Positions 1-64,000 of a stretch of 64,000 nt of DNA are shown in pieces; positions within the stretch are counted from its first letter, which is position 1, and every line of letters begins with the position of its first letter. Source of the stretch: Oscillospiraceae bacterium. GTDB lineage: Bacteria; Bacillota; Clostridia; Oscillospirales; CAG-272. The notes under the pieces were generated by a model that had not been told where the DNA came from, did not search any database, and worked only from the letters and a program-made list of their open reading frames with translations. The translations under genes were made by a program, and so were the position numbers. The stretch is taken from contig SVTP01000003.1 in NCBI GenBank assembly GCA_015063725.1, forward strand, positions 23,194-87,193. The letters run 5' to 3'.

Positions 1-166
1 CAGCGATCTCAACAAGGCAGAGACGGCAAGCACCGATCTCGTTGATGTCTTTGAGGTAGCAGAGCGTAGGAATATCGATATGCGCTGCTTTTGCGGCTTC
101 CAGAACCGTGGAACCCTTGGCAACAGAATACTCTTTGCCATTAATTTTTACTTTGATCATATCCAT
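1..166 (-). CDS. hydA: [FeFe]-hydrogenase catalytic subunit, N-terminal fragment (continues past window edge)
   Basis: Reverse translation from 166 gives MDMIKVKINGKEYSVAKGSTVLEAAKAAHIDIPTLCYLKDINEIGACRLCLVEIA. This is a 2Fe-2S ferredoxin-like N-terminus typical of HydA/NuoG-type subunits. A GGAGA RBS lies about 10 nt upstream, and the ORF sits directly downstream of the NuoF-like gene. Confidence 0.6.
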   Translation of the reverse strand, partial: MDMIKVKINGKEYSVAKGSTVLEAAKAAHIDIPTLCYLKDINEIGACRLCLVEIA

Positions 167-184
167 GTCCACAATTCTCCTTTC

Positions 185-2011
185 TTAACCTTTGGAAATA
201 GCCTTGAACTTACATGTGGGCAGGCACGCACCGCACTTTACGCACTTGGAAGTGTCAATTGCGAAGGATGCGAGCTTGTGACCGGGTGCCACATAGTCAG
301 TTCTGGTAATTGCGCTTGCGGGACAGTTCTTAGCACACATACCGCAGCCAATGCACTTATCGGGATCGATGGAGAAGCTGAGCAGGCTCTTGCAAACGCC
401 TGCGGGGCACTTCTTATCAACGATGTGAGCAATGTACTCTTCGCGGAAGTAGCGAAGGGTGGAAAGAACGGGGTTAGGAGCAGTTTGACCAAGACCGCAG
501 AGAGATGCGGACTTGATGTAGTTGGAGAGTTCCTCGAGTCTGTCAAGGTCCTCAAGCTCGCCCTTACCTGCAATGATCTTATCCAAGATCTCAAGCAGTC
601 TCTTGGTACCAACACGGCAAGGTGTGCACTTACCGCAGGATTCATCTACGGTAAAGTCAAGGAAGAAGCGTGCGATGTCAACCATGCAGTTGTCTTCGTC
701 CATAACGATCAGACCGCCGGATCCCATCATAGAGCCGATCTCAAGCAGGTTATCGTAGTCGATAGGAGTATCGATGAGGTGTGCGGGAATGCATCCGCCG
801 GAAGGTCCGCCGGTTTGTGCAGCCTTGAACTTTTTGCCGTTGGGGATGCCTCCACCGATCTCTTCGATGATGTGGCGCAGAGTGGTTCCCATAGGAACTT
901 CTACAAGACCGGTGTTCTTGATCTTACCGCCAAGTGCAAATACCTTGGTTCCCTTGGACTTCTCGGTACCGATGGACTTAAACCAGTCTGCACCCTTGAG
1001 AATAATCTGGGGAATGTTTGCATAGGTCTCAACGTTGTTAAGCACTGTGGGACGGTCGAACAGACCCTTTACTGCCGGGAAAGGAGGACGGGGACGAGGC
1101 TCACCGCGCTTACCCTCGATAGAGGTCATCAGAGCAGTCTCTTCGCCGCATACGAATGCGCCTGCACCCAGACGGATGCCAAGGTCGAATTCAAAGTCAG
1201 TTCCAAAAATGTTCTTGCCGAGAAGTCCATATTCCTTTGCCTGATCGATAGCGATCTGCAAACGCTTAACAGCGATAGGATACTCTGCACGAACGTAAAC
1301 ATAACCCTGGTTTGCACCGATTGCGTAGCCGGCAATCGCCATAGCTTCGATCAGCGCGTGGGGGTCACCCTCGAGGATGGAACGGTCCATAAATGCACCC
1401 GGGTCACCCTCGTCTGCGTTACAGCAAACGTACTTTTGAACGTTGCCGCGATTACCGGAAGCGAACTTCCACTTCATACCTGTCGGGAAGCCTGCACCGC
1501 CGCGTCCGCGGAGACCGGAGTCAAGAATGGTAGCAATAACGTCATCGGGAGTCATCTCGGTCAAAACCTTACCGAGAGCTGCATAACCGTCCATAGCGAT
1601 GTACTCGTCGATGTTCTCGGGGTTGATAACACCGCAGTTACGCAGAGCAAGACGATATTGGGATTTGTAGAAAATGGTGTCGTTGAGCGAAGAATGTGCA
1701 GCTTCTGCATTTTCCTTTGCATCACCGGTATCGTTGTAAACAAGTCTTTCAACGATACGGCCCTTGAGCAGGTGCTCGCTAACGATTTCGGCTACGTCAT
1801 CAACGGTTACGTTGCTGTAGAAGGTACCGTCGGGATAGATGATAACAACGGGGCCCAGAGCGCAAAGACCGAAGCAACCGGTTTGAACAACTTTTACTTC
1901 CTCAACAAGACCGTTCTTTTCGATCTCGCTCTTGAAAGCATCCTGAATTTTCGGGCTTCCGGAAGATGTACAACCTGTACCTCCGCAAACCAATACATGT
2001 GCGCGAATCAT
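185..2011 (-). CDS. hydB: NuoF-like flavoprotein subunit of a bifurcating/NAD(P)-linked [FeFe]-hydrogenase
   Basis: 608 aa. It has an N-terminal thioredoxin-like 2Fe-2S module (VLVCGGTGC...GCFGLC), a NuoF core (GLRGRGGAGFPTGMKWKF, DESCGKCTPCR) and a C-terminal 2x[4Fe-4S] module (CIGCGMCAKNCP, CVKCGACLPTC). Confidence 0.9.
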   Translation of the reverse strand: MIRAHVLVCGGTGCTSSGSPKIQDAFKSEIEKNGLVEEVKVVQTGCFGLCALGPVVIIYPDGTFYSNVTVDDVAEIVSEHLLKGRIVERLVYNDTGDAKENAEAAHSSLNDTIFYKSQYRLALRNCGVINPENIDEYIAMDGYAALGKVLTEMTPDDVIATILDSGLRGRGGAGFPTGMKWKFASGNRGNVQKYVCCNADEGDPGAFMDRSILEGDPHALIEAMAIAGYAIGANQGYVYVRAEYPIAVKRLQIAIDQAKEYGLLGKNIFGTDFEFDLGIRLGAGAFVCGEETALMTSIEGKRGEPRPRPPFPAVKGLFDRPTVLNNVETYANIPQIILKGADWFKSIGTEKSKGTKVFALGGKIKNTGLVEVPMGTTLRHIIEEIGGGIPNGKKFKAAQTGGPSGGCIPAHLIDTPIDYDNLLEIGSMMGSGGLIVMDEDNCMVDIARFFLDFTVDESCGKCTPCRVGTKRLLEILDKIIAGKGELEDLDRLEELSNYIKSASLCGLGQTAPNPVLSTLRYFREEYIAHIVDKKCPAGVCKSLLSFSIDPDKCIGCGMCAKNCPASAITRTDYVAPGHKLASFAIDTSKCVKCGACLPTCKFKAISKG

Positions 2012-2029
2012 AAGATCGATACCTCCAAA

Positions 2030-2404
2030 TTATACATTCTTAGCGGCTGTGATCGTATATTCGGTAACGACCTTTCCGCCCTTGATGTGCTCTTTGAGTA
2101 CTTTTTCAGCCTTTTCAACGGTCATTTTAACGTAAGTAACCTTTTCCTTGCCGGCCTCATAGACCTCAACAACAGGCTCATACTGACAAATGCCGATGCA
2201 ACCGGTTTGGGAAACGACAACGTCGCTGCCAAGACCTTCCTTGTTTACGCCATCAACAAAAGCGTTGAGTACGGGACGTGCGCCTGCTGCGATACCGCAG
2301 GTAGCCATACCTACCACAATGCGGGTGGTGCTGCTGCCTTCACGCAGAACGATCTTGTCCTTCATCTTCTCTCTGATAGCTGCAAGCTCTGCCAAAGATT
2401 TCAT
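2030..2404 (-). CDS. thioredoxin-like (2Fe-2S) ferredoxin (HndB/HydD-like)
   Basis: 124 aa with MATCGIAAGA...QTGCIGICQYEP, the pattern of small 2Fe-2S ferredoxins encoded next to nuoF-like hydrogenase subunits. Confidence 0.8.
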   Translation of the reverse strand: MKSLAELAAIREKMKDKIVLREGSSTTRIVVGMATCGIAAGARPVLNAFVDGVNKEGLGSDVVVSQTGCIGICQYEPVVEVYEAGKEKVTYVKMTVEKAEKVLKEHIKGGKVVTEYTITAAKNV

Positions 2405-2427
2405 AGTTTTGATCCTTCCTTTTATGT

Positions 2428-2979
2428 TTATATATTTTTATATTGCTCACTCAAACTATCTGCGATCCACGAGAGGATCTCGGGCTCGCAAAGCGGAATT
2501 TCGGGTCCCAACACCTCGCGCACTTCCCTTGTGTCAAGTGACACATCAAAAGTACTTGATGTATGTCGGAACTCAAAATCGATATCGGGACTTCCCTGAA
2601 TCAAGGTCGTCACTGTTGAAATAATATCTCCCATAGGAGTAAAGTCGATATGCTGCTTGTAAAAGGTCGCCGTTACCTGCGTTCCGTGATCCTCGGGGTA
2701 CGCCGACTCGTGCTTTGAGGTGATAGTCACCTCACCGCCCGTTTGCTCGGCGGCAAGCTTGAGGAGCGGAATTCCAAGACCGACCTTACGGGTGGTTCTT
2801 GTGGTACAGAACGGATCGATCACACCGCGCAGGATTTCCTCGGTCATACCGGTGCCGTTGTCGATGATCTCCATCGTTAGCAGCTCGTCATCCTCGGTGA
2901 TGTGGATGTTGATCAGCGTTGCCTTTGCCTTGACAGAGTTCATTGTGATATCCAGAACGTTAAGTGAAAGCTCTTTCAT
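2428..2979 (-). CDS. GHKL (histidine-kinase-like) ATPase domain protein
   Basis: 183 aa with IIDNGTGM and GLGIPLLK motifs (N, G1 and G2 boxes). There is no dimerisation/His-phosphotransfer domain. Its 4-nt start overlap with the upstream PHP gene suggests translational coupling. Confidence 0.7.
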   Translation of the reverse strand: MKELSLNVLDITMNSVKAKATLINIHITEDDELLTMEIIDNGTGMTEEILRGVIDPFCTTRTTRKVGLGIPLLKLAAEQTGGEVTITSKHESAYPEDHGTQVTATFYKQHIDFTPMGDIISTVTTLIQGSPDIDFEFRHTSSTFDVSLDTREVREVLGPEIPLCEPEILSWIADSLSEQYKNI

Positions 2980-3716
2980 CTCTTTCCCTCCTTCAAGGTG
3001 CGGAACAGTTCCCTCCTGACAAGCTCCGAGCTATACGGCTCGTCGTGCAACTCAAAGAAGTGTTCCTTATCGCGGATATCCCACAAGTAATGTGCATCCG
3101 ATCCACTCACCAAAAGCATTTTTTGCATCGGCTCGTGAAAGACGCTGAGGGCTTCAGCTTTCTCCATATCGTGTAGCTCGCAAACCGCAAAGCGTGGCTC
3201 GGGTGGAAAAAGACCAAGCGTTGCCAGAATGCCGTTTGCCTCTCTGTCGACGTGTGCGGGAAAGCAAATGCCGTCAAATGCTTCAACCAGCGGTGGAACG
3301 TCCTCCAAAGCCAAGTCAAGTGCATTGGATAAGAGATCCGCTTCTTCGCCGATCACCTCGTCGTTTTCGTTCATCAAAAGCTGATCGCCGAAAATGTCGG
3401 TGCGGTTTGGAATACGGATGCGGTGTTTGTCCACCTCATCGTTGAATGCGAGTGCTTTGTTGATATCCTCAAACAAGCATACCATGTGAATGTCCTCTGC
3501 CGTCGTCAGCTCCATTCCTGCTATGGGAATGATCCCGTTCTTTTTTGCGGCTGCAAAAAATGCGGGACAGTTCCTCGAGGAATTATGATCGGTCAGAGCA
3601 ACGATATTCAAGCCTGCCAGCGCCGCCATGCCCGCAATGTTGTTTGGTGTCATATCATTGTCGGCACACGGAGAAAGACAGGAATGAATGTGAAAATCGT
3701 AGTAGTATCGGTTCAC
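2976..3716 (-). CDS. PHP-domain metal-dependent phosphoesterase
   Basis: YYYDFHIHSCLSPCADNDMTP...ALTDHNS is a PHP signature. I chose the GTG start at 3716, which overlaps the upstream stop as GTGA. The longer ORF-track start at 3806 would overlap the DRTGG gene by about 90 nt. Confidence 0.7.
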   Translation of the reverse strand: MNRYYYDFHIHSCLSPCADNDMTPNNIAGMAALAGLNIVALTDHNSSRNCPAFFAAAKKNGIIPIAGMELTTAEDIHMVCLFEDINKALAFNDEVDKHRIRIPNRTDIFGDQLLMNENDEVIGEEADLLSNALDLALEDVPPLVEAFDGICFPAHVDREANGILATLGLFPPEPRFAVCELHDMEKAEALSVFHEPMQKMLLVSGSDAHYLWDIRDKEHFFELHDEPYSSELVRRELFRTLKEGKR

Positions 3717-4042
3717 TGCAGACACTCCGCCAAAGAAGCGGCAAGCTGATATGCAGTTTTTTCCGAGGTGTAGATGTTGATTTCCTTTTGCAGTGCGGTG
3801 GCACAAACACTTTCGTCAGGCTCAACCCCTTCTGCCAAAATGATGCAGGCAACATCTGCCAGGGATGCGACCGCTACGATATTGATGTTGGACATAATGG
3901 TGATCCAGGCATCGCCACAATCGGCACGCCCCATCACCCAGCTAAGCAGGTCGCCGATGTAAACACCGGTCACCTCGCGGGAGCTGTCCGCCAAGGAAAG
4001 AGGTTTTAGGGAAAGCTTTTCAGCTATATCACAAACTTTCAT
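3713..4042 (-). CDS. DRTGG-domain protein
   Basis: 109 aa with (V)TGVYIGDLLSWVM and ITIMSNINIVAVA, typical of small DRTGG proteins. The start abuts the stop of the hydrogenase-like gene (4043). Confidence 0.6.
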   Translation of the reverse strand: MKVCDIAEKLSLKPLSLADSSREVTGVYIGDLLSWVMGRADCGDAWITIMSNINIVAVASLADVACIILAEGVEPDESVCATALQKEINIYTSEKTAYQLAASLAECLQ

Positions 4043-5326
4043 TTACTTGCCCTCCTCTTTGTTGCTTTGCTGGTCCAAACGTTTGCTTTTTTCTACCGGA
4101 CAGCTGTCGCGCCCTACGTTGCCTCTGATAACGTCCTCGGCAAATGCGCGGCAGGTGGGAGCACCACAGGCACCGCAATCAATTCCGGGGAGAACGTCAC
4201 GCAGCTTTTGGATATCCGACATCATACGAAGGGACTCCGCAAAGTTTTCACTCAGGCGCTGAATGGGACGGTAGGTAGGCATATTTTCAAAAAAGTAATA
4301 TTCGGGAATATACTCTTTCTCATCATCGCTCAAATAGGTTTGCGATACCGGCAGATAGCGACGCAAGGTTTGCAATCTTGCCTTGGCGACAAAGGGATTT
4401 TCCAACGCCATAACACCGCCAACACAGCCGCCCGGGCAGGCGTTGAGCTCGATGAACTCAAGCGTGGAGATGTTTCCGTTCTCCAACTGATCCAGCACGC
4501 GGTTGACGTTTTCGATGCCGTCTGCCGCCAGATACTTATCATTGAAGATTGCCGAGGATTCGCCACCCGAGGTTGCCCAGCCGATGCCGATCATACCAGA
4601 ACGGGAGAACGGGATCGGTGTGCGCTCGCGGCGCATCACATTGATGAGATTAAAGTAGATATCACTGATGGATAAGACCTCGTCTACCCCACTCTTGTAT
4701 TCTCCAAAGCCGTTCTTTACGTAAGAAACCTTTGCAGGACACGGAGAGATGAAGCAGATGCAGATATCGTCATCGGTGAGTTCGGGGTGTTCGCGTTTTG
4801 CCTTATCCCGCGCCATTCGTGCGGCGATCTCCATAGGCGGGAGCATTTGCATAATGTGCTCCTTGAGCATTGGGTAGCGCAGCGAAATGAGACGCAGAAC
4901 GACCGGGCAAGCAGAGCTGATAACGGGCTTGATGACACTTTCGTTTTTGAGGTAAAGACGCGTGTAAGCGGAAACAAGCTCCGCTGCCTGCGAAACCTCC
5001 ACCACGTCGTCAAAGCCGATGTCAAGCAGACCTTGCAAAACGTAGTCAATGTCTTCAAGCTCCTCAAACTGACCGTAAAGTGTAGGTGCTGGAAGTGCGA
5101 CCTTCCATTTGTACTTCATTACGGCATCCAGCTTGCTGTAGGTTGCCTTTTTGGCATTGTTAGGACAGTAACGAATACATACGCCGCAATCAATGCACCT
5201 GTCGGGATTGATGATGGCGTGGCCGTCCTTGATCCGTATTGCCTCGGTCGGGCAACGTTTGAGACACATTGTACACCCCGTGCATCTCGAAACGTCTAAG
5301 GAAACAGAATGCTCATACGTATTCAT
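4043..5326 (-). CDS. [FeFe]-hydrogenase-like (putative sensory) iron-sulfur protein
   Basis: 427 aa. It has an N-terminal 2x[4Fe-4S] module (CTGCTMCLKRCP, CIDCGVCIRYCP). The H-cluster-type motifs are SSACP, SPCPAK and NACPGGCVGG. A C-terminal 4-Cys module reads CGACGAPTCRAFAEDV...CP. Confidence 0.75.
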   Translation of the reverse strand: MNTYEHSVSLDVSRCTGCTMCLKRCPTEAIRIKDGHAIINPDRCIDCGVCIRYCPNNAKKATYSKLDAVMKYKWKVALPAPTLYGQFEELEDIDYVLQGLLDIGFDDVVEVSQAAELVSAYTRLYLKNESVIKPVISSACPVVLRLISLRYPMLKEHIMQMLPPMEIAARMARDKAKREHPELTDDDICICFISPCPAKVSYVKNGFGEYKSGVDEVLSISDIYFNLINVMRRERTPIPFSRSGMIGIGWATSGGESSAIFNDKYLAADGIENVNRVLDQLENGNISTLEFIELNACPGGCVGGVMALENPFVAKARLQTLRRYLPVSQTYLSDDEKEYIPEYYFFENMPTYRPIQRLSENFAESLRMMSDIQKLRDVLPGIDCGACGAPTCRAFAEDVIRGNVGRDSCPVEKSKRLDQQSNKEEGK

Positions 5327-5363
5327 TGGTGACTGTAACTCCTTTGTTGAAAATTTTGGGAAA

Positions 5364-5789
5364 TTACGAAAGGTTGACTGTCATCAAAATTTTGGTTCCC
5401 TTGCCGAGGGCTGAATCGATTGTAAAAGAGTCGGAATAACGCTTCATATTGGGGAGTCCCATGCCCGCACCGAATCCGAGGGAGCGGATATTATCGGGAG
5501 CGGTGGAGAATCCTTCTTGCATTGCAAGATCAATGTTGGCAATGCCGGGACCGTTGTCAATGAGGTGGATCTCAATGCGATCCTCAAAAATCAGCACGTC
5601 AGCCTCGCCGCCTCCGGCGTGAATGACCATATTGATTTCGCCCTCATACATTGCAATAGATACCTTGCGGATGATCTCGGGAGAGATGCCAAGCGCGCGT
5701 AGGTTCTTTTTCACCTTTACCGATGCTTGCCCTGCCGATGTAAAATCATCACCATCTACTGTAAAATGAAAACGAACAGCCTCACTCAT
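5364..5789 (-). CDS. anti-sigma-regulatory-factor-like Ser/Thr kinase (GHKL fold)
   Basis: MSEAVRFHF...IDNGPGIANI...GFGAGMGLPNMKR is a SpoIIAB/RsbW-like ATPase pattern. The start at 5789 overlaps the upstream stop as ATGA. The ORF-track start at 5837 is probably too long. Confidence 0.65.
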   Translation of the reverse strand: MSEAVRFHFTVDGDDFTSAGQASVKVKKNLRALGISPEIIRKVSIAMYEGEINMVIHAGGGEADVLIFEDRIEIHLIDNGPGIANIDLAMQEGFSTAPDNIRSLGFGAGMGLPNMKRYSDSFTIDSALGKGTKILMTVNLS

Positions 5790-6139
5790 ACGGTTGCTCC
5801 TTTTGCGCCAAGACCTGCCGCATAAAGTTTTCCGCAAGCCTCATACATTCTCTTGCTTGTTTTTAAAAGTACCATGCCGTGCTCTTGTGCCAGCGTGATC
5901 ATTTCCAAGGTAGGAGATTTGGAGCGTACGAATACGATGCAAACCATATCCATCATTTCTGCGGTTCTGACCACCTGCGGATTGACAAGTCCCGTAAGCA
6001 GAACTGCCTGATCCTTTACGTATGCGAGAACGTCACTCATCATATCGCTTCCGCAAGCGGAAGCAACTTCCCTGTCGAGTTGATCGCCACCGCAAACGAC
6101 CTCAGCCTCTAAGAGCTCTTGAATTTGAGAAATTTTCAT
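5786..6139 (-). CDS. DRTGG-domain protein
   Basis: 117 aa, paralogous in layout to 3713-4042 (GSDMMSDVLAY, VLLTGLVNPQVVRTAEMMD). Confidence 0.6.
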   Translation of the reverse strand: MKISQIQELLEAEVVCGGDQLDREVASACGSDMMSDVLAYVKDQAVLLTGLVNPQVVRTAEMMDMVCIVFVRSKSPTLEMITLAQEHGMVLLKTSKRMYEACGKLYAAGLGAKGATV

Positions 6140-6170
6140 AAGCGTTTTTCCGGCCTTTCAGATGTTAGGA

Positions 6171-6665
6171 TTATTTATACTTTGCAAGAATGGAATCGAC
6201 GTCATCAACCGTCAGTCTGCCATAAACCTCACCGTTAACGGTAAGAACGGGAGCCAGACCGCAAGCACCGATGCAGCGGGTTGCTTCGATGGAATACTTT
6301 CCGTCGGGAGAGGTGCTGCCAATGGCAACGCCAAGCTTTTCGGAAATTGCGTTGATGATGTCGCCGGAGCCTTTTACGTAGCAAGCGGTACCGAGGCATA
6401 CTGCGATAGCGTACTGACCGTCGGGATTGAGCTTGAACTGTGCGTAGAAGGAAACGATACCGAAGATCTCTTCCAGAGATACACCGGTCTTCAGGGCGAT
6501 GATTTCCTGAACCTCATAAGGCAGGTAACCGTAGATCTCTTGTGCTTCCTGCAGAATAGGCATCATAGCGCCCTTTTCGCCGGCGTGCTTTTCGATAACG
6601 GCAAGCAGTTTTTCTTCCTGCTCTTTTGTTCCGTGAAAATCGACCGTAGTCAATTTCTTTTTCAT
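6171..6665 (-). CDS. hydC: NuoE-like 2Fe-2S subunit of the hydrogenase
   Basis: MPILQEAQEIYGYLP...CLGTACYVKG...CIGACGLAPV is a NuoE/HndA signature. I chose the ATG at 6665, which is preceded by an AGGAGG RBS. The ORF-track start at 6710 is less likely. Confidence 0.85.
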   Translation of the reverse strand: MKKKLTTVDFHGTKEQEEKLLAVIEKHAGEKGAMMPILQEAQEIYGYLPYEVQEIIALKTGVSLEEIFGIVSFYAQFKLNPDGQYAIAVCLGTACYVKGSGDIINAISEKLGVAIGSTSPDGKYSIEATRCIGACGLAPVLTVNGEVYGRLTVDDVDSILAKYK

Positions 6666-6765
6666 GATTTGAAACCTCCTGAAATAGTTTAATGTCGGAA
6701 CGAGTGACACGAAAATCCTTACGTTTTTTACTGTTTTTCGCGTTGTTCACATAATTGGACATCTT

Positions 6766-6794
6766 ATTATACTATATATTTTTAAAAATGTCCA
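6766..6794 (-). promoter_or_regulatory. candidate sigma-A promoter of the hydrogenase operon
   Basis: On the minus strand: TGGACA (6789-6794), a 17-nt spacer, then TATAAT (6766-6771), about 95 nt upstream of the hydC start. Confidence 0.4.
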
Positions 6795-6847
6795 TAGTTT
6801 TTCGAGAAAAAATTGTGTTTTTGTCAAAATTTTATCAAGTTTTTTTT

Positions 6848-6890
6848 GCAAAAACAAAAAATCCCCTGCCAATTTGTCGATCAGCAGGGT
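6848..6890 (-). terminator. rho-independent terminator after the esterase gene
   Basis: The minus-strand RNA reads CCCUGC...GCAGGG followed by GAUUUUUUGUUUUUG. Confidence 0.6.
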
Positions 6891-6903
6891 GATTTTTACA
6901 ATT

Positions 6904-7719
6904 TTAAACGTTTTTAAAGAAGAAATCCACCGACTCCTGCACCCAAGATGCGCATGGATGCGGTGCCAATGGTGCGGACTGCGGCTCGGTGACATAGTTG
7001 CCAAGTCCCGTGCCATGACGGTCGCCACTCCAGATGCGGATCTCGTAAGGAACCCGCTTCTCTGCCAGTGCCGATGCAAAATCCAAAGAGGCCTTTGCAG
7101 GGACGGTAGAATCCGACCTCGTATGCCACAAATAGGTGGGCGGCGTAGCGCGGTTGACTTGGTTTTCAAGGTTGAGCAGAGCTTGTACCTCTTCGGTCAG
7201 ATCCTCTTCCCTCTTTGAAAACAAATTGAGGTAGGAGCCCTTGTGCGAGGCGATGTTGATAACGGGATACGCCAAGAACATAGCATTAGGACGATAGATC
7301 TCGCGCTCATTCTCAAGATAGGCATCCAAGCAAGCGTGATTCCAAAGTGTGCCCGTGCAAGCCGCCAGATGTCCGCCTGCCGAAAAGCCGCAAATGGCAA
7401 TTTTTGCAGGGTCAATACCGTATTCCTTGGCGTTCTCACGCACAAAACGGATCGCGTGCAAGGCTTCAAGCAGGGCTTGCGGAAAACGTGCGGGATAAAC
7501 GCTGTAATCCAAAACGAATGCGCAAAATCCGCGTGCAAGATACTCCAGAGCGATGGGCTCTCCCTCGCCGGGATAGGTCATTTCATATCCGCCGCCGGGC
7601 AGAACAATGATTGCGGGGCGGTTCTCTTTGAAATAGGTGCGCGGAGCGGCATCAGGGAGATAACAGGTGAGCGGAGCCGAAGCCTCCCCTACCTTGATTT
7701 CCTGCTTGAAATATTGCAT
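6904..7719 (-). CDS. alpha/beta-hydrolase (acetyl-esterase/lipase-like)
   Basis: 271 aa with an oxyanion-type VLPGGGY motif and the nucleophile elbow GFSAGGHLA. Confidence 0.75.
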   Translation of the reverse strand: MQYFKQEIKVGEASAPLTCYLPDAAPRTYFKENRPAIIVLPGGGYEMTYPGEGEPIALEYLARGFCAFVLDYSVYPARFPQALLEALHAIRFVRENAKEYGIDPAKIAICGFSAGGHLAACTGTLWNHACLDAYLENEREIYRPNAMFLAYPVINIASHKGSYLNLFSKREEDLTEEVQALLNLENQVNRATPPTYLWHTRSDSTVPAKASLDFASALAEKRVPYEIRIWSGDRHGTGLGNYVTEPQSAPLAPHPCASWVQESVDFFFKNV

Positions 7720-7737
7720 TTTGACGTCCTTTCTTGC

Positions 7738-8835
7738 CTACATCACGCGTTCCAGAATATCGGCAATGCGAACCGAGGCATCGCCGCTACCGTAAACAGA
7801 TGCAGGCGTTTTCATTTTTTTGTATTCTTTTGAGTGCGGCTTGAGAAGCTCTTTGCCAAGGTTGAAAATTCCCTCTTCGCTGCATCCCGCCAGGCGAAGA
7901 ACGCCTGCCTTGATGCCCTCACTGCGCTCGGTTGAGTGCCTTGTAACGATTGTGGGAATGCCAAGCGCTACGGCCTCCTCCTGAATGCCACCGCTATCGG
8001 TCATTACAAGATAGGTGCGCGCAAGGAGTTGATGAAAAGATAGAATATCGGGCGGCTCGATCACGCGGATACGCTCCTGCCCCCGAATCACCTCGGCGGC
8101 GGCTCTCACTCCCGGATTGTGGTGGAGCGGACAAACCGCTATCACGTCGGGAAACTCATTGACAAGTCGTGAAAGTGCCGAAAACATCCCCTTCATCTGC
8201 TCGCCCATGCTCTCTCTGCGGTGTGCCGTAAACAGAACCAAGCGATAATCGGTGGGGATATTCCAGCTAGGTCGGTGAAAATCATTACCAAGGGTAAAGC
8301 GCAAAGCATCGACCACGGTGTTCCCCGTAACAAATACGGATTTTTTCTTCTTCCCTTCTCGCAAAAGGTTTTCCTTTGCCATCTCGGTTGGGGCAAAGTG
8401 CCATTTGGCGATCAAACCGATTACCTGCCGATGGAACTCCTCGGGATAGGGGGAGTCGATATGATAAGTTCGCAGTCCCGCTTCGACATGCGCTATGGGA
8501 ATCCTTCTCTGAAACGCCGCAAGAGCACCTGCAAAGGCGGTGGTGGTATCTCCTTGCACAATAACAAGGTCGGGGCGCTCGGCGGCAAGGATCTCGTCAA
8601 GCCCCTTGAGGATCCGCGCCGTTACACTTGAGAGCGTTTGCCCCGTTCGCATCACGTCAAGATCAAAATCGGGCTTGACACCAAAGGCGCGCAAAACGCC
8701 GTCCAGCATACTGCGGTGCTGACCGGTTGAACAGACCAAAATCTCCTGCTTTTTACGCCGTTTCAGCTCCAAAACCAATGGGCAAAGCTTGATCGCCTCG
8801 GGGCGTGTGCCCATTACTATCATGATACGTTCCAT
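7738..8835 (-). CDS. wecB: UDP-N-acetylglucosamine 2-epimerase (non-hydrolysing)
   Basis: 365 aa with MGTRPEAIKL, VQGDTTT, AHVEAGLRT and TDSGGIQEEA, all classic WecB/MnaA motifs. Confidence 0.9.
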   Translation of the reverse strand: MERIMIVMGTRPEAIKLCPLVLELKRRKKQEILVCSTGQHRSMLDGVLRAFGVKPDFDLDVMRTGQTLSSVTARILKGLDEILAAERPDLVIVQGDTTTAFAGALAAFQRRIPIAHVEAGLRTYHIDSPYPEEFHRQVIGLIAKWHFAPTEMAKENLLREGKKKKSVFVTGNTVVDALRFTLGNDFHRPSWNIPTDYRLVLFTAHRRESMGEQMKGMFSALSRLVNEFPDVIAVCPLHHNPGVRAAAEVIRGQERIRVIEPPDILSFHQLLARTYLVMTDSGGIQEEAVALGIPTIVTRHSTERSEGIKAGVLRLAGCSEEGIFNLGKELLKPHSKEYKKMKTPASVYGSGDASVRIADILERVM

Positions 8836-8907
8836 ATCCGTACCTCCTCGTTGACATCGTTACAATGTACGAAAAAGTGCGGATATTTAGAACGGTTCAG
8901 AAAAAGA

Positions 8908-10137
8908 TCAAAGGATAATATGTACGGGCAGACCGTTTTCGTATTTGCATTTCACCTCTCCCTGAATGAGCGGGAGCAGATAGCGGCAACATTCGTCGGT
9001 AACATGGTTGCCCTCGGCATTGATGAATGCATCGTCAACGTAACGAATCTTGTTGGCAATCTCGGAGACATCTTTGTGCCAAAATTCAATACTATAATTT
9101 TCACACGGCAGACGCTCCATCGTCATCATTTGTCTTGTAATGCCCTCTTCGGCGGTAAAAACTGCAGCTTCACCAAGCATAACAGACTCCATCAAATCGG
9201 TTTTTGACGCCAGATGTGCGGCACAGCGTTGGGGCAAATTGAGCTCGATAGAACGAACCTTGCAGCCGATTTCGGCTTTGATAGCAAGCTCAAGTGCCTT
9301 GCCAGTGCCTGCAAGATATGCGTGACCAAAAGCGTCTTTTACACCTGTTTGTGTTCCCTCACCAACGTAGTGACCGTCGGCAAAGCGAATGCCCTCGGAG
9401 ACGGCAACAACCACGTTGGGGTGCTTTGCAAGAGCGGCACGAACATCCGAGAAGAATGTTTGCATATCAAATACTCTCTCGGGCAGATAAACAAGATCGG
9501 GCTCAATGCCATTGACAACTCTGCCGATGGCAGAAGCCGCTGTCAGCCAACCTGCATCACGCCCCATAATCTCGATAATGGTTACGGCAGGCACCCGATA
9601 TACCGCGCAGTCGCGGATAATTTCCTGTGTTGTGACTGCGATATACTTTGCGGCAGAACCAAAGCCTGGGGTGTGATCGGTTCCGACAAGGTCATTGTCG
9701 ATGGTTTTCGGCACACCGAGAATGATCATTTCATAGTCATGCGCGCGTGTGTATTCCGAGAGCTTTGCAACGGTATCCATCGAATCGTTGCCGCCGATGT
9801 AGAAGAAATAGCGGATGTTGTATTTTTGAAAGATGGAGATCAGATTCTCATAAAAAGCATCATCTTCGCCCATTTTGGGTAGCTTTTTGCGACAAGAGCC
9901 AAGAACTGCCGCAGGAGTGTTGACCAACAGCTCGAGCTTCTTTTCCCCATCAAAATAAGCAGAGAGATCGATCAGATCCTCTTTCATCAGTCCTTCAACG
10001 CCGTTACGCATACCGTAAAGGGTTTGTATGCAAGTGCTTTTTTTAGCACCGCGGATCACGCCTGCAAGTGTCGCATTGATTGCGGCAGTCGGTCCGCCGC
10101 TTTGTCCCACTACTGCATTGCCGAAAAGTTGTTTCAT
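8908..10137 (-). CDS. 6-phosphofructokinase family enzyme (possibly PPi-dependent)
   Basis: MKQLFGNAVVGQSGGPTAAINA..., YIGGNDSMDT and PKTIDNDL. I chose the ATG at 10137. The ORF-track start at 10440 adds about 100 non-homologous residues that run into the sigK promoter region. Confidence 0.85.
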   Translation of the reverse strand: MKQLFGNAVVGQSGGPTAAINATLAGVIRGAKKSTCIQTLYGMRNGVEGLMKEDLIDLSAYFDGEKKLELLVNTPAAVLGSCRKKLPKMGEDDAFYENLISIFQKYNIRYFFYIGGNDSMDTVAKLSEYTRAHDYEMIILGVPKTIDNDLVGTDHTPGFGSAAKYIAVTTQEIIRDCAVYRVPAVTIIEIMGRDAGWLTAASAIGRVVNGIEPDLVYLPERVFDMQTFFSDVRAALAKHPNVVVAVSEGIRFADGHYVGEGTQTGVKDAFGHAYLAGTGKALELAIKAEIGCKVRSIELNLPQRCAAHLASKTDLMESVMLGEAAVFTAEEGITRQMMTMERLPCENYSIEFWHKDVSEIANKIRYVDDAFINAEGNHVTDECCRYLLPLIQGEVKCKYENGLPVHIIL

Positions 10138-10275
10138 AATCAACCGTCTCCGTTCTTCAAATCTGCATTTAGTATACCACACAAGCGCGCGTGTGTCAAC
10201 AAGAAAAGGGGCGTACAAGCAAAAAAATTCCGCCGCCGCATATATTAGAGCAGAACAAAATCGGAGGTAAAATTT

Positions 10276-10956
10276 ATGTTCGCAACACTTTTTTCTTACA
10301 TCACACGCGTACTGCATCTCATTCTTGGCATCAACACACCGCAAAACTTTCCCCCTACTCTTTCTGACGAGGAAGAGCGCGCCTGCTTTTTGGCGGCAGA
10401 ATCGGGCGACGAGGATGCACGGCAAAAGCTGATCTTGCACAATCTGCGCCTTGTCTCACACATCGTTCGCAAATACTATTCGGGTGCAAAATCGCAAGAG
10501 GATTTGGTTTCGATCGGTACGATCGGACTGATCAAGGCGGTGGATTCCTTTAACATTCACCTTGGCGCAAAGTTCGCCACCTATGCTGCAAAGTGTATTC
10601 AAAACGAAATTTTGATGTATTTTCGTTCGCAAAAGAAGCTTGCATCTGAAATTTCCATCAATGAAACCATTGATGTGGACCGCGACGGCAATCCCTTGAC
10701 CTACATAGACGTGGTTTGCTGTGACGAGGATATTGCCGAGGAGATCGACCGCAAGATCACCACCGAAAAAATGCTTGTGTTTGTAGAAAAGCTGCTCTCT
10801 CCGCGCGAGAGACAAATCATTATGATGCGCTACGGTCTTGGCGGCATCAAGGCACAAACACAAAGAGAGATTGCACAGTCTCTTGGCATTTCGCGCTCCT
10901 ATGTTTCGCGCATTGAGAAAGCCGCACTCGTTACCTTGCGCGATGCGCTGAAATAA
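10276..10956 (+). CDS. sigK: sporulation sigma factor, SigK-like (uninterrupted)
   Basis: 226 aa with a short hydrophobic pro-sequence, then FPPTLSDEEE, HNLRLVSHIV, SIGTIGLIKA, ATYAAKCIQNEILM and GISRSYVSRIEKAAL. The gene stands alone, with no spoIIGA or sigG neighbours, which favours sigK over sigE. Confidence 0.75.
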   Translation: MFATLFSYITRVLHLILGINTPQNFPPTLSDEEERACFLAAESGDEDARQKLILHNLRLVSHIVRKYYSGAKSQEDLVSIGTIGLIKAVDSFNIHLGAKFATYAAKCIQNEILMYFRSQKKLASEISINETIDVDRDGNPLTYIDVVCCDEDIAEEIDRKITTEKMLVFVEKLLSPRERQIIMMRYGLGGIKAQTQREIAQSLGISRSYVSRIEKAALVTLRDALK

Positions 10957-10962
10957 AAAAAT

Positions 10963-10983
10963 CCCCACAGAGGTACTGTGGGG
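10963..10983. terminator. bidirectional terminator hairpin between convergent sigK and the MBL gene
   Basis: CCCCACAG-aggta-CTGTGGGG, flanked by an A-run on one side and a T-run on the other. Confidence 0.6.
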
Positions 10984-10992
10984 ATAACTGTT

Positions 10993-12036
10993 TTAATTGA
11001 ATTTTCCCTCGTAATAGAGGTATGTAGGAAGATAAGAAATATCGCTTTTTGCCGCCGTGGGATTGGTATTGGCATCGGGGTTCATCTGCGTGGTAAAGGT
11101 CAAGGTTTTGCCATCGGTGCTCTTACACACAATATGTCCTTGCATATCGGTGCGGTACAGTTTGACGTCTGCATCGCGATAACGGGAAAGAACCGTCTCG
11201 TGAGGGTGCCCGTACTCATTGTTTCTGCCACAGGTGATAACACCGTAGGTAGGTTGAACCGCACGCAGGAATTGATACCAGCTGGAAGAATAACTGCCAT
11301 GGTGACCGACTTTAATGACGTCTGCCTTGAGGTTGACACCCGTTTTGACAAGTTCCAATTCAGCTTCTCCCTCCATATCTCCCGTAAAGAGGAATGCAAG
11401 GTCGCCGTATTCAACGCGCAAGACGATAGATGTGTTATTGATGTCCTCATAGTCAGTGCGCAAAGGACCAAGGACGGTGACTCTTGCCGAGCCAAGAGTG
11501 AACTGATGCCCAATTTCGGGAACGATCACGCGGTTTCGCATAGTGTAAGTTACGTAATTGATGAACTTATTAAAACCGCTGACGTCGGTTACAGCAAAGG
11601 GAGAATAGACGGTATCAACCGTTACGTGGCGCAAAACGCTTGTAAATGCGCCGTAGTGGTCGGAGTGTGGGTGCGTTGCAACAACGTAAGACAAGTGACT
11701 GATATTGTGCTCTGCAAGATAGTCGATGATAATATCGTCATCGTCGGGATTGCCTGCATCAATCAGCATTGCCTGTCCGTCGCAAATAATAAGCATGCAG
11801 TCCGCTTGTCCCACATCAATAAAGTGCGCTTCAAAATAAGAGCCATCAACAACCGGTGGAAGTTCAACCTCTTGCTTTGGAGTCGTTTCGAGTGTTGCCC
11901 CTTCGGTGGTCGTTTGGGAATTCTCCTCGGAAGTGCCACCTCCCAATCCCTTTACGAACTCGGGGAGCTGACAAGAAGAAAACGTGACCAAGAGGAGCAG
12001 AACGGCAAGAAGCGCCGCTAAAATACGCATTTTCAT
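10993..12036 (-). CDS. MBL-fold metallo-hydrolase lipoprotein (ComEC C-terminal-domain-like)
   Basis: Lipoprotein signal MKMRILAALLAVLLLLVTFSSC, followed by DVGQADC, THPHSDHYG and GHHGS motifs. Confidence 0.75.
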   Translation of the reverse strand: MKMRILAALLAVLLLLVTFSSCQLPEFVKGLGGGTSEENSQTTTEGATLETTPKQEVELPPVVDGSYFEAHFIDVGQADCMLIICDGQAMLIDAGNPDDDDIIIDYLAEHNISHLSYVVATHPHSDHYGAFTSVLRHVTVDTVYSPFAVTDVSGFNKFINYVTYTMRNRVIVPEIGHQFTLGSARVTVLGPLRTDYEDINNTSIVLRVEYGDLAFLFTGDMEGEAELELVKTGVNLKADVIKVGHHGSYSSSWYQFLRAVQPTYGVITCGRNNEYGHPHETVLSRYRDADVKLYRTDMQGHIVCKSTDGKTLTFTTQMNPDANTNPTAAKSDISYLPTYLYYEGKFN

Positions 12037-12060
12037 AAGATACTTCCCTTTCTTTTGGTA

Positions 12061-13644
12061 TTACGAGCCGAACTCTACGAGCTCCAGCCCCTCGTTATTA
12101 TCCAACGTGTGGCGGATGTGCCACTCGCTGTTAAAGAGCAAAAAGTCATTACCGCGGAAGTCCTGCACCCATTTAACGTCAAACAAATGCAGCTTTTTGG
12201 GATCTGCACCGTTTGCAATACGGCGGATATATTGGTAGGGTTGCGAATATTGACGATAAGTAACGCCATATTCCGCTTTCATACGGGATTCGAGCACGTC
12301 ATATTGCAGCATACCGACAACACCGACGTACACGCGCTCCAAACCGCCGCCCGGCTCAATAAAGATCTGAATAGCACCTTCTTGTGCGATCTGGTTCATG
12401 CCCTTGGCAAACTGTTTACGCTTCATGCTATCGATCTGCTCGACCATTGCAAAGCATTCGGGAGCAAATGTGGGAATGCCCTCAAACTGCACCTTTTGAC
12501 CTTTTTCGCAAACGGTGTCACCGATGGAAAAGATACCGGGATCGAATACGCCAATGATATCACCTGCATAGGCTTCCTCAATGATGGAACGCTCCTGTGC
12601 CATCATTTGTTGGGGCTGCGAAAGGCGGAGCGTCTTGTCGCCCTGCACGTGGAAATATTCTTTGTCCGATTCAAATTTGCCCGAAACGATGCGCATAAAG
12701 GCAATGCGGTCGCGGTGCGCCTTGTTCATGTTGGCTTGAATTTTGAAAACGAATGCCGAGAAGGTCTCCTCAAAGGGTTGAACCTCGCTCTCTCCTGCCT
12801 TACGTGCAAGCGGCGCTGTGGTCATTTTGAGGAAGTGCTCAAGGAAGAACTCGACACCAAAGTTGTTGAGCGCCGAGCCAAAGAACACGGGGCTGAGCTT
12901 GCCGCAACGCACGGCATCAATATCAAAATCAAAGCACGCACCGTCAAGGAGCTCTACCTGTTCAACGAGCTCTTCGCGAGCGTAAGAGCCGATCAGCTCG
13001 TCCATACGTGCAGTATCGGTAATATCGCAAGGGATAGATGCGAGACGGTCACGTCCGCGGTGAGAGTCGCCAAAGGCAAGAATTCTGCGCCCGTCGCGAT
13101 CATAAACGCCCTTAAAGCCAACGCCGCAGCCGATGGGCCAGTTCATGGGGTAAGTACCGATGCCAAACTCTTTTTCCAGCTCGTCGATCAGGTCAAAGGG
13201 GTCGCGCGCCTCGTGGTCGAGCTTGTTGATAAAGGTGAAGATCGGAATATGGCGCATCGCGCAAACCTTGAAGAGCTTACGTGTTTGCGGCTCGATACCC
13301 TTTGCGGCATCAATGACCATAACGGCACTGTCCGCAGCCATCAGGGTGCGGTAGGTGTCCTCGGAGAAGTCTTGGTGTCCGGGGGTGTCAAGGATGTTGA
13401 TGCAGTATCCCTCGTATTCAAATTGCATAACCGACGAGGTAATGGAAATACCTCTTTTCTTCTCCATTTCCATCCAGTCGGAAACGGCGTGACGGTCAGA
13501 TGCCTTGCCCTTGACCGAGCCTGCCGTTTGAATAGCACCGCCGTAAAGCAAGAACTTTTCGGTCAGCGTAGTCTTACCGGCGTCGGGGTGCGAAATGATG
13601 GCAAAGGTGCGTCGGCGATTGATTTCTTGTTGCAATTTACTCAT
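12061..13644 (-). CDS. prfC: peptide chain release factor 3
   Basis: MSKLQQEINRRRTFAIISHPDAGKTTLTEK...DWMEMEKKRGISITSS...LDTPGHQDF. I chose the ATG at 13644. Confidence 0.9.
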   Translation of the reverse strand: MSKLQQEINRRRTFAIISHPDAGKTTLTEKFLLYGGAIQTAGSVKGKASDRHAVSDWMEMEKKRGISITSSVMQFEYEGYCINILDTPGHQDFSEDTYRTLMAADSAVMVIDAAKGIEPQTRKLFKVCAMRHIPIFTFINKLDHEARDPFDLIDELEKEFGIGTYPMNWPIGCGVGFKGVYDRDGRRILAFGDSHRGRDRLASIPCDITDTARMDELIGSYAREELVEQVELLDGACFDFDIDAVRCGKLSPVFFGSALNNFGVEFFLEHFLKMTTAPLARKAGESEVQPFEETFSAFVFKIQANMNKAHRDRIAFMRIVSGKFESDKEYFHVQGDKTLRLSQPQQMMAQERSIIEEAYAGDIIGVFDPGIFSIGDTVCEKGQKVQFEGIPTFAPECFAMVEQIDSMKRKQFAKGMNQIAQEGAIQIFIEPGGGLERVYVGVVGMLQYDVLESRMKAEYGVTYRQYSQPYQYIRRIANGADPKKLHLFDVKWVQDFRGNDFLLFNSEWHIRHTLDNNEGLELVEFGS

Positions 13645-13732
13645 TGTTGTGTAAAACCTCATTGTAAAATCGTGATAACTATATTATTATAGCATACGAG
13701 GTAGAAAATTACAAGAGCTTTTTTCAAGTCTT

Positions 13733-13765
13733 GCAAAAAAGTTGGGCGGCAGGTTTCTGCCGCCC
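13733..13765 (-). terminator. rho-independent terminator after the MutS-like gene
   Basis: The minus-strand RNA reads GGGCGGCAG-aaac-CUGCCGCCC followed by AACUUUUUUG. Confidence 0.7.
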
Positions 13766-13781
13766 TATGGTTTGCTCTTTT

Positions 13782-15284
13782 TTATAGCAATCCGTATTTT
13801 TTTGCAATTCCTTGTGCGTAGCTGTTTGCCTCGGCTTTTCCCTTTTGAATGAAATAAACGCGGTTTTCCCCGTTGATGGTGGCGTGAAGATAGTCCACAC
13901 GCGCACCGCACTCGGCAATTTTAGGCTCGCTTTCGCAAAGCTGATGATAGTGCGTAACAAAAATGCACTTGGCACCGATCTCACAAAGCTCCGCAATAAA
14001 GTTAGCGGCAATTGGAAGAGCTGCTGAGGATGAGGTTGAGGTAAATGCTTCATCGATCATCACAAGGCTGTTTGCGGTAGCTGTTTGCAGGATTTTGGAA
14101 AGCGTGATGCACTCCTGCTCAAACCGTCCAGCCGAGTTGGATGCCTTTTGTTTTTCGACAGACACCTTATAGATCGCATCGCAAATGGGCATCGTCGCCG
14201 ACTTTGCGGGAATCGGCATACCAAGCTGAAAATAGTATTGCGCCGCTCCCACAGAATTGAGAAACACCGTTTTGCCGCCACTGTTCGGTCCCGAAACGAT
14301 ATAGGTACATACGACACTTTCCAATCGAACGGTGTTGGGCACGATCTCTTTCTTTTCCTTTACGCGGCAAAGCGTGTCGTCATAGAGGGAAACAAAATCA
14401 AAGGTGCGGTCGGTGCTGATCTCGGGAAAGCACAGAGGGATGTGCTTGTCCTGAAAAAGCTTGATGCGAGCAATGGCACTTGCAACAAAGGCAAGCGAGG
14501 ATTGCCACTTGATGTAGTTCAGTATCTTCTTGCGCGCATAACCAAGCAGGCGGCTTCCGCAATGATGCAGTCCACTGTCCACTGCGCTCCCCAATGCCTT
14601 GAGGACGGCATAGTTGATTTGCTGATTTTCCTGAAAGGTGAGCTTTTTATCGATCGTAGTCAAGGGGGCGATGCAATGAAAATCGTCCTTTGCAAAATCC
14701 AGACGTAAAATGCGATCAAGGAGATCTCCCGATTTGAATTCCTCGTCATGAAGCGCAAGGATCCCTGCCTCTTTGGGCATAAACGTGGTATTGAGATTGA
14801 CACCGATCGTAATGCTTCGAATATAGTTGAGCTTGCCCGCGTTCTTTTCATAATAAGCTTTGATGCTTTGGTATTCCTTTGATGCAAAGTCCTCTTTTGC
14901 AAGCTCGTATAAGCATTTGACCGCTTCCGACCTCACCCCACCCATAATGGGAGAGAGTGAGGTATAAATAAAATCAACCAAATTGGTGTAGACCATAGGA
15001 AATAGAATATTGCGTACGTGTTCTTCCCTGTTTTTTGCTTTGATGTGATAGGTCACAAGAGGCTCGTACTCGGTCAGCTTTTCGGAAAGCGCACACAAAA
15101 AGCCCGAAAGAGCTTCACTCTTGAGAACGTCTGCAAAAAGTGCCTGACGGTGCAAAATAGTGTCTTTATCGACAGAAATATACTTTTTTGCGGTATCAAA
15201 AAAGCCGTCTTTTCTGACAAGCTCTTCCCTTGCATCAAAATCAAGAATGCCCGATTCCTCTTTGTTCAAGTACATAAAATCCAT
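13782..15284 (-). CDS. MutS-family ATPase (core + domain V only, no mismatch-binding or nuclease domain)
   Basis: Walker A GPNSGGKT, Walker B LVMIDEAFTSTS and the FVTHYHQL motif. I chose the ATG at 15284, preceded by a GGAGG RBS (MDFMYLNKEE...). Confidence 0.75.
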   Translation of the reverse strand: MDFMYLNKEESGILDFDAREELVRKDGFFDTAKKYISVDKDTILHRQALFADVLKSEALSGFLCALSEKLTEYEPLVTYHIKAKNREEHVRNILFPMVYTNLVDFIYTSLSPIMGGVRSEAVKCLYELAKEDFASKEYQSIKAYYEKNAGKLNYIRSITIGVNLNTTFMPKEAGILALHDEEFKSGDLLDRILRLDFAKDDFHCIAPLTTIDKKLTFQENQQINYAVLKALGSAVDSGLHHCGSRLLGYARKKILNYIKWQSSLAFVASAIARIKLFQDKHIPLCFPEISTDRTFDFVSLYDDTLCRVKEKKEIVPNTVRLESVVCTYIVSGPNSGGKTVFLNSVGAAQYYFQLGMPIPAKSATMPICDAIYKVSVEKQKASNSAGRFEQECITLSKILQTATANSLVMIDEAFTSTSSSAALPIAANFIAELCEIGAKCIFVTHYHQLCESEPKIAECGARVDYLHATINGENRVYFIQKGKAEANSYAQGIAKKYGLL

Positions 15285-15634
15285 AATACCTCCAAAAAAT
15301 GACCAAACGGAATTCCCAAAATTTTGAGGATAATGATAACCGCCACATGAAAAACGATGTATGCTTTTGGGGAGATGCTGCACTGTTTCCAAATGTCGTA
15401 GATCATATACACAAATAAACCGTACAGCATCAGATTTGGAAGAACGATATAGCCGAAAAAGACTTTGTTACGAATGGAAAACAGAGCCAACAGCTCTATC
15501 CAAAAAGGCAGCAAGGTGCGAAAAAGAAGGCGTTTTGAAATGGTGATGTGATACGTCTCTCCCAGCTGCAAAAACTCTGCATACATAACATGCTCCCCTT
15601 TTCTAACCGTCAGCTTTTTTGTATGCCAAGCCAT
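15266..15634 (-). CDS. small membrane protein, unknown function
   Basis: 122 aa starting at MAWHTKKL, with an AGGAGG RBS. It has 2-3 hydrophobic helices. Its 3' end overlaps the MutS-like start by 19 nt. Confidence 0.5.
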   Translation of the reverse strand: MAWHTKKLTVRKGEHVMYAEFLQLGETYHITISKRLLFRTLLPFWIELLALFSIRNKVFFGYIVLPNLMLYGLFVYMIYDIWKQCSISPKAYIVFHVAVIIILKILGIPFGHFLEVLWILCT

Positions 15635-15739
15635 AGTGCTCCTCCTTTCCAAGTGTGCTGCAAAAAATTCTGATCATATTCTACTACAATTGGCGGTTGA
15701 CTTCAATAACCGCGTGGTTGATGGAAAACAAACAGAAAT

Positions 15740-15958
15740 TTATTCACCAAAAAAGTCGTCCACCTTGCAGCCGATAGTGTCGGCAAGAATGGGCAATAAC
15801 GTAATATCAGGATAGCACTCCTCGCGTTCCCATTTGGAGATGGCTTGGGCGCTGATGTCCAAAAGCTCAGCGACCTGCGCTTGCGTCAGCCTCTCTCGGG
15901 TGCGAAACTCTTTGATTTTTTGTGAAACGATAACTTTTCTCATCCGTAATGTCCTCAT
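15740..15958 (-). CDS. XRE-family HTH transcriptional regulator
   Basis: LTQAQVAELLDISAQAISKWERE is a Cro/C1-type HTH. An alternative start at 15943 (MRKV) is possible. Confidence 0.75.
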   Translation of the reverse strand: MRTLRMRKVIVSQKIKEFRTRERLTQAQVAELLDISAQAISKWEREECYPDITLLPILADTIGCKVDDFFGE

Positions 15959-16166
15959 AAAACTCGTATAACTGTTTTTTAATATAGCATCCCCGTTTTT
16001 CTCTTTGATAGCCCTGCAAGTTTGTTTGATTGCAGATAAGTTGCCACTATCAGGTGATCCACCTAACTTATAACAAAAAAAGCAACAAAACGTGACAACG
16101 TTTTTGCTGCTTTTTTATTTTTTGTTTATTTGCATAAATCAGCGCGGCGTTTTTTGTCGCTTTTGC

Positions 16167-16943
16167 TTACTTCACACTCCTGCAAAGTGCAATCAATTCC
16201 TCAAGACTTGCACTTTGGGTGATGACCTGATAGATGTATTCGCCATCGCTCCAAATGATCGAGATTCCTGCAAAAGTCGTGTGTTGAATGAGGGTTCCCT
16301 CTTTGCCGCCAATATCGATTGTATCAAGCGTAATCCCCTCATTATCGATATACATATCGCTCTCCGAGTGGATCATTTGGGTAAACGTGTATGCAAGCAC
16401 CTCATCTTTGTAATAATCAATGCACACGTAAACCTTGTTTTGAATAATGACATCTTCGATGATGTTATCGGCAAGATTGGTCGGTTTTCTGACCTCTTTG
16501 ATGGTCGTGGGCGGAGTGATTACGGGAACCTCTATGGGTGGTGTTTCGGTATTACCCGTTGTTGTGTTCTGCGCTTCGCCGTTTGCGTTGACAGTATCTT
16601 TATTGGCATTCTCGTAGTGCAGAGTGATGTAGTTTTCGTGCCACTCGACAATCACTTCAAACACCGCTTTGCGCATAGGAGAGACCGCCATAATAGTGGT
16701 AAATCCTAGAGACATGATGATCATAAGAACCATAGCCGCCCCAAGCAAGCCCTTTTTGAGCACGCGCGCGGTGGGACCGTTTTTGTGCTTTTGCACGATG
16801 CGCGCTTTTTTGCGGTGAAAGCCCTTGTCGAGCATTACACTTGAGGCATCTAACCGATTGAGCAGCTCCACGTCATTGTTGCCGCAATCTTTTCCTGCCA
16901 GGGCAAGCATCATATCAAGTTTATCAAGCATTCCTGCATCCAT
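16167..16943 (-). CDS. single-pass membrane protein, anti-sigma-factor-like (DUF4367-type C-terminus)
   Basis: 258 aa with one TM segment (LLGAAMVLMIIMSLGFTTIMAV). It overlaps the upstream sigma gene by 20 nt, the typical sigma/anti-sigma pairing. Confidence 0.55.
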   Translation of the reverse strand: MDAGMLDKLDMMLALAGKDCGNNDVELLNRLDASSVMLDKGFHRKKARIVQKHKNGPTARVLKKGLLGAAMVLMIIMSLGFTTIMAVSPMRKAVFEVIVEWHENYITLHYENANKDTVNANGEAQNTTTGNTETPPIEVPVITPPTTIKEVRKPTNLADNIIEDVIIQNKVYVCIDYYKDEVLAYTFTQMIHSESDMYIDNEGITLDTIDIGGKEGTLIQHTTFAGISIIWSDGEYIYQVITQSASLEELIALCRSVK

Positions 16944-17511
16944 ACAACGTATCTCCTCCCAATTCTAAAATTTTTGCACGCGCACGCGAATATCTTTTGC
17001 GCACAAGCTCCACCGAAATGTTCATCATATACGCAATTTCTTCGTTTGTAAACTGCATACTTTTAAGCACAATGACGTCTCGGTACTTGGAATCGAGCTT
17101 GTCTATCAGTTGCTTGATATACCGGTAGTTGTACTCGCTCAAAACGATCTTTTCAACGTCCTCACTTGTGTCGGGAATTTCCATAGTCAAAGCTTCGTCG
17201 TCATCATCGTAAACAGTGGTGGAAACCTCCGCTTTGTTTTTTCGTTTATTCTCATTGTACTTGTTGATGGCGACGTTTCGGCAAGCGATTACAATCAACT
17301 TTTTTAAATAGTTTTGATGCTGCGCTTGCTTGAAGCGTTCTATTTTGTCAATGATCTTTACAACCGTTTCCTGAACGCAATCCTCGGCATCGTGATGATT
17401 TTTTAAAATATCGTATGCGATCAAATACATTTTTTCGGAGTAGAGATGGTAGATCTCCTCTACAAATGCCCTATCCTTGCTATCTTCTATACTCATGATT
17501 ATGGCGAGCAT
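16924..17511 (-). CDS. sigma-70 family (ECF-like) RNA polymerase sigma factor
   Basis: Region 2 (DAEDCVQETVVKI) and a region 4 HTH (FTNEEIAYMMNISVELVRKRYSRA). Confidence 0.75.
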   Translation of the reverse strand: MLAIIMSIEDSKDRAFVEEIYHLYSEKMYLIAYDILKNHHDAEDCVQETVVKIIDKIERFKQAQHQNYLKKLIVIACRNVAINKYNENKRKNKAEVSTTVYDDDDEALTMEIPDTSEDVEKIVLSEYNYRYIKQLIDKLDSKYRDVIVLKSMQFTNEEIAYMMNISVELVRKRYSRARAKILELGGDTLYGCRNA

Positions 17512-17624
17512 GTCAGAATCACCGCCCTTTCCCTTTTATTATACCGTTTTGCGCAAAAAATGTCAACATGTATGCCCAAAGTGAGTTCTCAACCAATGGT
17601 TGAAATCAAAAAGCAGACAAAAAA

Positions 17625-17654
17625 CCGAGAGAATCTTGCATAAGATACTCTCGG
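17625..17654. terminator. terminator hairpin
   Basis: CCGAGAG...CTCTCGG with flanking A and T runs, downstream of the 17708 stop. Confidence 0.5.
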
Positions 17655-17707
17655 TTTTTATATCAGCAGTAGCGCACATCTATTTTTTTATCTAACCCCC
17701 GTCACCG

Positions 17708-18340
17708 CTATATAACAGAGCAAAAATCATTTCCAACAGTGACAAAAGCGTCATTTTCGCCCGAAAGCAAGCGGCAATAGTGAGCAATCTTTTGGGTCAG
17801 CTCCTCGTGTGTCAATTTTAAGAGATTGGTTTTTCTGTTTGAAATAGCAATCCACAAGAGATATTTTATTTGATTGGCGATCCATTCGGGAACCGTTGTG
17901 GGCTTTGTAAATTCTTCGCGTTTGCCGCCATAGCACTTTATGATCGACTGCCAAGTGTAGGCGTTTTCCCCTTTCAAGAATTTCTCGGGCATTCTTTCAC
18001 CATTGTGTGATAAAAAATCTCCGGCAATGGCAAGAATTGAGAGTTGTGACGCGGTAAGCATATCTTTTGAAATGCGATAAAAGGATTGATAACAAGCAAA
18101 ACCTTGACCTGAAAGCACTTCTATCAGCTGATCCATTTCTTCGTTGTTGTATCTCTCACTCGGCGCCGCGCGCAGTCTCGAAAGAGCAAGAGAAACAAAA
18201 ATGCTACTGATGTCAAGCTTGTCTTTTATCTGTTCGGTAGCGGATAAATACAGTTCATCGAGTTTTTTCTCAAAAACCTCTTGCGAAAGCTCACCCGCAC
18301 GATAGTGGGTGAGTAGTTCCAAAAGCATTTGTTTTATCAT
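17708..18340 (-). CDS. hypothetical protein (no recognisable domain)
   Basis: A 210-aa ORF with helical, non-repetitive composition, its own terminator and lower GC than its neighbours. Confidence 0.5.
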   Translation of the reverse strand: MIKQMLLELLTHYRAGELSQEVFEKKLDELYLSATEQIKDKLDISSIFVSLALSRLRAAPSERYNNEEMDQLIEVLSGQGFACYQSFYRISKDMLTASQLSILAIAGDFLSHNGERMPEKFLKGENAYTWQSIIKCYGGKREEFTKPTTVPEWIANQIKYLLWIAISNRKTNLLKLTHEELTQKIAHYCRLLSGENDAFVTVGNDFCSVI

Positions 18341-18473
18341 AATGATTCTTCCTTTTCAAGATTCTGCCAAAAGTCAAGTAAATGATTTTATAAAAATTAT
18401 ATCAAATTGATTTGCAGATTACAACCGCTTTTTGCAATTTACTTACTTTCAGACAATGAAATCGAATTTTCAG

Positions 18474-18500
18474 ATAAAAAAGAGCCCTTCGCAGGGCTCT
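18474..18500 (-). terminator. rho-independent terminator closing the Leu-T-box operon
   Basis: The minus-strand RNA reads AGAGCCCU-gcga-AGGGCUCU followed by UUUUUAUCUG, directly after the 18507 stop. Confidence 0.7.
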
Positions 18501-18506
18501 TGTGTT

Positions 18507-19319
18507 TTACATTTTATAAATTCTCACAGCATTCTCGGAAAGAATCATTGTGCGTTCTTCGTCGGTCAATTTGAGCTTCATAAAAGTTTCAAGCTCGACC
18601 TCGGGAGACCACATCGGAAAATCGCTACCGAACATGACGCGCTCCGCACCGTAGCGGTGAATCAGTCTCTCGCCAAGGGCGAGATCGTTCCCTGCAAACG
18701 GAAAGGTTGAGGAACAATCGACGTATAGGTTTGGAATATCGCAAAGCTCGCGCGAGGCATCGTCCCACACCGACCATCCGCCAAAATGCGCGCCAATGAC
18801 TGTCAATTTTGGAAACGCTTTGAGCACAGGCAAAAGGCGGTTGGGATTGGAATAATCGTAACGATGGTCACCTGTGTGCATCAGGACAGCAAGCCCTTCA
18901 CTCTCGCACAGTTCATACACGCGCATCATACGAGGGTCATCAATGGCAAACCCTTGAATATCAGGGTGAATTTTGATGCCGTGAAGTCCCAATGCTTTGA
19001 TCTCTGCAATAACGGCATCCTGATCTTCACAATCGGGATGCGCCGCGCCAAGTCCCGTAAAACGGTCGGGCGCCTTTGCCACCTCGGCGGCAATAAAGTG
19101 ATTGATGCTGGAGACCTGCTTGGGCGTGGTTGCCACAGATTGCACCACAAAACGGTCGATGCCAACGCGGTCGCCAATCTCCAAAAGCTCGGCGGCAACG
19201 CCACGGCAGGCGGCGTGGGTGGAATAAAACGCATCCGTCCCCGCAACCGCTCTGTCTACAATCTTTTCGGGATAGATATGACAATGCGCGTCAATAACCT
19301 GAAATTTGTTCTCTATCAT
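18507..19319 (-). CDS. amidohydrolase-2 (PF04909-like) TIM-barrel metal hydrolase/decarboxylase family protein
   Basis: 270 aa with an N-terminal IDAHCHIYP metal motif, HTGD and GSDFP. Confidence 0.75.
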   Translation of the reverse strand: MIENKFQVIDAHCHIYPEKIVDRAVAGTDAFYSTHAACRGVAAELLEIGDRVGIDRFVVQSVATTPKQVSSINHFIAAEVAKAPDRFTGLGAAHPDCEDQDAVIAEIKALGLHGIKIHPDIQGFAIDDPRMMRVYELCESEGLAVLMHTGDHRYDYSNPNRLLPVLKAFPKLTVIGAHFGGWSVWDDASRELCDIPNLYVDCSSTFPFAGNDLALGERLIHRYGAERVMFGSDFPMWSPEVELETFMKLKLTDEERTMILSENAVRIYKM

Positions 19320-19325
19320 TTTGTA

Positions 19326-21833
19326 TCATCCTTTTTTCAGTCCCAGCTTTTCAACGGCATCCTCGCGCATTTTGTACTTGAGGATCTTGCCTGCGGCATT
19401 CATTGGGAACTTGTCAACAAAATCAACGTATCTGGGCACCTTGTGGCGCGCCATACTTGCGGCTACAAAGTCTTTCATCTCCTGCTCGGTCATGCTCTCG
19501 CCATCTTTGAGGATGATACAAGCCATAATTTCCTCACCGTATTTTTCGTCGGGAACGCCGATGACCTGCACGTCGCTGACCTTGGGACAGGTGTAGATAA
19601 ATTCTTCGATCTCTTTGGGATAAATGTTTTCACCGCCGCGAATGATCATATCCTTGAGGCGCCCCGTAATGCGGTAGTTGCCGTCATCATCACGGCAAGC
19701 AAGGTCTCCTGTGTGGAGCCAACCGTCGGCATCAATGGCAGACGCGGTCGCCTGCGGCATTTTGTAATATCCCTTCATAATGTTGTATCCACGCGCCACA
19801 AACTCACCGTTGACACCGTTGGGACAGTCCTCGCCCGTTTCGGGATCGATGATCTTGCACTCAACGTTTGCAAAAACACTGCCTACGGTTTCGGTGCGGA
19901 CCTCCAACGAGTCATAATAGGAGCTCATCGTGCATCCGGGAGAGGCTTCGGTCTGACCGTAAACCGAGACGATCTCTTTCATATTCATAACCTCGGTTGC
20001 CTTTTTCATCAGGTCGGCAGGACAGTTGGAGCCTGCCATAATACCGATGCGCATATAGGAGAAATCGGTTGCGGCAAAGTCGGGATGCTCCATCATTGCA
20101 ATGAACATGGTGGGCACGCCGTTAAAGGCGGTGATGTGCTCGTTGTGCACGCAAGCCAGCGCGGGCTTGGGTGAAAAGTACGGCAGCGGCATCATGGTAG
20201 CGCCGTGCGTCATCGATGCGGTCATTGAAAGAACCATACCAAAGCAGTGGAACATGGGAACTTGGATCATCATGCGGTCAGCGGTGGAAAGGTCCATATG
20301 GTCGCCAATGTATTTGCCGTTGTTGACGACGTTGTAGTGTGTCAGCATAACGCCCTTGGGAAATCCAGTAGTGCCCGAGGTGTATTGCATGTTGCAAACG
20401 TCATCCTTATTGACAGCGGCTGCCATGCGGTAGACCTCGCTGACGGGTACCTGTGCGGCACGCTCAACGGCTTCATTCCAATCCATACATCCCTTTTGTC
20501 TGAAGCCAACGGTAATAACGTTGCGCAAAAACGGCAGGCGCTTGCTATGCAGAGCAGCGCCCGGCTTGAGCCTTGCCAATTCGGGGCAAAGCTCGGCAAT
20601 GATCTTGCCGTAGTGCGTATCCTTGGATCCCTCGGTCAAAATCAGGGTGTGTGTGTCGGATTGCTTGAGCAGATATTCTGCCTCGTGAATTTTATAAGCG
20701 GTATTGACAGTGACAAGCACGGCACCGAGCTTTACGGTTGCCCAAAAAGCAATGTACCATTGCGGCACGTTGGATGCCCAAACGGCGACATGGGAGCCTG
20801 CCTTGACGCCCAGCGCGATCAGGGAGCGCGCAAATTCGTCTACGTCATCGCGGAATTCGCTATACGTGCGCGTATAGTCGAGCGTGGTGTATTTGAAAGC
20901 GTATTGATCGGGAAATTCCTCGACCATGCGGTCAAGCACCTGCGAGAAGGTTGCATCGATCAAGAGATCCTTCTTCCAAACATACTTACCCGTATGTGCG
21001 CGGTTGTAATACAAGGTCTTTTCATTGCGTGAGGGATCGCTGAACTGGCTCATAAAGCCGACAAACTGCGAGAAGATGATCTCCATATCATCAAGCTCCT
21101 CACACCAGGCGGGATCCCAGACAAGGGAGAGGAAGCCGTCATAGTTGACGGAGCGCAAAGCAAGCATCATATCCTTGATAGGCAATTCTCCCTCACCAAG
21201 CAGACAGTATTCAATGCTATCCCCTGCTCTTTTTGCATCGTTGATATGCACGTGGCGAACGTACGCACCAAGATTTTTGATGATCTGCTCGGGACTCTCT
21301 CCTCCCTCAAAATATGCAGCGGAAAGATTCCAAAGAGATGCAAAGTAATCACTGGCAAAGCTATCCAACATCGCGCGTAGCTTTTCGGTCTTTGCAAAAA
21401 GTCCTGCCGTCTCCATCAAAAGCGAAATGCCGCGGCTCTCTGCCTCGGGCAGGAGTTCTGCAATCACTGCCTCTGTGTTGGTAAGTGCACTCTCCTCGTC
21501 CTCTGCGGCATTGGCGCGAATGCGAATGTTGGGGATATGCAAATTGGATGCGATCTCCATGCACTTGCGAATTTCGGCAATGCAGGCATCCTTTTCGTTC
21601 TTGTCAGACGGATTGCAGATGGCATCGATGCACGGAATGCGCAGCTTCTTTTCGTAGAGACGGCGAATGGTGGATGCGGCGGCGTAATTATAGAAGGCAC
21701 CGTCTTTATCAGCAAACAGGCTGTTTTTTATGTTGTGAAGCTCAATGCCCCCAAAGCCCATTGCCGTGGCGATGTCGCAAAAATCTTCAAAGGTGTGGCC
21801 GTGCCAGCCCTTTGTTGAAAAGGAAAATTTCAT
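19326..21833 (-). CDS. fusion protein: xylose-isomerase-like TIM barrel + AMP-forming acyl-CoA ligase
   Basis: 835 aa. The first roughly 270 aa resemble sugar-phosphate isomerase/epimerase TIM barrels (GFGGIELHN, HVHINDA). The remainder is an adenylate-forming ligase (YTSGTTGFPKGVMLTH, YGQTE, TGDLACRDDDGNYRITGRLKDMIIRGGENIYP). Confidence 0.8.
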   Translation of the reverse strand: MKFSFSTKGWHGHTFEDFCDIATAMGFGGIELHNIKNSLFADKDGAFYNYAAASTIRRLYEKKLRIPCIDAICNPSDKNEKDACIAEIRKCMEIASNLHIPNIRIRANAAEDEESALTNTEAVIAELLPEAESRGISLLMETAGLFAKTEKLRAMLDSFASDYFASLWNLSAAYFEGGESPEQIIKNLGAYVRHVHINDAKRAGDSIEYCLLGEGELPIKDMMLALRSVNYDGFLSLVWDPAWCEELDDMEIIFSQFVGFMSQFSDPSRNEKTLYYNRAHTGKYVWKKDLLIDATFSQVLDRMVEEFPDQYAFKYTTLDYTRTYSEFRDDVDEFARSLIALGVKAGSHVAVWASNVPQWYIAFWATVKLGAVLVTVNTAYKIHEAEYLLKQSDTHTLILTEGSKDTHYGKIIAELCPELARLKPGAALHSKRLPFLRNVITVGFRQKGCMDWNEAVERAAQVPVSEVYRMAAAVNKDDVCNMQYTSGTTGFPKGVMLTHYNVVNNGKYIGDHMDLSTADRMMIQVPMFHCFGMVLSMTASMTHGATMMPLPYFSPKPALACVHNEHITAFNGVPTMFIAMMEHPDFAATDFSYMRIGIMAGSNCPADLMKKATEVMNMKEIVSVYGQTEASPGCTMSSYYDSLEVRTETVGSVFANVECKIIDPETGEDCPNGVNGEFVARGYNIMKGYYKMPQATASAIDADGWLHTGDLACRDDDGNYRITGRLKDMIIRGGENIYPKEIEEFIYTCPKVSDVQVIGVPDEKYGEEIMACIILKDGESMTEQEMKDFVAASMARHKVPRYVDFVDKFPMNAAGKILKYKMREDAVEKLGLKKG

Positions 21834-23215
21834 TGCGCGGCCTCCTCGTAAACGATCTTGTTAACGGCGTTGATATAGGCACGGATGCCTGCACCGATGA
21901 TGTCGGTGGAAATACCGTTGCCCGAATAGAGCTTTCCGTCGGAGCGAAGCTTAACGAGCGCCGAGCCCATAGCTTCTGTACCCTCGGTAACGGCTTGGAT
22001 CTGGAAATCATCCAACTCATAACGGTAGCCGATGATCTGCTCGATGGCAGAAAATGCGGCATCAATTGGACCGTCGCCAATGCAAATGCCCGTCAGATCC
22101 TTTCCGTCCTTGCGCAGCGTGATCTGCGCACTTGTGGAAATGATATTGCCGCTGTTGACAACGTAATTGACAAGCTCATACGTGGGCGGAACCTGCAATG
22201 CCACGCTTGCAACGATGGCTTCCAGCTCCTTTGCCCCTACCTTCTTTTTGGCGGCTACGCGTAAAAATTCTTGATAAACAAGAGATTTATCTTCTTCGGA
22301 AAGATCGTACCCCAGCTTTGCAACGGCTGTAGCTACGGTGTCCTTATCGTCGTTGGCATCCAGATGGATGGGTTCGTCGTCGGGAGTGGCAGAAGTGATG
22401 CTTCCCTTTGCGCTCTTGACGTTATCCAGCACCCAGCCGATCTGCTTTACCGTACGATGAAGCTCGGTATAGCGGATATCGGAATAAAAGCCGTAGCGGT
22501 TGCCGCAATTTTTGACCATGGCGGCAAAGCTCTCAAGCGAAACACCTGCCTCGCCTACGGCTGTTTTAACACCCGATGCGCCTGCGCGGATCGCCATAAT
22601 AGCATTCGCACAAGCCATACTGTTTTGATTGGAACAACGAACGTTGACGGGAACGTTGATATTCTCGGCAATCTTCTTCACGAAATCTGCAAAATCATCG
22701 GGGAGCATTTCTCCTGCATCATCGCAAAGAGTAACCTCACAAGCACCTGCCGCAATAGCGGTGTTGATAACAGAAGCAAGGAATGCAGGCTCTGCACGGG
22801 AAGCATCCAAAGCGCAAAACTCAACCGAGGAGCACTGCTCTTTTGCAAAGGTGACGATCTTCTCTACCCATGCAATCATCTTATCGGGCTTTTTGTGGCA
22901 AACGTACTCCATGCTGACAGGAGAGGTGGGCAGCTCAATGCGAATGCGCGGATAGAGTGCGGTAGAAAGTGCCGCTTTTGCATTTTCGACGCTCTCAACC
23001 GTCATACCTGCCGCCACGGAGATGGTGCTCTTTTTAACAAAGGTCGAAATCGTTTTGATCAGCAGTGTATCAATGCGCACGTTTTGAATTTCGGGCAGCT
23101 CGATAATGTCCCCATCCAGCTTTTCAAGCTGACGGGCGATATCGATCTTTTCTTTAAAGCTAAAGGCATTGTCTGCTCGGCAAAGCGTAGCGTCTGCAAT
23201 TCTGATTCTTTTCAT
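21830..23215 (-). CDS. 2-isopropylmalate synthase homolog with degenerate catalytic motifs
   Basis: 461 aa with a DRE-TIM-like N-terminal half and a LeuA-type C-terminal regulatory domain (GDGPIDAAFSAIEQI, IQAVTEGTEAMG, GISTDIIGAGIRAY). The TLRDGEQ motif is replaced by TLCRADN, and HxH(D) by RCSNQ. Confidence 0.8.
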   Translation of the reverse strand: MKRIRIADATLCRADNAFSFKEKIDIARQLEKLDGDIIELPEIQNVRIDTLLIKTISTFVKKSTISVAAGMTVESVENAKAALSTALYPRIRIELPTSPVSMEYVCHKKPDKMIAWVEKIVTFAKEQCSSVEFCALDASRAEPAFLASVINTAIAAGACEVTLCDDAGEMLPDDFADFVKKIAENINVPVNVRCSNQNSMACANAIMAIRAGASGVKTAVGEAGVSLESFAAMVKNCGNRYGFYSDIRYTELHRTVKQIGWVLDNVKSAKGSITSATPDDEPIHLDANDDKDTVATAVAKLGYDLSEEDKSLVYQEFLRVAAKKKVGAKELEAIVASVALQVPPTYELVNYVVNSGNIISTSAQITLRKDGKDLTGICIGDGPIDAAFSAIEQIIGYRYELDDFQIQAVTEGTEAMGSALVKLRSDGKLYSGNGISTDIIGAGIRAYINAVNKIVYEEAAQ

Positions 23216-23255
23216 GGTTTCAAATCTCCTCTTCCATCATTTCCGCCCCGATAAA

Positions 23256-23530
23256 TCAAAAGTCCCCGAGACGGATGCATAATCCACCTCGGGGACGAAT
23301 GTTCTCATTCGCGGTACCACCCCGGTTACCGAACAAGTCGGTCACCTCAAAGGCTCAGGCAAGCCCTATGCTATGATAACGGTGCATGCCGTGACCGCTT
23401 ACTAAAGGTTCTGCGGTCCTGCTCCGGAACGAGACTTTCTTCTCTTTCGGTAACGGCTCACACCAAGCGCCGCCTCTCTGAAACCGATATGGGAGAAAAA
23501 ATAATTCCTTCAACGCATTTCAAAAAAATA
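23256..23530 (-). promoter_or_regulatory. T-box riboswitch leader, specifier read as CUC (Leu)
   Basis: On the minus strand: a K-turn (GUUGAA/GGA), an AGAGAG bulge, a CGGC-GCUUGGUGUGA-GCCG distal loop, the T-box core CCGGGGUGGUACCGCG (23310-23325) and a terminator GUCCCCGAG...CUCGGGGAC+UUUU (23258-23297). The specifier CUC-G lies at 23430-23433. Confidence 0.8.
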
Positions 23531-23536
23531 TGCTTT

Positions 23537-23565
23537 ATTATACCATTTACAATGGTATTTGTCAA
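23537..23565 (-). promoter_or_regulatory. sigma-A promoter of the Leu T-box unit
   Basis: TTGACA (23560-23565), a 17-nt spacer, then TATAAT (23537-23542). Confidence 0.6.
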
Positions 23566-23587
23566 GGTTTTTTTGAAATTTTTTCAA

Positions 23588-24658
23588 TTATTTTTCAATG
23601 GGATATGTCCAGCCGTAAGTGTCCTCGATTTTGCCCCATTGAATGCCTGTCAAGGTATCGTACAGATGTTGGGTAACGGTACCGATCTTGCCACCGTTAA
23701 CGGGATATTGTACGCCCTTGTAGCAAAGCTCGCCAATGGGAGAGACAACTGCAGCAGTTCCGCAGCCCCATGCTTCCTCAAGTGTGCCATTTTCAAGCGC
23801 TTCGGAAAGCTCACCGATAGAGAGCAGACGCTCGCTGACCTTGTAGCCCTCGCCCTTGAGAACCTCGATGCAGGATTTGCGCGTGATACCGGGCAGAATG
23901 GAGCCGGTCAGAGCGGGCGTGACGATCTCGCCGTTGATCTTGAACATAACGTTCATAGCGCCGACTTCTTCGATATACTTGCGTTCCACACCGTCAAGCC
24001 ACAAAACCTGAGAGTATCCCTTTTGTGCGGCTCTCTCACCGGCTCTGTTACTTGCGGCATAGTTACCGCCGCATTTTGCATAACCTGTACCGCCTCTGAC
24101 AGCACGAACATCCTCGTCCTCGATCATGATGCGAACGGGATTGATGCCCTCTTTGTAGTAGCTTCCTACGGGAGAAGCGATGATAACAAAGGTTGCGTTG
24201 TGAACTGCGTGAACACCCAAGGTCTCATCGTTTCCAAACAGGAACGGACGCAGATAAAGCGAGGTTCCGGGAGCGGACGGTGTCCAGTCCTGCTCCATTT
24301 CCACAAAGGTCAAAAGAGCCTGAAGCATATCTTCCTCGGGCATTTGCGGCAGGCACAAACGCTCGGCAGAGTTGTTCATGCGGCGAATGTTCTCCAAAGG
24401 GCGGAAGAGCTGAACCTTGCCGTCGGCACGGCGGTAAGCTTTCAGTCCTTCAAAGATCTCGGAGCCATAGTGCAGAACGGTGGATGCAGGATGGAGAGAA
24501 ATGTTTGCAAAAGGCACGATGCGCGCATTGTGCCAACCCATCTCGTGGGAATAGTCCGCCATAAACATATGGTCGGTAAAGATCTTGCCAAAGCCAAGCG
24601 TAGAAGGATCCGGCTTTGCCTTGGGAGCATCACATTTTGTAATGGAAATATTGAGCAT
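23588..24658 (-). CDS. ilvE: branched-chain amino acid aminotransferase
   Basis: 356 aa with FGKIFTDHMF, ASTVLHYGSEIFEGLKAYR, the PLP-Lys context, GTGYAKCGGNYA and PGITRKS. Confidence 0.9.
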   Translation of the reverse strand: MLNISITKCDAPKAKPDPSTLGFGKIFTDHMFMADYSHEMGWHNARIVPFANISLHPASTVLHYGSEIFEGLKAYRRADGKVQLFRPLENIRRMNNSAERLCLPQMPEEDMLQALLTFVEMEQDWTPSAPGTSLYLRPFLFGNDETLGVHAVHNATFVIIASPVGSYYKEGINPVRIMIEDEDVRAVRGGTGYAKCGGNYAASNRAGERAAQKGYSQVLWLDGVERKYIEEVGAMNVMFKINGEIVTPALTGSILPGITRKSCIEVLKGEGYKVSERLLSIGELSEALENGTLEEAWGCGTAAVVSPIGELCYKGVQYPVNGGKIGTVTQHLYDTLTGIQWGKIEDTYGWTYPIEK

Positions 24659-24685
24659 AGTACTTCCCCTTTCTGCAATTTGTTA

Positions 24686-25219
24686 TCAGTTTTCGGCACC
24701 GATGCGCATAGCGCCAAGATTGATCTCCAGCATGTCGGCACGCTTTGCGGAGATAACTTTTTTCAGTGCAGCGGTGATGTTTTCTTCGTTATAGTCGCCA
24801 ATTTCCTTGAGAACCTTGCCAACAATGATCATATTTGCCAGCGTGGGAGTTCCGTTATCGCTTGCCAGCTGCGTTGCAGGAATGTAGAATACCTGAACGT
24901 CATCGCGTGCGACCTTGCGCTCAATGAGCGTGGAGTCCGCAAAGATCATACCGCCGGGCACAACGGTCGATTCAAACTTATCAAGAGAAGGCAGATTCAT
25001 GGCGATCAGGATATCGGGATTGGAAACGATAGGAGAACCAACAGGCTCATCGCTCACGATGACACTGCAGCTTGCAGTACCGCCGCGCATTTCGGGACCG
25101 TAGGACGGAAGCCAGCTGACCTGTTTATCTTCCATCAAGCCCTTGTATGCAATAAATTTACCGGCAAACAGAATGCCCTGTCCGCCAAAGCCGGAAAACA
25201 GCATTTGCTTTGTACTCAT
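24686..25219 (-). CDS. 2-oxoacid:ferredoxin oxidoreductase, gamma subunit
   Basis: 177 aa with [14 protein letters not shown], typical of the gamma subunit. It has an ATGA overlap with the beta gene. Confidence 0.85.
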
Positions 25220-25974
25220 TTTGCCGATTCCTCCTTTGCACTTCTATCCTTATAGACACCCAAGGGATAGTACGGAATCATCTTTTCGTCAATCCATTGG
25301 AGAGCCTTCTGAGGTGTCATACCCCAGTTGGTGGGACAGGTGGAAAGGACCTCTACCAGAGAAAAGCCCTTGCCATCAATTTGGTTTTGGAATGCCTTTT
25401 TGATCGCCTTTTTGGCGTTATTTACGTTCTTTACATTGTTGACCGTTACGCGAGCAAGATACTCGGGGCCTTCCAATTCAGAGAGCATTTCGCACACGCG
25501 GATCGGGAAACCGCAGTGATTGGTGTCACGTCCGTAAGGAGAGGTCTGTGTTACCTGTCCGGGCAGCGACGTAGGTGCCATCTGACCGCCGGTCATGCCG
25601 TAAATTGCGTTGTTGATAAAGATAATGGTGATGTTTTCGTTTCTTGCAGCGGCATGAACAGTCTCCGCCATACCGATGGATGCGAGGTCACCGTCACCCT
25701 GATAGGTGAACACGATGTGCTCCTCGGGATTTGCGCGTTTTACACCGGTGGCAACTGCAGGGGCTCTGCCGTGTGCCGCCTCGATCATATCACAGTTAAA
25801 ATAGTTATAAGCCATAACCGAGCAACCAACGGGAGCAATACCGATGGTTCTGCCTTCGATACCAAGCTCGTCAATGACCTCGGCTACCAGACGGTGAATG
25901 ATGCCGTGGGTGCAGCCGGGACAATAGTGAAAAGGTGCATCGGTCAGGGCGTGGGGCTTTTTGAATACAACCAT
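25216..25974 (-). CDS. 2-oxoacid:ferredoxin oxidoreductase, beta (TPP-binding) subunit
   Basis: MVVFKKPHALTDAPFHYCPGCTHG... and GDGDLASIG (the TPP/Mg motif). I chose the ATG at 25974, which overlaps the alpha stop as TAATG. Confidence 0.85.
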   Translation of the reverse strand: MVVFKKPHALTDAPFHYCPGCTHGIIHRLVAEVIDELGIEGRTIGIAPVGCSVMAYNYFNCDMIEAAHGRAPAVATGVKRANPEEHIVFTYQGDGDLASIGMAETVHAAARNENITIIFINNAIYGMTGGQMAPTSLPGQVTQTSPYGRDTNHCGFPIRVCEMLSELEGPEYLARVTVNNVKNVNNAKKAIKKAFQNQIDGKGFSLVEVLSTCPTNWGMTPQKALQWIDEKMIPYYPLGVYKDRSAKEESAK

Positions 25975-27050
25975 TAGTTTTCTCCTCCTTTCGCGGCTTT
26001 TTTGATCGCTTCGAGTACTTGCTCGGGGGACGGAATCATACCGCCTGCACGATTGCAAAGCGTTACAGGCTTTTTGCATTCGGTTGCAAGGCGTACATCC
26101 TCAATCATCTGTCCCATAGAAAGCTCAACAGAAATAAAGCTGTTGACCTTATCCGCAGCGCGACGGAAAACTTCCTTCGGGAAGGGCCAGAGCGTGATGG
26201 GACGGATCATGCCGACCTTAATTCCCTGTTTTCTTGCCTCGTTGATGGCGTTTTTGGATACGCGAGCGGCAATACCGAAGGCGGCAATGCAGATCTCGGC
26301 ATCGTCCATCATGTATTCCTCGTACAGAACCTCGTTTTCCTCGATGTAGCGGTAACGCTCATAGCGAGCAAAGTTGAACTGCTCAAGCTCCTCGGGAACG
26401 AGAGAGAGCGAATTGACAATGTTGTGGGGACGTTGCATTTTGGTGCCTGTGATTGCCCAAGGCTTTTCGGGAGCGGGCTTGACAACAAGATCATCAAGTG
26501 CCACGGGCTCCATCATCTGTCCCATGGTGCCGTCTGCCAAAATCATAGCGGTCATGCGGTAGGTGTCGGCAAGCTCAAAGCCCTTAACGGTCAGCTCTGC
26601 CATCTCTTGAACAGATGCAGGTGCGAGAACGATCATACGGAAGTCACCGTGACCGCCTGCCTTGGTTGCTTGGAAATAGTCGGATTGGCTGGGTTGAATG
26701 CCGCCAAGACCGGGACCGCCGCGTTGAACGTTGACAACGAGTGCAGGCAGATCAGAGCCTGCAAGGTAAGAAAGACCTTCGCTCTTGAGTGCGATTCCGG
26801 GACTGGAGGAAGAGGTCATAACGCGGTATCCCGTAGATGCTACGCCATAAACCATATTGATAGCCGCGATCTCGCTTTCGGCTTGCAGGAAGGTACCGCC
26901 AATCTTGGGCATCTTTTTTGCCATATAAGCCGCGATCTCGGTTTGAGGGGTGATGGGATAGCCAAAATAATGTCTGCAGCCTGCGTGAATTGCAGCCTCG
27001 GCAATGGCTTCGTTGCCTTTCATCAATACTTTATCTGCCATTTTGATCAC
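25974..27050 (-). CDS. 2-oxoacid:ferredoxin oxidoreductase, alpha subunit
   Basis: 358 aa with MKGNEAIAEAAIHAGCRHYFGYPITPQTEI and QAESEIAAINM. Confidence 0.85.
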   Translation of the reverse strand: MIKMADKVLMKGNEAIAEAAIHAGCRHYFGYPITPQTEIAAYMAKKMPKIGGTFLQAESEIAAINMVYGVASTGYRVMTSSSSPGIALKSEGLSYLAGSDLPALVVNVQRGGPGLGGIQPSQSDYFQATKAGGHGDFRMIVLAPASVQEMAELTVKGFELADTYRMTAMILADGTMGQMMEPVALDDLVVKPAPEKPWAITGTKMQRPHNIVNSLSLVPEELEQFNFARYERYRYIEENEVLYEEYMMDDAEICIAAFGIAARVSKNAINEARKQGIKVGMIRPITLWPFPKEVFRRAADKVNSFISVELSMGQMIEDVRLATECKKPVTLCNRAGGMIPSPEQVLEAIKKAAKGGEN

Positions 27051-27253
27051 CTCTCAACAGTAATAATGCAGTCGGGACACATCGTTGCACAGAAAGCACA
27101 GCCGATGCAAGCATCGGGGTTTTCTGCCTCTACGGGGTGATGTCCCTTTTTGTTGATCTTATCGGGTGCCAGACGAAGCACCTTTTTGGGGCAAGCGTCT
27201 ACACACAGACCGCAGCCCTTGCATTTATCGGTCAAAAACGTTAATTTTGCCAT
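27047..27253 (-). CDS. 2-oxoacid:ferredoxin oxidoreductase, delta (2x[4Fe-4S] ferredoxin) subunit
   Basis: 68 aa, MAKLTFLTDKCKGCGLCVDACP...CIGCAFCATMCP. It has an AAGGAG RBS and its stop has an ATGA overlap with the alpha start. Confidence 0.8.
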   Translation of the reverse strand: MAKLTFLTDKCKGCGLCVDACPKKVLRLAPDKINKKGHHPVEAENPDACIGCAFCATMCPDCIITVER

Positions 27254-27287
27254 TTTTATGTACTCCTTTGGGTAGGATTTAAAACAG

Positions 27288-27950
27288 TTACTGAATCTTT
27301 TTTTGCAGTTCAAGTGGGAAAAGATCAGGAATCTTCCCTTCCAGCTCACACTGCAGTTTTTGGTCTGCCGTTGTCATAACGACGGGCAAGCCCGACATAG
27401 CCGCCACCTCGTTGGCATAGGATACCGACCGAAGCACGTCCTCGGCAGTGGTCTCCACTCCGAGATTGGAGTTGTTGACCAATGCGGTAAATCGCATACC
27501 GCACGCGGTCTCGATCTCACGCATTACCTCAAGGGTGGATATCGCATCGCGCGTTAAGGGGCGGTAGCAGTTGATCACCATCAGCATTTCGTAATCATTC
27601 TCCGCCAAAATAGCGGGAGCGAGTCTGCCAAGCACCAAAGCACCGCGGTCGTCACCGCCCACGTCGATGATGGCGCGCATGCGGCGGTCATCGGTCAGGG
27701 CGTAGAGGTCGGGCGGAAGTGCGGGAATATCGACGTTGCTGTTTGCATAGTTGGAGCAAATGAGTCGAATGCCCGCCTCTTCCAGCTCGGCGGCACTGTC
27801 CTTGGAACGAAAATAAGGATTGACGATGTCAAGGTCGGCAAGCGTTACGGTTGGGTATTCCCTCTTGATGGCTTGTGCCAGATTGACGGCAATGTTGGTT
27901 TTGCCGCTGCCGTAATGTCCGCACAAGAGCAAAACGCGTTTGTTCATCAT
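27288..27950 (-). CDS. P-loop NTPase of unknown role (MinD/CooC/GPN-like layout)
   Basis: 220 aa with a deviant Walker A (LLCGHYGSGKTN), LADLDIVNPYF and a Walker-B-like IIDVGGDD. Its start overlaps the ligase stop as ATGA. Confidence 0.6.
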   Translation of the reverse strand: MMNKRVLLLCGHYGSGKTNIAVNLAQAIKREYPTVTLADLDIVNPYFRSKDSAAELEEAGIRLICSNYANSNVDIPALPPDLYALTDDRRMRAIIDVGGDDRGALVLGRLAPAILAENDYEMLMVINCYRPLTRDAISTLEVMREIETACGMRFTALVNNSNLGVETTAEDVLRSVSYANEVAAMSGLPVVMTTADQKLQCELEGKIPDLFPLELQKKIQ

Positions 27951-30235
27951 AGCTTGTTCCTCTGAATTTTTCCGCTTGTTGTCTTGGGCAATTCATCGCA
28001 GAAGACCACAAGACGGGGGTATTTGTAGGGAGCGGTGTGCTCCTTAACGTAGGTTTGAATTTCTTTTTTGAGTTCCTCTGTGGGTTCTGTTCCCTTGGTA
28101 AGAACAATGGATGCCTTGACGATCTGTCCTCTTACCTCATCGGGAGCGGCGGAAACGCCGCACTCAAGAACGTAAGGCAGCTCCATAATAACGCTCTCAA
28201 TTTCAAAGGGACCAATGCGGTAGCCCGAGGACTTGATGACGTCATCGGCACGTCCTACGTACCAATAGAAGCCGTCCTCATCGCGCCAAGCAACGTCGCC
28301 GGTGTGGTAGTAACCGTCGTGCCAGACCTCTGCGGTCTTTTCCGCGTCGCGATAGTAGCCTGTAAAGAGTCCGCAAGGCGCTCCGTTTTTGACGTTGACA
28401 ACGATCTCACCGCTCTCACCAACAGAAACGGGATTGCCGTCGGCGTCCACAAGAGAAACATCATAAATCGGTGCGGGCTTACCCATAGAGCCGATCTTAT
28501 GCGGTGCACCGATCATATTACCGATGATCATGGTGCTCTCGGTCTGTCCAAAGCCTTCGAGAATTTGCAGTCCCGTTGCCTTTTCAAACTGGCGGTAGAC
28601 CTCGGGGTTGAGTGCTTCGCCCGCCGTTGTCATGTGCTTGACGGAAGAAAGATCGTATTTGGAAATGTCTTGCTTGATCATCATGCGCAGCATTGTGGGC
28701 GGCGCGCAGAAGGTTGTGATGTTGTATTTTGCAAACATCGGCAAGATCTCGGCAGCATCAAAGCGGTCAAAGTCGTAAACAAAGGTTGCCGCCTCACACA
28801 GCCACTGACCGTAGAGCTTTCCCCACATTGCCTTTGCCCAGCCCGTATCCGAGATGGTAAAATGTAAGCCGTTGGGATCGGCATTGTGCCAATATTTTGC
28901 GGTATGGAAGTGTCCGAGTGCGTACTTGTAATTGTGCGCCGCGATCTTGGGGTATCCTGTGGTTCCCGAAGTAAAGAACATCAGCATCAGATCGTCACCG
29001 CCGGGTGCATCCTCGCCTCGGTTGTAGTGCGAGCTGTAAAGCGTGTATTCTTCATCAAAGCTTCTCCAGCCCTCTCTTGTGCCGCCAACGATCAAGAAAT
29101 TCTTGAGCTCGGGACAGGTTTTTGCTGCGAGTTCGATTTGATGTGCGGTGTTGCCATCGGCAGTACAAAGAACCGTATTGATGCCTGCGGCTTGGAAGCG
29201 GTATTCAAAGTCATGCTCCTGCAACTGATTGGGAGCGGGGATGGCAATAGCACCAAGCTTGTTCAAGCCAAGCATAGCAAACCAGAACTGATAGTGGCGC
29301 TTGAGAACGAGCATGACGCGATCGCCCTTTTTGATGCCCAGCGACTTGAAATAGTTGGCACACTGTGCCGATGCTTTTTTGATATCCTTAAAGGTAAATC
29401 TTCGCTCGGTCTTATCCCCTGCAATGTGCAGCATTGCCAGCTTTTGCGGTTCTTTATCGGCAAGAGCATCCACAAGATCGAATGCAAAGTTAAAGTTTTC
29501 GATATTTTTAAATTGGATGGATGTAGGAGTTCCGTTTTCGTCTTCTTCAACGTCAATAAACTGTTGATAGATGCGCTCCTTGGTATCCTTTTGAATGGTG
29601 GCAGTTCCCCGCACGAGCTTTGCGGGCGTCAATTCGGGAATGGGCTCACCCGTAGGATTGAGCACGATCGCATAGAATTCGCAATCCTGACCGTCAACGG
29701 CAATCATACCGTGCGGAGCGCTACTGTCATAATAGATGCTGTCGCCTGCGCGCAGAACCTCTTTGTGCGAGCCGACCTGCACCATCAGGCTACCCGAGAT
29801 GACGATGTCGATCTCCTGACCTGCGTGTGTAGTCAGCTCGATATCCTTGTGTAGTGCTTCTTCGTTGTATTCACTGCGAACAAGCAAGGGCTCGGCAATT
29901 CGGTTTTGGAACGCGTATGCCAGGTTGTAGTAGGTCATGCCGTGTGCCTGCTCAATACGCTGTCCCGCGCCGTTTCGAGTGACCGTGTAGGACTTGAGCT
30001 TGGGGCTGACACCGTCGATGATGTCGGTAACGTTGACGCCAAAAGCCAATGCACAACGGTAGATAAACGCAAAGTTGAGGTCACTCTGCCCGTTTTCGCA
30101 CGCCAAGTATTCTTCAATCGTAACGTCGGTTTTTGCCGCCATCTCCTCGGGAGTATAGCGTGTAATTTCGCGCAACTCTCGAATACGCTCTGCCATCTCT
30201 CGGATCTTGAAATCCAATCCGCTCATTTGTTTCAT
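27947..30235 (-). CDS. HTH(XRE)-cupin fused to an AMP-forming short/medium-chain acyl-CoA synthetase (paralog B)
   Basis: 762 aa from the ATG at 30235, with a GGAGAG RBS. The N-terminus has an HTH (ITRYTPEEMAAKTDVTIEEY) and a cupin (HAGQEIDIVISG...HGM). The ligase part carries FFTSGTTGYPK, GFGQTE, TGDVAWRDEDGFYWYVGRADDVIKSSGYRIGPFE and SGKIQR. The ORF-track start at 30328 lies inside the T-box core and is rejected. Confidence 0.85.
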   Translation of the reverse strand: MKQMSGLDFKIREMAERIRELREITRYTPEEMAAKTDVTIEEYLACENGQSDLNFAFIYRCALAFGVNVTDIIDGVSPKLKSYTVTRNGAGQRIEQAHGMTYYNLAYAFQNRIAEPLLVRSEYNEEALHKDIELTTHAGQEIDIVISGSLMVQVGSHKEVLRAGDSIYYDSSAPHGMIAVDGQDCEFYAIVLNPTGEPIPELTPAKLVRGTATIQKDTKERIYQQFIDVEEDENGTPTSIQFKNIENFNFAFDLVDALADKEPQKLAMLHIAGDKTERRFTFKDIKKASAQCANYFKSLGIKKGDRVMLVLKRHYQFWFAMLGLNKLGAIAIPAPNQLQEHDFEYRFQAAGINTVLCTADGNTAHQIELAAKTCPELKNFLIVGGTREGWRSFDEEYTLYSSHYNRGEDAPGGDDLMLMFFTSGTTGYPKIAAHNYKYALGHFHTAKYWHNADPNGLHFTISDTGWAKAMWGKLYGQWLCEAATFVYDFDRFDAAEILPMFAKYNITTFCAPPTMLRMMIKQDISKYDLSSVKHMTTAGEALNPEVYRQFEKATGLQILEGFGQTESTMIIGNMIGAPHKIGSMGKPAPIYDVSLVDADGNPVSVGESGEIVVNVKNGAPCGLFTGYYRDAEKTAEVWHDGYYHTGDVAWRDEDGFYWYVGRADDVIKSSGYRIGPFEIESVIMELPYVLECGVSAAPDEVRGQIVKASIVLTKGTEPTEELKKEIQTYVKEHTAPYKYPRLVVFCDELPKTTSGKIQRNKL

Positions 30236-30263
30236 GTTTTCTCTCCGTTTCTTGCCCGGGAAC

Positions 30264-30540
30264 CAAAAATGCACTCGTCCCAAGCGAAAATAACCTTGAG
30301 ACGAGTGCAATAACACCCGCGGTACCACTCAAATTGCGACAAAGTCGCCACTCTTGGAGCCTGACAGCTCCTATGCATTAACGCAGCAATCACGGAAGGG
30401 TTCTACTGGAGCGTGCTCGTTCTTCCCTTCGGCTCGGAAGCTACAAATGCCGGTAAAGTCCAATGGCTTGCACCAAACGCCATCTCTCTGCAAAGACCTG
30501 TTTCCAACATCCTCTTCGTCAGTGCCTTTCTAAATTATAA
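30264..30540 (-). promoter_or_regulatory. T-box riboswitch leader, specifier read as GUA (Val)
   Basis: Stem I has a K-turn (CUGAC/CGA), a GAAG/CUUC lower helix, an AGAGAG bulge and an AUGGC-GUUUGGUGCAA-GCCAU distal loop. The T-box core is AAUUUGAGUGGUACCGCGGG (30316-30335) and the terminator is GCACUCGUC...GACGAGUGC+AUUUUUG (30264-30308). The specifier GUA-G lies at 30441-30444. Confidence 0.8.
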
Positions 30541-30543
30541 AGT

Positions 30544-30572
30544 ATTGTATCACACTTTTGGTTATTTGTCAA
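30544..30572 (-). promoter_or_regulatory. sigma-A promoter of the Val T-box operon
   Basis: TTGACA (30567-30572), a 17-nt spacer, then TACAAT (30544-30549). Confidence 0.6.
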
Positions 30573-30611
30573 TAGATTTTATAATATTTCCAATATTATA
30601 TATTGGCAATA

Positions 30612-32879
30612 TCAAAGTTTATTTCTCTGAATCTTGCCGCTGATGGTTTTGGGCAGTTCATCGCGGAAAACAACCACGCGGGGGTATTTGTAGGGCGCGG
30701 TATGCTCTTTGACATAAGTTTGAATCTCTTTTTTGAGCTCTTCGGTGGGTTCTGTTCCCTTTGTAAGAACAATAGACGCCTTGACAATCTGTCCTCTGAC
30801 CTCGTCGGGCATAGCGGATACACCGCACTCGAGAACGTAAGGCAGCTCCATAATAACGCTTTCGATCTCAAAGGGACCGATGCGGTAGCCGGAGGACTTG
30901 ATAACGTCATCTACGCGACCAACGTACCAATAGAAACCGTCCTCATCGCGCCAAGCGGTGTCACCCGTATGATACATACCGTCATGCCAAACCTCGGCGG
31001 TCTTTTCTTCGTTCTTGTAGTATCCCGCAAAGAGTCCGCAAGGAACCTTTTTGTCGGTACGGACAACGATCTCACCAACCTCACCAACCGCTACGGGATT
31101 GCCGTCGGGATCAACGATATCAACGTCATAAAGCGGAATAGGCTTACCCATGGAGCCGAGCTTGTGCGTGCCGCCAATCAGATTTGCAATGGTGAGCGTC
31201 AGCTCGGTCTGCCCAAAGCCTTCCATGATCTGTAGTCCCGTTGCCTTTTCAAACTGACGGTAAACCTCGGGGTTGAGTGCTTCGCCCGCGGTGGTCATAT
31301 GCTTGATGGAAGAAAGATCGTATTTGGAGATGTCTTCCTTGATCATCATGCGCAGCATCGTGGGGGGCGCACAGAAGGTGGTGATATTGTATTTTGCAAA
31401 CATGGGAAGGATATCCGCTGCCGAGAAGCGGTCAAAGTCATAGGTAAAGACCGCGCCCTCACACAGCCACTGACCGTAGAGCTTGCCCCAAAGTGCCTTG
31501 CCCCATCCTGTTTCGGAAATGGTAAAGTGGAGACTGCCGTCACTGACGCCGTGCCAATGCTTGGCGGTAACAAAGTGACCGAGCGGATATTTGTAGGTAT
31601 GCGCTGCAATTTTGGGATACCCTGTGGTTCCCGATGTAAAGAACATCAACATCAGATCGTCACCACAGGGGGTGTCATCAGTACGATAGAAGTGCGTGCT
31701 GTAAAGACCGAATTCCTCGTCAAAGTCTCTCCAGCCGTCGCGCTTGCCGCCAACGAGAACCTTGGTGGTGAGCACCGGGCACTTCTGTTGTGCAAGGTCA
31801 ACCTGATGGGCAACATCACCGTCGGCTGTGCAGATGATCGCACTAACGTCGGCTGCTTCAAAGCGGTATTCAAAGTCATGCGCCTGCAGCTGATTGGTCG
31901 CGGGAATAACGATAGCACCCAGCTTGTGCAAGCCGAGAATTGCGAACCAGAACTGATAGTGGCGCTTGAGAACGAGCATGACACGGTCGCCCTTTTTGAT
32001 GCCCATGGATTTGAAATAGTTTGCGCACTGTGCCGAGGCGCGTTTCATATCGTTAAAGGTAAAGCGACGCTCGGTCTTATCGTTTGCAATGTGGATCATG
32101 GCAAGCTTGTCGGGTTCCTTTTGTGCAATGGCATCCACAACATCAAAGCCAAAGTTGAATTTGTCCTCATCGTGGAAATCGATGGACTGCAACAGACCGT
32201 TTTCGTCCTCGACTGTGGAGATAAAACGGTCGCAGACCAACTCTCTCTTTGGGGTACGCATGGGGATCAGTGTATCTCTGATCACGTCCTCTTTTTCGTT
32301 CTCACCGGGCAAAACAACTGCCACAAATAGGCAATCCTCGCCATCGATTGCGATCATACCGTGAGGGGTGGAGCTGTTGTAATAAATACTGTCACCCTCA
32401 CCGAGATACTCGACGTTATCGCCAACCTGCACCTTGAGCTTGCCTTTGAGTACCATGTCAAACTCCTGCCCGGAGTGCTTTGTCAGGTGGATGGGACGGT
32501 TTTGCAGATCGGGGTTATATTCGTAGCGAACCCAATAGGGCTCAGCCAGCTTTTTGCGGAACATGGGGGCTAAGTTGGAAATCTCAATGCCATCCTCTTT
32601 TGCCGTTTGCTGTCCCTGACCACGGCGCGTGACCGTGTAGGACGAAAGATGCGCACTGCGGCCTTCCAAAAGGTCGGTCATGCCAATGCCAAACGCCTGC
32701 GCACATTTATAAATAAAGGTAAACGGAAAATCCAACTCACCGCTTTCATACCTGCAGTACTCGGCAACCGATACCTCGGTCTTCTCTGCCATGGTTTCAA
32801 CGCTGAAATCAAAAATTTCACGCATTTCGCGAATTCGAAGCGCAACCTCCTGCAAAGTGTTAGATGATAAGTTCGACAT
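30612..32879 (-). CDS. HTH(XRE)-cupin fused to an AMP-forming short/medium-chain acyl-CoA synthetase (paralog A)
   Basis: 755 aa from the ATG at 32879, with an AGGAGG RBS. It has the same architecture as 27947-30235, and the ligase half is nearly identical (FFTSGTTGYPKIAAH, ILPMFAKYNITTFCAPPTMLRMMIK, GYRIGPFEIESVIMELPYVLECGVSA). The ORF-track start at 32963 lies inside the T-box and is rejected. Confidence 0.85.
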   Translation of the reverse strand: MSNLSSNTLQEVALRIREMREIFDFSVETMAEKTEVSVAEYCRYESGELDFPFTFIYKCAQAFGIGMTDLLEGRSAHLSSYTVTRRGQGQQTAKEDGIEISNLAPMFRKKLAEPYWVRYEYNPDLQNRPIHLTKHSGQEFDMVLKGKLKVQVGDNVEYLGEGDSIYYNSSTPHGMIAIDGEDCLFVAVVLPGENEKEDVIRDTLIPMRTPKRELVCDRFISTVEDENGLLQSIDFHDEDKFNFGFDVVDAIAQKEPDKLAMIHIANDKTERRFTFNDMKRASAQCANYFKSMGIKKGDRVMLVLKRHYQFWFAILGLHKLGAIVIPATNQLQAHDFEYRFEAADVSAIICTADGDVAHQVDLAQQKCPVLTTKVLVGGKRDGWRDFDEEFGLYSTHFYRTDDTPCGDDLMLMFFTSGTTGYPKIAAHTYKYPLGHFVTAKHWHGVSDGSLHFTISETGWGKALWGKLYGQWLCEGAVFTYDFDRFSAADILPMFAKYNITTFCAPPTMLRMMIKEDISKYDLSSIKHMTTAGEALNPEVYRQFEKATGLQIMEGFGQTELTLTIANLIGGTHKLGSMGKPIPLYDVDIVDPDGNPVAVGEVGEIVVRTDKKVPCGLFAGYYKNEEKTAEVWHDGMYHTGDTAWRDEDGFYWYVGRVDDVIKSSGYRIGPFEIESVIMELPYVLECGVSAMPDEVRGQIVKASIVLTKGTEPTEELKKEIQTYVKEHTAPYKYPRVVVFRDELPKTISGKIQRNKL

Positions 32880-32895
32880 TTTGGTTTCCTCCTTT

Positions 32896-33170
32896 TCAAA
32901 AAATAAAACACCCGTCTCAATTCTTTGAGACGGGTGTGAAAATACACTCGCGGTACCACTCAAATTGCGACATTGTCGCCACTCTTGGAATCAAACAATT
33001 CCTATGCCTTGACGCAGCAATCACGGGAAATTCTACTTGAACACAGTCTTTCGAACATCCGGCTCGGAAGTGATGGGTCTTGAGTAACTTTGTCATCGGT
33101 TCACACCAACACCGACTCTCTGCGGGCATCCTTATTCGACCTTCTTCGTCATCGCCTTTTTCAAATTACG
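32896..33170 (-). promoter_or_regulatory. T-box riboswitch leader, specifier read as AUC (Ile)
   Basis: Stem I reads GGC-GAUGAC-GAAG...CUUC-CGA-GCC, with an AGAGAG bulge and a GUCGGU-GUUGGUGUGA-ACCGAU distal loop. The T-box core is AAUUUGAGUGGUACCGCG (32948-32965) and the terminator is ACACCCGUCUC...GAGACGGGUGU+UUUAUUUUUU (32896-32937). The specifier AUC-A lies at 33071-33074. Confidence 0.8.
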
Positions 33171-33173
33171 TGT

Positions 33174-33202
33174 AGTATACCACACAAAAAAGTGTTTGTC
33201 AA
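33174..33202 (-). promoter_or_regulatory. sigma-A promoter of the Ile T-box unit
   Basis: TTGACA (33197-33202), a 17-nt spacer, then TATACT (33174-33179). Confidence 0.6.
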
Positions 33203-33230
33203 TAGTTTTTTTAAAACTTTTTTCAAAAAA

Positions 33231-33962
33231 TCAATCGCAGTTTTCCCAGTTGTGGTAAACGTCCATAACGTCGTCATCCTCTTCGAGCTTTTCAATCAGA
33301 AGATTCATAAATTTGATGTCATCTTCGCTCTCAAGAGTAACGGACGTGGAAGCCTGCTTGGTCTTGTCGGCAGAGAGAATCTCATAGCCTGCGGCTCTGA
33401 GATCTTCCTGAATGTTGTAAACGTCATCGGGCTCGGTGGTGATGATGAAAACGTCACCCTCTGCCTTGAAATCTGCTGCGCCTGCCTCAAGTGCTTGCTC
33501 CATCAGTTTATCCTCGTCAACGTCGCCGTCCTCGTTGTTGATAACGATCTCGCCAACGTCGGTGAAGAGGTATCCAACGCAACCTGTCTGACCCATGTTG
33601 CCGTGGTATTTGGAGAAGTAGGAACGCACGTTACCCGCGGTACGGTTGCGGTTGTCGGTGGTAGCGGTTACCAGGACGGCAACGCCTGCGGGACCGTAGC
33701 CCTCGTAGGAAACCTCTTCGTAGCTTTCACCGCCGCCGCCAAGTGCTTTTTTGATGCAACGCTCGATGTTATCGTTGGGAACGTTGTTTGCCTTTGCCTT
33801 TTGGATCAGGTCGCGCAGCTTGGAGTTGTTGTTGGGATCTCCGCCGCCCTCTTTTACGGCGATGGTGATCTCTTTGCCGATCTTGGTAAAGATCTTACCC
33901 TTTGCGGCATCGGTTTTTTCTTTTTTGTGCTTGATATTCGCCCATTTGCTATGTCCGGACAT
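33231..33962 (-). CDS. yebC: YebC/PmpR-family transcriptional regulator
   Basis: MSGHSKWANIKHKKEKTDAAKGKIFTK...NNVPNDNIERCIKKA. Confidence 0.9.
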   Translation of the reverse strand: MSGHSKWANIKHKKEKTDAAKGKIFTKIGKEITIAVKEGGGDPNNNSKLRDLIQKAKANNVPNDNIERCIKKALGGGGESYEEVSYEGYGPAGVAVLVTATTDNRNRTAGNVRSYFSKYHGNMGQTGCVGYLFTDVGEIVINNEDGDVDEDKLMEQALEAGAADFKAEGDVFIITTEPDDVYNIQEDLRAAGYEILSADKTKQASTSVTLESEDDIKFMNLLIEKLEEDDDVMDVYHNWENCD

Positions 33963-34012
33963 AATGATTCATCCTTTCGATATATAGAATATTTTATTGA
34001 AACCAAAATTGA

Positions 34013-35746
34013 TCAAACCTTTTCTGTCTTGGAAAGACAAATGAGGTCGAATGCGTTACCGAGAACGATCTTGGTAGCCTCGGTAAGCTTTACGCGGGAT
34101 GCGCGTACGGCGGGATCATCGGCACCGAGAATGGTGCAGTTGTGATAGAAGCGGTTAAACGCAGCGGCAACGTCAAGAATAAAGCGCGTAATGTAGCTGG
34201 GTTCATAATCGGCGATCGCCGAGCAAACTCTCTCACCAAAACGGCAGAGCGTTTTGACGAGTGCGGCTTCTTCCTCGGTGGTGATCTGTACGGGAGCATC
34301 TGCCACATTCCCTGCGCGGCTCAGTACCGAGCAAGCGCGTGCGTAGGTGTACTGCACGTAAGGACCGGTGTTGCCCTCAAAGCTGAGTGCTTCCTCAAGA
34401 CTGAAGTTGATGTCCTTAATGCGGTTGTTTGTCAGATAGTAGAAAACGATTGCGCCAACACCGATTGCCTCGGCAACAGCTTCTTTGTTTTCAAGGTTGG
34501 GATTCTTTTCGTCCATGATGCCCCTTACCTTATCAACTGCCGCCTCGAAAAGGTCCTTGAGCAGAACGACATTTCCGGTTCTGGTAGCCAATTTAGCACC
34601 GTTGATGGACACAGTGCCATATGGAACGTGGACAAGCTTATCATACCAATCATAGCCCATCAATTCAACGACCTTATACCATTGCTTGAAGTGAAGAATT
34701 TGCTGTGTGCTTGTTACGTAAATACACTTATCAAAATCGTATAATTGCTTTCTATCGTAAGCAGCAGCTATATCACGGGTGGGATACAAAGAAGAACCGT
34801 CACGCTTTAAAATCAAGCAAGGTGGCATTCCATATTCGCTCAAATCAACCAAGGATGCTCCGTCATCTATTTTGAGGAGTCCCATCTCTCTGAGTTTTGC
34901 AACTTGTGCAGGCATATCCTCGGTGTAGCTGCTCTCACCCTTGTAGCTATCAAACGTGATGCCAAGCTGTTGGTAAATCTTATCGTTTGCCTTGATGGAG
35001 AGCTTTACGAGCCAGCGCCAAAGAGCGAGATTTTCCTCATCGCCCATTTCCATTTTGTGGAATTCGGCTCTTGCTTCGTCAGCAAGAGAAGGATCGGCTA
35101 CAATACCTATTTCCTCATTGCCGGAAATCGCATTGTTGATGCGTACATACAAATCCACCAGCGCATCTACACCGCCGTTTTCGACTTCCTCTCTGTTGCC
35201 CCATTTCTTGTAGGCAACAATCAATTTGCCAAACTGTGTACCCCAGTCACCAATATAGTTGATGCCAACACAACGGTATCCGGCAAACTCGTGGAGCTTT
35301 TTGATGGAGTGACCGATTACGGTGGTACCAAGATGCCCGATGTGGAAGGGCTTTGCAAGATTGGGGGAGGAATAATCCAAAACAACAGTCTTCCCTTTTC
35401 CAAACTCCTGTGCGCCATAATTCTCTTTTTTATCAAGAATTTCAGGAAGCACACTTTGGGCAAGGTAAGTATTACTGATTTTAATGTTCAAATATCCGTT
35501 GACTGCTTCAACAGTATCTATTGCAGCGTCATTCAAAAGCTCTGTCATAGCTGCCGCAATCTGCACGGGAGAACGGCGCAAAACCTTGCTGAGCTTGAAA
35601 CAAGGAAATGCGAGGTCGCCCATGTTGCTATCGGGCGGATACTCGAGCATAGCGGCAACGTCTTGCGCGTTAAGTTGGGCTTCTGCATTGATCTGCACTA
35701 CGGCAGAAACGATTTTTTCGGCAATGCGTGATTTAATGGTTTGCAT
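34013..35746 (-). CDS. argS: arginine--tRNA ligase
   Basis: SSPNLAKPFHIGHL (the HIGH motif), a class I fold and a C-terminal anticodon-binding DALR region. I chose the ATG at 35746 (MQTIKSR), because the ORF-track start is a TTG five codons upstream. Confidence 0.9.
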   Translation of the reverse strand: MQTIKSRIAEKIVSAVVQINAEAQLNAQDVAAMLEYPPDSNMGDLAFPCFKLSKVLRRSPVQIAAAMTELLNDAAIDTVEAVNGYLNIKISNTYLAQSVLPEILDKKENYGAQEFGKGKTVVLDYSSPNLAKPFHIGHLGTTVIGHSIKKLHEFAGYRCVGINYIGDWGTQFGKLIVAYKKWGNREEVENGGVDALVDLYVRINNAISGNEEIGIVADPSLADEARAEFHKMEMGDEENLALWRWLVKLSIKANDKIYQQLGITFDSYKGESSYTEDMPAQVAKLREMGLLKIDDGASLVDLSEYGMPPCLILKRDGSSLYPTRDIAAAYDRKQLYDFDKCIYVTSTQQILHFKQWYKVVELMGYDWYDKLVHVPYGTVSINGAKLATRTGNVVLLKDLFEAAVDKVRGIMDEKNPNLENKEAVAEAIGVGAIVFYYLTNNRIKDINFSLEEALSFEGNTGPYVQYTYARACSVLSRAGNVADAPVQITTEEEAALVKTLCRFGERVCSAIADYEPSYITRFILDVAAAFNRFYHNCTILGADDPAVRASRVKLTEATKIVLGNAFDLICLSKTEKV

Positions 35747-35812
35747 AGGTGATCCTTTCAATTTATAATCAACTGTAATGTAATGCGATAGTCTAAAAAT
35801 TAAGGGGGTGCT

Positions 35813-36286
35813 TTATTTTGTTGTCAGGTCGGCAGTTTTGGCACCGATAAAGGGGATCAGCGCTTCGCGCGAAAGCAAAAGCTGTGCTCCGCGTGTGCCT
35901 GAGCTGACTGTGATCTGTTCAAATTGCAAAGCACTTTCGTCCACATATGTGGGAAAGGCTTTTTTCATTCCGATGGGAGAAACGCCGCCGCGGATGTAGC
36001 CCGTCAGGGCGAGCAGATCCTTGACATGGATCATTTCGATCCTCTTATTTCCCGTAATGGATGCCGCGCGCTTGAGATCGATCTCGGCAGCTACGGGAAT
36101 ACAAAAGACCAGCGGTCCTGTTTTGTCCCCTTTCGCAACGAGTGTTTTGAACATTCTTTCGGGTGGAAAACCGAGCTGTTCGGCAATGTGCATGCCCGAG
36201 AGGTCGTTTTCATCCACCTCGTATTCCAAAATTTGATACGGTATTTTTGCGGCATCAAGACGCCGCATTGCGTTTGTCTTTTGCAT
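35813..36286 (-). CDS. ybaK: Cys-tRNA(Pro)/Cys-tRNA(Cys) deacylase YbaK
   Basis: MQKTNAMRRLDAAKIPYQILEY...FKTLV...TGYIRGGVSPIG. Confidence 0.8.
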   Translation of the reverse strand: MQKTNAMRRLDAAKIPYQILEYEVDENDLSGMHIAEQLGFPPERMFKTLVAKGDKTGPLVFCIPVAAEIDLKRAASITGNKRIEMIHVKDLLALTGYIRGGVSPIGMKKAFPTYVDESALQFEQITVSSGTRGAQLLLSREALIPFIGAKTADLTTK

Positions 36287-36287
36287 A

Positions 36288-37955
36288 TTATCTGTATTCC
36301 TCAATCATTTCGCGTGCGGCGTTCCGTTGTGCTTCGGTGGGGTGGATGCTACCGAGAATACGCGCAATCTCGTCAACACGCGCATCCTCGCCAAGAAGAT
36401 GAACGTCTGTCTCGGCTCTGCCGTCACGCTCCTGCTTGGTAATGCGATAATGGTTGTCGGCAAGAGATGCGATCTGCGCGGAGTGCGTAACACAGATGAC
36501 CTGCGTTCCCCCCTTGGCAGTCTCTCCCAGCTTAATGCCGATCTTGCGCGAGGTCTTTCCCGATACACCGGTATCGATCTCGTCAAAAATGACGGTATCC
36601 ACGCCATCGTGATCGTTCAGAACCGAGCGAAGCGCGAGCATAATGCGGGAAAGCTCACCGCCCGAAGCAATTTTGGAAAGCGGCAAAAGTGGCTCACCCG
36701 GGTTGGTGGCAATCAAAAATTCGATATCGTCGCCGCCGTGCTCACCCAGTGCAGTGGGTACGATGGAGATCTCAAAGCGAACCTTGGGCATATCCAAAAA
36801 TGCAAGTGACTCGGTAACCTGACTGACGATTTCCTTTGCGGCATCGCATCTCTTTTGTCGCAGAATTGCTGCATGCTTCTCTGCCGTTTTGGTAAGAGCT
36901 TTGACCTCTTTTTGCAGCTTTGCAAGGCGCTCGTCAGAGGTCTCCAGAGCTTCCAGACGTGCGGCGGCATCGGCGCGGAACGCCAAGACAGCGGCTACGT
37001 CGGCACCGTACTTGCGCTTGAGCTTTGCAATGCCTTCAAGGCGTCCTTCAATGCGGTCAATGCGTGCGGTGGGGTCCTCGCGATCATCATCCATATAGGA
37101 GCGGACCGTCTCGGCGACGTCTTCAATTTCGGATGCGGCATCACTCAGGCGTTGGCACAGATCATCGGTATTGTCAACAAGACCGTCGAGAGATGCCAAA
37201 AGTGTCTCAGCGCGGCGAATAACGTCATAGGCGTTGCCCTTTTCGGAGTCGCGCAAAAGGCGACAGATGGTGCCGGTTTGCTTATTGATACGCTCCAGAT
37301 TGGAAAGACGGTCACGCTCCTTTTGGAGCACCTCTTCTTCCCCATTCTTGAGCTTCATGGAGTCTATATCTTCGATTTGGTATTTGAGCATTTCAGAGAG
37401 TCGCAGCTTTTCGGCACTGTCCTGCGAGAGTGCTTGCAGCTCGCGGCGACACTTTTTCAGCTCCTCATAGGCGGTAACGTAATTGCCAAGCGCCTCACCT
37501 GAGGTGCCGTAAGCATCGAGCAACTCTCGGTGGCGGCTCTTTTGCAACAGACTTTGGCTATCCGATTGTCCTTGAATACTGATGAGCAGTCGCGCGATCT
37601 CCTTCTGCATCGTTTGCGTAATGATACGACCGTTCAGGCGCGTTTGTGAGCGACCGTCTGCCGTAATAGTACGCGAAAGCATGACTGAGGCATCCTCTAT
37701 GGCAAAGCCCATCTCACGAATGTGCATGACGGCATCGTCGGAAAGCTCCTCAAATACGGCGCTCACGGTGGCACTTTCCTCACCCGAGCGAATGATCTCT
37801 CGCGAGGTGCGGTTGCCAAGGAGCAAATTGATGCTGTCAACGATCATTGATTTGCCCGCGCCCGTCTCACCTGTCAGAGCGGAAAAGCCCCTATAGAGCT
37901 CCAGGTCGGCAGAGCGAATGACCGCAATGTTTTCGATATGTAATGAGGTTAACAT
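36288..37955 (-). CDS. recN: DNA repair protein RecN
   Basis: MLTSLHIENIAVI...LTGETGAGKSMI, a long coiled-coil and a C-terminal ASGGELSRIMLAL...VIFDEIDTGVSG. Confidence 0.9.
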   Translation of the reverse strand: MLTSLHIENIAVIRSADLELYRGFSALTGETGAGKSMIVDSINLLLGNRTSREIIRSGEESATVSAVFEELSDDAVMHIREMGFAIEDASVMLSRTITADGRSQTRLNGRIITQTMQKEIARLLISIQGQSDSQSLLQKSRHRELLDAYGTSGEALGNYVTAYEELKKCRRELQALSQDSAEKLRLSEMLKYQIEDIDSMKLKNGEEEVLQKERDRLSNLERINKQTGTICRLLRDSEKGNAYDVIRRAETLLASLDGLVDNTDDLCQRLSDAASEIEDVAETVRSYMDDDREDPTARIDRIEGRLEGIAKLKRKYGADVAAVLAFRADAAARLEALETSDERLAKLQKEVKALTKTAEKHAAILRQKRCDAAKEIVSQVTESLAFLDMPKVRFEISIVPTALGEHGGDDIEFLIATNPGEPLLPLSKIASGGELSRIMLALRSVLNDHDGVDTVIFDEIDTGVSGKTSRKIGIKLGETAKGGTQVICVTHSAQIASLADNHYRITKQERDGRAETDVHLLGEDARVDEIARILGSIHPTEAQRNAAREMIEEYR

Positions 37956-37963
37956 GTTCTGTT

Positions 37964-38413
37964 TTATTTGATCATACCGCGGAAGCGGTCTACAATTTTG
38001 CGTGCCGCCTCTTCACTGCGGGAAACCAGCAGAATGGTATCATCCCCAGCAACACAACCCAAAATATTTTCCAGATGCATAGCGTCAATGCCGACTGCAA
38101 GTGCATTTGCAAGACCTGCGTGGGTTTTGAGCACGACGATGTTGCAAGCGTAGTCAATATGAATGAGCGCATCGATGAGCGCGGAATTGAACTTCATATT
38201 GGAGGTAGGTGCCGTTTGCTTTGGGAGAACGTAGCGGTAGGTCCCCTTGCCCGTTGTCATTTTAGAAATGTTGAGCTCACGAATATCGCGGGATACCGTT
38301 GCCTGTGTCACCTCAAAGCCGCTCTCGCGCAAGCGCTCGATCAACTCATCCTGTGTGTCTATTTCATATTTGGAGATCAACTCCAGCAATTTTTCTTGAC
38401 GAATTCTTTTCAT
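37964..38413 (-). CDS. argR: arginine repressor
   Basis: 149 aa with QDELIERLRESGFEVTQATVSRDIREL and a C-terminal GCVAGDDTILL. Confidence 0.9.
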   Translation of the reverse strand: MKRIRQEKLLELISKYEIDTQDELIERLRESGFEVTQATVSRDIRELNISKMTTGKGTYRYVLPKQTAPTSNMKFNSALIDALIHIDYACNIVVLKTHAGLANALAVGIDAMHLENILGCVAGDDTILLVSRSEEAARKIVDRFRGMIK

Positions 38414-38424
38414 AACGTTTCTCC

Positions 38425-39303
38425 TTAATCAAGCTGCGTCGATCTCATCTTGGCACGCAAATTGCTGTAAAAACTGCTGGGTGTCAGGCGAATCAGATTG
38501 GTTTTGAGATCGGATTTTGTAATGCGAACCGTTTGGTTGCGGTAAAGCTCAAAGTTCATGCGTCCGTCAACGGTCAGGTAAAGCATCTTTTCCCTCGCGC
38601 AGGTATTTCTGATCTCCAACACGGTGCTATCCGAGAAGATCAAGGGGCGTGCGCCAAAGGAATGGGGGCAGATGGGAGTGACACAGAAACACGGAACTGC
38701 AGGATCGACCACGGCGCCGCCCGCCGACATAGAGTAAGCGGTAGAGCCTGTGGGAGTTGCAATGATCAGACCGTCAGCGCGGTAATTGGCAACGTGCTTG
38801 CCCCCCTGCAAAAGCTCCAGATCGACAATGCGGGAAACAGATCCGTTGGAGATAACGGCATCGTTGAGCGCATAGCAGAAGGATTTGAGATCGTTGCCCG
38901 AAAGCAATTCAACGCGCAGCATAGAACGACGGTCGAGGGTATATTCACCGGTGAAAATGGCATCAATACCGTCAAGTCCCGACATTTCAAGCTCTGCCAT
39001 GTATCCAAGTCTGCCCAAATTGATGCCAAGAATGGGAGTGCCGCGAGTTGCCGCACGGCGTGCCACCTCCAGGATGGTTCCGTCACCGCCCAAAACGATG
39101 ATGACGTCTGCCTCGGAATAAACAGCCTCCAAGGGCATATAGACAAACTCCTCGCGGTGCTTGCCCACGCGCATCAGCTTTTCTTTGTTGAATGCGGCCA
39201 CAAGAATGCGGCAAGGCTTGCCCGCCAAGCGGTCGGCTACCACAAATGCGGCATTTGCCTTTTCGGGAATATTGAAATTGGTGATCAATGCAATTTTAAG
39301 CAC
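38425..39303 (-). CDS. nadK: NAD kinase
   Basis: VIIVLGGDGTIL, GINLGRLGY(M) and IATPTGSTAYSMSAGG. Confidence 0.9.
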   Translation of the reverse strand: MLKIALITNFNIPEKANAAFVVADRLAGKPCRILVAAFNKEKLMRVGKHREEFVYMPLEAVYSEADVIIVLGGDGTILEVARRAATRGTPILGINLGRLGYMAELEMSGLDGIDAIFTGEYTLDRRSMLRVELLSGNDLKSFCYALNDAVISNGSVSRIVDLELLQGGKHVANYRADGLIIATPTGSTAYSMSAGGAVVDPAVPCFCVTPICPHSFGARPLIFSDSTVLEIRNTCAREKMLYLTVDGRMNFELYRNQTVRITKSDLKTNLIRLTPSSFYSNLRAKMRSTQLD

Positions 39304-39325
39304 TGTTATCGCCTCCTCTGATCAA

Positions 39326-40114
39326 TTACTTTGTTGCTACACTAAAAATTTGTTCATCGGTAAGCACCTCGCCACGTTCCTCTTGGCGCACAAGATGCAA
39401 TAAAAATTCACAGTTACCGTCCCCCCCTTGAATGGGTGAAAGAATGAGGGCTACGGGACGAAGCCCAACACTCTCGGCACAAGTGCATACGCGCTTGATT
39501 GCGTCGGCATGTGCCATGGCGTCGCGCACGATGCCGCCCTTGCCGATCATCGCTCTCCCCACTTCAAACTGTGGCTTGACAAGGCAAACTGCCTCGGCAG
39601 TTTCGTTCATAAGTGCGGGATATTGCGGAATGATATAGGTTGCAGAAATAAAGGAAACGTCCATAACGATCAAATCGACACGGGTATTGCCTATGTGCTC
39701 AGGCAAAAGATTGCGCGCGTTCAGTTTTTCAATGGAAATCACTGCGGGATTGGCAAGCAGACTCCCTGCAAGCTGCCCCACGCCTGCATCCACAGCATAG
39801 ACCTTTTTGGCGCCGCGTTGCAAAAGACAATCTGTAAAGCCGCCCGTAGAGGCGCCGATATCCAGTGCTGTCTTGCCGCGCACGTTAATGCCAAAGGCAT
39901 CCAATGCCGCTTCCAGCTTCAGTCCACCGCGACCGACAAAGCGAACCTCGTCGCCCTGCAAAATCTCGACAGTGTGCTCGGTATCATCAATTTGCTGGGA
40001 AGCCTTTTTGACGGTGTGACCGTCAAGAGTGACCTTTCCCGCATCAATCAGCATTTGTGCCTTTTTGCGGCTGGAAACGTATCCTTTTTCGGTTAAAAAG
40101 AGGTCTGCTCTCAT
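39326..40114 (-). CDS. tlyA: TlyA-family rRNA 2'-O-methyltransferase
   Basis: An S4 domain (MRADLFLTEKGYVSSRKKAQ) and FtsJ-type SAM motifs (ALDIGASTGGFTDCLLQRGAKKVYAVD). Confidence 0.85.
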   Translation of the reverse strand: MRADLFLTEKGYVSSRKKAQMLIDAGKVTLDGHTVKKASQQIDDTEHTVEILQGDEVRFVGRGGLKLEAALDAFGINVRGKTALDIGASTGGFTDCLLQRGAKKVYAVDAGVGQLAGSLLANPAVISIEKLNARNLLPEHIGNTRVDLIVMDVSFISATYIIPQYPALMNETAEAVCLVKPQFEVGRAMIGKGGIVRDAMAHADAIKRVCTCAESVGLRPVALILSPIQGGDGNCEFLLHLVRQEERGEVLTDEQIFSVATK

Positions 40115-40620
40115 AAGAAGGAAATATCAAATGCGGGAACAAAAGAAAGTGCGATTGCCGTTATCACACCGGTAATAAAGCCAAAAACGACCTGCAGAGG
40201 TGTGTGACCGATCAGTTCCTTGAAACGGGTGTCAAAGGTGTTTCCGTCAGATTTAAAAAGCTCCTCTATAATGATGTTGAGCGCGCGCGACTGTTTTCCT
40301 GTTTCGCGGCGTACACCCATAGCATCAATCATAACAATGATGGCAAGAACCACCGAAATGGCAAAGACTGCAGAATCAAAGCCTTGTCCTATGGCGCAAG
40401 CAGTGCAAAGCGATGCAACCGTTGCAGTATGTGAGCTGGGCATTCCACCCGTTCCAAAAAACAACGCTTTTAGCGAAAAACGTTGCTCTTTGAAAAAGCC
40501 CGTAAAGATTTTGAGGAACTGTGCCAAAAGCCATGCTGCCATAGCCGAAATAAGGTAGTAGTTCGTAATCAAAGCTTGCATTTTCTTTTTTCCTTCTTCT
40601 TCTTTTTCTTTATTTGTCAC
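40111..40620 (-). CDS. divergent PAP2-family membrane protein (DUF212-like)
   Basis: Polytopic, with GGMPSSHTA and IDAMGVRR motifs. The more likely true start is the ATG at 40581 (MQALITNYY). Confidence 0.65.
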   Translation of the reverse strand: MTNKEKEEEGKKKMQALITNYYLISAMAAWLLAQFLKIFTGFFKEQRFSLKALFFGTGGMPSSHTATVASLCTACAIGQGFDSAVFAISVVLAIIVMIDAMGVRRETGKQSRALNIIIEELFKSDGNTFDTRFKELIGHTPLQVVFGFITGVITAIALSFVPAFDISFL

Positions 40621-41500
40621 GCGTCAAAAGCCACTGCGCCAAGGAGATGAGCGCATCGGAGTCGGGATATTTTTTAAGTGCCGTTACTGCCTCTCTTGTC
40701 AGCTGCTCGGCATAGAACCGCGCTTCTTCTACCGAATAGAAATTCAGAAACGTGTTCTTTTTGCGTTTTTTGTCTCCACCAACGCTTTTGCCGAGCTGTT
40801 CTTCGGTTGCGGTGGCATCGAGAATATCATCAATGATTTGGAATACCAAACCGATGTTTTCGGAGTAAGTGATCACATCGACCATGCAGGGATCATCAAA
40901 GCGGACACCTGCGGCAAGTGCCCCCAGAACGCAGGATGCACCAATGAGCGCACCCGTTTTCAAGGAGTGTAATTTCAGGAGCGATTCGAGTCCAAGCTCA
41001 TTCCCCTCTCCCTCAACGTCCATAACCTGACCGCCGATCATACCGTAACGGCCGACACTGCCTGCAAGATACGCCACAGCCATTGCCGATATCTCGGGAC
41101 CAGCCTCGGTATTGGTAGCTGCCGCCTCAAATGCGCCTGTCAGAAGTGCATCCCCTGCCAGGAGCGCCATACCCTCGCCAAACACCTTGTGATTGCAGGG
41201 CTTGCCACGGCGAAGCTCGTCATCGTCCATGCAAGGAAGATCGTCGTGGATGAGCGAATAGGTATGGATCATTTCCACCGCACAGGCAAACGGAAGTGCC
41301 GCGGCATCCTCGCCGCCAAACAAGCGGCAAAACTCCAGCGTGAGCATAGGGCGAATGCGCTTGCCGCCTGCAAACAGACTGTACCGTTCTGCATCCAAGA
41401 GGGTTCTCAGATCCTCGTCCTCGGTATAATAGGATTTGAGTGCTTGCTCGGTCAGGGTTGCATTGCGATGCATCAAAAGTTCCAATGCCTCGTCTATCAT
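40610..41500 (-). CDS. ispA: (2E,6E)-farnesyl/geranylgeranyl diphosphate synthase
   Basis: The two Asp-rich motifs LIHDDLPCMDDD and FQIIDDILD. Confidence 0.85.
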   Translation of the reverse strand: MIDEALELLMHRNATLTEQALKSYYTEDEDLRTLLDAERYSLFAGGKRIRPMLTLEFCRLFGGEDAAALPFACAVEMIHTYSLIHDDLPCMDDDELRRGKPCNHKVFGEGMALLAGDALLTGAFEAAATNTEAGPEISAMAVAYLAGSVGRYGMIGGQVMDVEGEGNELGLESLLKLHSLKTGALIGASCVLGALAAGVRFDDPCMVDVITYSENIGLVFQIIDDILDATATEEQLGKSVGGDKKRKKNTFLNFYSVEEARFYAEQLTREAVTALKKYPDSDALISLAQWLLTRDK

Positions 41501-41736
41501 GCCTTTTCTCCCTTGCCATCAAAATCAGCAAGCACAATGCCATCCTCATGCATTTGCAAAACCTTTACGCTTTGCTCGGCTGCTTCCAGCTTTTGCGTGC
41601 AGAGGCGGATGAGAGAGACGCCCTCCTCATAGAGCTTGAGCGAGTCATCCAATCCCTCGGCTCCCGATTCCAAAAGTCGGGATATCTCCTCAAGGCGTTC
41701 CATTGCCGCCTCAAAGGTTATCGTTTTCTTTGTCAT
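41497..41736 (-). CDS. xseB: exodeoxyribonuclease VII small subunit
   Basis: 79 aa with FEAAMERLEEISRLLE. It overlaps xseA and ispA at both ends. Confidence 0.85.
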   Translation of the reverse strand: MTKKTITFEAAMERLEEISRLLESGAEGLDDSLKLYEEGVSLIRLCTQKLEAAEQSVKVLQMHEDGIVLADFDGKGEKA

Positions 41737-42947
41737 TGTTCTGTATCCTTTCGTTGCGACACTGTGGCGCGAACGGAGCCGTCCGCCATTCGGATATCCA
41801 GCGTGTCGTTATCGTTGATCTGCTTTATGCTCGTAATTGAGATACCCTCGCGGCTGACGGTTGCATAGCCACGCGAGAGAATGGACAAGGGATTGAGTGC
41901 CTGCAATTTGCCTGCAAGGGCTGCGGTACTCTGCCGTTTTTGCAAAAGCGTTTGCCCCACGGCGCGCGTCAACTCGGCTTCTCCTTCATCCAAGCGTTGA
42001 CGGAAGCCATCAAGCATTTGTTCGGGGCGACTGAACACGCGTGACTGCGTGATCTGATTGAGCATTCGTCTCTCTTGAACGATCAACTTTTGCATAGACG
42101 TTTGCAATCCCGCACGCACAGATGCAAGACCGCGCAAAATCTCTCCCATATCGGGAACGGCGATTTCAGCCGCTGCTGAGGGTGTGGGAGCACGACGGTC
42201 TGCCACAAAATCGCAAATGGTGAAGTCACTCTCGTGTCCGACTGCCGAAATGACGGGAATCGAACAGGATGCAACTGCCCTTGCCAGATATTCATCGTTG
42301 AACGCCCAAAGATCCTCGGCGGAGCCTCCTCCGCGACCGAGAATAATGACGTCAACAAGCCCTGTCATGGAGAAAAATTCCACACCAGAGATAAGCTGCG
42401 CAGGGGCTTGTGTGCCCTGCACCTCGCTGGGGTAAAGAATCATCTCCGCTGCAGGAAAGCGGCGCCCGAGCACGTTGATAATGTCATGCACTGCCGCGCC
42501 CGAGGGCGAGGTAATGACACCGATGCGCCGCGGCATGGGCGGCAAGGGGCGCTTGCGGGATTCGTCAAACAAGCCCTCGGCTGCAAGCTTGCGTTTGAGT
42601 TGCTCAAAGCGCATCGCCAAGGATCCCGCTCCGTCGGGTTGCAGGTCGTCTACGTAAAGCTGATACTGTCCGCTGCTCTCATACACCGAAACACGTCCGT
42701 GCGCGATGACGCGCATACCGTCCTCGGGAAGAAAAGCCATGCGGGAAAAATAAGAGCGAAACATGACGGACTTAAGCTGCCCTGCATCATCCTTGAGGGT
42801 GAAGTAGGCATGCCCCGACGAATAAAGCTTGAAATTGGATATTTCGCCGCGCACAAATACGCTGGAGAGCACGCGATCGCCATCAAGAAGCATCTTCAAG
42901 TATTCGTTGAGCTGTGTGACCGACAGCGTTTGTCTTTCCGTTTGCAT
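41733..42947 (-). CDS. xseA: exodeoxyribonuclease VII large subunit
   Basis: LSVTQLNEYLK...VRGEISNFK...SGHAYFTLKD and RGGGSAEDLWAFN. Confidence 0.9.
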   Translation of the reverse strand: MQTERQTLSVTQLNEYLKMLLDGDRVLSSVFVRGEISNFKLYSSGHAYFTLKDDAGQLKSVMFRSYFSRMAFLPEDGMRVIAHGRVSVYESSGQYQLYVDDLQPDGAGSLAMRFEQLKRKLAAEGLFDESRKRPLPPMPRRIGVITSPSGAAVHDIINVLGRRFPAAEMILYPSEVQGTQAPAQLISGVEFFSMTGLVDVIILGRGGGSAEDLWAFNDEYLARAVASCSIPVISAVGHESDFTICDFVADRRAPTPSAAAEIAVPDMGEILRGLASVRAGLQTSMQKLIVQERRMLNQITQSRVFSRPEQMLDGFRQRLDEGEAELTRAVGQTLLQKRQSTAALAGKLQALNPLSILSRGYATVSREGISITSIKQINDNDTLDIRMADGSVRATVSQRKDTEQ

Positions 42948-42962
42948 TGTGCGCTCCTTTCA

Positions 42963-43910
42963 TCAAATTTTAAGGAATTGTTTGCGGCAAAGCAAAGCGA
43001 TACCTGCCGCGTTATCTGCCGAGAATTGCGGTTCGGCAAAATAGGTGTTCTTCCGCTCGCCAAGACGGGCTTGCAGATAGCGGTTGCTCATCACGCCGCC
43101 GGCGTATACGATTGGGAGTGAGGGGATGCGTGCATCCAGCTCCCCTGTCATCGCCACAAGTGTGTCACCAATGAATTGCAGAGTAAACGCGGCTACCAGA
43201 GCGGCATCGCCACTCTCCTGCCACAACTTGGCTGCCATATTTTCCAGTCCCGAAAGATTGCAGTAGCCGTCCTTGACGGAAATACGCGACTTCGGGATTT
43301 TTTTTGTATTCTTTTCTGCGAGCTTTTCCAGCTCCTTGCCGCAGGGAAAATCAAGACCAAGCATCACACCGATGCGGTCAATGGCTTGTCCTGCGTTGAT
43401 GTCGGCAGTCGCCGAAAAAAGTTCAATATCAAATCCGCGTGGATGCGGCGTGGCAAGAAGGACCTCGGTCGTTCCTCCCGACACGTGAAACGCTGCAAAG
43501 CGCTCGGCATCAAGCAGGTGCATCGCCCCTGCCGAGTAAGCCGCCGCCATAATGTGCCCTTCCTGATGCGAGAAGCGCAAAAGCGGAATGTGTGCAGCCG
43601 CGGCAAAGCTTTGTGCCGCAGCAATTCCCGAAAGGAAGCACGGCATATAGGAGCCCTCAAGCGGTCTTGGCGTAGCGGATACGCCAACGGCTACGGGTTT
43701 CATCCCTTGCAGGCTTTCTGCAAGGCGCTCCATCAGCTGTGGCAGATTTTTGACGTGTGCAAAAACCGCATCGCTTTGGCGTAGCCCGCACTCGCCCGCC
43801 TTTACGGGAAGTGGCAGTTTGAGGTTGGCAACAATCTCTCCGTCTTTGGTACAGATCGCCGCCGAGGTGGTATAGTTACTGGTATCGATGCCAACAAAGC
43901 ATTCGGTCAT
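42963..43910 (-). CDS. Kae1/TsaD (peptidase M22)-family protein
   Basis: GIDTSNYTTSAAI...HQEGH...VSGGTTE...YAGGVMSN, an ASKHA fold of the TsaD/TsaB clade. Confidence 0.6.
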   Translation of the reverse strand: MTECFVGIDTSNYTTSAAICTKDGEIVANLKLPLPVKAGECGLRQSDAVFAHVKNLPQLMERLAESLQGMKPVAVGVSATPRPLEGSYMPCFLSGIAAAQSFAAAAHIPLLRFSHQEGHIMAAAYSAGAMHLLDAERFAAFHVSGGTTEVLLATPHPRGFDIELFSATADINAGQAIDRIGVMLGLDFPCGKELEKLAEKNTKKIPKSRISVKDGYCNLSGLENMAAKLWQESGDAALVAAFTLQFIGDTLVAMTGELDARIPSLPIVYAGGVMSNRYLQARLGERKNTYFAEPQFSADNAAGIALLCRKQFLKI

Positions 43911-44326
43911 TTTGCAGCTTCTTCCAATTCTGTTTTCGCACCGTGCAAAACACCGTTGACAAAGGTGCGCATTTTGGGATCGTCATAGGTCTTGACAAGC
44001 TCGATTGCCTCGTTGATGGAGACTGCCGCGGGGATATCGTCCATGTATTTCATTTCAAAGATGCAGAGGCGAATTGCACTGCGGGATATGGGGGTGATGC
44101 GGCTCGGCTTCCAGCCGTTGGCATGGCGCGCCATGATCTCGTCAATTTCGGCAAGATGTTCTCTTACACCAAAATAGACGCGGCGGATGTAGGCATCCTC
44201 AACGAACTCGCGATCCTCTTGCGAGAGCGCATAGATCTCCTCGGGGGATGCTTCGGTATGAAATTCGGTCTCAAAGAGCAGGTGAAAAACCTGGGCTCTT
44301 GCTTCTTTTCTTGTAATTGCTGCCAT
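43907..44326 (-). CDS. nusB: transcription antitermination factor NusB
   Basis: MAAITRKEARAQVFHLLFE...INEAIELVKTYDD...FVNGVL. I chose the ATG at 44326. Confidence 0.85.
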   Translation of the reverse strand: MAAITRKEARAQVFHLLFETEFHTEASPEEIYALSQEDREFVEDAYIRRVYFGVREHLAEIDEIMARHANGWKPSRITPISRSAIRLCIFEMKYMDDIPAAVSINEAIELVKTYDDPKMRTFVNGVLHGAKTELEEAAK

Positions 44327-44509
44327 TGCTTGCAATTCCTTTCTCCCATTTGGGCACGTCATATCAAAAAGGGCTCAATACCACATAATAACCCATCTTA
44401 TATTATTATACAATATATTTTTAAAATGTCAACACAAAAAATGAATATTCTTTGATTTTTATGCATAAATTGCTTTGCAAAATTGGATGTTGGAGGAAAA
44501 AACGAATCG

Positions 44510-45232
44510 ATGAAGCCCGTATTCTGTTGGCGTTTTTTGGCTTTTTTGCTTTTTTTGAGTATTCTGTTTGCCATTTTGTTCGTGTTAGCCGAGAAAACGC
44601 GCCCCAAAAATGAGCTTGGTGTTGTGAATAAGGACAGCAATTCCCTACCCAAAACCGTCATTTTGGATGCCGGTCACGGCGGCGAGGATGGCGGCGCTTC
44701 GAGTGCGGACGGACTCCTTGAAAAAGACCTCAACCTTGCCCTCGCTCTTGCGATGCGCGACATTCTCGAGGCAAACGGTGTAAAGGTCATTTTAACACGT
44801 GACACTGACACACTCCTTTATGATAGGAACGTGGACTTTCAAGGGCGCAAAAAGATGCTGGACATGGCGGCTCGCCTCAAAATTGCAAATAATGCGCCCA
44901 ATGCTATTTTTGTCAGCCTGCATATGAACACCTATCCACATCCATCATGCCAAGGGGTGCAGGTTTGGTATTCGGAAAACAATAGCACCTCGGAAGAGAT
45001 TGCCAAAACCATCCATAAAAGCGTGCAAGAACTCCTGCAACCCGACAATGACAGACCTGTCAAGCGGAGCGGCAGCAGTATTTATCTGCTGCACCATCTT
45101 GCTTGCCCTGCGGTGCTTGTGGAATGCGGATTTCTTTCCAGCCCCGAGGAAGCGGCACTCCTTGGCGATGAAAATTACCGTCAACAGTTGGCACTAACAC
45201 TTTGCATGGGAATTTTGCGCGCAATTGCATAA
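44510..45232 (+). CDS. cwlD: N-acetylmuramoyl-L-alanine amidase, CwlD-like
   Basis: Signal/TM segment, then ILDAGHGGEDGGA, SLHMN and VLVECGFLS. An alternative upstream start at 44483 is possible. Confidence 0.7.
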   Translation: MKPVFCWRFLAFLLFLSILFAILFVLAEKTRPKNELGVVNKDSNSLPKTVILDAGHGGEDGGASSADGLLEKDLNLALALAMRDILEANGVKVILTRDTDTLLYDRNVDFQGRKKMLDMAARLKIANNAPNAIFVSLHMNTYPHPSCQGVQVWYSENNSTSEEIAKTIHKSVQELLQPDNDRPVKRSGSSIYLLHHLACPAVLVECGFLSSPEEAALLGDENYRQQLALTLCMGILRAIA

Positions 45233-45302
45233 AACCTCTTGCAAAAATCCTGCAAATGCGGTATAATGGTGGTAAGTACGAAAAGAAAGGTCTGATTGCA
45301 AA

Positions 45303-46688
45303 ATGAAAGGACTGAAAACGTTTTACATCTGCACGGAATGTGAATACAAAAGTGCCAAATGGCTTGGTAAATGCCCCTCTTGCGGTGCTTGGAACGCCTT
45401 TGTCGAGGACGTGCAAGAGGTTGCGCCTGCCGCAACTGCTCCCAAGCGCGTAAGCATGATCCCCTCTTTGGGCGACAATCACGCCGTTGGCTTTACCGAT
45501 TTGGAGATCCCCGATTATATGCGCCGCACAACAGGGCTTGGGGAGCTTGACCGCGTGCTTGGCGGTGGACTTGTTCACGGCTCGGTGGTGCTGCTTTCGG
45601 GTGAACCGGGCATTGGTAAATCCACACTCCTGATGCAAATTTGCGACTCGCTTGGCGAGAGCCGCCGCGTTCTTTACGTGTCCGGCGAGGAGTCGGGTGG
45701 TCAGCTCAAGCTCCGCGCAAAGCGCCTTGGCGTGGTGGGAAATTCCCTCTTTATCCTTACCGAATCGAATATTGAAAGCATCCTCAAAGAGGTTGACAAG
45801 ATCAAGCCCGACGTTATTATCGTCGACTCGATACAGACCATCTATTCCGCATCGGTCAACTCTGCCCCCGGCAGCACGACACAGGTCAAGGAGACCGCGC
45901 TTTCCTTTATCAACAAGGCTAAGAGTGACGGTATTTCGGTCATTATGGTCGGCCACGTCAACAAGGAAGGCAGTATTGCAGGACCGAAGGTGCTGGAACA
46001 CATGGTAGACGCCGTACTCTACTTTGAGGGCGAACGTCAGCAGGCATACCGCATCATTCGCGCCATCAAGAACCGCTACGGTTCGACCAACGAGATCGGC
46101 GTGTTTGAGATGACCGACAAAGGTCTTATTGAGGTGGACAACCCCTCGCAAATGCTGCTCGCAGGCAGGCCGAAGAACATTTCGGGCAACTGTGCCGTTT
46201 GCACCATTGAGGGTACGCGCCCCATCATCGCCGAAATTCAGGCACTCGTCACCCCCACCGCATTCCCTGCTCCGCGTCGTACCACAAACGGCATAGATTA
46301 CAACCGTATGTGTCTAATTATAGCAGTTTTGGAAAAACGACTTGGGCTCAAATTCTATCAAAACGACGTTTATCTCAACGTCATTGGCGGTATGCGACTG
46401 GACGAGCCTGCCACTGACGTAGCACTTGCCATGGCACTCATTTCCTCAATGACAGACCGCATTATCCCCGATGACCTGATTGCCATTGGCGAGCTTGGTC
46501 TTGCCGGTGAGTGTCGCTCCGTCTCCAATCTTGAGCAACGCATCAAAGAAGCCGAGCGCCTCGGCTTTAAGCACGCCATCGTCCCCTACCGCAACATTGA
46601 AAAGCGTAAAATTGAAACAGAAAGCATCAATATCATTCCCATTCGCGGCATCTATGAGGTGCTGAATATGATGAAGGAGAGTAATTAA
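45303..46688 (+). CDS. radA: DNA repair protein RadA
   Basis: Zn ribbon CTECEYKSAKWLGKCPSCGAW, Walker A GEPGIGKST, KNRYG and a Lon-like C-terminus. Confidence 0.9.
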   Translation: MKGLKTFYICTECEYKSAKWLGKCPSCGAWNAFVEDVQEVAPAATAPKRVSMIPSLGDNHAVGFTDLEIPDYMRRTTGLGELDRVLGGGLVHGSVVLLSGEPGIGKSTLLMQICDSLGESRRVLYVSGEESGGQLKLRAKRLGVVGNSLFILTESNIESILKEVDKIKPDVIIVDSIQTIYSASVNSAPGSTTQVKETALSFINKAKSDGISVIMVGHVNKEGSIAGPKVLEHMVDAVLYFEGERQQAYRIIRAIKNRYGSTNEIGVFEMTDKGLIEVDNPSQMLLAGRPKNISGNCAVCTIEGTRPIIAEIQALVTPTAFPAPRRTTNGIDYNRMCLIIAVLEKRLGLKFYQNDVYLNVIGGMRLDEPATDVALAMALISSMTDRIIPDDLIAIGELGLAGECRSVSNLEQRIKEAERLGFKHAIVPYRNIEKRKIETESINIIPIRGIYEVLNMMKESN

Positions 46689-46780
46689 AGGGTAAAACTG
46701 CAATATGTTCATTGCAGAAATTGCAAAGAAAAGTTTGTCGAAATAATTCCTACCAAAGGTAACAGAGAAAGAGAAACATT

Positions 46781-47914
46781 ATGAAAGAAAATTCGAATAA
46801 CAATACAAATGAAACAAGGAAAAAGAAAGTATTGTATGGAATTATAATCGGTACTGTCGCGCTTATAATCCTTACAACTGCGATTGTGCTTGGAAGTGTC
46901 ATCGCATCTAAGCTAACCTGTTCCCATGATAATACATATGAAATTGAAATTCTCCCTTACAAATCTGCTACATGCTTGGAAGAAGGTTTGACTATGGGAA
47001 AGAAGTGTAATTATTGTGGTAAAATATTCGTAAAGCAAAAAACCATTCCAAAAACTGAATGCAGTGCAACGGAAACTCTGCCATATAAAGCTCCTACTTG
47101 TAAAGAAACAGGACTTACAGAAGGTAAGAAATGTTCTGTTTGCGGAAAAATAGTTGTAGCTCAAAAAGTTATTCCTACAAAAGCGTGCAATTCCTCAGTG
47201 GTATTATCCGCTAAAGCCCCCACTTGCACTAAAACAGGATTGACACAAGGTAAGCAGTGTAGCATTTGTGGTAAAATCACAACGGCTCAACAAATTATTC
47301 AAAAAGTTGCTTGCAAAGAAACTACGTGGATTGTGGATAAAGAACCAACAAAAACTATGGACGGTTCTAGGCATACCGAATGCACAATGTGTGGTAAAAT
47401 CATGCAAAAACAAGTGATAGCTTCCGGATCAAAAGGACTAACGTACGTTGATCAAAAAGATGGTACATATCTTGTAAAAGGCAGCTATTATTTTTCGGAT
47501 CCAGATGTCGTAATTCCTCGGATGTACAATGAATGTAATGTTGTAGGTATTCAATACTACGCATTTATGAACAATAAATATATTGAAAGTCTCAAGACTC
47601 CAAGCACTATAACATTTATTGATTCTCAAGCCTTTTATGGTTGTGAAAACTTAAAAACGGTAATCCTTGCGAAAGGACTAGAAGTGCTTTCAGGATATGC
47701 TTTTAAGAATTGTACTTCGCTTGAGAGCATTACGTTGCCAAGCACTTTGAGGACTATTGGTCATGAAGCATTCTTTAATTGCACATCACTAACAACAATA
47801 GAATTTGAAGGCACGGTTGAACAATGGAGTGCTATCTCATTGGGCACAGGTTGGCGTGGAAGAGTCCCAGCCACCGAAGTTATCTGCTCCAACGGAACAG
47901 TTCCCTTAAATTAA
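46781..47914 (+). CDS. membrane-anchored surface protein: four Cys-rich repeats + BspA-type leucine-rich repeats
   Basis: 377 aa with an N-terminal TM segment (VLYGIIIGTVALIILTTAIVLGSVI) and four Cys-rich repeats of about 41 aa. The C-terminal LRR_5-like units read IDSQAFYGCENLKTV, LSGYAFKNCTSLESI and IGHEAFFNCTSLTTI. GC is lower than in flanking genes. Confidence 0.65.
   Translation: MKENSNNNTNETRKKKVLYGIIIGTVALIILTTAIVLGSVIASKLTCSHDNTYEIEILPYKSATCLEEGLTMGKKCNYCGKIFVKQKTIPKTECSATETLPYKAPTCKETGLTEGKKCSVCGKIVVAQKVIPTKACNSSVVLSAKAPTCTKTGLTQGKQCSICGKITTAQQIIQKVACKETTWIVDKEPTKTMDGSRHTECTMCGKIMQKQVIASGSKGLTYVDQKDGTYLVKGSYYFSDPDVVIPRMYNECNVVGIQYYAFMNNKYIESLKTPSTITFIDSQAFYGCENLKTVILAKGLEVLSGYAFKNCTSLESITLPSTLRTIGHEAFFNCTSLTTIEFEGTVEQWSAISLGTGWRGRVPATEVICSNGTVPLN
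46919..47419 (+). repeat. four tandem in-frame repeats of about 123 nt encoding Cys-rich modules
   Basis: Units follow the pattern C-x(13-16)-TC-x(3)-GLT-x-GK-x-C-x(2)-CGKI-x(3)-Q-x(2)-I. The fourth unit is degenerate. Confidence 0.6.
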
Positions 47915-47975
47915 CTCCCTTCAAAGCATATACATTTAGTAAGATTGTATTGTAGTATCAAAACACAAAAATCCC

Positions 47976-48008
47976 AAGAGCCCCCATCCATTACGGACGG
48001 GGGCTCTT
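47976..48008. terminator. bidirectional terminator between convergent genes
   Basis: AAGAGCCCCC...GGGGGCTCTT with flanking A and T runs. Confidence 0.65.
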
Positions 48009-48020
48009 CTCTTTTTATTG

Positions 48021-48827
48021 TTATTTCTTCAACTTCAACGTTTTTTCATACGCCGCGGTGACGGCACTCATTGCGGTGGAACGGAAGGAGCCCTCCTCAA
48101 GTGCGTGCACGCCTGCGATGGTCGTGCCGCCGGGACTGCATACGGCATCTTTCAGTTCCCCAGGGTGCTTTCCGCTTTGGAGCAACAGTTCAGCCGCGCC
48201 CAAGAGCGTTTGTGCGGCATAAAGGTTTGCTTTGTCGCGCGCGAGTCCGCACTCTACTGCACCGTCTGCAAGAGCCTCGACAAAGAGATAGACGAATGCA
48301 GGTCCGCAGCCCGAAAGCGCGCTTGCCGCGTCGATCTTATCCTCTGTAATCTCATCGAGCTTGCCCGCTTTTGCGAGTGCGTGTAAAAAGGTGTCAATTT
48401 CTTTTTCGGTAACGGCATCGTTTGCGGTATAGAGGATCATTCCCTCGCCTACCGACACGGGCGTGTTGGGCATAATGCGAATGATAGGTGCTTTCATTTT
48501 GCACATCTTTTCAATTGCCGAAATGCTGATGCCTGCCGCCATACTGATGAGCACAAAGCGATCTTTTCTCTTTTGGAGAATAGGAGAGATCTCTTCAAAA
48601 AGTCCTTCGAAGCCCTGCGGCTTGACACCGAGAAAGATATATTCGCAATCAGCGGCAACTTGTTCCAAGAGCGCCACGCCACAACCGAGAGACTCGGCAA
48701 GCGCGGCAGATTTTTCGATATTGGCATCGCAAAGTGCGATATCGTATGGGTTTGCGGTCTTTGCAACGGCTTGTGCCAAGGCACCGCCCATGTTTCCGCA
48801 ACCGATAAAACCAAATTTTATTTTCAT
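48021..48827 (-). CDS. proC: pyrroline-5-carboxylate reductase
   Basis: FGFIGCGNMGGAL, a Rossmann N-terminus and SPGGTTIAGV. Confidence 0.9.
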   Translation of the reverse strand: MKIKFGFIGCGNMGGALAQAVAKTANPYDIALCDANIEKSAALAESLGCGVALLEQVAADCEYIFLGVKPQGFEGLFEEISPILQKRKDRFVLISMAAGISISAIEKMCKMKAPIIRIMPNTPVSVGEGMILYTANDAVTEKEIDTFLHALAKAGKLDEITEDKIDAASALSGCGPAFVYLFVEALADGAVECGLARDKANLYAAQTLLGAAELLLQSGKHPGELKDAVCSPGGTTIAGVHALEEGSFRSTAMSAVTAAYEKTLKLKK

Positions 48828-48843
48828 AATAGATCCTTCCCCG

Positions 48844-50100
48844 TCAGCGGATCTGTCCGCTTCCGTTGATGACGTATTTGTAGGTGGTCAGTTCTTCAAG
48901 CCCCATAGGACCGCGCGCGTGGAGCTTTTGGGTAGAGATGCCGATCTCACAACCAAGCCCGAACTCGCCGCCGTCGGTAAAGCGCGTGGATGCGTTGACG
49001 TAAACTGCGGCACTGTCCACCGCCGCCGTAAAATATGCGGCGTTTTGTGCGTTTTTGGTAATGATGGCATCGCTGTGATGCGTGGAATGGAGCGCGATAT
49101 GCTCGACGGCTTCTCTGACGTTCTCAACCACGCCAATTGCAAGGATGTAGTTGAGAAATTCGGTATCAAAGTCAGCTTCTGTTGCAGGTGTGCCATCAAT
49201 GATCGCACCTGCCTCGGCATCTACGCGAAGCTCTACGGGCGTTTTGCCGTCACGAATGCGCGCATCCACGAGACGCTCCTTCAAGCGCGGCAAAAAGTCT
49301 TTTGCAACCTTGCGCGAGACCAAGCAGACCTCCTCAGCGTTGCAAACAGAGGGGCGCGACGTTTTGGCGTTTTCGATGATATTGAGCGCCATATCAAGGT
49401 CTGCATCCGCATCCACGTAAACGTGGCAAATGCCCGTACCCGTTTGAATACAAGGAACCTTGGCATTCTCTACACAAGCGCGAATGAGTCCTGCACCGCC
49501 GCGCGGAATCAGCAGATCCACGTAGTCGACAGCGGTCATCAATTCGTTAGCACCGGCCCGTGTGGTATCTTCAAGAATATTGACAAAGGTTGTGGGAAGA
49601 TTCAGGGATGCAAGTCCCTTTTGGAGCGCTTTTACGATAGCAGTTGAAGAACGGTACGCCTCTTTGCCGCCGCGTAAAACGCAAACGTTGCCGCTTTTGA
49701 GAGATAGAGCCGCGGCATCTGAGGTAACGTTCGGGCGGCTTTCGTAAATGATGGCAACCACACCCATCGGTACGCGTACCTTGCTGACCTCAATGCCGTT
49801 GGGACGGGTAAAACACTCGGTGATTTTACCTACGGGATCCGGGAGCTTGACAACGTCACGAATTCCCTCTGCCATAGCGACAATACGCTCTCGCGTCAGG
49901 CGCAAACGGTCGATCATAACGTCATTCATCGTGTCCTTTACGCCTTCAATATCGGCATTATTGGCGGCAAGAATAGCATCGGTATCGGCAATCAGGGCAT
50001 CTGCCATTGAAAGGAGCGCGCGATTTTTTTCCTCGCTCGAAAGCATGGAAAGCGCACGCGTAGCAGCTTTTGCGCCTTGCAAAATTTCAAGTGTTGTCAT
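48844..50100 (-). CDS. proA: glutamate-5-semialdehyde dehydrogenase
   Basis: 418 aa with [15 protein letters not shown](V)CLV and HSTHHSDAI. Confidence 0.9.
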
Positions 50101-50873
50101 GCTCTGTCTCCTTTTGCAAAAAATCGCGTTCCAACCTCTTTTCCCTCAAAAAGATCATACAAAAGATTGGGTTCGGCACCGTTGAGAATGACCATTTCAC
50201 ATTCCGCATCCCGGCAGAGCTCGGCGGCGTGGAGCTTGGTCTTCATTCCGCCCGTACCGAGAGCCGAGCCTGCGTCTCCTGCAAGCGCCATAATCTCGGG
50301 TGTGAGTTCCTTTACGTTGTGGATCAGCTTGGCATCGGCACACTTGTGCGGATCGGCGGTATAAAGTCCGTCGATATCGGAAAGCAAAACAAGGCAGTCT
50401 GCCCCCACGCTTGCGGCAACCATTGCTGAGAGCGTATCGTTGTCACCAACCTTGATCTCCTCGGTGGCGATGGTATCATTTTCGTTGATGATGGGCAAGA
50501 CCTCAAGCTCTAAAAGGCGACCGAGCGTGTTTTGGAAGTTATGATAACGGTCATCGTTTTTGAAATCCGATCCCGTTAACAGGATCTGCGCCACGGTGTG
50601 GTGATATTTTTGAAAGAGACGGTCATAGGTATACATTAGCTCGCACTGCCCCACGGCTGCTGCAGCTTGCTTAGTGGGAATGTCCTGTGGCTTCTCCTTA
50701 AGAGAAAGCTTACCAACACCCATACCAATTGCACCGGAAGAAACAAGAATGATCTCATATCCACTGTTTTTGAGGTCGCTGATCACCTTACAGAGCTCCT
50801 CAACACGGCGAATGTTGAGACGTCCGTTGGCGTGGGCGAGTGTTGAAGTACCGATTTTAATTACCACTCTCAT
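50097..50873 (-). CDS. proB: glutamate 5-kinase (short form, no PUA domain)
   Basis: [18 protein letters not shown] and GDNDTLSA. It has a 4-nt overlap with proA. Confidence 0.9.
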
Positions 50874-50906
50874 TGTTTTACAGTCCCTTTCTGTAATCTT
50901 TTCTAC

Positions 50907-50935
50907 ATTATAAACAAAAAAATGCCACTCGTCAA
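50907..50935 (-). promoter_or_regulatory. candidate sigma-A promoter of proBAC
   Basis: TTGACG (50930-50935), a 17-nt spacer, then TATAAT (50907-50912). Confidence 0.5.
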
Positions 50936-50953
50936 TAGATTATGAGGAAAAAA

Positions 50954-50983
50954 AGGATGCAGAAATCATTTTTTCTGCATCCT
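50954..50983 (-). terminator. terminator after the htrA-like gene
   Basis: AGGATGCAGAAA-tcatt-TTTCTGCATCCT with flanking A and T runs. Confidence 0.6.
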
Positions 50984-50991
50984 TTTGGAAT

Positions 50992-52236
50992 TTAAGATAC
51001 GCCAACTATGATTTGGACAGTCATTTTTTGACCTCGGCGGTAAAGTTCAAAGGTCACCGTTTGCCCAACATAGCATTTGTAAAGCTCGTTTTTGAAGCTT
51101 TCAAGATTGGTAACGGTAACACCGTTGACCGAGCAAAGAATGTCACCGACCTGAATCTTTCCATAAGCACCGCTGTTAGTGGATACTTCAAGAACAAAAA
51201 ATCCGGGGGCGGGGGCGGTGTATTCCCTATTTCCAAGTGTAAACCTTTCGCCCTTGGTGATCTCCGAGCCTGTGATGCCGATCTTGGGACGCGACTTGGA
51301 AACCGATGAAACAAAGCCGTAAAGTCTGCCCTCCAGAATGGCATCGATCGTACGCATTGCATCGGTAATGGGAATGGCATAGCCCATGCCCTCATAATCG
51401 CTCATTTTGCGTGTAATAATACCAATGACCTCGCCATTCTCGTTGCAAAGGGGGCCTCCCGAGTTGCCGGGGTTAACCTGCGCATCGGTTTGTAGCATCT
51501 TCATTTCGCTGAAATATGCAGCTTCTTCTACCGAAAGAATACGGTTTGTGGCAGAAACAATACCTTTTGTGGTGGTCCATCCACCCTCTGCACCGCCGGG
51601 GTTGCCAACTGCAATGGCAACGTCACCTGCCATCAGAATATCCGAGTTTCCAATTGCCAGTGGCGAATATTTACCATTTGGAATTTTGATAACTGCAAGG
51701 TCATCCTCCGCGCGGTAACCAACCATCTCGGCATTCTTAACGGTACCGTCGTAAAGCGTTACGCGAATTTGGATTGCGCCCTCAACCACGTGGTAGTTGG
51801 TTGCAATATAACCGTCATCGCTCAGAAAAAATCCGGTTCCGCTACCCGAGCTGTCGCTTCTGCCCACCTCAATGAGCACTACAGAGGCTTTAATCTTCTC
51901 CACAACGCTTGCAGTGTTCGGTTTTTCTTGCGGCGTTGTGGACGGCTCCGATGCATCGGGATTTGTGGGTGACGGAGTGGTTACTTGCGTTTCCTCCTGA
52001 GGTGAAGTTTCTTCTGGCGAACCGTTCGAATTTTGCATAAACCACAAAAAAGTAGTGGCAAACAAAGCAAAAAAGGCAACCAGAACAACGGTCAGAACGA
52101 TCCCGTAAATCAGGAGTTTGCGTTTTCCTTTTTTCTCTTTTTCTCTGCGGTCAATGGCGAGTTGGTCATTGTAGTTCCAATAGAAGGAATAGGACTGTGC
52201 AGAATTTTTGAATTGATTGTTTTGCTTTTCTGACAT
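50992..52236 (-). CDS. HtrA/DegP-type serine protease with a PDZ domain
   Basis: One TM segment, a Pro/Thr/Ser-rich linker, the catalytic triad context (TNYHV, DLAVIK, GNSGGPL) and a C-terminal PDZ domain. Confidence 0.85.
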   Translation of the reverse strand: MSEKQNNQFKNSAQSYSFYWNYNDQLAIDRREKEKKGKRKLLIYGIVLTVVLVAFFALFATTFLWFMQNSNGSPEETSPQEETQVTTPSPTNPDASEPSTTPQEKPNTASVVEKIKASVVLIEVGRSDSSGSGTGFFLSDDGYIATNYHVVEGAIQIRVTLYDGTVKNAEMVGYRAEDDLAVIKIPNGKYSPLAIGNSDILMAGDVAIAVGNPGGAEGGWTTTKGIVSATNRILSVEEAAYFSEMKMLQTDAQVNPGNSGGPLCNENGEVIGIITRKMSDYEGMGYAIPITDAMRTIDAILEGRLYGFVSSVSKSRPKIGITGSEITKGERFTLGNREYTAPAPGFFVLEVSTNSGAYGKIQVGDILCSVNGVTVTNLESFKNELYKCYVGQTVTFELYRRGQKMTVQIIVGVS

Positions 52237-52271
52237 ATCGCTCTCCTAAGTATTCATCTCGAAAGTATTGC

Positions 52272-52964
52272 TCAGTTCAAAAGCTCGAACTTGTAGCCCA
52301 CACCCCAAACGGTTTTGAGAATCCATTTATCGGACACACCCTCAAGCTTTTCACGCAGACGCTTAACGTGTACGTCAACGGTACGGGAGTCACCGAGATA
52401 GTCAAAGCCCCAAACCTTGTCAAGGAGCTGATCACGCGTAAATACGCGGTTGTAGTTGGATGCCAGGAAGTACAGAAGCTCCAATTCCTTGGGCGGAATG
52501 TCAACCGAGCGGCCGCTCAACTTGAGCTCATATTTTTGCAGGCTGATTTCAATGTTTTCGAATTTGATAACCTCTTCTTCGCTCTGGCGGGTGCTTGCCT
52601 GACAGCGGCGCAGAACAGCCTTGACACGTGCGGAAAGAACCTTGATATCAAAGGGCTTGGTTACAAAATCGTCGGCGCCCAATTCCAAACCGAGAACGGT
52701 ATCAAACGCATCGCTCTTTGCGGTTACAAAAATGATGGGCTTGGAAGAGATCTCGCGAATTTCGCGGCAGACCTGCCAACCGTCCTTTTTGGGGAGCATT
52801 ACATCCAAAAGCACCAGATCGGGGGAAAAGATTTTAAAATAATTCAAGCCCTCCATACCGTCGGATGCCACTTTAACGTCGTAGCCCTCGTTGGTGAAAT
52901 AGGATTTGAGCACCTCGGTTACACCGGAATCATCGTCAATGATGAGAATTTTTGTATCAGTCAT
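52272..52964 (-). CDS. OmpR/PhoB-family response regulator
   Basis: MTDTKILIIDDD...LLDVMLP...TAK, plus a winged-helix C-terminus (RTVDVHVKRLREKL, VWGVGYKF). I chose the ATG at 52964. No histidine kinase gene is adjacent. Confidence 0.85.
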   Translation of the reverse strand: MTDTKILIIDDDSGVTEVLKSYFTNEGYDVKVASDGMEGLNYFKIFSPDLVLLDVMLPKKDGWQVCREIREISSKPIIFVTAKSDAFDTVLGLELGADDFVTKPFDIKVLSARVKAVLRRCQASTRQSEEEVIKFENIEISLQKYELKLSGRSVDIPPKELELLYFLASNYNRVFTRDQLLDKVWGFDYLGDSRTVDVHVKRLREKLEGVSDKWILKTVWGVGYKFELLN

Positions 52965-53351
52965 AGTTTTTTTCTCCTTTTTGCTTGTCCGATTCGTCAC
53001 TCACATTATAAAAGATAAACGGGGTGATCTCGTGACGAAAATATGAATTTTGAAACAATTTGTTCATTTACATTGTGATTTTCATATGAAGACATTATAA
53101 CACAAAATCGAATAAATTGCAAATGGTTTTTGAACATTTGTTTGATTATGCATGATTTTTGTGCAAAATACCTTGTTTTTTGTCATTTTGTGGAAATTTT
53201 GAAGTCTTTTTTGTTCAAAATTCATTAAAAGTTGTTAACATTTTTTCAATTCAAAATTATAAACTCGAATTTTTGGTTTGGTAAAAGTTTTGTAACATTC
53301 TCACACCTTCACTTTTTTGCAAAAGTATGAAAATATTTTTGGGCTTTGGTA

Positions 53352-53380
53352 TTGCAAAAAAAGCGGCTTTATGATATAAT
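53352..53380 (+). promoter_or_regulatory. candidate sigma-A promoter of ychF
   Basis: TTGCAA (53352-53357), a 17-nt spacer, then TATAAT (53375-53380). Confidence 0.5.
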
Positions 53381-53413
53381 AGTTAAGATAAAAAGACAAA
53401 GGAGCAAAACATC

Positions 53414-54508
53414 ATGAAACTTGGTATCGTGGGACTTCCCAACGTGGGAAAGAGCACGCTCTTTAACGCACTGACAAACGCAGGAGCCGAATCGGCGAAC
53501 TATCCTTTTTGCACCATCGAACCCAACGTGGGCGTGGTAACTGTTCCCGATAAGCGTCTTGATTTTCTTGCAGATATGCACCACCCCAACAAATATACCC
53601 CTGCTGTTATCGAATTTGTTGACATTGCAGGTCTTGTGAAGGGTGCTTCTAAGGGTGAAGGACTTGGTAACCAATTCCTTGGCAATATCCGCGAAGTGGA
53701 CGCTATTTTGCACGTTGTGCGTTGCTTTGAGGATGACAATATCATTCACGTTGACGGCAAGATCGACCCGATGCGCGATTTGGAGACCATCAATCTTGAA
53801 TTGATCTTTTCGGATATGGAAATTTTGGAACGCCGCATCGACCGCACCAAAAAGGCAATGAGAGCTGACAAGAAATATGCCGCGGAGCTTGCCGTATTTG
53901 AAAAGCTGATGGCGGCTCTTGCCGAGGGCAAATGCGCGCGCACGGTTGAGCTTAGCGAGGACGAAGAAGCATGTCTGTATGACACTCCCCTGCTCACCCG
54001 CAAGCCCGTTATTTACGTTGCAAATGTAAACGAGGATTATGCCGCGACTGAACCCAATGATTATGAGCCTTATGTTGCGCTCAAGGAATATGCCGCAAGC
54101 GAGCACTCGCAGATCATTCCCATCTGTTGCCAGATCGAAGCAGAAATCGCACAGCTTGACGCAGAGGAAAAGGAAATGTTCCTCTCTGACCTTGGCATTG
54201 AAGAAAGCGGTCTTGACCGTCTGATTAAGGCAAGCTATGCTCTGCTCGGCCTGATCAGTTTCCTCACCGCAGGTCCCGACGAGTGCCGCGCTTGGACCAT
54301 TCGTAAGGGTACCAAGGCTCCCAAAGCTGCAGGCAAGATCCACTCGGATATTGAACGCGGATTTATCCGCGCCGAGATCGTTGCTTTTGATGACCTTGTA
54401 AAGCATGGCTCTATGAACGCCGCAAAAGAGGCAGGTGTGCTGCGCAGCGAAGGTAAGGAGTACATCATGCAGGATGGAGATATTGTATTTTTCCGTTTCA
54501 ATGTTTAA
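53414..54508 (+). CDS. ychF: redox-regulated ribosome-binding ATPase YchF
   Basis: [21 protein letters not shown]...YPFCTIEPN...[10 protein letters not shown], plus a C-terminal TGS-like domain. Confidence 0.9.
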
Positions 54509-54525
54509 TAAAACGAATACAAATA

Positions 54526-54556
54526 AGGACAGAGATTTTCGTCTCTGTCCTTTTTT
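54526..54556. terminator. terminator hairpin between convergent ychF and the HAD gene
   Basis: AGGACAGAGA-ttttc-GTCTCTGTCCT followed by TTTTT. Confidence 0.6.
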
Positions 54557-54559
54557 ACT

Positions 54560-55189
54560 TTATATTCCAACAATTTTGGCAACCTCGGTTATGTCTTTGC
54601 AGCGGTAATCCACTTTGGCATCGGGATAGAGGTCGTCCTCGTCCCACAAAAAGCCGACCATTCCGGCGTTCATTCCTGCCAAGGCGTCGATCGGGCGGTC
54701 GCCAATCATCAGGCAAGTTTTGGGATCCAGTCCGCAATGCTCTGCCAAAAACAGGAGCGCATCGGGTGCGGGCTTCATCGGGAAGGGATAGGAAGCATCT
54801 AACACAAACTCAAAGCAATCCAAAATGCCGATGTTTGCAAGAATTTCCTTGGCGATCGGCCCCGTGTGGGTGTAGATAAAGTTCTTCTTCCCTGCCGCCT
54901 GCGCTTTTTTGATCAGGTCGATCGTTTGCGCAAAGCCGGGTTGCTCGGTGTAATGCTCGGAGTAAGTGGAAACATAATCGTCGTAAAATTTTTCATAGGT
55001 CGTCTTGTGTTCCACGTCCATTTTGCGGTAAGCATCGGGAACGGTGATTTTGAGCATCCGAAAGACTGTATCACGGTCATACGGAACGTCAATGCCGTTT
55101 TTCTCACACGCGGCAATAAAGGACTCTACAAAAAGCGGATAGGAGTTGACAATGGTACCGTCGAGGTCAAAGATCAAATTTTGAATCAT
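54560..55189 (-). CDS. HAD-superfamily hydrolase (phosphatase)
   Basis: An N-terminal FDLDGTIV motif and a C-terminal GDRPIDALAG. Confidence 0.75.
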   Translation of the reverse strand: MIQNLIFDLDGTIVNSYPLFVESFIAACEKNGIDVPYDRDTVFRMLKITVPDAYRKMDVEHKTTYEKFYDDYVSTYSEHYTEQPGFAQTIDLIKKAQAAGKKNFIYTHTGPIAKEILANIGILDCFEFVLDASYPFPMKPAPDALLFLAEHCGLDPKTCLMIGDRPIDALAGMNAGMVGFLWDEDDLYPDAKVDYRCKDITEVAKIVGI

Positions 55190-55191
55190 GA

Positions 55192-55782
55192 TTAGTCCTT
55201 TCTTTTGGGTTCGCGATCGCTTTCTGGGTATTGATTTTTATGAAAGAAGCTTGTGTATTTTACGTCGTGCAAACCAAAATAATACGAAATTCCGCAAACG
55301 AGAATTGCGGGAATGGGCGTGAGGAAATAGGAAATCCAATAAGTGTTGAGGGGCGCACCGCCGACGGGATTGACGAGAATCCCCGCATACATGCCATGCA
55401 GAAACATTGAAACTGCTTGTGCCACGCCACCGATCGACTCAAAGACGGCTACACTTGGCAAGAGAGCGCGCAACAGAATGAAAACAGCGAGCAGATAATT
55501 GATAGCGTTGGCGCACAGAGAAATGAGCGCGCCGCGCAAGGGGTTGTTTGCCTTTTTGCCCTGCTCTACCGATATTTTGTCCTTGTATCCAATATCCCAT
55601 GCCTTGATATACAAAAGCACAAGATAAAACAGGATGGAGCAGATGCTCGTTACGTTGCGCAAAGCATCGTTATCGATCTTCATTGCTGCCAGCACCAAGG
55701 AAAAGCCAAACATAGAAATGACCAGTTGGTGGAGCAACATCGTTACAATGTCATAGGAATGACTTTTGAAAAAAGTTTTCAT
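55192..55782 (-). CDS. polytopic membrane protein, unknown function
   Basis: 196 aa with about 5 hydrophobic helices, separated from the downstream HAD gene by 2 nt. Confidence 0.5.
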   Translation of the reverse strand: MKTFFKSHSYDIVTMLLHQLVISMFGFSLVLAAMKIDNDALRNVTSICSILFYLVLLYIKAWDIGYKDKISVEQGKKANNPLRGALISLCANAINYLLAVFILLRALLPSVAVFESIGGVAQAVSMFLHGMYAGILVNPVGGAPLNTYWISYFLTPIPAILVCGISYYFGLHDVKYTSFFHKNQYPESDREPKRKD

Positions 55783-55924
55783 TGCACTACCTCGGTTGTG
55801 TATTTGCCTATAGTATAGCGAATTTTTGCGCCAAATGCAACTGCAAACTGCAAAAATTTACAATTTATCAACTAAAATAACAAGATATGTTGTATAATAG
55901 AGGTAGATAAGCAAAGGAGCGATT

Positions 55925-56929
55925 ATGTCAAACATTATTTCAAAGGATGAATTTTCATCTCTCATTCAGGAATACGCATCGTATAAGAGAAGCATTCAGG
56001 GGTGCTCACAAAAAACGGTAGATGAATATCTGCTGGATCTGCGCACCTTTTTTCGCTATCTCGTTGCGCGCGAAAACGACATTCCTTTCCGCTCCGAGGA
56101 GTTCTTCAAGCTTGACATCAAGGGTGTTGGACTTGAAATGCTTGGCAAGATTCGCGCTGAGGATCTTTACGATTACCTTGCCTACATCACCGATGACCGC
56201 GAAAACAAGTGGTGCGCGCGTGCGCGAAAGCTATCGGCAATTCGCTCTCTTTATAAATACTTGGTAAACAAGCGGCACTATCTGGAATACAATCCCACCA
56301 CCGACATCGACTCCCCCAAGGCACAAAAAACCTTGCCAAAGGTGCTCACGCTCACCGAATCGATGCGACTTTTGGCGGCGGTCGACAATGATAAGGACTC
56401 CAAGTTCCGCAAGCGCGACTATGCCATTCTCACGCTCTTTCTCAACTGTGGGATGCGTCTTTCCGAGCTTGTAGGCATTGACATCAACGACATCGACTCA
56501 GATATGACTTCCCTGCGCGTCATGGGTAAAGGCAGCAAGGAGCGTGTCATCTACCTCAACGATGCTTGCCAGGCAGCCCTGACCGATTATCTCATTACCC
56601 GTATGAGTCAAAAGTATGCACACGTGCAAACAAAAGCTGTCTTTTTGAGCCGTTTGGATCAACGAATGAGTGTAAAAACCGTACAAGCAATGGTTTATAA
56701 ATACCTCAAGCTGGCAGGACTTGAATCCAAGCATTATTCTGTGCATAAGCTACGCCACACAGCGGCAACACTTATGTATCAATCGGGCAACGTGGACGTT
56801 CGCGTGCTCAAAGAAATTCTTGGTCACGAGCAGCTCAACACCACGCAAATTTATACACACGTCTCCAACGCGGACATCGAAAAGGCAATGGCACAAAACC
56901 CATTGGCAAACACAAAATCGAAGAAATAA
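55925..56929 (+). CDS. tyrosine recombinase, XerC/XerD family
   Basis: An SAM-like N-terminal domain and catalytic residue context (GMRLSEL, HKLRHTAAT, LGHEQLNTTQIYTHV). Confidence 0.8.
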   Translation: MSNIISKDEFSSLIQEYASYKRSIQGCSQKTVDEYLLDLRTFFRYLVARENDIPFRSEEFFKLDIKGVGLEMLGKIRAEDLYDYLAYITDDRENKWCARARKLSAIRSLYKYLVNKRHYLEYNPTTDIDSPKAQKTLPKVLTLTESMRLLAAVDNDKDSKFRKRDYAILTLFLNCGMRLSELVGIDINDIDSDMTSLRVMGKGSKERVIYLNDACQAALTDYLITRMSQKYAHVQTKAVFLSRLDQRMSVKTVQAMVYKYLKLAGLESKHYSVHKLRHTAATLMYQSGNVDVRVLKEILGHEQLNTTQIYTHVSNADIEKAMAQNPLANTKSKK

Positions 56930-56934
56930 AGAAA

Positions 56935-56962
56935 ACATCCGCCTCGAGCACGAGGCGGATGT
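56935..56962. terminator. bidirectional terminator
   Basis: ACATCCGCCTCG-agca-CGAGGCGGATGT with flanking A and T runs. Confidence 0.65.
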
Positions 56963-56966
56963 TTTG

Positions 56967-58559
56967 TTATATTTTGTTTTTCTTTTTGGACCTCACAAGG
57001 AATACATCAATTGCGTAAAGAAGCAACACAAACGCCATACACGAATACACAAACAGGTTGCCAATGCGCGTATAGAGCGTAGTATGCGTGCACATTTCTA
57101 CCTCGCTCATGGCAATCCCCTTTGTCTCGGGTGCGAGCCAAGCTTTATGCTCGCCATGCTCGGTGATGATAGAAGAAATGCCCGTGTTCCCCGCGCGAAC
57201 GAGATAGCGACCGCTCTCAATGGCGCGCAGCATTGCTTGCGTTTCGTTTTGATAGGTCTCCACCGAGGTTGAGAACCACCAGGAATCGTTGCTCGGGAGC
57301 AGCATCAGGTTAGCTCCGTCCTTGGCACTTGCGCGTGTCAATTCCTCATAGATGGAGTCAAAGCAGATCAGTCCGCCAAGCTTTCCCCATTCGGTCTCAA
57401 ACAGTGCGGTCTCCGTACCGGGGGAAAGGTCATCCTCCAGTGCCGAAAGCTCGGCAAGCGGCGGAATGAGCGTCATGATCAACTCACGCATGGGCACATA
57501 CTCACCAAACGGCACAGGATGACGCTTGTGATAAAGGGTATCCGAAATTTCGCCGTCGGGGGTAACCATATAAAGCGTGTTATAGTCTTTATCATCCTCT
57601 TCGTAAAGCGCGCCGACGATCAATGTCACACCGCACTCTTTTGCAAGGTCTTTCACAAAATTCTTCAAAAGCGAATGGCGGTTCATGTAGTATGGGAAGA
57701 TGCTTTCAGGCCAAACAACAATATCCGCGCCCGCATCTGCGGCTTCTTTTGTCATCTCGCCGTAAACACGCATCAATTCCACAATGGCGCCTCCCTTTGC
57801 ATCCATATCCACGTTGCCTTGAATTGCCGCAACCTGAACGGTGATGCGCTCTTCGTCCTTTTTGTTCATCATTTCAATGCCCAAAAGAATGTTGGAAGAA
57901 AGGATCACGACAGCCATAAACACCGCAAGGATCGCCTTGAATTTGGTGCTTCGATAGCTGAAAATGGCATATGCCAACAGTCCGTTTACAATGAGAATCA
58001 AAAAGCTGACAAAATAGGGCCCAAGCAGTGAGGTGGACTGCAAAACGGGGAGATATTCGCTCTGACCAATGCAAAGCCGTCCCCACGGAACACCCGTCCA
58101 ACCAAGCGTGCTCGACCACTCGAACACGATCCACAAAGCCGAGAGCGCAATGGGGCGCAGGATGGGGGTACGTTCAAAGATCCCTCTCCTCTCCAACAGT
58201 TTCAGGATAACAAACATCAATCCACCGGGCAGTGCCTGCAAAACAGAAAGTCCGATCCATCCTGCAACTACAACGACCACCGAGGATTGATTGTCCAGTC
58301 CTGCAAAATCAAGCGGATACAGGCTCAGGAACCAATGATAAATGACAAAGTAATAGACAAAGACTGTTAAAAATCCGCCCCAATAGGTGCGCCAAAGACC
58401 TCTTTTTTTGTCGGCACAGTAAACAAACGCCCCCAAAAAGAAGGGGATGAGTGTTATCCACTCCAAAAAGCCGACCTTGGGAAAAGTCAACGTCAAAGCA
58501 GTCAGCGCCACGCCAATGAGCATTGCGGGCAATGCTATTTTTTTATATCGCTCGCACAT
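56967..58559 (-). CDS. lnt: apolipoprotein N-acyltransferase-like protein
   Basis: 530 aa with about 7 N-terminal TM helices, a CN-hydrolase domain (VAAIQGN, VVWPES, ICFDS) and a C-terminal TM segment. Confidence 0.75.
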   Translation of the reverse strand: MCERYKKIALPAMLIGVALTALTLTFPKVGFLEWITLIPFFLGAFVYCADKKRGLWRTYWGGFLTVFVYYFVIYHWFLSLYPLDFAGLDNQSSVVVVVAGWIGLSVLQALPGGLMFVILKLLERRGIFERTPILRPIALSALWIVFEWSSTLGWTGVPWGRLCIGQSEYLPVLQSTSLLGPYFVSFLILIVNGLLAYAIFSYRSTKFKAILAVFMAVVILSSNILLGIEMMNKKDEERITVQVAAIQGNVDMDAKGGAIVELMRVYGEMTKEAADAGADIVVWPESIFPYYMNRHSLLKNFVKDLAKECGVTLIVGALYEEDDKDYNTLYMVTPDGEISDTLYHKRHPVPFGEYVPMRELIMTLIPPLAELSALEDDLSPGTETALFETEWGKLGGLICFDSIYEELTRASAKDGANLMLLPSNDSWWFSTSVETYQNETQAMLRAIESGRYLVRAGNTGISSIITEHGEHKAWLAPETKGIAMSEVEMCTHTTLYTRIGNLFVYSCMAFVLLLYAIDVFLVRSKKKNKI

Positions 58560-58569
58560 AAGCGCCTCC

Positions 58570-59529
58570 TTAACAAAAATCCTTGATAAACCAAATATCT
58601 CCCTCGTCTATGGCGAAGGTTTTTCCTTCCAAATACCGCAAAGCGCCCTCTCGCTCCGTCTTACGGAAGGTCAGACGGTATGCATAAAGTGCCTGAAATT
58701 TATATCCCTTTGCGCGGTCCTCTCGGTTGACACCATATTTTCCGTCACCGATGAGCGGATGCCCGATGTGAGAAAGATGCGCGCGGATCTGGTGCGTTCT
58801 GCCCGTAACAAGCTCCACTTCCAGCAATGCCACATCCCCCCTTGACTTGAGAACACGGTATTTGGTAATGATCTCCTTATATCCCGCACGGGGAGTATCG
58901 ATAACGTCCACAGTGTTGTCGGCACTGTTCTTTTTCAGGTATCCCGTAAGGGTTGCCGATGCCTTTTTGGGGATGCCGTGAACGGCACAGATATAGCACT
59001 TGCGAAGCTCGTCATTGCGGATCTTTTCGTTCATCTCACGCAAAGCCTCTGCGTTTTTGGCGGCGATGACAATGCCGCCCGTGTTGCGGTCAATGCGATT
59101 GCAAAGCGCGGGAGCAAAGGATTGCTCACTCTCGGGATCATACTCCCCTTTTTGCGCAAGGTAAGCCTTGACGTGCATGATGAGCGTGTTCTCGGCGGCG
59201 GCAGTATCCTCGTGCACAAGCACGCCGGGGCGCTTATTGAGGAGCATAATGTTCTCATCCTCATAAACGATGTCCAGCTTAGGAACGATGCGCCAAAGAG
59301 CGCCGCGATCACTCTCGGGAGATTCAAAAAACTCATCTCTGATAAAGAGTTGAATCTCATCTCCCTCGCAAAGCATATACTTTTGCTCGGTGCGCGCGCG
59401 GTTGACCTTTATTTTTTTTGTGCGAATGTATTTGTACATCAACGACATCGGAAGCCCTTTGACGGCTTTTGATAAAAACTTATCCAGCCGTTGCCCCGCA
59501 TCGTTGTGTCCAACAACCAAAATCTTCAT
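58570..59529 (-). CDS. RluA-family 23S rRNA pseudouridine synthase
   Basis: An S4 domain (RLDKFLS) and catalytic HRIDRNTGG-type NRIDRNTGGIV and GRTHQIRAH motifs. Confidence 0.85.
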   Translation of the reverse strand: MKILVVGHNDAGQRLDKFLSKAVKGLPMSLMYKYIRTKKIKVNRARTEQKYMLCEGDEIQLFIRDEFFESPESDRGALWRIVPKLDIVYEDENIMLLNKRPGVLVHEDTAAAENTLIMHVKAYLAQKGEYDPESEQSFAPALCNRIDRNTGGIVIAAKNAEALREMNEKIRNDELRKCYICAVHGIPKKASATLTGYLKKNSADNTVDVIDTPRAGYKEIITKYRVLKSRGDVALLEVELVTGRTHQIRAHLSHIGHPLIGDGKYGVNREDRAKGYKFQALYAYRLTFRKTEREGALRYLEGKTFAIDEGDIWFIKDFC

Positions 59530-59585
59530 TGGTGCACAATGCGGGGAGCTTATTCAGCTCCCCGACACTCCTTTTTTCAGTTTGA

Positions 59586-60215
59586 TTACAGAGTACCGAA
59601 AATACGGTCGCCGGCATCGCCCAGACCGGGAACAATATATGCATGCTCGTTGAGGCAATCATCAAGAGCAGCGGCATAGATGTCAACGTCGGGGTGCTTA
59701 GCTTGTACCGCACGAACTCCTTCGGGAGCGGCAACCAGACACATAAAGCGGATATGCTTGCAGCCGCGTGCCTTGAGCATAGAAAGTGCATCGACTGCAG
59801 AACCTCCCGTTGCCAGCATGGGATCAACAAGAATAACGATTCTTTCATCAATATCAGGCGGCAGTTTGCAATAGTATTCTACCGGCAGATGCGTTTCGGG
59901 ATCGCGGTAAAGACCGATATGCCCTACCTTTGCAACGGGAATGAGGCGTTGCAATCCGTCTACCATGCCGAGTCCTGCACGCAGGATAGGTACGATCGCC
60001 AGCTTTTTACCCGAGATCATTTTTGCTTTCATTTTGGTAATGGGAGTTTCGATGGTGACGTCCTCTGTGGGAAGATCACGTGTCAGCTCATAGCCCATCA
60101 GCATTGCGATCTCATCAAGAAGTTCACGAAAATCCTTAGAACCCGTCTTTTTGTTTCTCATAATGGAAAGCTTGTGGGTGATCAAGGGATGGTTCATAAC
60201 AAATAATTCACTCAT
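59586..60215 (-). CDS. upp: uracil phosphoribosyltransferase
   Basis: 209 aa with [33 protein letters not shown] and [12 protein letters not shown]. Confidence 0.9.
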
Positions 60216-60381
60216 TGTTCTGCCTCCTTTTGCGAGCGTATTGGTTTTCTACCTCATTATACAACTCTTTTTTCCCTTTTTCAAGTCTAAAATGCAAATT
60301 CAGCATAATTTTTTGTGTTTTTTTATTTACTTTTTGCAAAAACCGTGCTAAAATAAGGATAATACCAACACAAGGAGCCAT

Positions 60382-61717
60382 TATGTCACATTTGCGCAGA
60401 ACGGTAGGTATTTACACCCTTGGGTGTAAAGTCAATCAATACGAATCGGAAGCCATTGCCGAGGGACTTGCATCCCGCGGCTTTTCGGTCATTCCCTTTA
60501 CAGAAATTTGTGACGCCTACATCATCAATACCTGCACAGTAACTGCGGAGTCCGACCGAAAAGCGCGCCAGCTCATTCGTCGCGCCATCAAGAACAATCC
60601 CGCAGCGTTTGTCCTCGTTACGGGATGCATGGCTGAAGTATTTTCGGATAAGGTCTCCAAAATTGCGGGAGTCGACTACATTTGCGGAAACGGACACAAA
60701 TTGCAGGTGATTGATGCGCTTGAAAATTTGTTTGCAAAAGGATGCAAAAATGACGCTCCCGAAATCTCTCTTGCCCCCTTGGATGAATTTGAAGCGATGC
60801 AAATTGCAAAGTTTGACCGCACACGTGCTTACATCAAAATTGAGGACGGTTGTGAGAACCGTTGCACCTATTGCATCATTCCCGAAGCGCGCGGCAAGGT
60901 GCGTTCCAAGTCCCCTCTCGAAGTGCTCTCCGAGGTACGCGCGCTGACTGACGGCGGTTGCCGCGAGGTGGTACTGACAGGCATTGAGACTGCATCCTAT
61001 GGCAAAGACTTCGACAAATATCGCTTGGCTGACCTGCTTGAAGAAGTAGACGCCATCCCCGGCATCGGACGTGTACGGCTCGGCTCTCTTGATCCCTCTT
61101 TGATGAAGCCCGATTTTGTTAACCGTATTGCAAAATTAAAGTCCCTGACACCGCATTTTCATCTTTCGATGCAAAGCGGCTCAGATAAGATCCTGGCGCT
61201 GATGAAGCGCAAATACAACCGCAAAATGGCTCTTGAAGGTATGGAGCGTTTGCGCGCCGCAATGCCCGGCGTTCAGTTTACGACTGATATCATCGTCGGA
61301 TTCCCCGGAGAAACCGAGGAAGATTTTGCCCTGACCGTTGATTTTGCAAAAAAAGCAAAATTTTTGATGATCCACGTCTTTCCCTATTCCGAGCGGCGCG
61401 GAACGGTTGCCGCCACGCTCCCCGGGCGTGTTCCCGAGGAGATCCGCCACGCGCGTGTGCGTGAGTTGAGTGCCGTTCAGGCAGAGATCCAAAAAGAAAT
61501 TTTGGATTCCTATACAAACACCGCTGTAAGCGTACTCTTTGAAACCTTTGCTGATGGAATCGCCATCGGTCACACCGACACCTTTGTTGAGGTCTGTTGC
61601 CCGACACCGCACGCTCTGCAGTCGCAGCTGCACACGGTTTACATTACAGGCAACGACGGCAAAAAATGCGTTGGCACGCTTTGCCCTCAATTGAACACAC
61701 AGACAGGAGATAAATGA
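60382..61717 (+). CDS. mtaB: tRNA methylthiotransferase, MtaB/MiaB family (radical SAM)
   Basis: UPF0004 domain (YTLGCKVNQYESE...NTCTVT), radical SAM motif CENRCTYCIIP and a TRAM domain. I chose the ATG at 60382, preceded by an AAGGAG RBS. The ORF-track start at 60215 is rejected. Confidence 0.85.
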
Positions 61718-61718
61718 T

Positions 61719-63389
61719 ATGACATATCGCTCAATGATTCGAGATTTTGGAAATATGAGTATGGCGCAAGCAGAAGTTCTGTGTGCACGCTTCTCCCTGT
61801 CGATGTCGCCTGACACGCTGCTTTTTTGCGGAATTCATTACAAGGAGCGACTTGGGCGTGATCCTTTTGTGGATGAGTTGAAAATGTTAGACATGCTTAC
61901 CGCGGCGCAAAGAAAAAGCGGTGATTCTCAGGCATTGACTGAATTTTTGACAAACGATGCTTTCGTTGCCAAGACTTATGCGGATATGCTCAAAATGCGC
62001 AATAAGCTCCACCCTGAAGTATATCACCCCATCACGCTTACCGATGCAGCCAACGTTGCAAATGAATATTGCACCACAAAAAGAAAGAAAAAATCAAATT
62101 CCAATATCCATCCGCACCTTGAAAATGCACCTTATCGGTTGCATCTGTTGCAGCTGTCCGATTCCGCGCCTTGCGTGGGAGATACCTTGGTGTTGCTTTC
62201 TCCTGCAAAACAAGATTCTCAAGATGAATTTTACCACAAAGCTACTGCACTTTTGCAAAACCGTGAATTGATGCAGTTTGTAAAAACAGTTGCATCGATT
62301 GGACACGGCGGTATTTTGCCGGAACTTTTGACACAGGCAAAAGGCGTGCATATCTATCTCCCCTCACTCGCATTTGATAAAGAGCCGATTCCTACAACGG
62401 TTTTGTGCAATCGCTTTTTCAAATGCAAGATCCTGCGCCTCGCACCGCAGCACTGGAGCAAGGTTTCGACTCTTTTGAAGAACAGCGGCGTTCGCGCAAC
62501 TCCTTTTGCAACGGTCTTGGAAAAAGAAAAATTTGTTTTTGCTCGCGATAAGCAAACCGCATTTGAAATCGAGACGTCCTTTTTACATTCCCTCAGATCT
62601 TATGAGACAATTCGAGCAAAGCTCCCGAGTGAATCGTCGCGAATGACGCTTTCTCCTTCCCTTCATTACGTTTGGAACAAAGCATTTCCTTTTTTAACGT
62701 CGGACAACGCGACGCAAGTCGGCGAGGTAACGCAAAACGGTGTTGGCACCTGCGTTTCGGCAACCGCCACAACTGCAGGTTCCTATTATAAAACTGCAAT
62801 TTGGAGCATTCTTGCCCCCACCATAGCGCTCTGTGCGTGCGGGATCCCCTATTCCAAGCAAGAATTGGCCATTGCTTTGGATATCCCAAAGGATCTCTCC
62901 CACGATGCGGTCGCAGGCAAATGTATGTCGACTGTACTCGGTCTTTTCCGCGCGCAAACAGAACTGAAGCTCGCGGCAAAAGGCGGCACCCTTATTGACA
63001 GAAATAAGGATGTATCAGTTCCGTCGATCTTTGTCTGGGCGGCAGCACAAAACGCAAAAAAGCTCCCCAATACCTTCACCACCAAAGGCAGCTCAATTTA
63101 TGCAGTGACTCCAAAGTTTGACTTTGATGGACTTCCCGTTTTTTCGGATATGCGAAAAAAGCTGAACGCGATTGCTAAACTTGCTAACAAAGGGAAAATT
63201 CTCTCCTTCCGCGTTCTTTCAGGTGAAACGATTACCGACGGAATCTGCAAAATGAGCAGTGCTTACACTTGCGAAAAAGATGATAAGGCGATATTGACAG
63301 AAACAAAGCTTCCCCTGTGTATCCTTATCGAATCCAATAACCGTTTGCCTTGGCGGTGCATAGGAAAAGTAGTCTCTGAAACGCTCTGA
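61719..63389 (+). CDS. hypothetical protein, possibly a degenerate PurL/AIR-synthase-like fold
   Basis: 556 aa. Its ATG lies 1 nt after the mtaB stop. The N-terminus (LSMSPDTLLFCGIHYKERLGRDPFVDELKMLDML) resembles the PurL linker/N-domain but lacks the SEHCSYK-type motif. Confidence 0.45.
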   Translation: MTYRSMIRDFGNMSMAQAEVLCARFSLSMSPDTLLFCGIHYKERLGRDPFVDELKMLDMLTAAQRKSGDSQALTEFLTNDAFVAKTYADMLKMRNKLHPEVYHPITLTDAANVANEYCTTKRKKKSNSNIHPHLENAPYRLHLLQLSDSAPCVGDTLVLLSPAKQDSQDEFYHKATALLQNRELMQFVKTVASIGHGGILPELLTQAKGVHIYLPSLAFDKEPIPTTVLCNRFFKCKILRLAPQHWSKVSTLLKNSGVRATPFATVLEKEKFVFARDKQTAFEIETSFLHSLRSYETIRAKLPSESSRMTLSPSLHYVWNKAFPFLTSDNATQVGEVTQNGVGTCVSATATTAGSYYKTAIWSILAPTIALCACGIPYSKQELAIALDIPKDLSHDAVAGKCMSTVLGLFRAQTELKLAAKGGTLIDRNKDVSVPSIFVWAAAQNAKKLPNTFTTKGSSIYAVTPKFDFDGLPVFSDMRKKLNAIAKLANKGKILSFRVLSGETITDGICKMSSAYTCEKDDKAILTETKLPLCILIESNNRLPWRCIGKVVSETL

Positions 63390-63589
63390 GCTTTGTTGTA
63401 AAGAAAATAAACAGGCGTTTTTTCAAAAAAAATTGCAGTAGCGGTAAAAAAAATGAAAAAAATATAAAAAAATCGAAAAAAACACTTGCTTTTTTGAAAA
63501 ATGTGTGGTATAATGATTGTCGTTTGAAGTATGGAATCAGCTCTGCCCCCCATTTTTGGGCAGGAGCAAGTCTTAAGGAGGTCGCTAAA

Positions 63590-63760
63590 ATGGCAAAATG
63601 TTGTATCTGCAGTAAGGGCGTTGTGTTTGGTCAGAACGTTTCTCACTCTCATCGCAAAACCAACAGAACTTGGAAGCCCAACATTCGCAAAGTAAAGTTG
63701 GAAGGCAGCAAAGCAATTTACGTTTGTTCTCGTTGCCTGCGCACCATGAAGAAGGCTTAA
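63590..63760 (+). CDS. rpmB: 50S ribosomal protein L28 (Cys-containing, zinc-ribbon form)
   Basis: MAKCCICSKGVVFGQNVSHSHRKTNRTWKPNIRKVKL...CSRCLR, with an AAGGAGG RBS. An extended -10 promoter TGTGGTATAAT lies about 70 nt upstream. Confidence 0.9.
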   Translation: MAKCCICSKGVVFGQNVSHSHRKTNRTWKPNIRKVKLEGSKAIYVCSRCLRTMKKA

Positions 63761-63782
63761 TCTGAATGTGCAAATAAAGTAA

Positions 63783-63812
63783 GGCAGACACGGCGTGTCT
63801 GCCCTTTATTTT
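63783..63812 (+). terminator. rho-independent terminator of rpmB
   Basis: GGCAGACAC-ggc-GTGTCTGCC followed by CTTTATTTT. Confidence 0.7.
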
Positions 63813-63822
63813 AGGAGTTGAT

Positions 63823-64000
63823 ATGTTAGCACTCACAAATCACATCTTTCCTCGCGATGCGGAAGAATCCTTATCCCAATTGGGTCACCGTACCCTGCGC
63901 CCTGCCACCGCATCCCACACTCCCCGCACCCGTATCCTCACACCCCGATATGCTCCTCTTTTTTGCGCCCGATGCTATTCTTTGCACCAAAAGTTACTAT
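63823..64000 (+). CDS. start of an unidentified ORF running off the window
   Basis: An AGGAG RBS at 63813-63817 with the ATG at 63823, open to the window edge (MLALTNHIFPRDAEESLSQLGHRTLRP...). No recognisable domain. Confidence 0.3.
   Translation, partial: MLALTNHIFPRDAEESLSQLGHRTLRPATASHTPRTRILTPRYAPLFCARCYSLHQKLL

Follow-up and report, generated by a model that had tools for sequence, protein, structure and literature searches.

A tRNA-responsive gene array for predicted isoacid-to-amino-acid salvage in an Oscillospiraceae bacterium

Closest described systems

The chemistry by which isoacids become branched-chain amino acids goes back about 60 years; their reductive carboxylation in rumen and gut anaerobes was reportedly described by Allison, Bryant, and Peel in the 1960s-70s. 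A route named "L-isoleucine biosynthesis V, from 2-methylbutanoate" is listed in MetaCyc. For the rumen, it is accepted that isovalerate is carboxylated and then aminated to leucine (PMC7356843). The classical route resembles the one proposed here in CoA activation, ferredoxin-dependent carboxylation, transamination, and habitat, but it was established by physiology and enzymology. Our literature search turned up no account of a dedicated gene cluster, tRNA-dependent control, or branch-specific ligases for isoacid carboxylation. The pathway itself is classical. What appears to be undescribed is the three-branch cluster gated by tRNA, together with the fusions of sensor and ligase, the dead LeuA, and the P-loop family linked to VOR.

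Known counterparts of the 2-oxoacid:ferredoxin oxidoreductase (OFOR) encoded here include archaeal VOR (2-ketoisovalerate:ferredoxin oxidoreductase) from Pyrococcus/Thermococcus and, in Methanothermobacter, a VOR that works anabolically; we take the NCBIfam models PRK08366 and PRK11864 to represent archaeal VOR. Like the archaeal enzymes, the OFOR has four subunits, TPP and [4Fe-4S] cofactors, and a matching set of domains. It differs in being a member of the bacterial family PRK07119 ("VorB"), nearer KOR/OOR-type enzymes, and in the P-loop gene that lies next to it in strict linkage. Control of amino acid supply by T-boxes is exemplified by the B. subtilis ilv-leu operon, which has a Leu (CUC) T-box. 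The array resembles it in riboswitch class, transcription attenuation, and specifier logic, and likewise places supply genes under the control of uncharged tRNA, which induces them. In contrast to ilv-leu, which encodes the acetolactate pathway, the array would control an OFOR salvage route through three leaders of different specificity.

S. aureus MbcS, a methylbutyryl-CoA synthetase, activates isobutyrate and 2-methylbutyrate and hardly any isovalerate (PMC10026030). This selectivity mirrors the split between the Ile and Val units and the Leu unit of the array, and the different ligase class in the Leu unit fits it. Compared with MbcS, the two HTH-cupin ligases score 435 to 440 bits against an equivalog cut-off of 850, add an N-terminal HTH-cupin module of ~215 aa, and have amino acids rather than fatty acid primers as their proposed output.

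Architecture of the three T-box units

The window, the whole 64-kb stretch of DNA analyzed, carries the array at 18.5-33.2 kb, with all features on the minus strand. Three units were found, with unit A directly upstream and unit C directly downstream of unit B. There are no terminators between the three serial leaders besides the leaders' own, and an intrinsic terminator (18480..18501, a 9-bp stem then TTTTTATC) ends the whole array. Specifier codons AUC, GUA, and CUC were read from covariance-model alignments of leaders A, B, and C, respectively; they are also the codons of the B. subtilis ileS, valS, and leuS T-boxes. Leaders A and B score under the gathering score (93) of the Rfam T-box model RF00230, and a whole-window scan at that threshold did not list leader B. 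No ilvBHCD or leuABCD genes were found within the 64-kb window.

Unit A begins with a promoter (33174..33202; TTGACA-17-TATACT with a TG extension) that matches 11 of 12 hexamer positions and is conserved 5' of orthologous leaders. T-box leader A (32923..33161; 89.2 bits, E 4.3e-20) has the Ile specifier AUC at 33074..33072 and a terminator at 32908..32937 (-22.4 kcal/mol, z -7.2). It precedes acsI (30612..32879), which encodes an AMP-forming acyl-CoA ligase with HTH_19/HTH_3, Cupin_2, AMP-binding, and AMP-binding_C domains, proposed to act on 2-methylbutyrate; its best NCBIfam family is MbcS (440 bits).

Unit B consists of a promoter, a Val T-box, and seven tightly packed genes. The initial annotation had proposed a single promoter and a T-box with specifier GUA before these genes, and both were recovered: the promoter (30544..30572; TTGACA-17-TACAAT with a TG extension) has a consensus sequence and ranks within the top four promoter matches over 16 kb, and leader B (30294..30531) matches RF00230 with 85.8 bits (E 3.2e-19). 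Its Stem I has GUA at 30444..30442, the codon position of the covariance model, with a purine next; the leader carries the T-box sequence AAUUUGAGUGGUACCGCG and a terminator (30270..30309; -26 kcal/mol, z -9.4) with AUUUUU after the stem. The description of a single T-box holds for unit B and fails for the region, which has further T-boxes at 32923..33161 and 23288..23522. An identity of 71% between leaders A and B indicates that leader and ligase were duplicated together; the two ligases are paralogues with 69% identity.

The unit B ligase gene, acsV (27947..30235), encodes HTH_19, Cupin_2, AMP-binding, and AMP-binding_C domains, with MbcS (435 bits) again the best NCBIfam family. The enzyme is AMP-forming, every catalytic motif is intact, and isobutyrate is its proposed substrate. 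Proteins 100% identical to it occur in public MAGs under the name "cupin domain-containing protein." The 793-aa reading frame initially assigned to it was rejected, since that longer ORF opens within the leader terminator, and the start is ATG 30235. The GW motif is reported by Ingram-Smith and colleagues (in 2006) to line the acyl pocket. The motif reads GWGKALWG in AcsI and GWAKAMWG in AcsV, and Ile- and Val-type ligases differ at the invariant residue right after its conserved Trp, which is Gly in 39 of 39 Ile-type and Ala in 45 of 45 Val-type sequences.

Domains and family scores bore out the remaining gene list of unit B: a P-loop protein, OFOR delta, alpha, beta, and gamma subunits, and ilvE. 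The delta subunit (27047..27253) is a 2x[4Fe-4S] ferredoxin-like protein with two CxxCxxCxxxCP motifs in its translation. The alpha subunit (25974..27041; POR_N and PFOR_II domains) matches NF005507 VorB with 547.5 bits (cut-off 399), the runner-up family lying 233 bits below; its translation more likely starts at ATG 27041, where there is a ribosome-binding site (GAGAGGTG) and where the public annotation also begins the protein (355 aa). Against the archaeal VOR model PRK08366 it reaches 79 bits (cut-off 646), and its closest solved chains are the alpha subunits of P. furiosus 2-keto acid:Fd oxidoreductase and OGOR. The beta subunit (25216..25974) is TPP-binding (TPP_enzyme_C) and matches the KOR, OFOR, and VOR beta families sub-threshold only, 2-oxoglutarate enzymes being best; the gamma subunit (24686..25219) has a POR domain (117 bits). 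For beta, gamma, and delta alike, the best sub-threshold matches are 2-oxoglutarate or generic families. As the OFOR is not orthologous to characterized archaeal VORs, its predicted branched-chain specificity rests on the curated name and genomic context. The last gene, ilvE (23588..24658), encodes a class IV branched-chain amino acid aminotransferase (TIGR01123, 399 bits, cut-off 250; NF009897, 473 bits, cut-off 307). Overlaps previously described as ATGA or TAATG were found as such at 27950/27947 and 25219/25216 (ATGA) and at 25976..25972 (TAATG), but the junction at 27050/27047 is GTGA. Gaps of 34 nt separate the P-loop and delta genes and 27 nt the gamma gene and ilvE.

Unit C has a promoter matching all 12 hexamer positions (23537..23565; TTGACA-17-TATAAT with a TG extension) and a T-box leader (23288..23522; 122.5 bits, exceeding the gathering score of 93) with the Leu specifier CUC at 23433..23431 and a terminator at 23262..23296 (-25.6 kcal/mol). 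The first gene (21830..23215) encodes a LeuA-like protein that, like LeuA (2-isopropylmalate synthase), has an HMGL-like barrel and an intact LeuA_dimer domain, the leucine-binding allosteric domain (116 and 106 bits). Unlike LeuA, it has no catalytic motifs: it scores under every LeuA cut-off, HCHND of LeuA aligns with RCSNQ, and the metal-binding and catalytic motifs of LeuA are absent from 40 of 40 LeuA-like sequences examined. Judged by these residues, the protein is a catalytically dead pseudoenzyme, and we propose it as a leucine sensor. Its stop codon is overlapped as ATGA by the start of a gene (19326..21833) for a fusion of a xylose-isomerase-like TIM barrel (AP_endonuc_2) and an AMP-forming acyl-CoA ligase (AMP-binding; PRK12583, 670 bits), a candidate isovalerate-CoA ligase. 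The two genes are always paired (40 loci). The last gene of unit C (18507..19319) encodes an Amidohydro_2 family protein and lies 3' of the TIM-barrel-ligase gene in at least 16 loci.

Conservation, proposed route, and direction

Relatives were compared using 80 related loci/genomes from gut and rumen Clostridia; many contigs are cut, and the co-occurrence counts are lower bounds. The ligase was present in at least 70 of the 80 loci, ilvE in at least 60, and ligase, VOR, and ilvE together in at least 55. Ligase, P-loop protein, VOR, and IlvE stay together across loci despite changing gene order. Pairing of codon to gene is also conserved across dozens of species: the specifier is ATC in 37 of 40 leaders orthologous to A, GTA or GTC in 36 of 41 orthologous to B, and CTC or CTG in 21 of 26 orthologous to C. 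In a sister clade these genes occur with no T-box at all.

Three features point to acid-to-amino-acid salvage by reductive carboxylation: the AMP-forming type of the ligases, their MbcS-like family, and the predicted induction by uncharged tRNA. We consider it very likely that the cluster converts 2-methylbutyrate, isobutyrate, and isovalerate to Ile, Val, and Leu, respectively, inferring substrates and OFOR direction from sequence and context. AcsI, AcsV, and the TIM-barrel-ligase fusion, each AMP-forming, would activate these three acids in turn; the shared four-subunit OFOR would combine acyl-CoA, CO2, and reduced ferredoxin into 2-oxo acids; and IlvE would transaminate them to Ile, Val, and Leu. 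As every ligase has a separate promoter and a T-box for the cognate uncharged tRNA, a branch would open when its amino acid is scarce. Branch-specific ligand sensing may be the task of the HTH-cupin modules and of the dead LeuA. The initial annotation had read the middle third of the array as a valine route; its anabolic reading stands, but the route was incomplete, as the OFOR and IlvE are most likely common to all three branches. The VOR operon lies behind an Ile T-box at five loci of other species, which fits an enzyme serving more than one branch. In the source genome, the genes for VOR and IlvE lie behind the Val leader. Since they are gated by one of three tRNAs, the model does not account for their induction when Ile alone or Leu alone runs short.

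The anabolic direction is suggested by ligase type, flanking units, pairing, gene content, and VorB annotation, and every computational test run agrees with it and none contradicts it. OFORs are reversible and gene content alone leaves direction unfixed, so the same genes could in principle ferment branched-chain amino acids: IlvE would deaminate, the OFOR would decarboxylate oxidatively, and reversed AMP-forming ligases would free the acid and conserve energy. AMP-forming ligases do run in reverse in a few syntrophs, and gut Clostridia make isoacids from branched-chain amino acids, according to published abstracts. However, induction by uncharged tRNA would then break down the very amino acid that is scarce, disposal needs no three separate branch-specific ligases, the loci lack both an ADP-forming acyl-CoA synthetase and a phosphotransacylase/kinase pair, and MbcS, the nearest characterized ligase, works in uptake and activation. 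Of the readings weighed here, we hold this one the least probable.

Improbable, though less so, is that the ligases mainly feed branched acyl-CoA primers to membrane fatty acid synthesis while VOR and IlvE balance 2-oxo acid and acyl-CoA pools. MbcS, the closest curated family, was shown to supply such primers (PMC10026030), but the ligase scores far under its equivalog cut-off (435 vs 850 bits), control is by tRNA charging and not a lipid signal, co-location with ilvE and OFOR is obligatory in at least 55 of 80 loci, and no fab genes were seen at the loci in a non-exhaustive search. The sub-threshold affinities of beta, gamma, and delta and the generic and OGOR-type nearest alpha structures would suit a general or 2-oxoglutarate/pyruvate enzyme merely co-transcribed in a mixed operon with no shared pathway. 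Such an arrangement is very unlikely given the VorB match of alpha; moreover, the P-loop-VOR block keeps ligases and ilvE through several rearrangements across ~80 species, and only Val or Ile T-boxes precede it among resolved cases.

The VOR-linked P-loop protein

The second gene of unit B (27288..27950) encodes a P-loop NTPase of the SIMIBI class, publicly annotated as "hypothetical protein," with Walker A GHYGSGKT and the motifs DLDIVNPYFR and DVGGDD. No Pfam or NCBIfam family scores over its cut-off. SIMIBI NTPases such as ATPase-type HypB, Mrp/MinD, CooC, and SRP54/FtsY assist metalloenzymes or targeting. The P-loop protein resembles them in predicted fold, in the signature Lys of its Walker A, and in having conserved Asp motifs; the predicted structure (pLDDT 90) has SRP54/FtsY and ATPase-type HypB as its best folds, at a TM of ~0.55. 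Unlike these relatives, the family has no Cys/His metal motif, motif conservation among homologues revealing no conserved Cys or His, and is defined by VOR linkage alone. It may act as a VOR assembly or gating factor. Homologues form 2296 clusters at E<=1e-3, and the gene adjoins vorD in 79 of the 80 related loci.

T-box leaders and genes of the three units

Three gene units (A, B, and C), each behind its own T-box leader, occupy the minus strand between 18.5 and 33.2 kb of the window. A whole-window Rfam scan identified leader C (23288..23522, minus strand) at 122.5 bits, above the gathering score of 93 bits for the T-box family RF00230. This sole match lies downstream of ilvE, and the T-box that the initial annotation had assigned to unit B was considered as possibly misplaced; targeted scans overturned this view and revealed two further leaders. 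Leader B (30294..30531, minus strand; 85.8 bits, E = 3.2e-19) is a full-length match ahead of the unit B ligase, where it had been proposed, and leader A (32923..33161, minus strand; 89.2 bits, E = 4.3e-20) precedes unit A; both span model positions 1-219 and score below the gathering score of 93 bits. The specifier codons, as positioned by covariance-model alignment, read AUC (Ile) at 33074..33072 in leader A, GUA (Val, as originally assigned) at 30444..30442 in leader B, and CUC (Leu) at 23433..23431 in leader C, all on the minus strand. Each is followed by a purine (AUC+A, GUA+G, and CUC+G, respectively) and then by the 3' strand of the specifier-loop closing helix.

All three leaders carry the T-box sequence AGUGGUACCGCG or GGUGGUACCGCG, that is, (A/G)GUGGUACCGCG, with its UGGN bulge. 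Their terminator hairpins have predicted energies of -22 to -26 kcal/mol (z-scores of -5.7 to -9.4) and are followed by a U tract, and the terminator 5' arms overlap the antiterminator 3' strand, making the two structures mutually exclusive. Minimum free energy folding of Stem I alone gave no signal (z about 0), unsurprisingly for a structure with many non-canonical motifs. Each leader has its own near-consensus promoter with an extended -10 element, and these three promoters were within the top four promoter matches of 16 kb. Leaders A and B are 71% identical, whereas either is about 53% identical to leader C, indicating that leader and ligase were duplicated together and that specifier and pocket diverged afterwards.

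Unit A consists of a single gene (30612..32879, minus strand), acsI, encoding a protein with HTH, Cupin_2, and AMP-binding ligase domains. Unit B contains the seven genes originally described, all on the minus strand: acsV (27947..30235), which encodes a ligase 69% identical to its unit A paralog; a gene for a 220-aa P-loop protein (27288..27950); the delta (27047..27253), alpha (25974..27041), beta (25216..25974), and gamma (24686..25219) subunits of a 2-oxoacid:ferredoxin oxidoreductase (OFOR); and the aminotransferase gene ilvE (23588..24658). The gene junctions first reported were largely correct, with ATGA at 27950/27947 and 25219/25216 and TAATG at 25976..25972, but the sequence at 27050/27047 is GTGA. 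A better start for the alpha subunit is the ATG at 27041, which follows the ribosome-binding site GAGAGGTG and is also used in the public annotation; searching for an exact copy of the protein begun at the GTG returned no contig. Unit C, likewise on the minus strand, encodes a LeuA-like protein (21830..23215), an AMP-forming ligase fused to a xylose-isomerase-like TIM barrel (19326..21833), and an Amidohydro_2 protein (18507..19319), and an intrinsic terminator follows on the same strand at 18480..18501. A public metagenome-assembled genome assigned to Ruminococcaceae/Oscillospiraceae contains proteins identical to those of the window, and in it the P-loop and LeuA-like proteins are labeled "hypothetical protein" and the alpha subunit is labeled "VorB."

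No intrinsic terminator was found between unit A and the unit B promoter (30573..30611), where only an A/U hairpin of -9.7 kcal/mol without a U tract is present, and none was seen between unit B and the unit C promoter (23566..23587). An upstream unit is thus ended, conditionally, by the terminator of the leader that follows it. In many species, the promoter of the Val unit begins 10-40 nt past the stop codon of the upstream ligase. Given this proximity and the lack of terminators between units, the T-box leaders probably act as serial gates on read-through transcripts.

Ligases, oxidoreductase, and associated proteins

The products of acsI and acsV, proposed to be 2-methylbutyrate and isobutyrate ligases, respectively, both have AMP-binding and AMP-binding_C domains, and their translations contain FTSGTTGYPK, GFGQTE, YHTGD, and PKTTSGKIQR. 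Judged by the ANL core motifs TSGTTGxPK, GQTE, HTGD, and a catalytic Lys near the C-terminus, the motif set of AMP-forming ligases is complete in all three ligases of the array, the 835-aa TIM-barrel fusion carrying the corresponding set. The best NCBIfam family for both HTH-cupin ligases was MbcS (NF047394), at 435.5 and 439.6 bits; neither reached the equivalog cut-off of 850 bits, and they are thus relatives rather than equivalogs. MbcS activates isobutyrate and 2-methylbutyrate but acts very poorly on isovalerate (PMC10026030). In the array, MbcS-like ligases lie behind the Ile and Val leaders, whereas a ligase of another class (PRK12583-like, 670 bits) lies behind the Leu leader.

Only two positions of the ligase domain separated 39 Ile-type from 45 Val-type ligases. 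One of the two comes immediately after the GW-motif Trp, which is conserved, and was Gly in 39/39 Ile-type enzymes and Ala in 45/45 Val-type enzymes. This motif reportedly lines the acyl pocket of acetyl-CoA synthetase, according to work by Ingram-Smith et al. from 2006, and the smaller residue after the pocket Trp (Gly) would accommodate the bulkier acid. Of the twelve residues that separate the two types across about 84 sequences, ten fall in the HTH-cupin module (protein positions 11-117), which suggests that this module also discriminates between branches and that the sensor part diverged with the branch. No conserved operator for the HTH domain was found in about 100 aligned promoter regions, where conservation was limited to the promoter hexamers and an upstream A/T-rich stretch.

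The LeuA-like protein retains an HMGL-like barrel and the leucine-binding allosteric LeuA_dimer domain. Its best score as LeuA was 274.7 bits, against a curated cut-off of 532. The LeuA motif HCHND aligns to RCSNQ, and GERAGN and HSSGIHQDG are deleted; HxH is replaced and RDGEQ is not kept. The metal-binding and catalytic motifs (RDGEQ and HxH) were present in none of 40 sequences (the window protein and 39 orthologs, compared with an E. coli reference sequence). The protein is a conserved pseudoenzyme. Its gene is always paired with that of the TIM-barrel-ligase, in 40 loci, and the protein could plausibly serve as a leucine sensor for this ligase.

The four OFOR subunits are encoded together, with POR_N and PFOR_II domains in alpha, a TPP-binding domain in beta, a POR domain in gamma, and two [4Fe-4S] sites in delta, the translation of which contains two CxxCxxCxxxCP motifs. 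The alpha subunit scored 547.5 bits against NF005507 ("VorB"; cut-off 399) and is therefore a member of this curated VOR family. The beta subunit was below the cut-off of every curated family, and the best scores of beta, gamma, and delta, all below threshold, were with 2-oxoglutarate or generic families. By its scores against models of biochemically characterized archaeal VOR (79 bits for PRK08366, cut-off 646; 66 bits for PRK11864, cut-off 405), the enzyme is not an ortholog of these. Because the alpha subunit has its closest solved counterparts in a generic Pyrococcus enzyme and in 2-oxoglutarate synthases (OGOR), we infer branched-chain specificity of the OFOR (hereafter VOR, encoded by vorDABG) from the curated name and the genomic context. 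The ilvE product passed the cut-offs of both NF009897 (473 bits, cut-off 307) and TIGR01123 (399 bits, cut-off 250).

Invariant features of the P-loop protein are a Walker A motif with the signature Lys (GHYGSGKT), D39/D41, and D96-G98-G99, along with the motifs DLDIVNPYFR and DVGGDD; no Cys or His is conserved in the family. The family comprises 2,296 clusters (50% identity, E <= 1e-3) and has no Pfam or NCBIfam assignment, a match to Pfam CbiA being below the cut-off. A profile search against the PDB returned only N-terminal Walker A matches. The AlphaFold model (pLDDT 90) matched SRP54/FtsY and ATPase-type HypB with E-values of 1e-7 and TM-scores of 0.5-0.58, which places the predicted structure among SIMIBI-class P-loop NTPases, a likeness at class level only. 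With low confidence, we suggest that the protein helps to assemble or gate the oxidoreductase.

Conservation and codon-to-gene pairing

Related loci were collected by scanning one genome per species with a profile of the P-loop family, which returned at least 596 candidate stretches, and the best 80 were kept (identified as L0xx below). All 80 are from gut or rumen Clostridia (Acutalibacteraceae, Oscillospiraceae, Christensenellaceae, Ruminococcus sp., and Erysipelotrichaceae bacterium NK3D112), the last being a rumen isolate and thus a cultured carrier (L062). Gene counts, obtained by tblastn with the proteins of the window, are lower bounds, as many contigs end inside the cluster. The P-loop gene lies directly upstream of vorD in 79 of the 80 loci. 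An HTH-cupin ligase is present in at least 70 and ilvE in at least 60; at least 55 have a ligase together with VOR and ilvE, and at least 34 also have the LeuA-like protein and the TIM-ligase. Gene order varies, being leuA-like, TIM-ligase, ilvE, P-loop, vorDABG, and ligase in L040, L046, L050, L055, and L058. Constant membership with changing order is a standard signature of functional coupling.

A specifier rule derived from three Rfam alignments (codon, purine, 4-nt strand, one nucleotide, and GAG, with the 4-nt strand pairing with the 4 nt after a 5' UGA) was run on every T-box-like site of the 80 loci. ATC was read at 37 of 40 sites with an acsI-type ligase downstream and GTA or GTC at 36 of 41 with an acsV-type ligase downstream, the codon not being readable in the other five. 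Where a leuA-like gene followed, the codon was CTC or CTG (21 of 26 sites).

In species with a single ligase (L030, L064, L065, and L074), an Ile leader drives the ligase, the P-loop gene, vorDABG, and, where the contig reaches, ilvE. Similarly, an Ile T-box in L044 (98.8 bits with Rfam) drives ilvE, the P-loop gene, vorDABG, and the ligase. Control of the shared enzymes thus lies with Val in most species and with Ile in others, which fits an OFOR and a transaminase working for more than a single branch. VOR and IlvE are gated by only one of the three tRNAs in any one genome; their rise under Ile-only or Leu-only starvation could possibly come from basal read-through or from further genomic copies.

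Several loci depart from this arrangement. In L023, a T-box (9697-9945; 73 bits) lies directly upstream of the P-loop gene, vorDABG, and ilvE, with an apparent codon of GCA followed by U, in a provisional register; GCA matches none of the three branched-chain amino acids. In L026, ilvE and the leuA-like gene are separated by 5 kb of inserted, unrelated genes, which encode a LysR regulator, a Na/Pi transporter, and GATase and PGA_cap proteins. No T-box was found in the gap upstream of the P-loop gene in L036. A sister clade (L040:4560-4985, L046, L050:730-1150, L055, L056, and L058) has the same genes, in the leuA-like-first order given above, but no T-box. The region upstream of its leuA-like gene has no Rfam match and contains a consensus promoter, a palindrome, (A)CTTATAGTGCATAAG(T), at about +1, and a second hairpin, GCATATTCCGTCAGGAAATGC. 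The window lacks this palindrome, which might be an operator, possibly one for the HTH-cupin ligase, or else mark an unknown leader.

Probable direction of the proposed route and other genes of the window

The initial annotation interpreted unit B as a route from acid to amino acid. The anabolic reading is supported by the T-box control, the AMP-forming ligases, and the codon pairing; its scope, limited to unit B, was too narrow. T-boxes turn genes on when the cognate tRNA is uncharged, and a catabolic operon regulated in this way would break down the amino acid that is in short supply. All three ligases are of the AMP-forming, activating type that spends ATP, and the ADP-forming or phosphotransacylase/kinase systems of fermentative acid production are absent here. 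The anabolic direction is further favored by the match between MbcS selectivity and the leader/ligase architecture, the Gly/Ala split between Ile- and Val-type ligases, the co-duplication of leaders A and B with their ligases, and the family assignments of the alpha subunit and IlvE. Classical work by Allison and colleagues reportedly addressed the conversion of isoacids to amino acids in the rumen. The chemistry is accepted rumen biochemistry, with carboxylation of isovalerate and amination to leucine stated in PMC7356843, which also favors this direction. No ilv or leu biosynthesis genes (ilvBHCD and leuABCD) were found among 40 further ORFs of the 64-kb window, the part of the genome covered here.

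The isoacids isobutyrate, 2-methylbutyrate, and isovalerate have been recognized as growth factors for fiber-degrading rumen bacteria since the 1960s; they are marketed as feed additives, and in the human gut their presence indicates protein fermentation. To our knowledge, the genes that consume them have so far been poorly defined. We tentatively propose, as a joint reading that we consider possible but rather unlikely, that the cluster underlies the classical growth-factor effect of isoacids in many gut and rumen Clostridia that form a large group, with a second, protein-level control layer of branch-specific ligand sensors and a new SIMIBI NTPase family as an obligatory partner of the oxidoreductase. 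In such a control layer, each branch-specific ligase would carry or partner with its own ligand sensor, namely the HTH-cupin module in the Ile and Val branches and, in the Leu branch, the dead LeuA, whose leucine-binding domain is intact; we know of no description of a layer of this kind. The NTPase would be needed to assemble the oxidoreductase or, alternatively, to power or gate reductive carboxylation, which is uphill.

Taken singly, the pathway, the T-box mechanism, OFORs, and IlvE are well known. No published T-box-controlled cluster of ligase, VOR, and IlvE was found in the literature searched, which took in a minority of subscription journals; PMC4880562 and PMC11304471 turned out not to bear on the subject. 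We likewise found no description of an OFOR-based salvage route as a T-box regulon, which extends the known T-box repertoire, of three leaders of different specificity in series with a ligase each, or of a riboswitch and enzyme that were duplicated as a pair and then diverged, the one in its codon and the other in its pocket. The same applies to three uncharacterized families of proteins linked with the route (the HTH-cupin-ligase fusion, the dead LeuA with its TIM-barrel-ligase, and the VOR-linked P-loop protein), which are now in a strong functional context. The cluster provides a searchable gene set for isoacid use, with the T-box codon as a built-in read-out of function, and opens a long-standing question, which genes act in isoacid use, to direct testing. 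With it, metagenomic surveys could tell isoacid consumers from producers, and the cluster would explain cross-feeding of branched-chain amino acid carbon.

Other features of the window were also recorded. The long ORFs at 80..2599 (839 aa), 53369..54406 (345 aa), and 61719..63389 (556 aa) had no Pfam match at E <= 1e-5. A proline biosynthesis cluster (48021..50873) encodes pyrroline-5-carboxylate reductase, an aldehyde-dehydrogenase-family protein that is probably glutamate-5-semialdehyde dehydrogenase, and an amino acid kinase; no T-box there reached the gathering threshold. Just downstream of the array, a gene for a sigma-70 family (ECF-type) factor is followed by one for a DUF4367 protein (16167..17511), likely a sigma/anti-sigma pair, and the promoter ahead of the sigma-70 gene (17566..17538) matches the consensus at 12/12 positions. 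A tyrosine recombinase/phage-integrase family gene (55925..56929, plus strand) lies among housekeeping genes. At 2428..5837, a [FeFe]-hydrogenase-like gene (4043..5326, with a C-terminal "FeS" domain) adjoins a PHP-domain gene and two HATPase_c genes, an arrangement that resembles a sensory hydrogenase module.

Follow-up and report, generated by a model that had tools for sequence, protein, structure and literature searches.

Two Old T-Box-Controlled Acyl-CoA Ligase Cassettes With Different Specifier Codons at the Front of a Putative Isoacid Operon of Gut and Rumen Clostridia

Organization of the Locus and Its T-Box Leaders

The window analyzed here is a stretch of 64,000 nt from an Oscillospiraceae bacterium (GCA_015063725.1 SVTP01000003.1:23194-87193), in which no tRNA genes were found. 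All features described in the following are located on the minus strand. The Ile cassette starts with promoter P1 (33174..33202; TTGACA and TATACT separated by 17 nt, with a TG extension and 11/12 consensus matches), which is followed by T-box leader 1 (32908..33161) with the specifier AUC (Ile) at 33074-33072, the T-box sequence UGGUACCGCG at 32958-32949, and a terminator hairpin with subsequent U-tract at 32937-32908. The leader precedes ligA (30612..32879), which encodes a predicted 2-methylbutyrate-CoA ligase of 755 aa consisting of an XRE-like HTH, a Cupin_2, an AMP-binding, and an AMP-binding_C domain. The Val cassette is built in the same way, with promoter P2 (30544..30572; TTGACA-17-TACAAT with TG extension), T-box leader 2 (30271..30531) with the specifier GUA (Val) at 30444-30442, the T-box sequence UGGUACCGCG at 30327-30318, a terminator hairpin followed by AUUUUUGG (30308-30271), and ligB (27947..30235), encoding a predicted isobutyrate-CoA ligase of 762 aa with the same domain architecture as ligA. 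The preliminary description had placed the cassette edges at 33202 and 30572, which correspond to the -35 hexamers of these two strong promoters, and most orthologous loci likewise have a promoter in the corresponding place.

The Val cassette runs on into further genes, whereby the ligB stop codon overlaps the start of a gene for a conserved P-loop NTPase of 220 aa (27288..27950; Walker A motif GHYGSGKT). This is followed by a ferredoxin gene (27047..27250; 2x[4Fe-4S], VOR delta-like subunit), VorBAC, and IlvE. VorB (25974..27050), the alpha-type subunit of a 2-oxoisovalerate:ferredoxin oxidoreductase (VOR), passed its subfamily model (NF005507, 547 bits vs. a cut-off of 399), and together with the adjacent TPP-binding beta (25216..25980), gamma (24686..25219), and 2x[4Fe-4S] subunits it identifies the enzyme as a VOR. 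The branched-chain amino acid aminotransferase IlvE (23588..24658) scored 473 bits against NF009897 (cut-off 307). The P-loop ATPase is always found beside the ferredoxin and VOR genes, and no PDB relative was found for it by sequence. The idea that it donates electrons to VOR in an ATP-driven, NifH-like manner was rejected, since the protein has no conserved cysteine and no PDB relative by sequence. Downstream of IlvE, promoter P3 (23565-23537) and T-box leader 3 (together 23262..23565; specifier CUC (Leu) at 23433-23431, terminator at 23296-23262) precede a Leu cassette (18507..23215), which encodes a LeuA-like protein (23215-21830), a xylose-isomerase-like TIM barrel fused to an acyl-CoA ligase (21833-19326), and an Amidohydro_2 protein (19319-18507).

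Leader 3 was the sole T-box found at the gathering threshold of RF00230 (122.5 bits). Leaders 1 and 2 were missed by the default Rfam scan because both score just below this threshold, and were revealed by a permissive scan (33161-32923, 89.2 bits, E 4e-19; 30531-30294, 85.8 bits, E 3e-18). Both matches cover the full model (1-219) and lie 4-7 bits under the gathering score of 93, which is a curation cut-off and not a structural feature. An alignment of 70 leaders revealed compensatory changes in 33/51 predicted pairs, an invariant AAUUUGAGUGGUACCGCG, a conserved terminator, and conservation of the Stem I AG bulge (AGAGA) and the distal-loop GGTG. The terminator hairpins of leaders 1 and 2 gave folding z-scores of -4.5 and -4.2. 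As read from the sequence, the T-box elements UUGAG and GCG have their complements, CUCAA and CGU, in the terminator 5' arm, and antiterminator and terminator appear to be mutually exclusive. The leaders share with the transcriptional RF00230 T-boxes of Bacillus subtilis ileS, valS, and leuS the Stem I specifier codon, the AG bulge, the distal-loop motifs, and the invariant UGGUACCGCG, which lies in an antiterminator competing with an intrinsic terminator. They differ from these in that two leaders lie in series within one transcription unit, and in that the codon is often followed by C (27/69 Ile leaders) rather than by the usual purine.

Paralogy and Specifier Codons of the Two Cassettes

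Global alignment of the two cassettes (33230-30612 vs. 30611-27947) yielded 1838 identical positions out of 2608, i.e., 70% nucleotide identity, and the ligA and ligB proteins share 69% amino acid identity over 762 columns (E = 0). This bears out the earlier reading of the locus as two paralogous units of promoter, T-box, and HTH-cupin-ligase. The coding strings quoted in support of that reading were found at 28160 and 30825 (plus strand coordinates) and match at 61/66 positions, and the quoted leader strings are present at 30318-30357 and 32949-32988. Between the two leaders, identity is 71%; their 3' halves are nearly identical, and they differ in the codon and the upper Stem I, as had been stated. 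Each is about 50% identical to leader 3, where a shuffled control gave 43% (maximum 52%). The coding part also shows the mosaic that had been noticed, with about 55% identity in the HTH-cupin part, 25-45% in the linker, and 80-93% in much of the ligase 3' half.

The dS between ligA and ligB is saturated at about 1.4 and amounts to about 1 even within the conserved C-terminus, so that purifying selection dominates. For the same reason, a recent duplication or gene conversion was rejected as the source of the identical runs. C-terminal identity between the paralogues is only slightly higher within genomes (0.865) than between them (0.833), and reaches 0.926 in this window. These are signs of mild gene conversion in the ligase 3' part, which is thus left as no more than a contributor to the identical runs.

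A comparison was made with 80 related loci from species-level relatives among other gut and rumen Clostridia. At every informative locus, Ile precedes Val and the codon classes are the same, the 51 ligB proteins all group in a single clade to the exclusion of the 79 ligA proteins, and the gene order ligA-ligB-ATPase-Fd-VorB-VorA-VorC-IlvE is conserved in MAGs of Acutalibacteraceae, Ruminococcaceae, Oscillospiraceae, and Christensenellaceae. Since the pairing of codon and gene has been kept across these relatives, the duplication is ancient and not specific to this genome. Leaders of ligA orthologues carry AUC in 69/69 cases, those of ligB orthologues GUA (46) or GUC (7) in 53/53, and those of the LeuA-like genes CUC (19) or CUG (6) in 25/25. 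AUC, GUA, and CUC are typical specifiers for Ile, Val, and Leu. The codon varies solely synonymously while its flanking bases vary, and each codon class is tied to one downstream gene in a perfect association. Thus, the data support the duplication of the whole promoter, T-box, and ligase unit, with a switch of the specifier between branched-chain amino acids. Co-duplication of a T-box with its regulated gene and a change in specificity has been described before (Wels et al. 2008, PMC2494555); the leader paralogy is unusually clear here.

Divergence of the Ligase and HTH-Cupin Modules

The ligase domains of the two enzymes were compared with characterized relatives. Both contain the Pfam domains AMP-binding (E 1e-65) and AMP-binding_C (3e-21), and the core motifs FTSGTTGYPK, GFGQTE, YHTGD, and PKTxSGKIxR are intact. 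The best PDB match, over the entire domain, is Macs from Methanosarcina acetivorans (3ETC, E 5e-185), an archaeal enzyme without N-terminal HTH-cupin and without T-box that prefers 2-methylbutyrate (PMC10455477). Among NCBIfam models, MbcS (NF047394) matches best, with 440 and 436 bits against an equivalog cut-off of 850, which places ligA and ligB as relatives rather than equivalogs. MbcS of Staphylococcus aureus, which uses 2-methylbutyrate and isobutyrate but isovalerate only poorly (PMC10026030), is encoded by a single gene, supplies lipid primers, and has no HTH-cupin, and a T-box has not been reported for it. Its poor use of isovalerate agrees with the Leu T-box cassette having another type of ligase.

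Residues were mapped to 3ETC by sequence, with Gly459-Tyr460-Lys461 as landmark. The acyl-pocket Trp (Macs Trp259) and its WGKxxW motif are conserved in both proteins. The preliminary description had proposed that sensor and enzyme diverged together after duplication, and had suggested looking for divergent residues that line the acyl pocket. The unit has indeed been duplicated and its specifier switched, whereas co-divergence of the enzyme has left only a weak trace in the catalytic domain: 12 of the 13 fixed differences between the paralogues fall within the HTH-cupin module, and the one in the ligase is Gly460 (ligA) vs. Ala467 (ligB), fixed at 100% vs. 100% four residues before the pocket Trp. 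Together with a semi-fixed Leu/Met neighbour, this position flanks the Trp. The Gly of ligA is also the Macs residue, and the Ala of ligB goes in the direction expected if its pocket has to fit an acid with one carbon less. From the specifier codons, the relatives, and this Gly/Ala difference we infer that ligA prefers 2-methylbutyrate and ligB isobutyrate, whereby the specificities may overlap, since neither Macs nor MbcS is restricted to a single branched acid.

The HTH-cupin module alone separates ligA and ligB cleanly by a long branch, which the ligase domain alone does not, and this points to the module as the main carrier of paralogue identity. Cupin_2 is above the Pfam threshold in both proteins. 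For the HTH, ligB reached 35.4 against the HTH_19 cut-off of 30.2, whereas ligA remained below with 25.8 and scored 22.2 for HTH_3 (cut-off 23). The cupin triad His135/Glu139/His173 is invariant and adjoined by paralogue-specific residues (H131/E, F140/C). Top Foldseek matches of the N-terminal model were the Vibrio cholerae regulator 1Y9Q and the Fe(II) enzymes HppE/HEPD, so that its structural neighbours include HppE enzymes as well as a regulator. The His-x3-Glu...His arrangement resembles the facial triad of HppE. Those proteins have two domains, an HTH and a cupin, whereas the module described here is joined to an acyl-CoA ligase. Visual inspection of 124 promoter regions revealed no shared palindrome or operator, and the spacers between -35 and -10 are not conserved. 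The HTH-cupin is probably a metal-dependent, paralogue-specific ligand sensor.

It might be that both ligases act on the same alpha-branched acids, and that only regulation has diverged, i.e., the T-box specifier and an HTH-cupin serving as Ile-, Val-, or oxo-acid-specific allosteric or DNA-binding sensor. The location of nearly all fixed residues, the clean split given by the HTH-cupin, the invariant triad with its paralogue-specific neighbours, and the acceptance of both acids by MbcS would agree with this. However, the fixed Gly/Ala position beside the pocket Trp, with its Leu/Met neighbour, has outlasted mild gene conversion, which points to selection on the pocket. We give such a purely regulatory divergence about one chance in four.

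Proposed Role in Isoacid Assimilation

The two cassettes gain a metabolic meaning because of VorBAC, IlvE, and the third, Leu-specific T-box, which the preliminary description had not seen. That isobutyrate, 2-methylbutyrate, and isovalerate are carboxylated to yield Val, Ile, and Leu is an established part of rumen physiology (work of Allison and co-workers, cited in PMC7356843). We consider it fairly likely that the two old cassettes form the front end of an operon through which branched short-chain fatty acids (isoacids) are turned into branched-chain amino acids, with induction by Ile or Val starvation. Each cassette would be transcribed from its own sigma-70 promoter through a leader that terminates transcription by default, until uncharged tRNA-Ile (AUC, leader 1) or tRNA-Val (GUA, leader 2) stabilises the antiterminator and RNA polymerase reads through. 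Leader 1 would thereby free ligA, and leader 2 would free ligB together with the P-loop ATPase, ferredoxin, VorBAC, and IlvE. As AMP-forming acyl-CoA synthetases of the Macs/MbcS type, ligA and ligB would activate 2-methylbutyrate and isobutyrate, VOR would, if flux runs in this direction, reductively carboxylate the acyl-CoA to the 2-oxo acid, and IlvE would aminate the latter to Ile or Val. The third T-box would govern the neighbouring Leu cassette with its different ligase. Against this proposal it has to be said that VOR and IlvE lie only behind the Val leader, and that it is not obvious how a lack of Ile alone would induce them, unless read-through, basal expression, or further copies are enough.

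The acyl-CoA is a branch point, and its products could also serve chiefly as primers for branched-chain membrane fatty acids, as with MbcS in S. aureus, the nearest named family, with induction when Ile and Val, and hence the oxo-acid primers, are scarce. We regard this as improbable, since the cassettes are co-transcribed with VOR and IlvE and their synteny with these genes is near-universal, neither FabH nor lipid genes were seen at the locus, and T-boxes normally gate the supply of the cognate amino acid. There is very little room for a mere dosage effect, in which the triplets are mis-assigned or both leaders answer one tRNA. Although the specifier loop is not fully canonical (no clear canonical AGUA/GAA S-turn was seen in it by eye) and the following base varies, the position obeys the usual rule of codon, one base, and closing helix, and the in-frame triplet alone is conserved per class across 122 leaders with solely synonymous variation (GUA/GUC), which does not hold for the -1 and +1 frames. 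Alternative frames such as UGU and UAG were rejected, as GUN alone is conserved. Misassembly can create tandem repeats, but a recent local duplication or assembly artefact is refuted by the dS and the protein divergence and by the presence of the two-gene arrangement in dozens of independent assemblies.

In the searched literature, nothing relevant was found on a T-box paired with an acyl-CoA synthetase, VOR, or isoacids, nor was a description found of activating enzymes for isoacids and their regulation in rumen or gut Clostridia; Wels et al. 2008 (PMC2494555) mention neither acyl-CoA ligases nor ferredoxin oxidoreductases. The switch is thus of a known type, but its target, acyl-CoA synthetases and a VOR/IlvE operon in place of aminoacyl-tRNA synthetases, classical ilv/leu genes, or transporters, is apparently undescribed in that literature. 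The locus also presents an unusually clean natural case of T-box re-specification, in which two leaders with 71% identity differ in the codon and in the upper Stem I and have remained separate throughout whole bacterial families.

That fibre-degrading rumen and gut Clostridia need or benefit from isobutyrate, 2-methylbutyrate, and isovalerate has been known for about 60 years, and reductive carboxylation to Val, Ile, and Leu is part of this isoacid use. The operon probably enables gut and rumen Clostridia to make Ile and Val out of branched short-chain fatty acids. For every step of this route, the locus provides candidates that can be tested, and the T-box codon names the amino acid served by each branch. 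More tentatively, and with less than even confidence, we suggest that it may represent the hitherto unassigned gene set for isoacid assimilation in these bacteria with two layers of specificity per branch, a T-box that senses tRNA charging (Ile, Val, Leu) and a fused metal-cupin/HTH for recognition of the corresponding amino acid, oxo acid, or isoacid, which would adjust the ligase or act as a transcriptional repressor. If this were true, the T-box codons would be natural substrate labels for the whole HTH-cupin-ligase family.

Gene String and T-Box Leaders

All features of interest are located on the minus strand, where the ORF list and Pfam/NCBIfam scans yielded one compact gene string. It begins with promoter P1 (33202-33174), a sigma-70 match, which is followed by T-box leader 1 and ligA (32879-30612, 755 aa), the ligase gene of the Ile cassette. 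The Val cassette is arranged in the same order, with the sigma-70 match P2 (30572-30544), T-box leader 2, and ligB (30235-27947, 762 aa). The ligB stop is overlapped by the start of a P-loop NTPase gene (27288-27950, 220 aa), and genes follow 3' of it for a 2x[4Fe-4S] ferredoxin, for VorB of a 2-oxoisovalerate:ferredoxin oxidoreductase (VOR; NF005507, 547 bits vs. a cut-off of 399), for the TPP-binding beta subunit and then the gamma subunit, and for IlvE (NF009897, 473 bits vs. a cut-off of 307). Promoter P3 and T-box leader 3 with the Leu cassette (23565-18507) are located 3' of IlvE. P1, P2, and P3 are the top three sigma-70 matches within a 10-kb stretch; they agree at 11-12 of 12 positions, all carry a TG extension, and each lies ~30 nt upstream of its leader. 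Upstream of the operon there are genes for a YebC/TACO1-family protein and an arginyl-tRNA synthetase (33231-35761, minus strand), a neighborhood common only to the closest relatives (loci L001, L002, and L004).

The mechanics of T-box regulation are textbook knowledge. A default Rfam scan reported leader 3 only (122.5 bits), whereas a permissive scan gave full-length matches to the T-box family RF00230 for leader 1 (89.2 bits, E 4e-19) and leader 2 (85.8 bits, E 3e-18), scores that are 4-7 bits below the gathering score. The consensus fold from an alignment of 70 orthologous leaders comprises 51 pairs, 33 of which show compensatory changes. The AGAGA bulge, the GGTG distal loop, and the terminator are kept across these leaders, and AAUUUGAGUGGUACCGCG is invariant. 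The terminator hairpins (32937-32908 in leader 1 and 30308-30271 in leader 2) are followed by a U-run and fold far better than shuffled controls. The T-box bases UUGAG and GCG can pair with CUCAA and CGU in the 5'-arm of the terminator, and this complementarity, as read from the sequence, is that of the usual antiterminator/terminator competition. As a deviation from the T-box norm, 27 of 69 leaders have a C directly 3' of the Ile codon, and no clean AGUA/GAA S-turn was seen in the specifier loop by eye.

Duplication of the Cassette and Its Specifier Codons

The preliminary description had regarded the two cassettes as a tandem duplication of riboswitch and ligase with a switched specifier codon. 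The strings quoted for this purpose were located at 28160/30825 and 30318/32949, and the cassettes indeed align from end to end with 70% nucleotide identity and 69% identity between the LigA and LigB proteins. The mosaic described for them was also recovered, since nucleotide identity is ~55% in the HTH-cupin part, 25-45% in the linker, and 80-93% in much of the ligase 3' half. The dN/dS comparison suggested at that time gave an overall dS of ~1.4 and a dN of 0.23 (Nei-Gojobori), which points to an old duplicate. By the same method dS is saturated in the HTH-cupin part and amounts to 0.5-1.2 even in stretches with 93-100% protein identity. Thus, the identical protein runs mainly reflect purifying selection on an old duplicate. 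Leaders 1 and 2 share 71% identity, compared to ~50% for each of them with leader 3 and 43% for a shuffled control. Therefore, the regulatory RNA was duplicated along with the gene and not recruited twice.

A scan with one genome per GTDB species yielded more than 592 ligA relatives, from which the best 80 loci were taken. These 80 loci all originate from gut, faecal, or rumen MAGs and belong to Acutalibacteraceae, Ruminococcaceae, Oscillospiraceae, Christensenellaceae, and unclassified Clostridia. Leaders were sought with nhmmer profiles made from those of the window and assigned to the genes that follow them, whereby almost every ligase gene in these loci was found to be preceded by a leader. 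The specifier is AUC (Ile) in 69/69 ligA orthologues, GUA (46) or GUC (7), i.e., Val, for ligB orthologues, and CUC (19) or CUG (6), i.e., Leu, in 25/25 LeuA-like genes. The window itself carries AUC in leader 1, GUA in leader 2, and CUC in leader 3. Across the orthologues variation of the specifier is synonymous only, neighboring bases vary, and other reading frames are unconserved. In a neighbor-joining tree of 130 full-length proteins, 51/51 ligB form a single clade without any of the 79 ligA. Thus, comparative genomics, which had been proposed for dating the event, places one duplication before the divergence of these families.

The gene order Ile-then-Val has been kept since the duplication. 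In L011, L024, L027, and L051 ligA and ligB abut without an intervening leader, and in the latter three loci the pair lies directly 3' of Leu-cassette genes. A single ligA-type ligase without ligB is located ahead of ATPase-VOR in L034, L037, L052, and L075, with an Ile T-box upstream of it in three of the four (L037, L052, and L075). In some species an extra gene occurs between ligA and leader 2 (L040:12287-13237, L062:12440-13891, and L026:3333-5024). The one in L040 encodes a stand-alone xylose-isomerase-like TIM barrel, a fold that is also fused to the Leu-cassette ligase, and those in L062 and L026 differ from it.

Divergence of LigA and LigB

Both proteins consist of HTH (XRE-like), Cupin_2, AMP-binding, and AMP-binding_C domains with all core adenylation motifs intact. 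The ligase domain matches Macs from Methanosarcina acetivorans (PDB 3ETC) with an E value of 5e-185, an enzyme that prefers 2-methylbutyrate and in which Trp259 is critical for the acyl substrate (PMC10455477). Of the NCBIfam models, that for MbcS of S. aureus scores highest (~440 bits), well below the equivalog cut-off of 850. MbcS uses 2-methylbutyrate and isobutyrate, but isovalerate only poorly (PMC10026030). By analogy, this profile matches the locus, where two alpha-branched acids would correspond to two Macs/MbcS-type paralogues under Ile and Val leaders. The ligase under the Leu leader belongs to another family (PRK12583-like, TIM-barrel fusion).

Among 79 ligA and 51 ligB proteins, we searched for positions that are conserved in each group yet differ between the groups. 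Twelve of the 13 discriminating positions fall into residues 44-192, which constitute the HTH-cupin module. The sole ligase position is Gly460 (100% of LigA) vs. Ala467 (100% of LigB) in the motif GW[G/A]KA[L/M]WGK, with a semi-fixed Leu/Met three residues further on. These positions were mapped onto 3ETC by sequence (SEQRES numbering offset by 23 from native, anchored on Gly459-Tyr460-Lys461) and are equivalent to Gly255 and Val258 of Macs, flanking Lys256 and the pocket Trp259. As for the question raised earlier of whether divergent residues line the acyl pocket, the Gly/Ala and Leu/Met positions flank its Trp, and the other twelve fixed positions lie in the HTH-cupin module. LigA shares the Gly with Macs, a 2-methylbutyrate enzyme, whereas LigB carries the bulkier Ala, which is suggestive of the direction expected for isobutyrate, the acid one carbon shorter. 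The ligase domain alone separates the paralogues incompletely in a tree (38/51), and its A-B identity is slightly higher within than between genomes. For the C-terminal part it is 0.865 within vs. 0.833 between genomes, with an excess in 46/51 genomes and a value of 0.926 in the window; no such excess was found for the HTH-cupin module (0.482 vs. 0.477). The excess in the ligase argues for some gene conversion that homogenizes its 3' part, despite which the Gly/Ala and N-terminal differences were never erased.

Homologues of the HTH-cupin module carry generic database names only (AMP-binding protein, cupin domain-containing protein, XRE regulator, "acetyl-CoA synthetase"). His135, Glu139, and His173 are invariant among 60 sequences (ligA residues 131-173, window ~32489-32361, minus strand), and this His-x3-Glu...His triad resembles the 2-His-1-carboxylate site of HppE-type Fe(II) cupins. 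The AlphaFold model of the module (mean pLDDT 74) shows two confident domains and a poor linker. Structurally it was matched best by 1Y9Q, an HTH_3 regulator of V. cholerae, and by HppE, HEPD, and MPnS, Fe(II) enzymes in which an HTH-like domain is joined to a metal cupin. Because of the invariant triad and the modeled structural matches, the module is probably a metal-binding small-molecule site. Residues specific to one paralogue adjoin the triad in sequence (LigA/LigB: H131/E, F140/C, Y115/L, and Y119/S), whereby His131 vs. Glu suggests that the Ile and Val copies differ in a metal-dependent ligand site. A conserved operator for the HTH domain was not seen by eye in 124 promoter regions.

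Proposed Role of the Locus

Upon Ile or Val starvation, more uncharged tRNA would pair with AUC or GUA and the UGGU bulge, stabilize the antiterminator, and let transcription proceed. LigA would then activate 2-methylbutyrate and LigB isobutyrate, VOR with reduced ferredoxin would carboxylate the acyl-CoA, and IlvE would aminate the product. T-boxes turn on under amino acid shortage and AMP-forming ligases run toward acyl-CoA, so that the anabolic direction alone fits. It also fits classical rumen physiology (work of Allison and co-workers, as cited in PMC7356843). VOR and IlvE are encoded behind leader 2. No terminator separates ligA from P2, and P1 transcripts must therefore traverse both leaders. 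Ile starvation by itself would not obviously induce VOR. The P-loop NTPase between ligB and the ferredoxin/VOR genes is kept in nearly all loci and shows the motifs GHYGSGKT, DLDIVNPYFR, and DVGGD. Its matches are weak and CbiA/ParA-like only, no relative was found in PDB by sequence, and a conserved cysteine is absent; it may help in the maturation or assembly of VOR.

The first protein of the Leu cassette is LeuA-like (HMGL-like and LeuA_dimer, scoring under the IPMS equivalog cut-offs), the second (835 aa) joins a xylose-isomerase-like TIM barrel to an acyl-CoA ligase of the PRK12583 type, and the third is an Amidohydro_2 protein. In many loci the cassette keeps synteny with the Ile/Val pair, lying on either side of it, and it may represent an isovalerate-to-Leu branch.

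T-boxes are recognized to evolve by being duplicated together with their gene and then changing specificity (PMC2494555). We found no paper tying T-boxes to acyl-CoA synthetases, to VOR, or to the use of isoacids, which is absence of evidence only, as many subscription papers lay outside the search. The locus combines a standard switch with an undescribed target and an uncharacterized fused module and presents no new principle. It matters for rumen and gut physiology and for riboswitch evolution.

Follow-up and report, generated by a model that had tools for sequence, protein, structure and literature searches.

An XRE-cupin-type module at the N-terminus of two paralogous acyl-CoA synthetases from a gut clostridium: a candidate regulatory head

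Two paralogous AMP-forming acyl-CoA synthetases, which we call ligases A and B, are encoded on the reverse strand of a 64,000-nucleotide stretch of contig SVTP01000003.1 from an Oscillospiraceae bacterium (the window), and each begins with some 200 residues that comprise an XRE-type helix-turn-helix (HTH) domain and a cupin barrel. On profile comparison this head is clearly homologous to the XRE-cupin transcription regulators, and the conservation of its residues indicates that it is kept by selection. The HTH looks poorly suited to reading DNA, to go by its charge and recognition helix, and we put at about even the chance that the head serves as a protein-level sensor or regulatory head of the ligase, not acting on DNA. 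A search of the published literature found no account of an XRE-HTH-cupin-acyl-CoA synthetase architecture.

The metabolic setting gives these proteins their interest. Clostridia of the gut and the rumen, represented by metagenome-assembled genomes of Acutalibacteraceae and Oscillospiraceae, seem to recover isoleucine and valine from isoacids, and the ligases would be both the entry step of this salvage and the step that costs ATP.

Gene structure, synthetase domains and pathway

Ligase A, the Ile-type paralog, occupies positions 30612..32879 of the reverse strand and has 755 residues, as delimited by its open reading frame, start codon and Pfam matches. The ATG start at 32879-32877 lies 8 nt 3' of an AGGAGG, and the frame is stop-free down to 30612. 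Ligase B, the Val-type paralog (27947..30235, reverse strand, 762 residues), shares this domain layout and is the first gene of an operon with a P-loop protein, a 2-oxoacid:ferredoxin oxidoreductase and IlvE. Each ligase is one uninterrupted frame in which an XRE-type HTH, a cupin, a variable linker some 40 residues long and an AMP-forming acyl-CoA synthetase follow one another. This is the order given in the initial annotation of the window and Pfam bears it out for both proteins, with the heads (residues 1-200) at 32280-32879 and 29636-30235 and the quoted head peptides present in the sequence. The fused frame is unbroken, too, in each of 40 orthologs from 20 further genomes, and is therefore neither a frameshift nor an assembly artefact. 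The two ligases are paralogs, as first read, with an identity of 69% overall and about 51% across the head.

In ligase A the five-helix XRE-type domain covers residues 12-75 (32655..32846), the cupin barrel with its lead-in strands residues 82-192 (32304..32636), the probably flexible linker from head to enzyme residues 193-232 (32184..32303) and the complete synthetase residues 233-755 (30615..32183), all on the reverse strand. Pfam places HTH_19/HTH_3 at residues 16-74 of both ligases, with E-values of 1e-5 in A and 9.8e-9 in B; against the curated HTH_19 cut-off of 30.2 bits, ligase B scores above (35.4) and ligase A below (25.8). Cupin_2, at residues 135-189, exceeds its cut-off in both proteins (E 1.4e-11 in A, 5.7e-11 in B). 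The enzyme part matches AMP-binding (PF00501; E 1e-65 in A, 8e-62 in B) and AMP-binding_C (PF13193; E about 1e-21 in both, given once as 3e-21).

The synthetase has the features of a member of the ANL superfamily, namely an AMP-binding N-domain, a C-terminal domain, the core motifs and the catalytic lysine. In ligase A the motifs read FFTSGTTGYPK, GFGQTE, YHTGD, GRVDDVIKSSGYRIGPFEIE and PKTISGKIQR, with the lysine of PKTISGK at position 749. The best PDB relative of residues 233-755 is 3ETC (E 2.4e-185), which we take to be MacS of M. acetivorans. The best NCBIfam match is MbcS, with 439.6 bits for ligase A and 435.5 bits for ligase B; as both scores lie under the equivalog cut-off of 850, we regard the ligases as relatives of MbcS and not as equivalogs. 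MacS and MbcS are related to the ligases in the enzyme part but, at about 525-580 residues, are without the N-terminal head. The reported substrates of MbcS include 2-methylbutyrate and isobutyrate (PMC10026030); for MacS, use of 2-methylbutyrate is reported (PMC10455477).

Each ligase gene is preceded by a T-box leader, as originally noted, and both leaders match Rfam RF00230, a family with a gathering score of 93. The leader of ligase A (32923..33161, reverse strand) scores just under that value (89.2 bits, E 7e-19) and carries the specifier AUC for isoleucine; the leader of ligase B (30294..30531, reverse strand; 85.8 bits, E 5.5e-18) carries GUA for valine. A crude regular expression finds the Ile specifier ATC at the corresponding position in 11 of 20 A-type leaders and gives no reading, or a spurious one, for the remaining nine; the Val specifier GTA is found in 19 of 20 orthologous B-type leaders. 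From these specifiers, from the operon with the oxidoreductase and IlvE, and from the relationship to MacS and MbcS, we infer that the probable substrates of ligases A and B, activated on the way to isoleucine and valine, are 2-methylbutyrate and isobutyrate. The route from acid through acyl-CoA and 2-oxo acid to amino acid has no obvious gap, with ligase, oxidoreductase and IlvE all present. The role proposed, amino-acid salvage behind T-boxes, differs from the lipid priming of MbcS and MacS.

Relatives, conservation and distribution of the head

The AlphaFold2 model of residues 1-200 of ligase A (pLDDT 84.4) consists of five helices (residues 6-23, 27-33, 38-45, 53-63 and 67-72) followed by a beta-barrel, in agreement with the two domains first read from the sequence. 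Prediction of the full-length structure was less informative; the linker is of low confidence, with pLDDT below 50 at residues 193-210, and the docking of the head on the enzyme is predicted without confidence.

In a profile search the head matches 1y9q, an HTH_3-cupin protein, with an E-value of 4.8e-13, and also SinR, the 434 repressor and C.AhdI. Stand-alone homologs of about 185 residues exist, 33-43% identical to the head. A Foldseek search for the nearest solved folds returns 1y9q first and then the enzymes HppE, Psf4, MPnS and HEPD. In common with the XRE-cupin regulators (PuuR of E. coli, ErfA, PsdR and PauR of P. aeruginosa, and 1y9q) the head has the same two-domain order and size and the cupin signature H-x-G-x-E ... 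P-H. It keeps the canonical arginine of helix 1 (R20) and the Ser/Thr that opens helix 3, and R15, R20 and E45 are invariant in alignments of the head HTH. The relationship to PuuR itself is remote, since the ligase heads reach no more than 21-25 bits with the PuuR model, whose cut-off is 211, and PuuR is very distant in the tree. Unlike these regulators, the ligase module is fused to, or tightly paired with, an enzyme.

The likeness to HppE, and with it to HEPD, MPnS and Psf4, extends over the helical head and cupin barrel along their full length. For HppE the profile match covers residues 12-184 (E 4e-9) and Foldseek gives an E-value of about 1e-12 with a TM score of about 0.5; the 2-His-1-Glu site is aligned, and the helical head is acidic in HppE and ligases alike. 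The identity is only about 20%, and the ligase module, unlike HppE, is attached to an adenylating enzyme. Phosphonate genes are not found among the neighbours of the ligases, which are the P-loop protein, the 2-oxoacid:ferredoxin oxidoreductase, IlvE and the T-boxes.

Constraint on the individual domains was gauged by amino-acid conservation, synonymous sites being saturated at 60-70% amino-acid identity. Among orthologs the HTH is 60-64% identical and the cupin 68-71%, within a range of 60-87% for the four domains and with 71% for the stretch from HTH to cupin, as opposed to only 35% for the linker. No fused gene has lost its HTH. The suggestion that the HTH might be vestigial is at odds with these values; conserved and never lost from a fused gene, the domain would seem to have been repurposed.

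A survey of how widely the architecture occurs found the module in 93 of the 151 genomes of the family. In this sample all synthetase homologs of at least 60% identity are fused, with lengths of 756-864 residues, once frames truncated at a contig end are set aside. At 11 loci, where the synthetase homologs are about 48-53% identical, the module is a separate gene directly upstream. It ends 10-130 nt, mostly 15-25 nt, before the synthetase start codon, there is a ribosome-binding site before that start in most cases, and the module gene usually lies inside an operon without a T-box or promoter of its own. Module and synthetase have thus undergone both gene fusion and gene fission. A third synthetase clade (53-56% identity) has no module nearby, which shows that catalysis can do without it. 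These arrangements indicate that the module is linked to the synthetase as a protein partner, and its repeated pairing as a separate gene argues that it has a function of its own.

The HTH surface and the search for an operator

Does the head act on DNA? The ligases resemble the trigger enzymes (BirA, NadR, PutA) in that an acyl-adenylate-forming enzyme carries an N-terminal fold of DNA-binding type. In BirA this domain is a winged helix, the operator is defined and the adenylate is the co-repressor. A similar scheme for the ligases, in which the head dimerises on an operator and a ligand or the acyl-adenylate alters repression at the ligase's own promoter or at other loci, on top of the T-box, appears unlikely to us. 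It can call on the homology to XRE-cupin regulators over the full length of the head, as seen in the match to 1y9q and in the stand-alone homologs, and on the retention of the HTH fold with its three invariant residues. Characterised XRE-cupin members, moreover, are local repressors that act as dimers on palindromes (PMC7901475). There is also a precedent in FadD1 of P. aeruginosa, an ANL-family acyl-CoA synthetase reported as a transcription regulator, though this protein is without HTH or cupin and its DNA binding is attributed to a segment of the AMP-binding domain that resembles a leucine zipper (PMC12754631).

The character of the HTH itself is against such a scheme. The recognition helix is VSVAEYCRYESG in ligase A and VTIEEYLACENG in ligase B; the usual HTH_3 helix of this genome follows the pattern S-x-Q-x-V-S-K-W-E, and the ligase heads have S-x-x-E-Y-x-x-Y/C-E instead. 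The polar and basic residues usual in the recognition helix of XRE-cupin regulators are missing, and no more than 20-40% of orthologs share the residues at the DNA-contact positions. The initial annotation had named the loss of conserved recognition-helix residues across orthologs as speaking against its proposal of DNA binding, and these contact positions, non-canonical and variable among orthologs, are such a case. The net charge over the Pfam match is -5/-6 in the two ligases (-6 in A), making these heads the most acidic among the 31 HTH_3 domains of this genome, where the remaining 29 average -0.8 (sd 2.1), and it lies between -2 and -9 across all 56 heads examined. By comparison, DNA-binding controls range from +1 to +3 (PuuR +2, 1y9q +3, 9k3w +1, C.AhdI +2), and the alpha domain of HppE, which does not bind DNA, has a charge of -5. 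An acidic HTH, as read from sequence, lowers the likelihood of DNA binding without ruling it out.

The promoters are also unlike those expected of a locally acting XRE-cupin repressor or of BirA. The promoter of ligase A (33174..33202, reverse strand; TTGACA, 17 nt, TATACT) is of a type found in 19 of 20 relatives, and that of ligase B (30544..30572, reverse strand; TTGACA, 17 nt, TACAAT) is likewise conserved in type. To look for an operator, 40 promoters drawn from 20 genomes were aligned on their -35 boxes. No conserved palindrome emerged; conservation is confined to the -35 and -10 boxes, to A/T tracts and to the beginning of the T-box. The B promoter of many relatives begins 10-25 nt past the stop codon of gene A, which leaves little space for an operator, and the split module genes sit within operons with no promoter of their own. 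The BirA-like layer of control at the DNA level, with autoregulation, that was initially envisaged is accordingly without support. Of that additional layer on top of the T-box we set aside the DNA level and retain, as the best reading, that the cupin may sense the acid or the amino acid.

Two candidate operators were considered and rejected. The palindrome CCAATAT-ATA-ATATTGG at 30590-30606, just upstream of the Val promoter, is missing from 20 of 20 orthologous promoters. The T-tract/A-tract TTTTTTcAAAAAA upstream of the -35 box is palindromic and enriched. A/T tracts of this type occur elsewhere in the genome too, before the Leu promoter and at over 30 unrelated promoter-like sites, so the motif is not a specific operator and we regard it as a generic UP-like element. 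We note that an operator placed elsewhere in the genome, or one that co-varies between species, would escape a comparison of promoters. Should the head bind DNA after all, the ligases would constitute a new class of trigger enzyme in the ANL superfamily.

The cupin site and possible roles of the head

Three cupin residues of ligase A, His135 (32475-32477), Glu139 (32463-32465) and His173 (32361-32363, all reverse strand), are invariant in alignments A1-A5; in ligase B they are H137, E141 and H175. Across 66 fused A-type and B-type heads (alignment A3) H135, G137, Q138, E139, D141, P172 and H173 are invariant. When split and orphan heads are added, H135, G137, E139, P172 and H173 remain so, Q138 is kept in at least 90% and D141 varies. 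The counterparts of H135, E139 and H173 in HppE are its Fe ligands H138, E142 and H180, and the ligase site probably coordinates a metal that helps to bind the ligand. The match to HppE was also considered as a sign of an enzyme-like, non-regulator head. That argument was dropped because PuuR of E. coli, a true repressor, carries the same signature, which cannot tell sensors, enzymes and regulators apart; the contrast comes down to HTH charge and recognition helix.

If the head does act at the level of the protein, a complete XRE-cupin-type module would have been taken over by the synthetase as an integral accessory. The cupin barrel would bind a small metabolite bearing the branch-specific alkyl group, the likeliest ligand being the end product (Ile for A, Val for B) or its 2-oxo acid and the next candidate the substrate acid. 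Ligand binding would shift the seat of the head on the enzyme, or its oligomerisation, by way of the flexible linker, and ligase activity would be tuned thereby, most likely through feedback inhibition. The XRE-like helical domain would then be an oligomerisation element or a lid on the barrel, like the alpha domain of HppE, and transcription would be controlled separately by the Ile and Val T-boxes. The fully specified form of this proposal, a metal-assisted allosteric head that responds to Ile (A) or Val (B), or to the corresponding 2-oxo acids, by switching off the ligase to which it is joined, we advance tentatively, as one possibility that may well prove wrong.

Several consequences would follow from a sensor head. 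Each salvage branch would come under two controls, one on the RNA through tRNA charging and one on the enzyme through a free metabolite, with flux control reaching beyond the T-boxes, and the head would offer a handle for assigning substrates and effectors. The ligases would be the first described adenylate-forming enzymes with a built-in XRE-cupin sensor, and would show a transcription-factor fold turned to the control of an enzyme. For annotation, thousands of 'HTH' proteins of this architecture, together with stand-alone homologs of the same clade, may be miscounted as DNA-binding regulators.

It is improbable, in our estimate, that the head is purely structural, an aid to oligomerisation or solubility with no ligand response, left by a frozen fusion accident and now needed by the enzyme for assembly. 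HppE, in which the N-terminal domain is wholly helical, is a homotetramer with one Fe(II) per monomer (PMC7916636, PMC9088020) and employs the same two domain types; the residues that distinguish A-type from B-type heads could, on sequence, serve only to keep A and B from mixing in oligomers. Against this, the putative ligand site is invariant in the 66 fused heads, which a mere assembly domain would not need.

Least probable is a cupin that acts as a second catalytic or substrate-capturing metal site and either alters the branched acid or an intermediate or passes it on for adenylation, for although the invariant His-Glu-His aligned with the Fe(II) ligands of HppE, the predominance of metalloenzymes among the closest solved folds and the hydrophobic nature of the paralog-specific swaps in the barrel would suit it, the non-catalytic PuuR bears the same signature, the pathway has no obvious missing step, MbcS and MacS are reported to act on such branched acids with no room for a head (PMC10026030, PMC10455477), and HppE-type oxidative chemistry is unlikely in this gut anaerobe.

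The sites that strictly separate Ile-type from Val-type ligases (n=12) number nine in the head and one in the enzyme, a concentration in the head that favours the protein-level reading. A comparison of 30 A-type with 36 B-type heads gives 22 paralog-specific sites, which include the hydrophobic swaps I98M, I100Y, Y115L, W116Y and Y119S in the barrel strands. Of these, I98 and I100 presumably lie on the strand that lines the pocket in HppE, as placed by alignment.

Architecture and metabolic context of the two ligases

Ligases A and B, the isoleucine- and valine-type paralogs, are both encoded on the minus strand, each in a single long open frame. Ligase A (755 aa, 30612-32879) starts with an ATG at 32879, 8 nt past AGGAGG; ligase B (762 aa) runs from 30235 to 27947. 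Both carry the same four Pfam domains: HTH_19/HTH_3 (residues 16-74), Cupin_2 (residues 135-189; E-values 1e-11 in A, 6e-11 in B), AMP-binding (1e-65 and 8e-62, respectively) and AMP-binding_C. With a Pfam cut-off of 30.2 bits the HTH match is weak in ligase A (25.8 bits) and passes in ligase B (35.4 bits). Taken as a profile, the head (the N-terminal HTH and cupin, some 200 residues) matches the HTH_3-cupin protein 1y9q (E 4.8e-13), and an AlphaFold2 model of residues 1-200 (pLDDT 84) places five helices ahead of a barrel. The linker is predicted with pLDDT below 50 at residues 193-210. The uninterrupted frame is kept in 40/40 orthologs from 20 other genomes. Frame, Pfam domains and orthologs together confirm the fusion of HTH, cupin and adenylate-forming enzyme proposed for both ligases in the initial annotation. 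The head falls outside every curated NCBIfam model, and we found no description of an HTH-cupin-synthetase architecture in the literature.

In their enzyme part the ligases are MacS/MbcS-like synthetases of ordinary type. This part matches PDB entry 3ETC (E 2.4e-185) and its top NCBIfam model is MbcS, at a score under the equivalog cut-off. MbcS activates branched short acids (PMC10026030) and MacS uses 2-methylbutyrate (PMC10455477). Each ligase follows a consensus promoter and a T-box leader of its own, at 32923-33161 for A (Rfam E 7e-19, specifier AUC) and 30294-30531 for B (E 5.5e-18, specifier GUA), both scoring slightly below the Rfam gathering score. GTA is the specifier in 19/20 leaders of B-type orthologs and ATC in 11/20 of the A-type; for the other nine a crude pattern gave no or a spurious reading. 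The operon led by ligase B also encodes a P-loop protein, a four-subunit 2-oxoacid:ferredoxin oxidoreductase and a class IV aminotransferase. Specifiers, operon content and MbcS/MacS relatives thus indicate that ligase A likely activates 2-methylbutyrate, and ligase B isobutyrate, which reductive carboxylation would carry on to isoleucine and valine.

The P-loop protein (220 aa, 27288-27950, minus strand) has a weak CbiA/MinD/ParA match (E 2e-4). The start of its gene overlaps the ligase B stop, the oxidoreductase genes come next, and the position is kept at two loci in relatives (L046 and L047). A third T-box in the window, of Leu type, lies at 23288-23522 on the minus strand (122.5 bits, specifier CUC). 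Together with the three genes behind it, it spans 18507-23522. These genes encode a 461-aa LeuA-like protein (HMGL-like plus LeuA_dimer), a xylose-isomerase-like TIM barrel fused to a further AMP-binding ligase (835 aa in all) and an Amidohydro_2 protein. The ligase of the Leu branch thus bears an N-terminal add-on of another kind.

Distribution, fusion and fission

The architecture, whose spread the initial annotation had wanted surveyed, is widespread. The head is present in 93/151 sampled family genomes, representing 67/97 genera, most of these genomes having a tandem pair, with frames 755-860 aa long. Within the fused length band the head region matches 7174 protein clusters; the best 120 of them all share the architecture, under the mere NCBI name 'AMP-binding protein'. 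At least 598 stretches with the head occur among GTDB species representatives, in gut and rumen metagenome-assembled genomes labelled Acutalibacteraceae, Oscillospiraceae, Ruminococcaceae and Eubacteriales.

A census of fusion state was queried with the enzyme part alone. Synthetase homologs of at least 60% identity are all fused, except for frames cut by a contig end. At about 48-53% identity the head is a separate gene (183-195 aa, 11 loci). This split head gene stops 10-130 nt, mostly 15-25 nt, upstream of the synthetase start codon, ahead of which a ribosome-binding site is readable in most loci. It is usually operon-internal, behind an oxidoreductase gamma subunit or plsY-like gene, usually lacks a promoter of its own, and has no T-box. 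At L048, L049, L051 and L052 (relatives G040, G072, G030 and G018), where the T-box is absent, the gene directly before the pair has an HR-x-NIKRL-type ending, which we take to be a PlsY-like C-terminus. Position and missing T-box suggest that the pair in these genomes supplies branched acids for lipid priming, not for the salvage of amino acids.

In a clade 53-56% identical to ligase A (L137-L140, in G108, G017, G110 and G139) the census found no head nearby. Head-less relatives exist, and catalysis therefore does not need the head. At three of these four loci (L137-L139) a more distant AMP-binding gene adjoins on the opposite strand. The head also occurs as an orphan gene, 42-44% identical and upstream of an rsmE-like gene. 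Orphans at L042-L045 and L053 (G110, G108, G058, G140 and G017) are the closest unfused relatives of the head, and they too have an acidic HTH and a His-Glu-His site. At L042-L044 and L053, whose flanks are readable, synteny is conserved: the orphan lies immediately upstream of the rsmE-like gene or overlaps it, with ftsE/ftsX-like genes beyond. L045 is on a contig too short to read past the next conserved gene.

In a tree of heads each paralog type is a single branch (95/79 for the A-type, 99/94 for the B-type), and the two group together (88/79), apart from split and orphan forms. This grouping fits a single fusion event, after which the cassette was duplicated as a whole. Since pairing and fusion recur, the head is functionally tied to the synthetase protein.

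The HTH domain and DNA

Does the HTH read DNA? The initial annotation likened the ligases to BirA, a trigger enzyme, and offered a vestigial HTH as the alternative. The latter does not hold, as the domain shows no decay: identity within orthologs is 60-64% for the HTH, against 68-71% for the cupin, 70% for the enzyme N-domain and 35% for the linker (residues 193-232). A trigger enzyme has a parallel in Pseudomonas aeruginosa FadD1, a reported synthetase-regulator (PMC12754631), although FadD1, unlike ligases A and B, has no HTH.

Net charge over the HTH lies between -2 and -9 in all 56 fused, split and orphan heads examined. Charge was computed for 31 of the 35 HTH_3 matches listed in the genome; the ligase heads, at -6 and -5, are the most acidic of the 31, the remaining 29 having a mean of -0.8 (sd 2.1). 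Over the aligned region the controls Escherichia coli PuuR, 1y9q, 9k3w and C.AhdI carry +2, +3, +1 and +2, respectively, and the non-DNA-binding alpha domain of HppE carries -5. The usual recognition helix in this genome is S-x-Q-x-V-S-K-W-E-x-G; ligase A has S-V-A-E-Y-C-R-Y-E-S-G and ligase B T-I-E-E-Y-L-A-C-E-N-G. The structural Tyr41, Glu45 and Gly47 are about 90% conserved. The normally base-touching positions are conserved in just 20-40% of orthologs, a result that the initial annotation had itself named as counting against BirA-like reading. With 40 promoters aligned at the -35 box there is no conserved palindrome in the spacer, the 80 nt upstream or the stretch from -10 to T-box, and k-mer enrichment returns A/T tracts and the first T-box bases, nothing else. 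In charge, recognition helix and absence of a conserved operator the HTH is thus unlike a DNA reader; a DNA-reading recognition helix and a conserved operator are tested features of XRE-cupin regulators that the head does not share. We consider a BirA-like trigger enzyme unlikely.

Two candidate operators were rejected. The first, a T-tract/A-tract motif, stands ahead of the Leu promoter too, as well as of more than 30 promoter-like sites in this genome that are unrelated, and is a generic UP-like element. Lying right before TTGACA, with an extended -10 (TGnTAnAAT), the element (TTTTTTcAAAAAA) is common to strong promoters of the source genome, with more than 30 instances among 298 promoter-like sites, including 33203-33235 and 23566-23590 in the window. 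The perfect inverted repeat CCAATAT-ATA-ATATTGG at 30590-30606, between the ligase A stop and the ligase B -35 box, is unconserved in 20 relatives.

The cupin site and branch-specific positions

Descent places the head in the XRE-cupin/HppE superfamily. His135, Gly137, Glu139, Pro172 and His173 are invariant in every alignment, split and orphan forms included. In a profile alignment with HppE (residues 12-184, E 4e-9) His135, Glu139 and His173 align to His138, Glu142 and His180, the Fe(II) ligands of that enzyme (PMC7916636). Foldseek places 1y9q first, then HppE, Psf4, MPnS and HEPD (E about 1e-12 to 1e-9), with TM scores of just about 0.4-0.5 because the orientation of the two domains differs.

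Paralog-specific sites are those conserved within the A-type and within the B-type and differing between them. Twelve are strict: nine in the head, one in the linker, one in the enzyme (G460A) and one outside the domain bins used, with 0/12 in the C-domain. It is therefore the head, more than the catalytic domain, that carries the branch identity of each paralog. A set of 30 A-type and 36 B-type heads yields 22 such sites, among them hydrophobic swaps in strands before or inside the barrel (E95A, I98M, I100Y, Y115L, W116Y and Y119S) and P129D and H131E beside the putative metal site. This pattern fits recognition, by the head, of a small molecule specific to the branch.

We give roughly even chances to the head being a protein-level sensor or regulatory module, in its mode of working closest to an allosteric sensor domain. 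We infer that a ligand is bound, that a metal is involved and in which direction control runs. The cupin would bind a metabolite bearing a sec-butyl (A) or isopropyl (B) group, probably through the His-Glu-His site and a metal. Oligomerisation, or capping of the barrel, may be the task of the acidic helical domain, as in HppE, and the signal would reach the enzyme through the flexible linker. The most parsimonious guess is feedback by isoleucine or valine, or by the corresponding 2-oxo acids, because tRNA charging is already monitored by the T-box and the entry step consumes ATP and CoA.

The site pattern would equally fit a need to keep A and B oligomers from mixing. HppE, which combines a helical alpha domain with a cupin beta domain, forms a homotetramer (PMC9088020), and a head with a purely structural role in assembly is conceivable, if improbable. 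A second catalytic or substrate-capturing site, for which the HppE likeness might speak, is marginally more improbable still. The control PuuR, a true repressor, carries the same cupin signature, which is therefore common to the whole superfamily and alone no mark of an enzyme, and by gene context the ligase heads are not HppE-type enzymes.

Residue 460 (31500-31502), in the motif TGW(G/A)K, is Gly in the A-type and Ala in the B-type and presumably aligns with an acyl-pocket position in acetyl-CoA synthetases. That the larger acid should go with the smaller residue would be reasonable.
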